Shown: piece after piece, positions 1 through 32,000 of the stretch
How the letters are laid out: each line of letters begins with the position of its first letter
How positions within the stretch are numbered: position 1 is the stretch's first letter
The notes under the pieces: generated by a model
The model's input: the letters and a program-made list of their open reading frames with translations, nothing else
Databases searched by the model: none
Told to the model about the DNA's origin: nothing
Origin: Parasynechococcus marenigrum WH 8102
GTDB lineage: Bacteria > Cyanobacteriota > Cyanobacteriia > PCC-6307 > Cyanobiaceae
Assembly: GCF_000195975.1 (NCBI RefSeq)
Contig: NC_005070.1
Coordinates: 2,310,001 to 2,342,000, forward strand
Direction of reading: 5' to 3'
Length of the DNA stretch: 32,000 nt
Position numbers and translations under genes: made by a program

Positions 1-49
1 AACGGCTCTGGCAACTCAGCGAAGAATTGGCTGGTGGCCTTCTGATGCC

Positions 50-454
50 ATGACTGGTTCCTCCCCTGCTTTGAACGCCCGTCAACAGGCATTGCTGACG
101 GCTCTCAACGCCTGTGGGGATGAAATGAGTGGTCAACAGCTGCATCGCAGCCTCGATGACGAGGCATCCATGGGACTGGCGACCGTTTATCGCAATCTGC
201 GGCAACTGCAGCAACGGGGCCTGGTGCGTTGTCGCCATCTGCCCACCGGCGAAGCGCTCTACGCCCCCGTTGACCGGGATCGCCATCACCTCACCTGTGT
301 GGACTGTGGAACGACGCAGGTGCTGGACCATTGCCCCATTCATGGCATCGACGTGCCTGCTGACAGTCGAGGGGACTTCGAATTGTTGTTTCACACGCTT
401 GAATTCTTTGGTTTCTGCAGCAGCTGTCGTCCGCAGCGAAGCTCCAAACCATGA
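50..454 (+). CDS. Fur-family metal-responsive transcriptional repressor (Zur/PerR-like; subtype not resolvable by eye)
   Basis: 134-aa ORF. Winged-helix segment (LATVYRNLRQLQQRGLV) followed by HHLTCVDCG and a C-terminal CSSC, giving the two CxxC pairs of the Fur-family structural Zn site. Its stop lies inside the ATGA that starts the next gene. Confidence 0.85.
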   Translation: MTGSSPALNARQQALLTALNACGDEMSGQQLHRSLDDEASMGLATVYRNLRQLQQRGLVRCRHLPTGEALYAPVDRDRHHLTCVDCGTTQVLDHCPIHGIDVPADSRGDFELLFHTLEFFGFCSSCRPQRSSKP

Positions 455-1188
455 CCCTGGCCGCGACCTACTACGGAGCCAATGGCTGGCTACTGGAATT
501 CAACAACCTGCGTGTGCTTGTGGACCCCTGGCTCAGGGGAAGCCTGAGTTTTCCGCCGGGGTCCTGGCTTCTGAAAGGGGTTCTGCCCCATGAGCGTCCC
601 GCACCCGGGACACTCGACCTGCTGCTGCTGACCCAGGGCTTGGCGGATCACAGCCACCTCGAAAGTCTTGATCTCCTGCCGCGCGATCTGCCCGTCATCG
701 GCTCGGCCTCCGCAGCACGGGTGGTGCGATCACTGGGATTTCACACCATCACCACCCTCAAGCCTGGTGAGACAACCAACCATCAGGGGCTCACGGTGCG
801 TGCCACAGCCGGCGCCCCAGTGCCGATGGTCGAAAACGGCTATCTGCTGGAGCACGAGGCCGGACAGCTCTACCTGGAACCCCATGGCTTCCTGGACCCA
901 AACCTGCCTGAACAACCTCTGGATGCCGTGATCACGCCGATGGTGGATCTGGGTCTTCCAGCCCTGGGGGCCTTTGTGAAGGGCTGCAGCGTGGCGCCGG
1001 AATTGGTGCAGCGCTTCCAACCCACCACCATGCTCGCCAGCACCTCCGGTGGCGATGTGCGTTTCAGCGGGGCTTTGAGTGGAATCCTGCAGATGAACGG
1101 TTCTGTGGAGCAAACCGGCCGCGACCTGCCGACGAGCACCCGATGGCTGGACCCCACGCCAGGAGAGCGCTTGGTGCTGAAACCGTGA
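451..1188 (+). CDS. MBL-fold (beta-lactamase-like) metallo-hydrolase family protein
   Basis: 245-aa ORF with a degenerate metal-binding segment (LLLTQGLADHSHLE) after an N-terminal beta-strand region, typical of MBL-fold proteins. ATGA overlap with the Fur-family gene. Confidence 0.6.
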   Translation: MTLAATYYGANGWLLEFNNLRVLVDPWLRGSLSFPPGSWLLKGVLPHERPAPGTLDLLLLTQGLADHSHLESLDLLPRDLPVIGSASAARVVRSLGFHTITTLKPGETTNHQGLTVRATAGAPVPMVENGYLLEHEAGQLYLEPHGFLDPNLPEQPLDAVITPMVDLGLPALGAFVKGCSVAPELVQRFQPTTMLASTSGGDVRFSGALSGILQMNGSVEQTGRDLPTSTRWLDPTPGERLVLKP

Positions 1189-1235
1189 GGAAATCAAATC
1201 CCTACCAACTCAAAAGGGGCAATCAGCGGAGTCGC

Positions 1236-1253
1236 GTTACAGTTCTTTACAGA
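1236..1253 (+). promoter_or_regulatory. HLR1-like direct repeat (candidate RpaB binding site) upstream of hli
   Basis: GTTACAgt-tc-TTTACAga: two TTACA cores 10 bp apart, matching the HLR1 consensus (G/T)TTACA(T/A)(T/A)-N2-(G/T)TTACA(T/A)(T/A) except at position 7 of each half. It ends 15 nt before the hli ATG. Confidence 0.6.
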
Positions 1254-1268
1254 TCGATCGAGATTCCG

Positions 1269-1499
1269 ATGGCCAACTCAAACGACAACTGGTTCCAGAC
1301 CACCGCAGCCCGTGAAATCCATCTGGAACAGCTCAAGCAAGCTGAGCGTTTCAATGGCCGCGCCGCCATGCTCGGTATCGTGATTGGGATCATCACCGAA
1401 GGGCTCACCGGCGCTGGTATTGCCCACCAGATCGGCCTTGGCCCCCTGGTGGATGGCTACGCCGCCTGCCGCACGCAGTTCCTTCCTTTCTGCTTCTGA
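1269..1499 (+). CDS. hli: High-light-inducible protein (HLIP, single-helix chlorophyll a/b-binding family)
   Basis: Internal ATG at 1269 of the 1143..1499 track ORF. 76 aa with the diagnostic AERFNGRAAMLGIVIGIITE motif (ExxNGRxAMxG) in a single TM helix. Confidence 0.88.
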   Translation: MANSNDNWFQTTAAREIHLEQLKQAERFNGRAAMLGIVIGIITEGLTGAGIAHQIGLGPLVDGYAACRTQFLPFCF

Positions 1500-1650
1500 G
1501 CCTCAGAAATTCGACCGATGCGACGGGCAGCGCGACTTCTGTCGCGTCGGCGACAAAAAGAGGCTAAACTTTCATAGCGTTGACCCGGATCTTCCGGATG
1601 CAGTTCGTTCCGGGCCATGCAACGGGGGCCAGGACGCTGTGGAGACCTCC

Positions 1651-1827
1651 ATGTCCCCCCTCTCACTGATTCAAAAGCGCACCCAGCGCCAGCAGCGTCT
1701 TGAAGGCGCTCGTCGCCAGTTGGCCAAAGCCGAAGGGTGCTTCGACCTTGAGGTCAACACCGCCCGAATTGCACCGGCACCGCTGTACGACCTCTCCTAT
1801 CGAGCCATCAGCGCCAACTGGCTCTGA
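1651..1827 (+). CDS. Hypothetical small protein (58 aa)
   Basis: ATG at 1651 in frame with the 1384..1827 track ORF. The downstream part (MSPLSLIQKRTQRQQRLEGARRQLAKAEG...) has a normal charged composition, while the upstream part looks like out-of-frame read-through. No recognised family. Confidence 0.35.
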   Translation: MSPLSLIQKRTQRQQRLEGARRQLAKAEGCFDLEVNTARIAPAPLYDLSYRAISANWL

Positions 1828-1931
1828 TTCAGAGCCCGGTCGTTTATTTCGCTGTGTTCAACGGTTATCAACTTCACAGCCCGACGTCGTGCGCGCTGAG
1901 ACGTTAAGAGCATCCTGAACACACCAGTCCC

Positions 1932-2150
1932 ATGATCAAACTCGGAGGTCGCGTGGTGGAAACCCCAATGGGATCCACCATCGATTCCATTCGCGATGGC
2001 GGCTTCTGGGTTTGCGATCGTGACCGGAACTGTCGTGAAGTGCGTGGTCTCTGGGAGGCTGAAGAATTCCTGCGCGAGCGGGAGCGGGGATTTGATTACC
2101 CCTACGCTTCCCAGTTTCAGACCATAAAGGATGTCCAGAGCAATCAGTAG
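1932..2150 (+). CDS. Hypothetical protein (72 aa)
   Basis: Track ORF with balanced, protein-like composition. The antisense ORF 1936..2187 is R/P/S-rich and looks spurious. No recognised family. Confidence 0.45.
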   Translation: MIKLGGRVVETPMGSTIDSIRDGGFWVCDRDRNCREVRGLWEAEEFLRERERGFDYPYASQFQTIKDVQSNQ

Positions 2151-2200
2151 TTCCCATCAGGCGTTGTCTCCGCTTTGATGGCGTCATTTGAGCTGTTTAG

Positions 2201-2332
2201 ATGACGCTTGGTCGCTTCCTGATTCTCTTTGCTGTGGGTGTCGTTGCTGCACTAATGCTGAAACTAACCTGGCTCTACTGGTTGCTGGGCTTAGCTGCAG
2301 TGTGGGTGGTTTTCAAACTCATCAAGGGTTGA
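2201..2332 (+). CDS. Hypothetical 43-aa two-helix membrane peptide (not in the ORF track)
   Basis: ATG 2201 to TGA 2330-2332, translated by hand: MTLGRFLILFAVGVVAALMLKLTWLYWLLGLAAVWVVFKLIKG. Two hydrophobic stretches separated by K, with a positively charged C-terminus. Confidence 0.4.
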   Translation: MTLGRFLILFAVGVVAALMLKLTWLYWLLGLAAVWVVFKLIKG

Positions 2333-2437
2333 CGTCAAATCCAAAGGCGTTGAACTCCTGACAACCACCTCTCCGGTGTGAATGGTTACCAATGACCTTG
2401 GTCGCGATGCCTATCACCAGGCAAAGCCAATCGTCTG

Positions 2438-2734
2438 ATGATCACAACGACGACCCGTCTCCGACTTCAGAACATCTGCGATCGCATCGCACAAGGCGAA
2501 TTAGTATCCCTAACCGAACGGGTTTACCTGCAGAAATTTGCAGAGCGCGACCGAAGCGTCCTCTCCTGGTTGAACCGGGCTCAACGCAAACAGCAACAAG
2601 GCGCTGTGACGGGGCTCGACAAACTGCTGATCGACATGGACCTCGGTAGTTGCGATCCAGGTGACACGCATCGCCGCGGTGATGACCTCGGCGAGTGGTT
2701 CGGCAATGCTGACCCCTGGCTCCGCCGAGATTGA
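2438..2734 (+). CDS. Hypothetical protein (98 aa)
   Basis: Track ORF with normal composition (MITTTTRLRLQNICDRIAQGELVSLTERVYLQKFAERDRSVLSWLNRAQRK...). The competing frames 2392..2649 and 2442..2795 are R/P/S-rich. Confidence 0.5.
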   Translation: MITTTTRLRLQNICDRIAQGELVSLTERVYLQKFAERDRSVLSWLNRAQRKQQQGAVTGLDKLLIDMDLGSCDPGDTHRRGDDLGEWFGNADPWLRRD

Positions 2735-2752
2735 GGTGGATCTGACCAGCAA

Positions 2753-3136
2753 TCAATCGGCATTCATCCGTTGCTGATGACGGGGCAGGGCCCACTGAAT
2801 GAAGGCCTCTTTCTTGTCACGGGAGCCTCGTCGAGCACAACCCGCCGCCACAGACTCTCTGACGGCATCGCTGAACGCACCAGCTTGTTCAAGCTCTATG
2901 TACTCGCAATGGCATTGAGCTGTCGCAAGATCAGCCATCAATTCTGCGGCTTCACCCCACATTCTCATCTCTCGTTCCATGCATAAAGCGTGGTAGCTGA
3001 TGTAATCAGGCTGCATATCAGTTTGTTGTTGTCGATCCATCGGATCAGCACCACCTTGATCCAAACCTCCTCCGTCAAAGGCAGCCGCCGATACACCCAT
3101 CAGCAGAGCGAAGCAGAACGTCCAGGGCTTCCACAT
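2753..3136 (-). CDS. Hypothetical secreted protein (signal peptide, Cys-containing)
   Basis: Internal ATG at 3136 gives MWKPWTFCFALLMGVSAAAFDGGG..., a plausible signal peptide with an A-x-A-like cleavage region. The remainder is acidic and helical with 5 Cys. Confidence 0.5.
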   Translation of the reverse strand: MWKPWTFCFALLMGVSAAAFDGGGLDQGGADPMDRQQQTDMQPDYISYHALCMEREMRMWGEAAELMADLATAQCHCEYIELEQAGAFSDAVRESVAAGCARRGSRDKKEAFIQWALPRHQQRMNAD

Positions 3137-3274
3137 CAGAACAGCATTCGATTCCGAACAAATGCTTGCCCACAAAAAATGACCAACCAAGTTTCATCGA
3201 AGAACAACAACTGGGCACTCCACTCCCCTGCGTCCATCAACGATTGAACGCATTGACGATGGATCACCAATCGT

Positions 3275-3436
3275 CTAGCTCTCGTCATTGATCAAGCGAA
3301 GAGCGGCATTCAATACGGCTTGCTTCGCCTCATTGCGCTTCATCCCCTCACGCTCGAAGTGACGAACAATGCGAGACAAGTCCCACCAAACCGCCGCTTC
3401 CACTTCATCCATTTTGTTCGCGACATGAAGCGACAT
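3275..3436 (-). CDS. Hypothetical 53-aa protein next to attL (not in the ORF track)
   Basis: Hand translation of the minus strand: MSLHVANKMDEVEAAVWWDLSRIVRHFEREGMKRNEAKQAVLNAALRLINDES, stop TAG (plus-strand cta at 3275-3277). The composition is protein-like, unlike the overlapping plus-strand ORF 3320..3523. Confidence 0.3.
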   Translation of the reverse strand: MSLHVANKMDEVEAAVWWDLSRIVRHFEREGMKRNEAKQAVLNAALRLINDES

Positions 3437-3479
3437 GGCCGACAGGCGTCTTCTCCACCTCTAGCGAACGACTGCAAAC

Positions 3480-3532
3480 GAGTGGGCGATGCTGGGATCG
3501 AACCAGCGACAATCTCCTTGTAAGGGAGGTGC
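3480..3532. repeat. attL: 53-bp direct repeat, a duplicated 3' half of tRNA-Val
   Basis: 3480-3532 matches 12680-12732 at every base when aligned by eye. Identity breaks at 3479/12679 and at 3533/12733. The sequence is the antisense of tRNA positions about 23-73 plus 3 nt. Confidence 0.95.
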
Positions 3533-3564
3533 GCTTTTCTTCAGACCCATTGGTATAGCTGAGC

Positions 3565-3606
3565 TAGAGCAAACTTACGAATTATTTAGAGCAATTTTTA
3601 GAGCAA
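3565..3606 (+). promoter_or_regulatory. Three direct TAGAGCAA copies (candidate arm-type recombinase/RDF binding sites, attL side)
   Basis: Exact TAGAGCAA at 3565-3572, 3587-3594 and 3599-3606, the last two within TTTAGAGCAA. They begin 33 bp inside attL. Confidence 0.55.
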
Positions 3607-3789
3607 AGCTGCTTTGACGGCGGTTTAGACGGTTTCGCCAGTCCAGCACTGGGAGTTCGCCCTTTTTATGCTTATTTCGTAATTCCGCAAAATATCAAAT
3701 AAGGTCACCGTAGTGACCCTATCTGCTTCGCTGAGCCACCAGTCCACCGTAAAACTGGCTGTTTTCAGTTTACTCAAAAGAGCTAAGCT

Positions 3790-3993
3790 ATGTACACCGA
3801 TAAATACCGCTTTTCAGTGCCTAAACGTCAGCTTCCTATTCAGGCTGACCTGATCATCAATCGTCTTCGTCTTGAAGCCAGTATTGAACGTCAGCGTGCA
3901 GTCTTTGAAATTGACGACGACGTGCCACATGTGCCGTCCTACGACCCACTAGCAAATCCCCAAAGCTGCCGCATAGCAACCCATGTCAGCTGA
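3790..3993 (+). CDS. Hypothetical protein (67 aa), first gene of an overlapping 4-gene operon
   Basis: Track ORF. It overlaps the next ORF by 11 nt (ATG 3983, TGA 3991-3993). No recognised family. Confidence 0.5.
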   Translation: MYTDKYRFSVPKRQLPIQADLIINRLRLEASIERQRAVFEIDDDVPHVPSYDPLANPQSCRIATHVS

Positions 3994-4393
3994 ATTTCAA
4001 TCAATCGACGAGGCCATTACTGCCTCGTACCAACCTGCATCGCAAGTCGGAACTCAAGCTCGTCAGCTTGAAGCCAGAATCGCCAAGATCGATGGCACCA
4101 AGAATCTCCTGCCAGCACGTCGTTATGGTCAACCGGTCGACATGGCAAAAATCAGGTCAAACCTCACACTTACCAGCCTTATTGCACAAGATTCCGCAGA
4201 GCTAGCTCACTTTTGCGGTATCGATCCTGCAATCCGCCACCGTATCGACGAGGAGAAGGAAGCCATAGCTATGGCAGCGCAGGCCCTGCAGATGCGTACT
4301 GAAGCTCTCCGCCAGCAGAACCAGCAGCGTCAGCAGCAGGTTCAGCAGCGTTCTCAACTCTCTCCGTGGGAGCGCGGTTACCGGAGCGTCTGA
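3983..4393 (+). CDS. Hypothetical coiled-coil protein with Q-rich C-terminus (136 aa)
   Basis: Track ORF with heptad-like helical segments and a QQNQQRQQQVQQRSQ tract. Its stop shares one base with the next ATG (TGATG at 4391-4395). Confidence 0.6.
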   Translation: MSAEFQSIDEAITASYQPASQVGTQARQLEARIAKIDGTKNLLPARRYGQPVDMAKIRSNLTLTSLIAQDSAELAHFCGIDPAIRHRIDEEKEAIAMAAQALQMRTEALRQQNQQRQQQVQQRSQLSPWERGYRSV

Positions 4394-4746
4394 TGCTTGC
4401 TCGTCCTCATCCCGCGCTGGGCTGGCTACACATCAGTCCGGCTGACACCAGACGTGTCATGGATCGTCTGCTTGCTGAGCGTGAAGCAGCTCTAGAGGTC
4501 GACCCAACCTTCAGTGGTATGCCGCAGTCGTTCATCGACTGGACCTGGCAAACATGGCTGCCGTCACACCTGCATCGCTACGAGCAGCAGGTGCAGGAAC
4601 ACCTCAGCTACCTCAACTTCAAGATCGCTGAGCTGAACGGTGATCTTGAAAAAGCTGCTGGCGGCATCCTCGACAGCCGTGATGAGGCCGTTGATCTTCG
4701 TGATCGCCTGCAGCGTGAGCTTGACGCAAGGGAGATGGCGTCATGA
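4393..4746 (+). CDS. Hypothetical protein (117 aa)
   Basis: ATG at 4393 inside the 4366..4746 track ORF, coupled to the upstream stop. Helical, charged C-terminal half (LNGDLEKAAGGILDSRDEAVDLRDRLQRELDAREMAS). Confidence 0.55.
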   Translation: MLARPHPALGWLHISPADTRRVMDRLLAEREAALEVDPTFSGMPQSFIDWTWQTWLPSHLHRYEQQVQEHLSYLNFKIAELNGDLEKAAGGILDSRDEAVDLRDRLQRELDAREMAS

Positions 4747-4813
4747 CTCTCTCAGGCCCCTAACCAACGCAATCGCCATAGATGCCCCTACTGCCAAGAC
4801 AAACACTGCTTCC

Positions 4814-5071
4814 ATGCCCGAAAACCAAGTGACAGCAACGTATTCCAATCAGCAGCTACCGCCGATACAACCGCTACCCATGACCAACATCCTTGATCAC
4901 GTGTCATCAACACCAGTCCTTGAAGTAGACGTCTGGCCTCGTTCAGTGTCACGCAAGGAATGGTTCGCCATCACCAGGCGCATCATTCAAGACACCATCG
5001 CTGACATGAACCTCGATCCTGCTGCGGAAGCAGAAGTGATCGAAGCCTTCACTGGTGCAGGGCTGCTGTGA
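4814..5071 (+). CDS. Hypothetical protein (85 aa; start uncertain)
   Basis: ATG 4814 in frame with the 4640..5071 track ORF. The upstream part of that ORF overlaps the previous gene and looks out of frame. The C-terminal part (WFAITRRIIQDTIADMNLDPAAEAEVIEAF) is protein-like. Confidence 0.45.
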   Translation: MPENQVTATYSNQQLPPIQPLPMTNILDHVSSTPVLEVDVWPRSVSRKEWFAITRRIIQDTIADMNLDPAAEAEVIEAFTGAGLL

Positions 5072-5540
5072 AAGGCCGCTGGTGACTCCTTACGCGCTAA
5101 CGGCCCTGACTGGTTCAAGCGGTGGCTGTATGGGGGCATTCAGGACCTATCTGAGCCAGCAGCGGCGCCTGCACATAACCAACTACCCAAATGGCATGCA
5201 GGGAAATCTTTAGCGGTATGTAAACCGTCAGGTCTGTTTTGGCTCAACAGCGGGAAACGTTTCAGGCAGTCACGTCTGACCCATGGCTCAAAACACCTGC
5301 ATCGCCTGCTGCTACATGCAAGGCGTAATCCACCCTAAAAGTAATCAGCTCGTGTTAAATACACTACAAGTACTTTGTCGAATTTCTAATTAGGCTGGCA
5401 TGATCCAGCTATATCTAAGTTTCAATTCACACTGCCAGCTTCTGCTCTAGATAGGTAATGCTGACAATTCGCTAAGAGACCTCTTGCGCGTAAGAGGTAA
5501 TCGCGCCACGCTAACAAGAGTATATCAGCTATGACTGCTC

Positions 5541-6386
5541 ATGACTGCTGTCTTGATTCCGCCACCAAAAATTGAATCTTTAAGTCACTTTGAAGACGTA
5601 GATTTAGTAATACTTGGTGAAGAATACGGTGACGACCTTTTCGAAGAGATTTCCAGCCTTAAATATGTTTATAATCTTGCTGGAGGAAATGACAACGTAG
5701 CCATACGATCAATTTCGGAGAGTTCAGAGCTTCATCTGAATTCCGGGTCCGGAAATGATACTATAGTATTAAATGGAGAGTTTGGAAATTGTACGATTTT
5801 AGGAGGTCAAGGAAAAGATAAAATCATTATCAATACATACGCAAGTGGCATCTCTTTAGTATCAGGCGGCGACGGCAAGGATCGCGTTATTGGCACTGGC
5901 AATATATTGGGAGGTGGAGGAAATGATATTCTCAAGGTTACGCCAGGTAACAAGGAAATCGTTTCAATTTGGGGTGGCAAAGGCAAAGACACTCTTAAAG
6001 GGGGATTTGGCAGTGATTATCTAAATGGTGGACAAAATGATGATATTATCAAAGGCAATGAAGGCCGCGATACGCTTTTCGGTGGTTCCGGTAGCGATAA
6101 ATTAACTGGGGGAATTGGAGATGACTATGTAAAAGGAGGAGCTGGAAATGACACACTTATTGGCGGTAAAGGTTCAGATATATTTGATATTGGCGAAGGA
6201 GATATAGTTAAAGATTTCAGTCCACGTGAGAATGATTTTATTTATATAGACGAGGACAAGTATGGGACAAATATAAAAGCCTCAGATACCTCTGAGGGGG
6301 TAATTCTTTCTTCTGGCACCGATCTTGAGGCGCTGATAGCAGGCGCAAGTGCTTTCGTAGTAAGAATGTATTTGAATTTTTACTGA
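5541..6386 (+). CDS. RTX (hemolysin-type Ca2+-binding nonapeptide repeat) protein, 281 aa
   Basis: At least 10 GGxGxD-type repeats, e.g. GGQGKDKII, GGDGKDRVI, GGGGNDILK, GGKGKDTLKGGFGSDYLNGGQNDDIIKGNEGRDTLFGGSGSDKLTGGIGDDYVKGGAGNDTLIGGKGSDIF. No N-terminal signal peptide. Lies in the AT-rich block. Confidence 0.85.
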   Translation: MTAVLIPPPKIESLSHFEDVDLVILGEEYGDDLFEEISSLKYVYNLAGGNDNVAIRSISESSELHLNSGSGNDTIVLNGEFGNCTILGGQGKDKIIINTYASGISLVSGGDGKDRVIGTGNILGGGGNDILKVTPGNKEIVSIWGGKGKDTLKGGFGSDYLNGGQNDDIIKGNEGRDTLFGGSGSDKLTGGIGDDYVKGGAGNDTLIGGKGSDIFDIGEGDIVKDFSPRENDFIYIDEDKYGTNIKASDTSEGVILSSGTDLEALIAGASAFVVRMYLNFY

Positions 6387-6694
6387 GTAGCATCTTCTGA
6401 ATTAACTCTGGTCGTATGCTCAGGAATAAATAATGCGTATGCTTTTAACTTGCCAACCCTTGTCTACAATTAATTCAAGTGGTGGCAAGTTAGTAGAAAA
6501 GATTTATGGCAGTTACCTTAATTCCTATAGTGGTTGCTGAGTGGAGATTATCAAGGTCAAGCTATAGTTAAATTTGGCGAACAACCCATCTTCAAAAGCA
6601 GCTGACCCAATAAATCGCCGCTATACACCACAGCAAGGACTAAGTGAGTTTGTGAATTGGTAGGCTCACTTTATATTTAAAGATGTAGATGTGG

Positions 6695-7384
6695 TTAATC
6701 ATAGGCGTTATCATCAAGATGTTGGCCAATCATTCTTCCAGTCTTTGGCGCTTTTCGGTTTGCCTGAGGTGATTTCTCGAAAACCACAATGCTGTCGTAA
6801 AAGCATATCGAAAATGTTTCTTTAGTAAAGCTGCTAATTGGAATCTGCTCCCTTGTGTGGACAGCATTCAAGTGATCAACTAATCTCTTTGCGACTTCAA
6901 TGAAGGAAGAGTTCTTTCCCAGCCCTCCCTGGTACTCTTCCCAGTAACAAGTATGAGTGTCTTCTACAATGTACACCCCATTGCTATCTAAAAAATGGTA
7001 CAGCTCATTAAATGTTTTTTCCATATGGCACATAATGTGACTACCATCGTCGATAACTATATCAATTTGTGGATATTTTTCCTTGACTGAGTCTAGCAAT
7101 TTGTTGTCGTCCTGACTGCCTATAAATATTTCTACGCCGTCGGACTCATGCTTTTTACATTCGGGATTGATGTCGATACCAATTATTTTTGCACCAGGAC
7201 CAAAATATGCTTTCCACATGTCGAGTGAGCCGCCACCATGAACACCGATCTCTAAAACGGTTGGAGACTCATTGATAAATCTATCGAGATGTTTCTCATA
7301 AATATCAAAATAATGAAGCCACTTATGCAAACGCTTCTCGGAATTGTTGACGAAGTATCGATGAAGAAAACCTTTTGCTTTCAT
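6695..7384 (-). CDS. Class I SAM-dependent methyltransferase, CmcI/'cephalosporin hydroxylase' family-like
   Basis: 229 aa. SAM motif I VLEIGVHGGGSLDMW, acidic loop IIGIDIN, and the family-typical IDIVIDDGSH segment. AT-rich codon usage, unlike the host genes. Confidence 0.75.
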   Translation of the reverse strand: MKAKGFLHRYFVNNSEKRLHKWLHYFDIYEKHLDRFINESPTVLEIGVHGGGSLDMWKAYFGPGAKIIGIDINPECKKHESDGVEIFIGSQDDNKLLDSVKEKYPQIDIVIDDGSHIMCHMEKTFNELYHFLDSNGVYIVEDTHTCYWEEYQGGLGKNSSFIEVAKRLVDHLNAVHTREQIPISSFTKETFSICFYDSIVVFEKSPQANRKAPKTGRMIGQHLDDNAYD

Positions 7385-7467
7385 TCCAGAACCAGGTGGG
7401 GATACAATTGTACACTCCTTTTAACTTTTGAGCTTTGATGCTTGGAGTACTACTCAAAACTTTTTGA

Positions 7468-7740
7468 GTGAATCTTGATTTTGTATACACAAGATATCTT
7501 TCAGATTGTGATGGGCCAAATCTTCTTCTCCTGGAAAGTCAAGCGAGAGATTTCAAACAAGGTATCTGGTCAGAAGGTAAGCAAGGTATTACGAGGCCCT
7601 GGATTTATAGGAGGGGATCCAATGCAAGACTTCGTTGTAGCGAAATCTCTTCGTGGGATAAAGCGCAATTACTTCTTCAAGAGGGTCACGTCTATCTAGA
7701 TCGCGATAATGATGGTGAAGCCTGTGAAGGACTTCGTTGA
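7468..7740 (+). pseudogene. Truncated thermonuclease (SNase-like) C-terminus fused to an Excalibur Ca-binding domain
   Basis: 90-aa frame opening with GTG. It retains only the C-terminal SNase elements (ESQARDFKQGIWSE...RPWIYRR) plus an Excalibur motif (LDRDNDGEACEGL). The N-terminal OB-fold and catalytic part are absent, and the frame begins about 80 bp from the divergent methyltransferase start. Confidence 0.5.
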
Positions 7741-7756
7741 TTACTTTTATTGAGCT

Positions 7757-8140
7757 ATGGCAAGGACTACCGCGAAAGAACGTTTAGCCCGTAGGGAACA
7801 TGCGCTGGAGTTGCTTGCTGACGGCAACAGCTTCAGAACGGTTGCGGCGCTTGTGTCGGGAAAGTACGGGGTATCTGAGAGAACAGCTCAACGGGACTTG
7901 ACTTGGGCGAGAAACAGACTGGTAGGTGAACTGAGTTCGACGGAAGTCAAAGAGCTGTTGGCATGGTTCTGCCATAGAACTCAGACCATCGTTCAGAAAG
8001 CCGAGAAAGCAGGTGCATACGGTGCTGCTGTTGCTGGCATGAACCTGATTTACCAAGCGGTGCTGTCACGCGAGCTGGACAGTATTCACAGCAACCGGCA
8101 TCGGGGATACGGCAACCGCCACGGCAACACCCTGCGCTGA
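7757..8140 (+). CDS. Hypothetical HTH DNA-binding protein (127 aa)
   Basis: N-terminal helix-turn-helix-like segment (NSFRTVAALVSGKYGVSERTAQRDLTWARNRL), a helical C-terminal half and a basic G/H/R-rich tail. GC returns to host-like here. Confidence 0.55.
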   Translation: MARTTAKERLARREHALELLADGNSFRTVAALVSGKYGVSERTAQRDLTWARNRLVGELSSTEVKELLAWFCHRTQTIVQKAEKAGAYGAAVAGMNLIYQAVLSRELDSIHSNRHRGYGNRHGNTLR

Positions 8141-8159
8141 GGCGGGAGTGGGTAGAGCC

Positions 8160-8354
8160 TTAAAAGCAGCCCTCTGTCTTCAAATCTTCGTTCACCTTCA
8201 ACAGATCCGCTGAAGCAACAGGATCAGAGACGGCATCTCTGAGGCGCTCCTGTACACGAACCTTCGCGCGGAACATGGCATCGCATCTCAGGTAATCAAC
8301 AGGAGGCGTGCAGGCGCTGAGCAGCAGCGGCAGGAGCAGGAGAAGTCGTTTCAT
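8160..8354 (-). CDS. Small lipoprotein (64 aa)
   Basis: Internal ATG at 8354 gives MKRLLLLLPLLLSAC-TPP, a classical signal peptide II with lipobox LSAC. Three further Cys in the mature part. Confidence 0.6.
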   Translation of the reverse strand: MKRLLLLLPLLLSACTPPVDYLRCDAMFRAKVRVQERLRDAVSDPVASADLLKVNEDLKTEGCF

Positions 8355-8495
8355 CCCACAGGCATAGCTACGCCGCCACTGTGCCAGTTCCATCGCGATC
8401 TCACTGGCGACCCTGACGGTGATTTTTCACCCGGCAGGTGGTGGAGCACGGCTTGGAGCATGTGCCGGAATCGGATCAAGGGCAATAAAGAGGGC

Positions 8496-8515
8496 CTGCT
8501 CTAGAAACTGCTCTA
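8496..8515 (-). promoter_or_regulatory. Pair of TAGAGCAG motifs (minus orientation) with 12-bp spacing, internal to the element
   Basis: CTGCTCTA at 8496-8503 and 8508-8515. This is the same motif and spacing as the pairs at 3587/3599 and 12567/12579. It lies between the ATPase stop (8649) and the lipoprotein start (8354). Confidence 0.45.
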
Positions 8516-8648
8516 AACAGCACAAGAGCCCACCATGACATCAGTGACAACAGGCATTTTAGGGGATTGACCACCTGCTGATGGAGTAGGTGCTCTTAAG
8601 GGAATAGGCCATCAGACGACCTCTCGCTTAGGCCAATGAGGATCGTCT

Positions 8649-9683
8649 TCACCACCGATGTACGGAACTGTGGTTAGAGGGGGTGTGCGTGACATGGGAA
8701 AAATCCCCAACGCCGTAGAGGTATTCAGGACGGCCACGCTTGCCGGTTATGCGTTGGTGACGCTGTAGCTGGCCTTGTTCAAACAGGTCAAAGCAGACCA
8801 ACCGTGCGTGTTTTGCATTGCCACCAAGAGCCGTCACCATCTCGGTGATGGACTGATAGCCGTGTTGCTCAACGTGCTGCAGAACCCTTTTGGCCAGCCT
8901 TTCTGACTCAACTGGCTTCTGTTGGTCCTGCTGCTCTGCAAGCCACCAGCTGTAAGTCTCGCTATCGCGCTCAAGAACCCATGTGGTGCCTGGCTCGATA
9001 TTCCTCTTGCCAAGGGCATGCAGTGAGAACTTGCCGTCGTTGAGGCTTGTCAAACCCCAGCCGTCTTGAACTGCAGCACTGATGGTTCCAACGCCAGAGA
9101 TGTCGTCCCACTCAATTTCTGTACACTTACGCCTGATGCCATTGCCGTCTGGCCGTCGTTTGTTGCAGTGAGCAGTCATCAACATCGACACGCCGTTGTT
9201 GACCAGGGATTTGTTGAGTCGGTACAGGACATCAACAATTTCACTGTCAACAGTGCGCTGGCCCTCACAGCACAGAACTGTGGTCAAGCTGTCGCAGCCA
9301 ATGAATCCGTACTCCTGTGACTGAATGGTCTGCAGGAGCTGTTCAAAGGGAAACGGCTCCTCCAGGTAAATGACATCGAAGTTGCGTTTCAGCTCCTGTC
9401 GCCGGAACTTGCGTTCGCTTAACTTCTCAGGCTCATCACCTTGAATCAGCAGTGCCTTGGCCTGCTGTGTTTTGAAGGCACCCAGAAAGGAATTGCCTTC
9501 TTGAACTGCCTCACAGCAGAGGTTCATCAAGGTGGTTTTGCCAGTGCCCCGATCTGCTGGGAGCACAACAATGCCGCTGGCTGCGAACTGATGAACGCGC
9601 CAGTTTTTTCCTAGGTCCTGCACACCCCCTTTTTCTGAGTCATGGATTAAGTCCTTTAGTGGCCGGTAGTCGTATTCGCTCAT
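8649..9683 (-). CDS. RecA-fold P-loop ATPase, RepA/AAA_25-like (putative replicative helicase of the element) with C-terminal winged-helix
   Basis: Walker A ADRGTGKTT, Walker B YGFIGCDSL, MLMTAHCNK sensor-like strand. C-terminal wHTH-like LQHVEQHGYQSITEMVTALGGNAKHARLVCFDLFEQGQL. ATG 9683 overlaps the upstream stop (ATGA); the track's 9692 start is a GTG. Confidence 0.7.
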   Translation of the reverse strand: MSEYDYRPLKDLIHDSEKGGVQDLGKNWRVHQFAASGIVVLPADRGTGKTTLMNLCCEAVQEGNSFLGAFKTQQAKALLIQGDEPEKLSERKFRRQELKRNFDVIYLEEPFPFEQLLQTIQSQEYGFIGCDSLTTVLCCEGQRTVDSEIVDVLYRLNKSLVNNGVSMLMTAHCNKRRPDGNGIRRKCTEIEWDDISGVGTISAAVQDGWGLTSLNDGKFSLHALGKRNIEPGTTWVLERDSETYSWWLAEQQDQQKPVESERLAKRVLQHVEQHGYQSITEMVTALGGNAKHARLVCFDLFEQGQLQRHQRITGKRGRPEYLYGVGDFSHVTHTPSNHSSVHRW

Positions 9684-10390
9684 GACAGCCACCCGTTGAG
9701 TTCAGGACAGCCGAGGTCGTTTTTACGGAAACAATCCACGTCACGGCGTTGGTACCGCAAGGTCTTGATCTTGTGCTGCACAGCGATGACATACCGCCGG
9801 TATTTGGCGTTGTGCCTGGCCGCATCAACCAACAATGGCAACAGCTCATCGCCCTTGTATTCAGCCTTGTAAATGGCTTTGAAGTAGTGGCGCAGCTCAT
9901 CAGGACTGCACAGTTCAAATTCAGGACATGCCATTGCCTCACGCCATTCAGCAATGAACTGAGGCAATAGCCGTCGCCACCTAGTACTGACGTGCCGTTT
10001 TGGTTTTGACCGTTGGCTACGGCGTTGATTTGCTGGCGGCCATGGCTTGAAAAGCGTGCAAGCGCCGGTATGGCCGCAGTTGGTGCGATGACGAAACCAC
10101 GTCTGACCACGCCACCGGAATTGATCCGACAGCGGGCTGTTGTGGCAGAACAACGTGGTGTCGTTGAAAGCGCAGTCGCCGTCTTTGACCCGATCACAAG
10201 CGCATGGGTTCTTACGCCCTGATCTGGTCAGCTTCTGCTCTAAAAAGTGACCTAGGCGCGGTTTAGTAGATCTAGACCTACTAGTCGTACCAGTTGATTT
10301 GGATGCACTAACAACCTGCCTACATAGCAGGGTGTCAGCTAGCCTTGAGGTAACACGGGCCTCATGGCTGCTCAATTTTTGGGCAGTCAT
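9680..10390 (-). CDS. Hypothetical Cys-rich protein (236 aa), no recognised family
   Basis: Track ORF packed tightly between neighbours (3-nt gap upstream, ATGA overlap downstream). Has an S/T/R-rich N-terminal linker, a Cys/His cluster (CACDRVKDGDCAFNDTTLFCHN...CGHTGAC) and a helical C-terminal domain. Confidence 0.55.
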   Translation of the reverse strand: MTAQKLSSHEARVTSRLADTLLCRQVVSASKSTGTTSRSRSTKPRLGHFLEQKLTRSGRKNPCACDRVKDGDCAFNDTTLFCHNSPLSDQFRWRGQTWFRHRTNCGHTGACTLFKPWPPANQRRSQRSKPKRHVSTRWRRLLPQFIAEWREAMACPEFELCSPDELRHYFKAIYKAEYKGDELLPLLVDAARHNAKYRRYVIAVQHKIKTLRYQRRDVDCFRKNDLGCPELNGWLS

Positions 10391-10393
10391 TTT

Positions 10394-10594
10394 TTATGCC
10401 TTTTTGATTTCGTCTTGTTCCCAACCAGGGCCGCGATCAACCTTGATGCCGTCCTGATCAGGGAAAGTTGTGGCTGCTGTCCAGCCGTAAGAATTAGTCG
10501 CCCTAGTGACAACTCCGAGCTGCCAATCAGGATCCGGTGAGATGCCTGAAGTGACGTTCAGGAAAACAACGTCACCAATGCTGTACAGAGTCAT
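10394..10594 (-). CDS. Hypothetical protein (66 aa)
   Basis: Track ORF. Its start shares one base with the upstream stop. Beta-rich composition. No recognised family. Confidence 0.5.
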   Translation of the reverse strand: MTLYSIGDVVFLNVTSGISPDPDWQLGVVTRATNSYGWTAATTFPDQDGIKVDRGPGWEQDEIKKA

Positions 10595-10821
10595 CAGACC
10601 AACTCCTTAATGAGGTGTTCTGCTGCCCGTTGCATGCGGCCACGCTTGTGCAGTTCCTTCTGGATGCGGTCAACGTCCCAGCGGATGCCGGCGTTAGAAC
10701 TGGCGCCCAAGAAATAGTGTTCCCCGCCGACTAAGAAGCCGCCATGGGTGTCTCTGAGGCTTTTTAAGTAGCTTTGACTGACTTGGAGATGCTGTGCGGC
10801 ATCTGGGGTCCGTAACAACAT
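10594..10821 (-). CDS. Excisionase-like / MerR-AlpA-type HTH DNA-binding protein (75 aa)
   Basis: Internal ATG 10821 of the 10594..10896 track ORF gives MLLRTPDAAQHLQVSQSYLKSLRDTHGG..., the usual N-terminal HTH layout of small excisionase-family proteins. It sits downstream of the integrase on the same strand. Confidence 0.55.
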   Translation of the reverse strand: MLLRTPDAAQHLQVSQSYLKSLRDTHGGFLVGGEHYFLGASSNAGIRWDVDRIQKELHKRGRMQRAAEHLIKELV

Positions 10822-11054
10822 GGGAAACGTTCTTGGCGAATTCCCATGCACTGAGCAATGACCTGCACATAGCGAGGAAACTTCGTGAAGTTCCAAAGCA
10901 TGTAGGGGTGCTTGTCCGCCACAAGGCGTCGCAAGTTGGCCTCAATTTCAGTCGCGCTGAGTTCTCCATGCGGCACTCTGATCACAACACTGTGACCATT
11001 GACGATGGATTGCTTTCCCCGAGCTTTCTGTTTGCGCGTGACCTTGCGAGTCAT
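10764..11054 (-). CDS. Hypothetical basic protein (96 aa; boundaries uncertain)
   Basis: ATG 11054 inside the 10764..11234 track ORF gives MTRKVTRKQKARGKQSIVNGHSVVIRVPHGELSATEIEANLRRLV.... The upstream 60 codons are W/C-rich and look non-coding. The 3' end overlaps the Xis-like ORF by 58 nt. Confidence 0.35.
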   Translation of the reverse strand: MTRKVTRKQKARGKQSIVNGHSVVIRVPHGELSATEIEANLRRLVADKHPYMLWNFTKFPRYVQVIAQCMGIRQERFPCCYGPQMPHSISKSVKAT

Positions 11055-11270
11055 TGGTGCATAGGAGTGGAATATCCATCCCGTTAGACGCTCAATGCGA
11101 ATCGGCCATGCTCGGGGAGAGCAGTTGTGACGGGGGTCTGGGATCAACCAGCCGTTGTCCGTCAGAGGATCGGTCAAACAATGGCGAGACCAATCTGCGG
11201 TTGTCAACCACAGCCAGCTACAGCAATGTGGCAAGCCTCGTTAAAACTTATGGCATACCACTTTTGAGTC

Positions 11271-12539
11271 TCAGTAATCAGCAGTGACCAAACCTTCGGT
11301 GTATCGCTCAACTGCCGCTTCCAGACTGGCTTCATCAACCCATTGACCATATGTCGCCATATGCACAGTGGGCGTATGACCCATAAGCGCACTTGCTTGT
11401 CGAACGTGCAAAGGATGAGTTGAGCAAACATGACAGCGCCATGCCCACGAATGCCGCAGCGAATAAATCGTGGTGTCTGGATTACTTCGCACCAAGTTTT
11501 GCCAGGGTGCGTATCGGCGAAGCAACTGCCCGTAGGCATGACCAACCTGCTTAAAGCTTTGCTTCTCCTCAACCTTAGAAATTTCGTTCAGAACCGACTG
11601 GGGCAGTTTCACCAGACCAGAGGCATAAAGCTGCAGTGCCTTCATGCCTTCACCTTCACGGCCTTCGATGTCTAGTGGCAGGCACAGCCGTGGCGGCTTT
11701 GGCTTCTGCGCCAGTGAAGCCGTGTTCCTTTTGACGGCACCGGCATAAAGCCGACCTTCTTTGACGCTCAACAGAGCCAGCTCTGCGGGCCTGAGCCCAA
11801 ACAGCGATATCAAGGCTGTCGCTAAACGCAGGTCATGACGGCCATCTGCCTCCATCTGGTCCAACAGGGCAGCAAGGTCTGGCGACTTAATTGGTGGGGT
11901 CAAACGCGCCTGCGTACTGGTGGCGGAAACACCGATCAGTTCAGCTGTGAATGACTTCTCCTGCGGCAGCCAACACTGATGGGCACCAGCCCGGTCAACG
12001 GCGTAACGCAAGAAGGCCACGATGCTTTGAATGTTGCGCCTACGGCCTTCACCGCCAGATTCCATGTCGGAGAAAAAGAGCTGCGCGTAACGCTTCAGCA
12101 AGGCTCTGGAATCACGCGGCTTGGGCTTTTGATCCAGGCACACCAGCAAGCGATTCAGACGCGTTCTGAGGTCAGACAGCGTTGAGCTGCGAAGACCTTG
12201 CTTGCCCTTCAGGTACTCCTGCACAACAGCAGACCAACCTTGTTCAGCAACGCCGCTGTGACTGGAGGGAACTGCAAGTTCTGCGGTGTCTAGACGAACA
12301 GCCTCAGCAAGGCTGAGATTGCGGCTTTCCATCAGCTGCCGCACGCGGGTGACGGCGTTCAAGATCTGCACCGAGTTGGTGGCTTTCCACTCAATAGGCA
12401 GCACCTTGGCGCTCTTGGTGCCGTCTTCATGGACACGCGTCAGCTTGGTCTTGCCGCTTTGGGCAATGAGGTTCCAACCAAAGCCGTGGTTGTCCTTGAT
12501 CTGACGCCGAAGCGTCTTTTCCCATTGCTGGGCGGGCAT
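11271..12539 (-). CDS. int: Tyrosine recombinase / phage-type integrase (422 aa)
   Basis: Catalytic signature readable in the C-terminal domain: GLRPAEL (Arg I), YSLRHSWAWR (His-x-x-Arg), LMGHT (His/Trp III) and HMATYGQW (nucleophile Tyr). It lies next to the tRNA 3' end. Confidence 0.92.
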   Translation of the reverse strand: MPAQQWEKTLRRQIKDNHGFGWNLIAQSGKTKLTRVHEDGTKSAKVLPIEWKATNSVQILNAVTRVRQLMESRNLSLAEAVRLDTAELAVPSSHSGVAEQGWSAVVQEYLKGKQGLRSSTLSDLRTRLNRLLVCLDQKPKPRDSRALLKRYAQLFFSDMESGGEGRRRNIQSIVAFLRYAVDRAGAHQCWLPQEKSFTAELIGVSATSTQARLTPPIKSPDLAALLDQMEADGRHDLRLATALISLFGLRPAELALLSVKEGRLYAGAVKRNTASLAQKPKPPRLCLPLDIEGREGEGMKALQLYASGLVKLPQSVLNEISKVEEKQSFKQVGHAYGQLLRRYAPWQNLVRSNPDTTIYSLRHSWAWRCHVCSTHPLHVRQASALMGHTPTVHMATYGQWVDEASLEAAVERYTEGLVTADY

Positions 12540-12550
12540 GGAAGCGGGGC

Positions 12551-12596
12551 TTGCTCTAAGCCGTTCTAGAGCAGTTTTTAGAGCAAAACAGCTCTA
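12551..12596. promoter_or_regulatory. Cluster of TAGAGCA[AG] motifs between the integrase start and attR (candidate arm-type sites / int promoter-operator)
   Basis: TTGCTCTA 12551-12558 (inverted), TAGAGCAG 12567-12574, TAGAGCAA 12579-12586, and a degenerate inverted copy CAGCTCTA 12589-12596. Confidence 0.5.
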
Positions 12597-12679
12597 GCAA
12601 GCCGCGGCCAGCTGTAGCCAGACAGTAAAAAAGCGGACTTGCGACCGCTCAGAAACGAGAAGTGAACTGGGTTTTTGGA

Positions 12680-12732
12680 GAGTGGGCGATGCTGGGATCG
12701 AACCAGCGACAATCTCCTTGTAAGGGAGGTGC
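12680..12732. repeat. attR: 53-bp direct repeat forming the 3' half of the intact tRNA-Val
   Basis: Matches 3480-3532 at every base. Confidence 0.95.
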
Positions 12733-12754
12733 TCTACCGCTGAGCTAATCGCCC
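12683..12754 (-). tRNA. tRNA-Val (anticodon UAC)
   Basis: Folded by hand on the minus strand: acceptor GGGCGAT/ATCGCCC, D-arm GCTC-AGCGGTA-GAGC, anticodon arm CCTCC-CTTACAA-GGAGA (one C-A mismatch at 27:43), variable TTGTC, T-arm GCTGG-TTCGATC-CCAGC, discriminator A. 72 nt, CCA not encoded. Confidence 0.9.
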
Positions 12755-12813
12755 ATTGCAGCGAATTCTGCCTCAACGCGGCAGCCTGACCACAGCCGTC
12801 ACGTCGGTTCACC

Positions 12814-13308
12814 ATGGCCTCCGGCCGGGCCCATGACCGCGCCACACTGATTGGTGGTGCACCCATCGGAATGGCTGCTGCCGTGTTGTGGGGAGCTGAC
12901 GCCGGCTTCATCGCAGCTGCGGGGTGCCTCATCGGCGGACTCTGGCTCTCTCCGGATCTCGACACCCACTCCAACGCCCTGCGGCGCTGGGGACCACTCC
13001 GTGGGCTGTGGTGGCCCTACCGACGCCTGATTCCCCACCGATCGCTCTGGTCCCACGGGCCCTTGATCGGCACAGCCCTGCGATTGATGCTGCTGCTGGG
13101 CTGGTGGGTTGTGTTGTCACTACTGATCGGTTGGCCCACAAACGCCGGGTTGCCGCAGCTGGTCAGCTGGCTGAAGCAGCAGCCTCAGCAGGCCATCGCC
13201 CTCGGAATCGGACTGGAGGCGAGTGCCTGGCTGCACCTGATCCTGGATGGAGATCCCTGGCCGGTGGAATGGTCACCGCGGCGGCTAGGGCAACGGCGGC
13301 GGCGGTGA
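12814..13308 (+). CDS. Membrane protein, DUF2227-like putative metal-binding protein
   Basis: 164 aa with several hydrophobic helices and a conserved-looking SPDLDTHS...RWG...WWPYRRLIPHRSLWSHGPLIGT segment that I recall for that family. Assigned from memory, not searched. Confidence 0.55.
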   Translation: MASGRAHDRATLIGGAPIGMAAAVLWGADAGFIAAAGCLIGGLWLSPDLDTHSNALRRWGPLRGLWWPYRRLIPHRSLWSHGPLIGTALRLMLLLGWWVVLSLLIGWPTNAGLPQLVSWLKQQPQQAIALGIGLEASAWLHLILDGDPWPVEWSPRRLGQRRRR

Positions 13309-13338
13309 GAGGGTGGGCGCGCGTCGATCCACCCCTCC

Positions 13339-14151
13339 ATGGCTCCAGACCGGCCTGATGCACTGCAGAAGCTGATCGATGTGGTGGCCCGTCTGCGGGA
13401 TCCGGATCAGGGCTGCCCCTGGGATCTGAAGCAGACCCATGCGTCTCTGGTGCCCTACGTGCTGGAAGAGGCCCATGAAGTGGCCGATGCCATTCGCCAT
13501 GGCGACGACGCCCACCTCAAGGAGGAACTGGGCGATCTGCTGCTGCAGGTGGTCCTCCATGCCCAGATCGGCCATGAGCAGGGCCGCTTTGATGTGGATG
13601 CCATCGCCAGCGCCATCAGCGACAAGCTGATTCGTCGCCATCCCCACGTCTTTGGCGGAGAGCTCCGCAGCTGGGATGCGATCAAAGCTGAAGAACAGGC
13701 CGAAGCCCTGGCTCAGTCCACCAGCCCCCTCAGCGATCGGTTGACCAGCAAGGTGCGAGGCATGCCCGCTCTGGCCGGTGCCATGGCCATCTCGAAGCAA
13801 GCCGCCAAGGCCGGCTTCGAGTGGGACGACATGGCCGGCGTTTGGGAAAAGGTGCAGGAGGAACTCGATGAACTGAAGGAGGCCATCGCCAGCGGCGATC
13901 AGGGCCATGCCCAGGAGGAACTGGGCGATCTGCTGTTCACCCTCGTGAATGTGGCGCGCTGGTGTCGCCTCGATCCCGAGGAGGGGCTGGCCGGCACCAA
14001 CCACCGCTTTCTCGATCGCTTCTCCCGAGTGGAGGCCGCCCTGGAGGGCAATCTTCAAGGCCGCAGCATTCAGGAGCTGGAAACGCTCTGGCAACAAGCC
14101 AAAGCCCAGATCAGGGCTGAGCAGGCGACAGCTCACGCCTCAGAAACGTGA
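13339..14151 (+). CDS. mazG: Nucleoside triphosphate pyrophosphohydrolase MazG
   Basis: 270 aa with two tandem MazG domains: LRDPDQGCPWDLKQTHASLVPYVLEEAHEVADAI...EELGDLLLQVV, and a second EELDELKEAI...EELGDLLFTLVNVARW. Confidence 0.92.
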   Translation: MAPDRPDALQKLIDVVARLRDPDQGCPWDLKQTHASLVPYVLEEAHEVADAIRHGDDAHLKEELGDLLLQVVLHAQIGHEQGRFDVDAIASAISDKLIRRHPHVFGGELRSWDAIKAEEQAEALAQSTSPLSDRLTSKVRGMPALAGAMAISKQAAKAGFEWDDMAGVWEKVQEELDELKEAIASGDQGHAQEELGDLLFTLVNVARWCRLDPEEGLAGTNHRFLDRFSRVEAALEGNLQGRSIQELETLWQQAKAQIRAEQATAHASET

Positions 14152-14854
14152 TCACAGCAGCCCAGGCTTGATCGGCAAGATCCGGATCCCAGCGCCAGCC
14201 GTCATCACGCATGAAGGTGTGATTGGCCTCAAACAACACGGTCTCGTGCCTCAGCCCCTGCAGGGCCTCGAGAACCCGGTCACGATCCTCAGCCGGCACA
14301 TGGGGGTCTTCGGAGCCGAACAGCGTGAACAAGGCCCCCTTGATCTCGCCGGCCCGTTGCAGCGAATCCGCAATGCCGCGGCCGAGTTTTCCGTTCTGCA
14401 ACCCGGTTGGATAAAGACAGGCGGTTGCACGCACCTCCGGTCGCATAGCGGCACGGAAGGAGAGATGACCGCCGATGCAGAAGCCAATGGCACCGAGGCG
14501 CTGCTCATCCACCTCGGTCTGCTCACTCAGCCAGGTCAAGATGGCCTTGGTATCAGCGTCGTAGGAAGCGATTTCAGTACGCCGGGCCGCGTCATTGCCC
14601 CGCAGACGACCGATCGCATCGGGCTCGATCACTGTCCCCACCGGCTCCACGCGATGGAAGATCTCCGGCGCCGCCACCACAAAGCCATACCCCGCCAGGC
14701 GATTCGCTAACCGCAGAATCGGATCACCCAGTTGGTAGATATCCGAATAAAAAATCAGGCCCGGCCAAGGGCCCTCCTGAACGGGACGGGCCAGGTGAAC
14801 CCGCATCAAGCTGTCGTCCACGGTGAGGCCGATGGTCTGTTGCTCGATCCGCAT
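14111..14854 (-). CDS. Dienelactone hydrolase family protein
   Basis: ATG 14854 (MRIEQQTIGL...) avoids overlap with arfB. Alpha/beta-hydrolase with a nucleophile-elbow-like GFCIGGH and conserved C-terminal H (FEANHTFMRD). Confidence 0.8.
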   Translation of the reverse strand: MRIEQQTIGLTVDDSLMRVHLARPVQEGPWPGLIFYSDIYQLGDPILRLANRLAGYGFVVAAPEIFHRVEPVGTVIEPDAIGRLRGNDAARRTEIASYDADTKAILTWLSEQTEVDEQRLGAIGFCIGGHLSFRAAMRPEVRATACLYPTGLQNGKLGRGIADSLQRAGEIKGALFTLFGSEDPHVPAEDRDRVLEALQGLRHETVLFEANHTFMRDDGWRWDPDLADQAWAAVITFLRRELSPAQP

Positions 14855-14867
14855 GGCCAGCGGCGCG

Positions 14868-17059
<2,192 letters not shown>

Positions 17060-17066
<7 letters not shown>

Positions 17067-17506
17067 AAGTGCCTTGCATCAGCCCGTTGTTGCCGTAATC
17101 GGGTGTGCTGTTGAGCGATCAGCTCCACCACCAAAGTGGGATGGCGATGGATCAGCGTGAGAAATCCCGAGCGGTTCAGCCGGATCAGCGCTAGAGGAGT
17201 CATCGCTTTGGCATCGCGGCTGTGGAACTGGTTAGTGGTCACCAGATCCTCATAAAAGAACAACTCACCGGAGCCGTAGCGGATGCGATTCCGTGGCCCA
17301 CAGCTGAGTTCCACCAGCCCCTGCTCAACAATATGAATGGCCTGAACTGGATCGCCACGACGGAACACAAAAGCTCCGGTGGGCAGCGTTAGGCGATCAG
17401 CTTCTGAATGCTCACCGATGAGCTCCAGAGCACTGCTCGATCGGTACAACGCTGTCAACTCGTCAATAAAGTCAAGATAAAAAACTCTTAAGGAAAACGC
17501 ATGCAA
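17060..17506 (-). CDS. Cyclic nucleotide-binding domain protein
   Basis: 148 aa with a cNMP-binding beta-barrel layout (FVFRRGDPVQAIHIVEQGLVELS...GSGELFFYEDLV). No DNA-binding domain follows. Confidence 0.7.
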
Positions 17507-17907
17507 ACGTTGTGACTGTCATCACAGTCAGCGAAGTCTTGACCAAAGCTTCACCCAGATTTAAGCAAGGGCACGGTCCAGCTCAAGCTGTTGATCCATC
17601 TCAGGGAGCTGTTCCCTCCTGATCATGGGCAACTGAGGCGATCGCGGGGTCCAGTGATGGCAGACCACCAGATCTGACACGTCCGCATGCACAGCCAAGC
17701 GACGCAAGCGACACCACCCCTCGGCTGTTCCGCCCCCCGAACAGTGCTGACAACTGCGACAGCTGGGACTGATCGTCAATAACAGCCAGCGAAGAGCGCT
17801 CAAGCTAGGGACGGTCGAAAAAATGGACCAGTCCCGGTGGCAAATCTGCGGTTTCCCTTCCAGTTGCTGAAGCACTCCATAAGAATGCTTCGGACATCCT
17901 TCCGTTC

Positions 17908-19011
17908 ATGACCCTGCAGCGCACGCCACTCCATCAGCTCTGCCAGGACGGCGGCGGCCGCATGGTGCCCTTCGCCGGTTGGGAGATGCCGGTGCAGTTC
18001 AGCGGCCTGATCCAGGAGCACAAGGCCGTACGGGAACAGGTGGGGATGTTCGACATCTCCCACATGGGCGTCTTGAGGCTGGAAGGTCCGAATCCGAAAG
18101 ATGCGCTGCAACAGCTTGTGCCGAGCGATCTGCATCGCATCGGACCCGGCGAAGCCTGCTACACCGTCTTGCTCAACGAGAGCGGTGGCATCCGCGATGA
18201 CCTGATCGTTTACGACTGCGGCGCCGTTGATGCCGAACGGGGTGCCCTGGTGCTGGTGATCAATGCAGCCTGCGCAGAGGCGGACACCGCCTGGATCCGT
18301 GACCAAATGGAACCGGCTGGCCTCACGGTGAGCGACCTCAAGGCGGGTGGCGTACTGCTGGCCCTGCAAGGCCCGCAGTCCATCCCTCTGCTGGAGGAGC
18401 TGTCCGGCGAAAGCCTCAGCGACTTGCCCCGCTTCGGACATCGCACCCTGAGCCTGAAAGATATTGCCCATCCCGTGTTTACGGGCCGCACGGGCTACAC
18501 CGGTGAGGACGGTGCCGAGTTGCTGCTGACCGCCGCCGACGGACAAAAGCTCTGGCAGATTCTGCTGGATCGCGGCGTCAGCCCCTGTGGCCTGGGCGCA
18601 CGGGACACCCTGCGTCTCGAAGCTGCCATGCATCTCTACGGCATGGACATGAATGCCGAAACCACCCCTTTTGAAGCAGGGCTCGGCTGGCTGGTGCATC
18701 TGGAGATGCCCGTGGATTTCGTCGGTCGGCAGGCCCTAGAGCAAGCCGCAGAGTCCGGTCCCACCAAACGACTCGTGGGCCTCAAGTTGCAGGGACGCGC
18801 CATCGCCCGTCACGACTACCCCGTGCTCCACAACGGCGAGACCGTCGGTGTGGTGACCAGCGGCACCTGGTCTCCAACCCTGGAGGAGCCCATCGCGCTG
18901 GCTTACGTCCCCACAGCCCTGGCCAAACTCGGCGCAGAACTCAGCGTTGAAATCCGCGGTAAGGCCCAACCCGCCTGCGTAGTGAAACGCCCCTTCTACC
19001 GCCGGTCCTGA
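17908..19011 (+). CDS. gcvT: Glycine cleavage system T protein (aminomethyltransferase)
   Basis: 367 aa. N-terminus [49 protein letters not shown] is typical of GcvT. Confidence 0.93.
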
Positions 19012-19048
19012 GCTGTGGGAAACTCGCCTGTCCTCGGCTGAAACTCCC

Positions 19049-20881
19049 ATGCGCAGCAACGGTTGCGGCGACCTGCGCGAACAGAACATCGATCAGCAGG
19101 TGCAACTGTGCGGCTGGGTGGACCGACGCCGCGACCATGGCGGCGTGATCTTTATCGACCTGCGGGATCGCTCCGGCACGGTGCAGATCAAGGTGGATCC
19201 CGATCTGGGGGCTGAGGCCTTTGCCGTGGCCGAGCACCTGCGCAGCGAAACCGTGCTGCAGGTGGCAGGAAAGGTGCGGGCCCGTCCGGGCGAGTCTCTG
19301 AACGACAAGCTGGCCACCGGTGCTGTGGAGGTCTTGGCCAGCGGCATCATCGTGCTGAACAACGTGAAGGGTAACCTGCCCTTCCCCGTGTCAGTGCACG
19401 ACGAGGAGAACACCCGCGAAGAGCTGCGGCTGCGCCACCGCTATCTGGATCTGCGCCGAAAGCGCATGAACGACAACCTGCGCCTGCGGGCCCAGACGAT
19501 TCAGGCCGCCCGCCGCTTCCTCGAAGACGAGGGCTTCATTGAAGTGGAAACCCCAGTGCTGACCCGCTCCACCCCCGAAGGTGCCCGCGACTACGTGCTG
19601 CCCAGCCGCGTCTGCGGCGGCGAGTGGTTTGCCCTGCCCCAGTCACCGCAGCTGTTCAAGCAACTGCTGATGGTGGGCGGCATCGAGCGTTACTACCAGG
19701 TGGCCCGTTGTTTCCGCGACGAAGACCTACGCGCCGATCGCCAGCCGGAATTCACCCAGCTGGACATCGAGATGAGCTTCATGGATCAAGAGGAGATCCT
19801 GCAGCTGAATGAATCACTGATTTGTTCGATCTGGAAAGCGGTGAAGGGCATCGACCTGCCCAGACCCTTCCCGCGCATGACCTGGCATGACGCCATGGAG
19901 CGCTACGGCACCGACCGGCCGGACACCCGTTACGGCATGGAGCTCACCAACGTGAGCGACATCGTGAAGGACATGGGCTTCAAGGTGTTCAGCGGTGCCG
20001 TGAAGTCCGGCGGCGCGGTGAAGTGCATCGCCGTTCCCGGTGGCAACGATGCCCTCTCCAATGTGCGCATCAAGCCCGGCGGCGATGTGTTCAGTGAAGC
20101 CCAGAAAGCCGGTGCGGGTGGCTTGGCCTTCATCCGCGTCCGCAACGGCTGCGAGATCGACTCGATCGGCGCGATCAAGGACAACCTCAGCGATGAGCAG
20201 AAACAGGAGCTGCTCAGCCGCACCGGCGCGGAACCCGGCACGCTGCTGCTGTTCGGTGCCGGAGACACCGCCACGGTGAACAAGGCCCTCGACCGGGTGC
20301 GCCAGTACCTGGCCAAGGAGCTAGGCATGGTCAAGGCCGATCAGGACAACGACCAGTGGAACTTCCTCTGGGTGGTGGACTTCCCGATGTTCGAGTTCAA
20401 CAGCGAAGAGAACCGCTACGAAGCCCTGCATCACCCCTTCTGCGCCCCCAATGCCGAGGATCTCAGCAGCGATGCGTCCCAGTGGGCCGACACCCTGCCA
20501 GGCGCCCGGGCCCAGGCCTACGACCTGGTGCTCAACGGCCTTGAGCTTGGCGGCGGCTCCCTGCGCATCCACGACTCCGCATTGCAGCGCCAAGTGCTTC
20601 AGACCGTTGGCTTGCCGCTCGAGGAAGCCCAGGAGCAGTTCGGCTTCCTGATGGATGCCTTGGATGTGGGCGCGCCACCCCATGGCGGCCTGGCCTTTGG
20701 TGTGGACCGGATGGTGATGCTGCTCGCGGGTGAGGAATCGATCCGCGACACCATCGCCTTCCCCAAGACCCAGCAGGCCCGCTGTCTGATGACCAATGCC
20801 CCAGGTGGGGTCGCGGACAAGCAGCTGGAGGAACTGCATGTGGCCAGCACCTGGGTGGACCCCAGCGGCGAGGACGACTGA
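19049..20881 (+). CDS. aspS: Aspartate--tRNA ligase
   Basis: 610 aa. OB-fold N-terminus ([26 protein letters not shown]) and class II motifs ([18 protein letters not shown]; [13 protein letters not shown]). Confidence 0.95.
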
Positions 20882-20890
20882 GCTGAACGC

Positions 20891-21658
20891 TCAGCGCCGA
20901 CAATGCACGTCGAGCAGCAACGCCCCGAGCATCAGCTCATCCTGGTTGGCATAGGCCTCTTCCTCAAGCAAACGCTGGCTGCTTGAGATGCCCGCATACA
21001 CCGGACCGTTCAGCTGAAGCATGGCCTGTTCATCAATGCCTCGCGACAGGCCCAAAGCCCTCGGACTACTGCGGATGGAACCGCCGAAACAGCTTTGCGC
21101 GACATGAATGGCTTCATGGTTCAGGACGCGTCGAAAGGACCTGGTCCCTTGGCTCACCACGGAATGACCAATTCGCAATTCACCGCGGCGAGGATTCCAC
21201 TCGCCAGAGGCACCGGCACGATTCGGCTCTGCGATCACCACGGTGACGCCGTAGCGATTCAACGCCGTCAAAAGAGTCGTGATCGATTCAGCATCGTCTG
21301 AGTAATCGGGAGGAGAGCGCAACAGCGCTTTGATCTCCGGAAAAGACAACTCCGGAGCACCTTTTGGAAGCCGATAAGTGTATTCACGTCGCCCATCGTT
21401 ATGAACAACCAAACGCGGTTGCCATTGGCGGTCGTTCTGCGCCAGAGCCTCGAGAACCTGATGCTGATTGGTAACGCTGATCTCCAGAGCGTCCGGCAAC
21501 CTCGCGCTCTGAATCTGAGCTGAAGTAGCACCAGATGGCAAAGGGTTTTGCGCTGCAGTTCGCTGAAGCTGTTGACGCACAACAAGCCAAGCACCACCCA
21601 AAAGAGCCAGTGCAATCAATCGCCTGTGCAGCCCTCGCGGTTGACAGAGGAACACCAC
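20891..21658 (-). CDS. Hypothetical membrane-anchored protein with HExxH motif (putative metallopeptidase-like)
   Basis: 255 aa with an N-terminal TM anchor (LIALALLGGAWLVV) and VLNHEAIHVAQ (HEAIH). The family is not recognised by eye. Confidence 0.6.
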   Translation of the reverse strand: MVFLCQPRGLHRRLIALALLGGAWLVVRQQLQRTAAQNPLPSGATSAQIQSARLPDALEISVTNQHQVLEALAQNDRQWQPRLVVHNDGRREYTYRLPKGAPELSFPEIKALLRSPPDYSDDAESITTLLTALNRYGVTVVIAEPNRAGASGEWNPRRGELRIGHSVVSQGTRSFRRVLNHEAIHVAQSCFGGSIRSSPRALGLSRGIDEQAMLQLNGPVYAGISSSQRLLEEEAYANQDELMLGALLLDVHCRR

Positions 21659-21666
21659 GAAGAGCT

Positions 21667-22938
21667 GTGGGAACTGCTGGTTATAGCCACCTTGCCCAAT
21701 TCGAACCTTGCGTCAACCGAGCAGATCCCGAAGGGATTCAGCGCTTTTGTCGCACTGACGACGGCTGCGGGGAACCCTGTAGGCAGTCCAATTGCTCCAC
21801 GCCGTTGCCCCGTCAACCCCGACGGACCGGGGAAACCCGCGACCGCCGCAGCCGCAGCACGACAGATCTGCTGCGGCTGTACCTGCAGGACATTGGTCGG
21901 GTTGATCTGCTCACCAATGAGGAGGAGGTGACGCTGGCCCGGCTGGTGCAACGACGTGAGGCTCTGTTGCAGCAGCAACGGGATCTGGCCACCAGTGACG
22001 CCGCCATCGGAGAGCTGTACCGCCTTGAGGAACTGCAGCGTCGGGAAGCCAATCAGCACAGCCATTGGCCCACCAAGCAGGAATGGGCTCGCGCCGCACA
22101 CCTGAGCCTGGCGGAACTGCAACAGCGGATCGAAGCCGGCTACGGCGCCTGGGCCCGGGAAGCCAACCTGGAGGCCCGTGAGCTGAAAACTGCTCTGCGC
22201 AATGGTCGCCGTGCCAAGGACCACATGATCCAGGCCAACCTGCGCCTGGTGGTAGCCGTGGCCAAGAAGTACCAGCAACGCGGCATGGAACTGTTGGACC
22301 TCGTCCAGGAGGGCACTCTTGGCCTGGAGCGGGCGGTGGAAAAGTTCGACCCAACACGGGGCTTCCGTTTCAGCACCTACGCCTACTGGTGGATCCGCCA
22401 GGGCATGACGCGGGCCATCGCCACCCAGAGCCGCACGATCCGGCTACCGGTGCATGTCACCGAAAAACTGAACCGGATCAAACGGGCGCAGCAGGAGATC
22501 GCCACCAACGAAGGACGCATCGCCTCGATCGCTGATCTGGCCCGTGCGCTGAAGCTGAGTGAGGACACCGTGCGCCAGACCCTGGCGCGGGTGCCCCGCT
22601 CCGTTTCGTTGGACACCCGTGTAGGCCGGGACCAGGACACCCAACTGGGAGACCTGATCGAAGACGGTAAGGCCACGCCGGAACAGACCCTCACCCACGA
22701 CGAACTGCATAACGACCTCGAGCATCTGCTTGATGAGCTCACCAGCCGAGAAGCGGCGGTGCTGCGGCGGCGCTTCGGACTGGAGGACGACACACCCCAG
22801 ACCCTGGCGCAGATCGGCGAAGCTTTGAAATTATCCCGCGAAAGGGTGCGTCAGATCGAAACCCGGGCCCTGCTGAAACTGCGTCAACCGCAACGGAGGA
22901 GCAAGGTGCGGGACTACATCCAGGGGTTGGATTCCTGA
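21667..22938 (+). CDS. RNA polymerase sigma-70 family factor (group 2-like); start codon uncertain
   Basis: Regions 1.2 (DLLRLYLQDIGRVDLLT), 2 (LDLVQEGTLGLERAVEKFDPTRGFRFSTYAYWWIRQ), 3 and 4.2 (TLAQIGEALKLSRERVRQIE). The track ATG 21535 overlaps the divergent gene by 124 nt. In-frame GTG 21667 and TTG 21805 are alternatives. Confidence 0.88.
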   Translation: MGTAGYSHLAQFEPCVNRADPEGIQRFCRTDDGCGEPCRQSNCSTPLPRQPRRTGETRDRRSRSTTDLLRLYLQDIGRVDLLTNEEEVTLARLVQRREALLQQQRDLATSDAAIGELYRLEELQRREANQHSHWPTKQEWARAAHLSLAELQQRIEAGYGAWAREANLEARELKTALRNGRRAKDHMIQANLRLVVAVAKKYQQRGMELLDLVQEGTLGLERAVEKFDPTRGFRFSTYAYWWIRQGMTRAIATQSRTIRLPVHVTEKLNRIKRAQQEIATNEGRIASIADLARALKLSEDTVRQTLARVPRSVSLDTRVGRDQDTQLGDLIEDGKATPEQTLTHDELHNDLEHLLDELTSREAAVLRRRFGLEDDTPQTLAQIGEALKLSRERVRQIETRALLKLRQPQRRSKVRDYIQGLDS

Positions 22939-23007
22939 ACTTGATTCGCAAGAGCCGATTCACCGTGTGGTGACTCTGGAGCTTGGGCGTTGCGCCAGGT
23001 AGTTTGA

Positions 23008-25277
<2,270 letters not shown>

Positions 25278-25304
25278 AACTGGAGCGCAGAACAAGGAGA
25301 TGTC

Positions 25305-26162
25305 ATGCCCAGCGTCGCTCTGCTCGGCAGCGGATTGCTTGGAAGGGCCATCGGCCGACGCCTGCTTGATCAGGGCGTTGAGCTCAAGGTCTGGAACCGC
25401 ACCCCTGAGCGCTGCCAGACCCTGATTCAGGAAGGAGCTCACGCGACCCCAGAGCTTTCGAGCCTTGCTGAGGGATGCAGCACTGTCATCACGGTGCTGC
25501 GGGACGGCCCAGTGACACAAGCAGTGGTGCGAGAACTCGGGGATCTCCGCGGCGGCTGCCTGATGCCGATGGGCACCATGGGCATCACGGAGATCCGCGA
25601 CCTGGCTGACCAGGTTCAGCATCAGAACGGACACTGTCTGGAAGCACCTGTGCTGGGCAGCAAACCCCAGGCCTTGAAAGGAGAACTGTTGGTGATGGCC
25701 GGTGGCGAATCGGGGCTGTTTGACCAGCAGAGACCGCTCCTGGAGCATCTCTCACAAGAGCCAATGCTGGTGGGACCGATCGGCAGCGGTGCTGCCACCA
25801 AGCTGGCGCTCAATCAACTGATCGCCAGCCTCACCCACGCCTTTTCCCTGTCGCTGCGACTAGTGCAGCAGGCAGGCGTGCCCGTTGAGACATTCATGGC
25901 GATCCTGCGACCCTCGGCGCTCTACGCCCCCACCTTCGACAAGAAGCTGCAGCGGATGCTCGATGGTCACTATGACGACCCGAACTTCAGCACAGCCCTG
26001 CTGCGCAAGGACCTGCACCTGTTCCTGGAGGAGGCGACCGCTGCTGGACTCCAAATCCAAGGACTGCAGGGCCTGGACACCCTGCTGGAGCAGTCATCCG
26101 GTAGCCCACTGGATGACCTCGACTATTGCGCCCTGCATGAGCTGACCCAAGAAAGTTTTTAA
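25305..26162 (+). CDS. NAD(P)-dependent oxidoreductase, 3-hydroxyisobutyrate / 6-phosphogluconate dehydrogenase-like
   Basis: N-terminal Rossmann motif [17 protein letters not shown], and a downstream [12 protein letters not shown] helix typical of the beta-hydroxyacid dehydrogenase family. Confidence 0.8.
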
Positions 26163-26169
26163 TGAGGTC

Positions 26170-26850
26170 ATGACTCAACGCACCTCCGTCGCGCTGCTGT
26201 CCGGCGGCCTGGATTCAGCCACGGCGGCGGCCATGGCCCTGGAGGAAGGTGATCGTGTGATCGGCCTGTCCTTCGACTACGGCCAGCGTCACCATCGCGA
26301 GCTGGAGGCTGCGGCTGCAGTTGCCTCGCACCTGGGGCTGGCCGAGCATCACTGCCTTGCGGTTGATCTGGCGGCCTGGGGCGGCTCCGCCCTCACCGAC
26401 GACGCCGTCACCATTCCCACCGATGGCGTTCAGGAAGGCGTGATCCCACCCACCTACGTCCCGGGTCGCAACACTGTTTTCATTGCAGTGGGTCTGAGCC
26501 TGGCCGAGGCCCGTGGTGCCGAACGCTTGGTGCTGGGGGTGAATGCCGTGGACTATTCCGGCTACCCCGACTGCCGGCCCGATTACTTGAATGTGTTTCA
26601 GCAGCTGGCCAATCTGGCCAGCAAGGCTGGCCGCGAAGGCCATGGCACCGAGCTCTGGGCACCGCTGGTGGAGTGGAGCAAAACCAGAATTGTCGAAGAA
26701 GCATTCAGGCTCAACGTGCCGATCCAATCCACCTGGAGTTGCTACAGCGGTGGCACGACCCCCTGCGGAATCTGCGACAGCTGCCGCATCCGCGATGCCG
26801 CCCTGCGGGAGGCCGGTCGCCCGGACCTCTGCAGCAACGCATCAGCATGA
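26170..26850 (+). CDS. queC: 7-cyano-7-deazaguanine synthase
   Basis: PP-loop [13 protein letters not shown] and a C-terminal Zn cluster ([18 protein letters not shown]). Confidence 0.92.
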
Positions 26851-28133
26851 GCGTGCCCCAGCGGTTGGACCTCCCCTGGCGTGAACCGCTTGCCGTGGCC
26901 CGACAGCTGGACGGCGACGACGGGCTGATCTGGCTGGATGGTGACGGTAGTGACCTGGGCCGCTGGGTGACCCTGGCCAGCCAGCCGCTGGAGGTGATCC
27001 ACTGCCAGGGCCTGCCGGGGGATGCGGACGCCCGCGACCCCTTCACCGCATTGAATGGGCTGGGTCCGGGCCACTGGACCGGCTGGCTCAGTTATGAGGC
27101 GGCCGCCTGGACTGAACCCGGCAACCCCTGGTCCAGGGATGCCATGGCCAACCTGTGGATCGCCCGCCATGACCCGCTGCTGCGATTTGACCTGCAGCAA
27201 CGGCAGTTGTGGATCGAAGGCACGGACCCGATGGCGATGCAGCAGCTGGCGGCGCGACTGCAGCAGCGAGCGCCCACCCCGCCTGCCACAGCGAACATCC
27301 CGCTGGAGGCCTGGCATCAGCACACCAGCCGCGAGGGCTTCGCCGATGGCGTACGCCGGATCCGTGCGCTGATCGCCGCCGGTGATTTGTTCCAGGCCAA
27401 CCTCACCGCCTGCTGCAGCACCGACTGGCCCGGCGATGCCTCAGCGGTGGAGCTGTTTCAACGGGTTCGCCAACGCTGCCCAGCGCCGTTTGCGGGCCTG
27501 GTGGTGGCGGACAACGGCGAAGCACTGCTCTCCTCCTCGCCGGAACGGTTCCTGCAGGTGGACCCCGCCGGCCGGGTCGAAACCCGACCGATCAAAGGCA
27601 CACGGCCACGCCACAGCGATCCAGACCGCGACGCCGAGCTGGCGGCGGAGCTGGTCTGCAGCGACAAGGACCGGGCCGAAAACGTGATGATCGTGGACCT
27701 GCTGCGCAATGACCTCGGCCGCGTCTGCCAACCGGGCTCCATCCAGGTATCGCAACTGCTCGGCCTGGAGAGCTACAGCTCGGTGCATCACCTCACATCG
27801 GTGGTGGAAGGGCAGCTGCAAGCCGGGCTCAGCTGGGTGGATCTGCTACGGGCCTGCTGGCCGGGTGGATCGATCAGCGGCGCCCCGAAGCTGAGGGCCT
27901 GCCAGCGGCTGCAGGAGCTGGAACCCACTAGCCGCGGCCCCTACTGCGGCTCCCTGATCCGCATCGACTGGGACGGACGCTTCGACAGCAACATCCTGAT
28001 CCGCACACTGATGCGGAAGGATCACAGGCTGAGGGCCCATGCCGGTTGCGGCATCGTTGCCGACTCCGACCCCGATGGCGAAGCAGAGGAGCTGATGTGG
28101 AAATTGCGGCCACTGCTGGAGGCCCTGGCTTGA
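26847..28133 (+). CDS. pabB: Aminodeoxychorismate synthase component I (chorismate-binding enzyme family)
   Basis: ATG 26847 overlaps the queC stop (ATGA). Chorismate-binding motifs are present: [46 protein letters not shown]. The pabB versus trpE call rests on the adjacent class IV lyase gene. Confidence 0.8.
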
Positions 28134-28969
28134 CGGGAGGGGTCGCCTGGTGTGAGGGCCGTTGGGGCACACCGGCTGAGCTGAGCCTGCCCCTGGATGA
28201 CCGGGGCCTGCAACTCGCCGATGGACTGTTCGAAACCGTGTTGATCCGCGCCGGTCAGCCCTGTCTGCTGGATGAACACCTGCAGCGCTGGGGTGAGGCC
28301 AGCGCGCTGCTGGGCCTGGATCCTCCGCCCGAGCGCGACCATCTGATGCCCCTGATCCAGGAGGCTGTTGAGCGTGCTTTGCCCGAGCAGGGTTGTGGTG
28401 CCCTACGGCTCAACTGGAGTCGGGGTTCATCCCCCCAACGCGGGATCGCACCGCCACGTAGCGGGGAGCATCGGTTCTGGCTGACGCTTCAGCCCTGGGT
28501 ACCGAGCTTCACACCGATCACCGCGATCATCAGTCGCCTGGAGCGCCGCAACTGCGACAGTTTGCTGAGCCGTTGCAAGACCTTTGCCTACGGTCAGGCC
28601 GTGCAGGCGAGACGGGAAGCTTCAGAACAGAGATGTGATGACGCCCTGTTGCTCAACACCAACGGCGAGCTCTGCTGCAGCACCACCGCCAATCTGCTGC
28701 TGAAGCCTGGCAGTGCGAATGGGAATAGCCCCTGGCTGACACCTCCCCTCAGCAGTGGCTGCCTGCCGGGGGTGATGCGGGCCCGGGCCCTGCGGCTGGG
28801 GCTGGCGGTGGAGGCCAACCTGGGCGCCAGCCTTGGGTCAGACGATCAGCTGCTGCTGATCAACAGCCTCGGCTGCCGAGGACTGTTGAGCCTGGACCAT
28901 CAGCCCCTCCACTCCCAAGCCCTGGGGATCGATCCAGCCGAATCGCTTTGGCAAAAGCTGCTCAGCTAG
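28130..28969 (+). CDS. pabC: Aminodeoxychorismate lyase-like class IV aminotransferase (start uncertain: TTG 28130 or GTG 28097)
   Basis: N-terminus ...GGVAWCEGRWGTPAELSLPLDDRGLQLADGLFETV is the typical class IV fold opening. TTG 28130 overlaps the pabB stop (TTGA). The track's ATG 28046 would overlap pabB by 88 nt. Confidence 0.72.
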   Translation: MTGGVAWCEGRWGTPAELSLPLDDRGLQLADGLFETVLIRAGQPCLLDEHLQRWGEASALLGLDPPPERDHLMPLIQEAVERALPEQGCGALRLNWSRGSSPQRGIAPPRSGEHRFWLTLQPWVPSFTPITAIISRLERRNCDSLLSRCKTFAYGQAVQARREASEQRCDDALLLNTNGELCCSTTANLLLKPGSANGNSPWLTPPLSSGCLPGVMRARALRLGLAVEANLGASLGSDDQLLLINSLGCRGLLSLDHQPLHSQALGIDPAESLWQKLLS

Positions 28970-29017
28970 CACGATATCCATTACATGTTTTATCGATATC
29001 AATCCAATATCGTGCTA
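28967..29017. terminator. 11-bp inverted repeat between convergent pabC and the HAD phosphatase gene (candidate bidirectional terminator)
   Basis: TAGCACGATAT (28967-28977) pairs perfectly with ATATCGTGCTA (29007-29017), with a 29-nt AT-rich loop. Each arm contains the stop codon of one of the convergent genes. No classical U-tract. Confidence 0.4.
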
Positions 29018-29809
29018 CTTAATTGGTAACAGGCGTTCCACCGCCTCCGCCCACCCTTCCGCATGGGGGGCACGGGCGAGCTCAAAGCGACCGCTCTCCA
29101 CGCCAAGACGCAACCGCGGATGGGGACCCTCGGCACCGGGCACGACCACCGCAAGGTCCGCCACCTCCAGCAGGGGCAGATCGTTGGGGGAGTCCCCCAG
29201 AGCCAGCACCTTCACATCCGGTTCATGAAGGCGCTGCTTCAGAGCCGCCAAGGCGTTTCCCTTGCTGACCTCTGCGCCAAGCAGATGACACATCCGGTTA
29301 CCGCGCACAACGGCAAGCCCCTGGGCCGCCGACAGGGCATCAAGGCGCGGCTGGATCGCCACTGAAGGCGGAACAAAGGGCACGCTGCAGCGTCGCCGTT
29401 GAGCCTGCTGCAACAACTCACCGGAAAGCCCAAGCAGACGTTCTCCCTCGGCGTCCGTGAGTTCATCGAGGGCCCGCAACGGTTCAGACAGCTGCTCAGA
29501 CAGCTCCTGCAAGCGAGGTTTCAACACCGTCCAGCCAGGCCCCAGGGCCTCTTGCCAGGGCTCACCGGTTGCCGTTTCACCATGAATGGCACCCCCATTT
29601 TCGACGATGTAGGGATCCCGCAGCTGAGCTGCAGCGCGGAAACGCTCTACCTCCTCCGCCGTTTTGCTTGTGCAGGGAATCACGGGCACTCCCGCCCGTT
29701 GCAGAGAGCGCAGCACCGCCGCTGCCGGAGCCCAGTCGTAGTGATGGTCCATCAAGGTGCCATCGAGGTCGGTGACTACCCACCAACGGCAGCTCTGGGG
29801 GTTGCTCAT
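29015..29809 (-). CDS. gpgP: HAD-IIB phosphatase, mannosyl-/glucosyl-3-phosphoglycerate phosphatase family
   Basis: ATG 29809 (ATGA overlap with the upstream gene) gives MSNPQSCRWWVVTDLDGTLMDHHYDW...IPCTSKT...LALGDSPNDLPLL, i.e. HAD motifs I, II and IV in the YedP/MPGP-like layout. Confidence 0.75.
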   Translation of the reverse strand: MSNPQSCRWWVVTDLDGTLMDHHYDWAPAAAVLRSLQRAGVPVIPCTSKTAEEVERFRAAAQLRDPYIVENGGAIHGETATGEPWQEALGPGWTVLKPRLQELSEQLSEPLRALDELTDAEGERLLGLSGELLQQAQRRRCSVPFVPPSVAIQPRLDALSAAQGLAVVRGNRMCHLLGAEVSKGNALAALKQRLHEPDVKVLALGDSPNDLPLLEVADLAVVVPGAEGPHPRLRLGVESGRFELARAPHAEGWAEAVERLLPIK

Positions 29810-31533
29810 GCCTGAATCAGCCAATGCACGGCATAAGGTTCCAACTGAAGTTGCGAGCCATGGGTCTCGGAGGATCCGCTCAGACAATCGGTCCAGGCAA
29901 GACCAGTGCGACCGCCGAGACGCCCCAAGACCAGGGTCAACCGCGAAGGGGTGACGTTATGGACCGCCACCAGGGTCTGGCCGCCACCACGTCGACGCAG
30001 CATCACCAGATCGGAGCGGCCAGCGCTCATCACCTCCATTGCGGCATCTGGATGCAGGGCCGGCTGATCGCGGCGCACCCGCAGGGCATGAGCCAGCACT
30101 GACGTCACGGCGGTGGCATCGCTGTCGGGATCCTGCAGCCGCCGCTCAACAGTGTCCGCCTTGAACTGCGGGCGGTTGAGATCCCTGCGTTGTCCGGTGC
30201 GACGGAACCGGCCCAGGTCATTGGGTGTGGCCAATAGGGCCGGCAGATAAAAGGCCGGAACACCGGGCAGGGCCAGCACCAGCAGCTGGGTCATCAGAAA
30301 GCGTGCCCGTTGCAGATGCGCTGGATCAATTCCGCCATCCGCCATGGCACTCCACCAGCTGATGTTGATCTCGTAGGGAGCCTCCTCACCATTGGTGAGG
30401 CGACGGTGACTGATCAGACCACCCCGCTGCTCACAGGCAATCAACAGCTGTAGTCTCCGCTGATCCGTCATCAGCCCCTCGAGGGCCCGCAGACCGACAC
30501 CGTCATGGCAAGCGGTGAAATTGAACAACCCCGTGGCCACCGGTAGCGCGGGCCAACGATTGAGCCAGCCGTTCAGCAGATCAGCACGACCACTGATGGC
30601 CGCCTCCAGCAACAGGGGCGGCAACGGGAAGTTGTAGGCCAGATGGGCCTCTCGACCGCTAACCAGATACGAGAGGTTCTCCTGCTCCGGAACATTGGTC
30701 TCCGTAACAACCACCCCGCCTGAACAGCTGCGCTCCATCAGCTGCCGCAGCACCTCAACGATGCGATGGGCTTCTGGCAGGTGGATGCATCCTGTCCCCG
30801 GTGTCTTCCAGATGAACCCGACCGCATCCAGCCGGACCCAGCGGACCCCGTGGCGAAGCATCCGGTCCAGCAGCCGCGTGAATCCCAGCAGCACCTCCGG
30901 ACTTCGCCAATCCACATCCACTTGGTCGGGCCCGAAAGTGGTCCACACCTGACGCGGACCATCCGACCCGCTCAGCTGAGTGAACAGGGAAGAACTCCGC
31001 GGCCGCACCACCTGGTCCCAGCAGGGATCAGGCGCGGCCTCCAGCACACAGGAGCGCCCCGGCTCCTCATCGCGCAGGAACTGCCTCACCCAGGGATGGG
31101 AGGCGGAGATGTGGTTCAGCACCAGATCTGCCATCATACGACGACCGTGAGCAAGGTCCGCCAGATCTCTCCAGTCACCGAAGCGCGGCTCGATCCGGTC
31201 GTGGCTGGCCACCGCAAAGCCGCCATCACTGGTGGAGGTCAGAAACGGCAGCACATGCACCACCTCAGCGAAGGGCCGCAGGCGGTTGTTGAGCAACTGA
31301 CGCAGGCTGCGCAACGCGGGCACCCCCTGCTCCACCACCGTATCGGCGTAGGTGATCAGCACCGCATCGGCGCCTGACCAGAGATCCGTCGCACCGGGCG
31401 GGTCGTCGTTTGCTGACGCACCACGCAAAATCTGCAGCAATTGCGACGACAGCTGCTCGGAATCAGCGGAAGAATCCTCGGGGAAGAGGTTCTCAAGCAG
31501 ACCCTGCAGCGTTTCGGCGTTCAAGGTCTGCAT
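29806..31533 (-). CDS. GH13 sucrose-phosphorylase-family sugar phosphorylase (probable glucosylglycerate phosphorylase, from gene context)
   Basis: 575 aa. LITYADT...VHVLPFLTSTSDGGFAVASHDRIEPRFGDWRDL...MADLVLNHIS...VRLDAVGFIWK follows the sucrose phosphorylase template. Co-transcribed with the phosphatase and divergent from gpgS. Confidence 0.8.
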   Translation of the reverse strand: MQTLNAETLQGLLENLFPEDSSADSEQLSSQLLQILRGASANDDPPGATDLWSGADAVLITYADTVVEQGVPALRSLRQLLNNRLRPFAEVVHVLPFLTSTSDGGFAVASHDRIEPRFGDWRDLADLAHGRRMMADLVLNHISASHPWVRQFLRDEEPGRSCVLEAAPDPCWDQVVRPRSSSLFTQLSGSDGPRQVWTTFGPDQVDVDWRSPEVLLGFTRLLDRMLRHGVRWVRLDAVGFIWKTPGTGCIHLPEAHRIVEVLRQLMERSCSGGVVVTETNVPEQENLSYLVSGREAHLAYNFPLPPLLLEAAISGRADLLNGWLNRWPALPVATGLFNFTACHDGVGLRALEGLMTDQRRLQLLIACEQRGGLISHRRLTNGEEAPYEINISWWSAMADGGIDPAHLQRARFLMTQLLVLALPGVPAFYLPALLATPNDLGRFRRTGQRRDLNRPQFKADTVERRLQDPDSDATAVTSVLAHALRVRRDQPALHPDAAMEVMSAGRSDLVMLRRRGGGQTLVAVHNVTPSRLTLVLGRLGGRTGLAWTDCLSGSSETHGSQLQLEPYAVHWLIQA

Positions 31534-31602
31534 ATCGGCTCTCCTGAACGCCGCTCAGGTATGGGTCATGACCTCATCCACTGTTGTCGCATTTAGCACC
31601 GG

Positions 31603-32000
31603 ATGGATTTTCAGCAGAGCCTGATCACCACGGTTCATGACTACAGCCTGGGCAACCTTGATGCTGTTGCCTTCAACCGCGAGCTCAGCGAGCGGCCCAC
31701 GACGCTGCTGATCCCCTGTCTGATGGAGGAGTTCAGCCGTCCAGCACTGGCGCTGATCCGCGACACCCTGTCGTCACTGAAAGGCCTCAATCGCCTCGTC
31801 ATTGCTTTGGCCGCTGAAAGCGCGGAGGACGTAGCCCATGCCGAAGCCTTCTTCGCCGGCATGCCCTTTCCCGTTCAGGTGCACTGGACCAATGGCCCAG
31901 CCGTGAAGGACTTGCTGGAGTCCATGGGCGCCCTGGGACTCGAGGTCACCGGTCCCCCCGGCAAGGGCTGGGCGGTCTGGCAAGGGCTTGGGGTGGCCTG
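31603..32000 (+). CDS. gpgS: Glucosyl-3-phosphoglycerate synthase (GT81-like), 5' part only; runs off the window (not in the ORF track)
   Basis: Hand translation from ATG 31603, preceded by an in-frame TAG at 31594: MDFQQSLITTVHDYSLGNLDAVAFNRELSERPTTLLIPCLMEEFSRPALALIRDTLSSLKGLNRLVIALAAESAEDVAHAEAFFAGMPFPVQVHWTNGPAVKDLLESMGALGLEVTGPPGKGWAVWQGLGVA. Open to position 32000. The N-terminal pattern is as I recall for GpgS/MpgS-type enzymes. Confidence 0.7.
   Translation, partial: MDFQQSLITTVHDYSLGNLDAVAFNRELSERPTTLLIPCLMEEFSRPALALIRDTLSSLKGLNRLVIALAAESAEDVAHAEAFFAGMPFPVQVHWTNGPAVKDLLESMGALGLEVTGPPGKGWAVWQGLGVA

Follow-up and report, generated by a model that had tools for sequence, protein, structure and literature searches.

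A tRNA-Val(UAC)-anchored integrative element of probable tycheposon type in a marine Synechococcus genome

Tycheposons are elements of Prochlorococcus, defined by Hackl et al. (bioRxiv 10.1101/2020.12.28.424599), for which seven island targets (the tRNAs for Pro, Ser, Ala, Thr, Arg and Met, and the tmRNA) and integrases clustering by target tRNA have been reported. Some tycheposons are PICI-like, and these were never seen with extra cargo (10.1101/2020.12.28.424599). Within marine Synechococcus, tycheposon-like insertions at tRNA-Phe(GAA) have been described upstream of the phycobilisome rod region (Grebert et al. 2022, PMC8995045). The element analysed here resembles these insertions in host genus, tRNA anchoring, possession of a tyrosine recombinase and a tRNA remnant, and strain-variable content. 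It differs from them in tRNA and locus, in the position of the recombinase (beside the intact tRNA here, far from the tRNA at tRNA-Phe(GAA)), and in being documented at both ends with precise empty sites. Marine Synechococcus is a major primary producer in which gene gain and loss in genomic islands are only partly understood, and the tRNA-Val locus is a clean, fully bounded island case.

We analysed 32,000 nucleotides of Parasynechococcus marenigrum WH 8102 (the window); all coordinates are positions in the window. A repeat finder paired 3480–3535 with 12680–12735 (56 nt, 98%); the first 53 nt are identical (3480–3532 versus 12680–12732), with a single mismatch at 3533 versus 12733, and the two copies stand 9,200 bp apart. 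A 25-nt piece of the repeat occurs in two places only, with 0.00 chance matches expected. The right copy comprises the 3′ 51 nt of an intact tRNA-Val(tac) (anticodon UAC; 12682–12754, minus strand), which ARAGORN calls as the sole tRNA in the window and Rfam supports (68.6 bits), plus 2 nt beyond the tRNA. The original prediction, a 9.2-kb element bounded by a perfect 53-bp direct repeat in tRNA-Val(UAC), is thereby confirmed. G+C is 0.38–0.58 within the element and 0.61–0.67 to the right of it. Read from the tRNA, a tyrosine recombinase comes first, then an Xis-like gene and the replication module; the low-GC cargo slot lies beyond these, and a conserved module occupies the far end (Table 1). 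In our view, segment 3533–12679 is likely a tycheposon-type integrative element of a clade III-like marine Synechococcus.

Table 1. Features of the tRNA-Val(UAC) element in window coordinates
Feature	Position	Strand	Basis
attL, displaced partial tRNA-Val copy (3′ 51 nt + 2 nt)	3480–3532	-	identical to 12680–12732
Distal (P) arm, TAGAGCA(A/T) at three sites, second and third with 12-nt spacing	3565–3607	+	motif search
Conserved distal module, four small genes	3790–5071	+	conserved in relatives; no family match
Distal module gene, 67 aa	3790–3993	+	
Distal module gene, 136 aa	3983–4393	+	
Distal module gene, about 95 aa	4459–4746	+	
Distal module gene, about 85 aa	4814–5071	+	
Cargo: RTX calcium-binding repeat protein, 281 aa	5541–6386	+	PF00353, E=2e-17
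Cargo: class I SAM-dependent methyltransferase, 229 aa	6695–7384	-	weak Methyltransf_31/24 matches
Cargo remnant: C-terminal Excalibur fragment of SNase-Excalibur nuclease gene	7468–7740	+	PF05901, E=3.6e-6
Conserved helix-turn-helix (HTH) protein, 127 aa	7757–8140	+	weak HTH_23/HTH_11 matches
Putative lipoprotein, 77 aa	8160–8393	-	signal peptide with lipobox LLSAC, read from sequence
Third TAGAGCA pair, 12-nt spacing, intergenic	8496–8515	-	stretch conserved in WH8103 and L013
RecA-fold AAA_25 ATPase, taken as replicative helicase (RepA/DnaB-like)	8649–9692	-	PF13481, E=1.8e-11
Cys/His-rich protein, 236 aa, akin to N-terminal zinc-binding domain of primase-helicases	9680–10390	-	frame, invariant Cys/His, remote homologues
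ORF, 66 aa	10394–10594	-	gene called in all near-identical contigs; no family match
Xis/AlpA-like HTH protein, probable start 10821	10594–10896	-	homologues beside related integrases; faint PHROG match
Conserved ORF between integrase and Xis genes, 156 aa	10764–11234	-	49–74% aa identity in L013, L014, L050
Integrase, 422-aa three-domain tyrosine recombinase, lambda Int type	11271–12539	-	PHROG family 1, fold, invariant residues
Integrase-proximal (P′) arm, TAGAGCA at 12552(-), 12567(+), 12579(+); tRNA terminator 12631–12650(-)	12552–12650	.	motif search
attR core 12680–12732 within intact tRNA-Val(UAC) 12682–12754	12680–12754	-	ARAGORN, repeat finder, Rfam

The integrase reading frame starts 142 nt from the tRNA-Val 3′ end, with transcription directed into the element. 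Its assignment as a large tyrosine recombinase is supported by a match to the PHROG integrase family (E=1.5e-11) and by its AlphaFold model (pLDDT 85.8), which Foldseek aligns with XerA, full-length lambda Int and XerH at probability 1.00 and with the best Cre chains at 0.99–1.00; Pfam and NCBIfam gave zero matches, PF00589 included. As in lambda Int and other heterobivalent tyrosine recombinases, an N-terminal β-sheet domain (three strands and a helix in the model) precedes core-binding and catalytic domains, and the system has short repeated motifs in both attP arms and a small accessory HTH protein. The element's integrase differs from lambda Int in sequence (12–14% identity in structural alignments), in the lack of a PF00589 match, and in the HxxR box, where the histidine is replaced by Tyr358. 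Arg249, Lys269, Arg361, His387 and Tyr396 are invariant across 38 homologues, and the integrase is intact, as the original prediction had it; apart from the HxxR histidine, the catalytic fold and residues of the lambda Int type are present. Tyr358 occurs in all 38 family sequences and, on the alignment, is a family-wide variant and no lesion. The 260 integrase homologues are picocyanobacterial, as judged from source names and a genome scan. The closest (73–75% identical) target tRNA-Ala(GGC), and relatives adjoin tRNA-Ala(GGC) and tRNA-Arg(UCU), both among the published tycheposon targets. Prochlorococcus relatives, 33–38% identical to the element's integrase over the full length, lie beside tRNA-Ala and may be the ‘core’ integrase of that genus, YR_Pro; by this identity the element's integrase may belong to the tycheposon integrase lineage.

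The Xis-like HTH gene and the ATPase gene follow the integrase on the same strand, as proposed from the initial reading, the reading frames and the AAA_25 match being in agreement. A tblastn search with the Xis-like protein gave 25 matches, many adjoining related integrases; these include homologues (43–48%) at three Prochlorococcus loci holding related integrases, one of them directly downstream of the L037 integrase. Its match to a PHROG excisionase is faint (E=0.079). The AAA_25 ATPase is 57% identical to its L014 and L050 copies, themselves AAA_25 matches, and among phages its nearest match, a weak one, is to a RecA-family ATPase from cyanophage S-CBS4. The frame of the 236-aa protein is confirmed by 85% amino acid against 73–75% DNA identity in L014/L050, and its Cys and His residues do not vary. 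Its remote homologues occur as fusions to Toprim, D5_N and DUF5906, and the zinc-binding domain is common to Toprim/D5 primase-helicases; the structure model of this protein was unusable (pLDDT 39.8). Profile searches gave no family match for the 156-aa frame. The 77-aa putative lipoprotein faintly matches a PHROG spanin (E=0.027). The 127-aa HTH protein, probably a regulator from its sequence, is conserved at 95–98% in L002 and most isolate variants, is apparently missing from WH8103, shares 33–36% amino acid identity with its L013/L014 counterparts, and has no match in the phage records.

The distal module is retained in relatives whose integrases use other tRNAs (70–75% amino acid identity in L013, 34–41% in L016; 83% DNA identity in L002), with nothing above threshold in Pfam, PHROG or PADLOC. 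Between this module and the 127-aa HTH gene sits an exchangeable low-GC slot whose contents differ by strain. The cargo had been called unrecognisable, a description that does not hold for all of it, as an RTX-repeat protein, a SAM methyltransferase and an SNase/Excalibur nuclease remnant are recognised. The RTX gene (G+C about 0.40) is found in RS9915 and RHLE01 and is missing from other variants; the methyltransferase gene is present in WH8103 (96% DNA identity) and missing from RS9915. At the place corresponding to the nuclease remnant, L002 has an intact 218-aa SNase+Excalibur gene. PADLOC returned no strong match between the cargo and defence systems.

The organisation and the relatives agree with the proposed likeness to tycheposons, and the element fits as a new example of this already described type from ocean cyanobacteria. 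Like tycheposons, it has integrated into the 3′ part of a tRNA gene, leaving a partial tRNA copy, and carries at its tRNA-proximal end an inward-facing tyrosine recombinase, divergent from common phage types, followed by Xis, a small replication module and cargo. The published gene order is found here: after the integrase and Xis genes come those for the 236-aa zinc-binding protein and then for the AAA_25 ATPase, all on one strand and reading into the element. In class, this RecA-fold ATPase corresponds to the hel_IRVE-DnaB profile of the tycheposon paper. Prochlorococcus genomes contain homologues of the integrase and of the Xis-like gene. Presence is patchy among close strains, with three precise empty sites, six occupied isolates and variable content, and relatives form tandem arrays, two related elements lying in tandem at tRNA-Ala in L013; at tRNA-Arg in L016, an 8.9-kb element has the same layout. 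In contrast to the tycheposons, the host is a marine Synechococcus and the target, tRNA-Val(UAC), is outside the seven Prochlorococcus targets, a list that is descriptive for that genus and stands outside the formal tycheposon definition. Further differences are that integrases 73–75% identical here use different tRNAs (Val, Ala), that the replication pair consists of an AAA_25 helicase and a protein with the zinc-binding domain only, and that the element has a conserved four-gene distal module.

The search of related genomes for an empty site, suggested with the original prediction, was positive three times and exact to the base: in the contig L004, in L068 (isolate genome CP047947) and in L069 (a third contig), the attL copy and the tRNA copy merge into one. 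In six isolates this junction is occupied by elements that share the integrase but differ in cargo, so that cargo varies between close relatives, and element sizes of 6,165, 6,280, about 8,100, 9,200 and 13,352 bp were worked out. Among near-identical strains and cultured isolates, the tRNA-Val site is empty or filled with at least five cargo sets. The element is 97–99% identical to its isolate counterparts, about the same divergence as the flanks, and attL has decayed by 2–5 mismatches in three isolates (CP047955, CP047956 and RS9915); from this, most copies appear to have been inherited vertically. RHLE01 and CP047956 have lost the replication module, and some copies are, by their sequence, probably immobile. 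These observations, the identical junction in six isolates, and the failure to find a circular attP junction in IMG/VR or JGI contigs (a weak negative, as this population is missing from the searched collections and the JGI contigs also lack the flank) would all suit a fixed, decaying island, that is, an ancient integration inherited vertically and no longer mobile, with empty sites that were either never occupied or produced by assembly collapse over the 53-bp repeat. We regard this as unlikely. The window copy has perfect repeats and intact integrase, Xis and replication genes; L004 is empty despite 12.3 kb of flanks 99.94–100% identical to the window; one empty site lies in a closed isolate genome (CP047947), so is not a repeat collapse; and cargo varies between strains. 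Since the isolates are 1–2% apart, the near-identity of the L004 flanks indicates that the occupied/empty difference arose very recently. The supposed recency of the element accordingly stands for this strain difference and fails for the element family, which looks old and vertically inherited at the site in the clade. The integrative element in the window is probably still excisable. As the same site is empty or variously filled in cultured strains, WH8103, where the repeats are perfect, RS9915 and the empty-site CP047947 are strains in which excision, replication and transfer of the tycheposon type can readily be studied by experiment outside Prochlorococcus.

A PICI-like satellite had also been suggested as a comparison. 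In such a scheme a helper cyanophage would induce the element, which would replicate and be packaged in helper capsids, with the 127-aa HTH protein or the distal module redirecting packaging. The element resembles PICI/PICMI satellites in size, fixed integration site, integrase, Xis/AlpA-like gene and primase-helicase-type replication module, tycheposons include PICI-like members (10.1101/2020.12.28.424599), and the N-terminal HTH and following helices of the 127-aa protein recall small terminase subunits, a resemblance only. In contrast to these satellites, the element has no ORF that Pfam, PHROGs, NCBIfam or PADLOC searches assigned to capsid, terminase or interference families, and no packaging gene was recognised; 50,697 phage records showed no relative of the integrase and no similarity to the element beyond the weak RecA-family ATPase match; IMG/VR viral contigs contain neither the element nor its integrase or attP junction; and the element has cargo, never seen in PICI-like tycheposons (10.1101/2020.12.28.424599). 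With no capsid, terminase or conjugation gene found, the PICI, prophage and ICE readings are unsupported, and we consider a helper-packaged satellite highly improbable. Conjugative and mobilisable elements can carry AAA_25 ATPases, in keeping with the Pfam description of the family. This and the source annotation of the integrase as ‘phage integrase family protein’ make only a negligible case for a defective prophage or an integrative mobilisable or conjugative element, given that element ORFs matched no phage structural, lysis, relaxase or type IV secretion family, that the phage records hold no integrase relative, and that 9.2 kb is below the size of either kind. As to the route between cells, a minimalist cyanophage satellite or vesicle-borne replicon, with transfer functions in the distal module and the 127-aa HTH protein, is a doubtful proposition.

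For the tycheposon-type element, we propose that the element carries a copy of the 3′ 51 nt of tRNA-Val(UAC) and that the integrase joins it to the chromosomal gene by recombination, the crossover most likely falling in the anticodon stem-loop. Integration would restore the tRNA from element DNA, including the terminator, and the displaced 53-bp copy would stay at the far end. The small HTH protein encoded downstream of the integrase gene would be the likely excision directionality factor, and the excised circle would probably be replicated by the AAA_25 RecA-fold helicase and the 236-aa zinc-binding protein. The slot flanked by the distal module and the gene for the 127-aa HTH protein takes up exchangeable low-GC cargo.

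There are 12 TAGAGCA sites where 2.2 would be expected, 11 of the 12 in or at the element, and pairs at 12-nt spacing are present in both arms. The closest integrases, with tRNA-Ala targets, are likewise flanked by TAGAGCA at 12-nt spacing, and the flanking motif of the next integrase clade (targets Ala, Arg and Val) is TGCGCCAA. As the motif goes with the integrase clade irrespective of the tRNA target, the TAGAGCA repeats of both arms are probably arm-type binding sites. The pairing of arm motifs with tRNA targets suggests how these integrases change target. If this is true, the family would be a natural series in which lambda-type integrases keep arm recognition (TAGAGCA or TGCGCCAA) while core specificity shifts among tRNA-Val, tRNA-Ala and tRNA-Arg, and the determinants of att-site choice would become directly testable. 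Alternatively, the TAGAGCA repeats could be operators for the HTH protein.

The element at tRNA-Val(UAC) (window 3533–12679) is real, precisely bounded and of the tycheposon type, here in marine Synechococcus. The only tRNA that ARAGORN detects in the window is tRNA-Val(tac), at 12682–12754 on the minus strand (Rfam, 68.6 bits), and the 3′ 51 nucleotides of this gene, with 2 nucleotides past it, make up the right copy of a direct repeat whose left copy is a partial tRNA (attL). The repeat finder returned 56 nucleotides with one mismatch (3480–3535 and 12680–12735), the first 53 being identical, and a 25-nucleotide piece of the repeat occurs at two sites only in the window, both within the repeat copies (0.00 expected by chance). 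G+C content is 0.38–0.58 in the element interior versus 0.61–0.67 to the right of the element. The tRNA and repeat searches, the uniqueness of the 25-nucleotide piece and the G+C shift bear out the original prediction of a tRNA-Val insertion bounded by a 53-bp repeat. The lone mismatch (G at 3533, T at 12733) falls immediately beyond the 53 identical positions, towards the element, as would be expected had attP, the junction of the circular form, continued the tRNA sequence with an imperfect match. A search of the left flank for older tRNA-Val remnants found none. In the isolate genome CP047956 (locus L058, 19308–19360) two T-arm positions (GATACTGG...CCAGTGAC) distinguish the functional tRNA-Val from its window counterpart, apparently as compensatory changes; the partial copies of CP047956 and the window differ elsewhere, giving four differences between the two CP047956 copies in all.

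Element reading frames were checked against related loci, and the resulting features are listed below. The 127-aa HTH protein found close homologues only, and no PDB sequence matched the 236-aa protein, the ATPase or the 156-aa ORF.

Features of the element and its ends, from the tRNA-proximal to the distal side (window positions)
Feature	Position	Strand	Match
Terminator of rebuilt tRNA	12631–12650	-	
TAGAGCA repeats, integrase-proximal	12552–12585	both	
Integrase, 422 aa	11271–12539	-	
Conserved 156-aa ORF	10764–11234	-	
Xis-like HTH protein	10594–10896	-	
66-aa ORF	10394–10594	-	
236-aa Cys/His-rich protein	9680–10390	-	
AAA_25 ATPase	8649–9692	-	PF13481, E=1.8e-11
Intergenic TAGAGCA pair	8496–8515	-	
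Putative lipoprotein	8160–8393	-	
127-aa HTH protein	7757–8140	+	weak HTH_23 match
Low-GC cargo: RTX-repeat protein, SAM methyltransferase, Excalibur fragment	5541–7740	both	RTX: PF00353, E=2e-17
Distal module, four small conserved genes	3790–5071	+	
TAGAGCA sites, distal (n=3)	3565–3607	+	
Partial tRNA copy	3480–3532	-	

Same-population contigs and cultured relatives were gathered by exact protein-sequence look-ups, and three sequences provide the precise empty site that the original prediction had proposed to seek in related Synechococcus. L004, a contig of the Logan assembly of ERR5431283, joins window 1865–3535 to 12680–23308 with the 56-nucleotide repeat as the overlap, and is 99.94% identical to the window over the left flank and 100% over the right (zero substitutions over 10.6 kb). 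Also empty are the closed isolate genome CP047947, with flank identities of 98.2% and 99.6%, and contig L069 (about 95.5–95.9% identical), and in all three the left flank of the window directly follows an intact tRNA-Val. A 53-bp repeat might in principle lead an assembler to a false join, a concern that does not touch the closed genome CP047947.

The same junction is occupied, with the same integrase, in six isolates: LN847356 (WH8103), CP047934 (RS9915), CP047955, CP047956, CP047960 and RHLE01. Their element contents differ (sizes that could be worked out are 6,165, 6,280, about 8,100 and 13,352 bp), the variable part being flanked by the distal module on one side and the 127-aa gene on the other. 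This cargo slot holds only an RTX protein in RS9915 and RHLE01; an RTX protein, a methyltransferase and a nuclease remnant in the window; an intact SNase-Excalibur nuclease with a neighbouring unknown gene in contig L002 (237 aa) and CP047955 (224 aa); and a Crp-type regulator, the same methyltransferase and unknown genes in WH8103. A defence-system scan of the cargo returned nothing beyond a generic methyltransferase resemblance.

Between the window and the isolates the element is 97–99% identical and the flanks about 99%, the partial tRNA copy differs from the tRNA by 2–5 mismatches in CP047955, CP047956 and RS9915, and the replication genes have been lost in RHLE01 and CP047956. The flank-like divergence, attL mismatches and lost genes thus indicate long residence at this site with mostly vertical inheritance, some copies decaying. 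In the window copy the repeats are perfect and the genes intact. The simplest reading of the near-identical but empty L004 is a very recent precise excision within one population; a recent re-integration would be less likely. Exact and relaxed patterns for the circular attP junction were absent from IMG/VR viral and JGI metagenome contigs, collections without this population; the left-flank pattern was likewise absent from the JGI contigs, so this negative is uninformative. All five contigs recovered by exact look-up of the 136-aa distal protein, in a search for a circular junction, carry integrated copies. The element is probably still able to excise.

The integrase gave no match to Pfam or NCBIfam, even at E≤10, and matches a PHROG integrase family (E=1.5e-11). 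R249, K269, R361, H387 and Y396 are invariant in an alignment of 38 sequences, and the HxxR box reads Y358-S-L-R361 (Y-S-L-R-H) in 38/38 homologues, the tyrosine at residue 358 replacing histidine; Tyr for the second catalytic His is thus a trait of the whole family rather than a lesion. A weak profile alignment (E=0.77) pairs the residues with the catalytic H, R, H and Y of the Tn1549 integrase. In the AlphaFold model (pLDDT 85.8) a three-stranded sheet and a helix form the N-terminal part, alongside a core-binding domain made of helices and a catalytic domain. Foldseek gave this model a match probability of 1.00 with XerA, XerH and full-length lambda integrase, and of 0.99–1.00 with the best Cre chains. 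The predicted fold clearly belongs to the tyrosine recombinases, despite the absence of a PF00589 match in the family. Since the five residues are invariant and the alignment and fold agree, the catalytic set is intact, in line with the intact integrase originally proposed.

As far as source names and a genome scan show, the integrase family occurs in picocyanobacteria, and no relatives were found in 50,697 phage records or in viral contigs. Prochlorococcus relatives (33–38% identity) lie beside tRNA-Ala(GGC). Some related integrases are positioned 5′ of tRNA-Ala(GGC) and face away from it (L037 9780–11284, L044 5318–6773, also L024 and L028), an arrangement seen in Prochlorococcus and in several Cyanobium/Aphanothece genomes; so placed, such an integrase is outside any element inserted in the 3′ part of the tRNA. 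The Prochlorococcus examples (L037, L044) may be the ‘core’ integrase of that genus, which sits in the same clade (Hackl et al., bioRxiv 10.1101/2020.12.28.424599). L044 also carries a 2.8-kb repeat-bounded remnant on the opposite side of tRNA-Ala(GGC).

The 236-aa ORF is 85% identical at the protein level to its counterparts in L014 and L050, loci with related integrases, above the DNA identity of 73–75%, and is therefore a real gene. Its product has invariant Cys and His residues at its centre. When 1.84 billion representative proteins were searched with a profile, 88 relatives emerged, most of them stand-alone and about 200 aa long; in two longer ones the domain is N-terminal, to D5_N alone in P0228 and to Toprim (weak), D5_N and DUF5906 in P0248. 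These fusions relate the protein to the zinc-binding domain of primase-helicases, although it has no catalytic primase domain itself. Its structure model (pLDDT 39.8) was left out of the fold search. Together with the RecA-fold AAA_25 ATPase it plausibly forms a small replication module; among the listed tycheposon hallmarks are helicases of a DnaB/RecA-type class, as well as Toprim and D5 classes (Hackl et al., bioRxiv 10.1101/2020.12.28.424599).

The motif TAGAGCA occurs 12 times in the window versus 2.2 expected, a count reached in 0/100 shuffles, and 11 of the 12 occurrences are in or at the element, including pairs with 12-nucleotide spacing at 3587/3599, 8497/8509 and 12567/12579. The closest integrases (L013, L014 and L050; 73–75% identical) target tRNA-Ala(GGC) and have TAGAGCA at the same spacing beside the integrase gene, and in L013 the motif is also present at the distal end. 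In the next clade (L015, L016 and L017; 50–53% identical), which targets Ala, Arg and Val tRNAs, TGCGCCAA pairs replace TAGAGCA; L016 repeats the whole layout, with an 8,888-bp element bounded by a 59-nucleotide tRNA-Arg repeat and an arm pair near both ends. The motif thus differs by integrase clade, always in pairs 12 nucleotides apart, and the tRNA varies within each clade (Val/Ala; Ala/Arg/Val). That the motif tracks the integrase rather than the tRNA fits putative arm-type sites read by the N-terminal domain; the motifs might instead be operators for a co-evolving HTH protein. If they are arm-type sites, arm-site and tRNA-target specificities seem to evolve separately, a pattern suggestive of target switching among these elements.

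In L002 (1216–4660; L008 in reverse) the integrase, Xis and replication half of the window element adjoins tRNA-Val. At its opposite end the variant meets the 3′ end of an intact tRNA-Ala(GGC), a neighbour of lexA; this end lacks a partial tRNA-Val and has three copies of TGCGCCAA in place of three of TAGAGCA. In L039, too, tRNA-Ala, arm and distal module are joined in this way. Either elements at two different tRNAs have recombined to give L002, or L002 is a chimera of assembly.

Tycheposons are defined by four features, among them a site-specific integrase, usually of its own lineage, shared hallmark mobility and replication genes, and cargo (Hackl et al., bioRxiv 10.1101/2020.12.28.424599). 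The proposed tycheposon likeness held for the organisation and the boundary at a partial tRNA, for the patchiness and the cargo slot, and for the tandem arrays of relatives: L013 (1217–17920, Synechococcus AG-670-B23) has two tandem elements of 8,559 and 8,070 bp behind tRNA-Ala(GGC), with 45-nucleotide partial tRNA copies between, the second of which has a homologous distal module and an integrase that is, at 75%, the nearest species-level relative of the one in the window. By sequence comparison the integrase likely belongs to the tycheposon lineage. The seven Prochlorococcus target tRNAs exclude tRNA-Val, although that list describes the genus and is outside the definition; tycheposon-like Synechococcus insertions at tRNA-Phe have already been noted (PMC8995045). 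Searches of Pfam, NCBIfam, PHROG and PADLOC families turned up no gene in the element for a capsid, terminase, relaxase, interference or secretion function. The PICI, prophage and ICE readings were rejected, no defining gene having been found, and the PICI-like part of the original comparison, with neither a packaging nor an interference gene, is unsupported. The element adds useful population-level documentation of the tycheposon type in marine Synechococcus.

Outside the element, an 84-nucleotide direct repeat (70% identity, 13459–13542 and 13852–13935) within the MazG gene (13339–14151) corresponds to the protein's two MazG domains in tandem and is no mobile-element feature. In the left flank, the core genes (Fur, 50–454; a metallo-beta-lactamase-fold protein, 451–1188) are separated from attL by a region of lower G+C (1900–3479, 0.52–0.58) that contains only small ORFs without a family match, and resembles older island material that has stayed next to the tRNA, in keeping with a prediction of the tycheposon model. 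Positions 2154–2408 are unaligned to five isolate genomes and continuous in CP047956. A glutamine-II riboswitch aptamer (1575–1634, plus strand; RF01704, 48.2 bits with the gathering score at 33) is also in the left flank, upstream of small ORFs and just after a high-light-inducible protein gene (1269–1499, PF00504).
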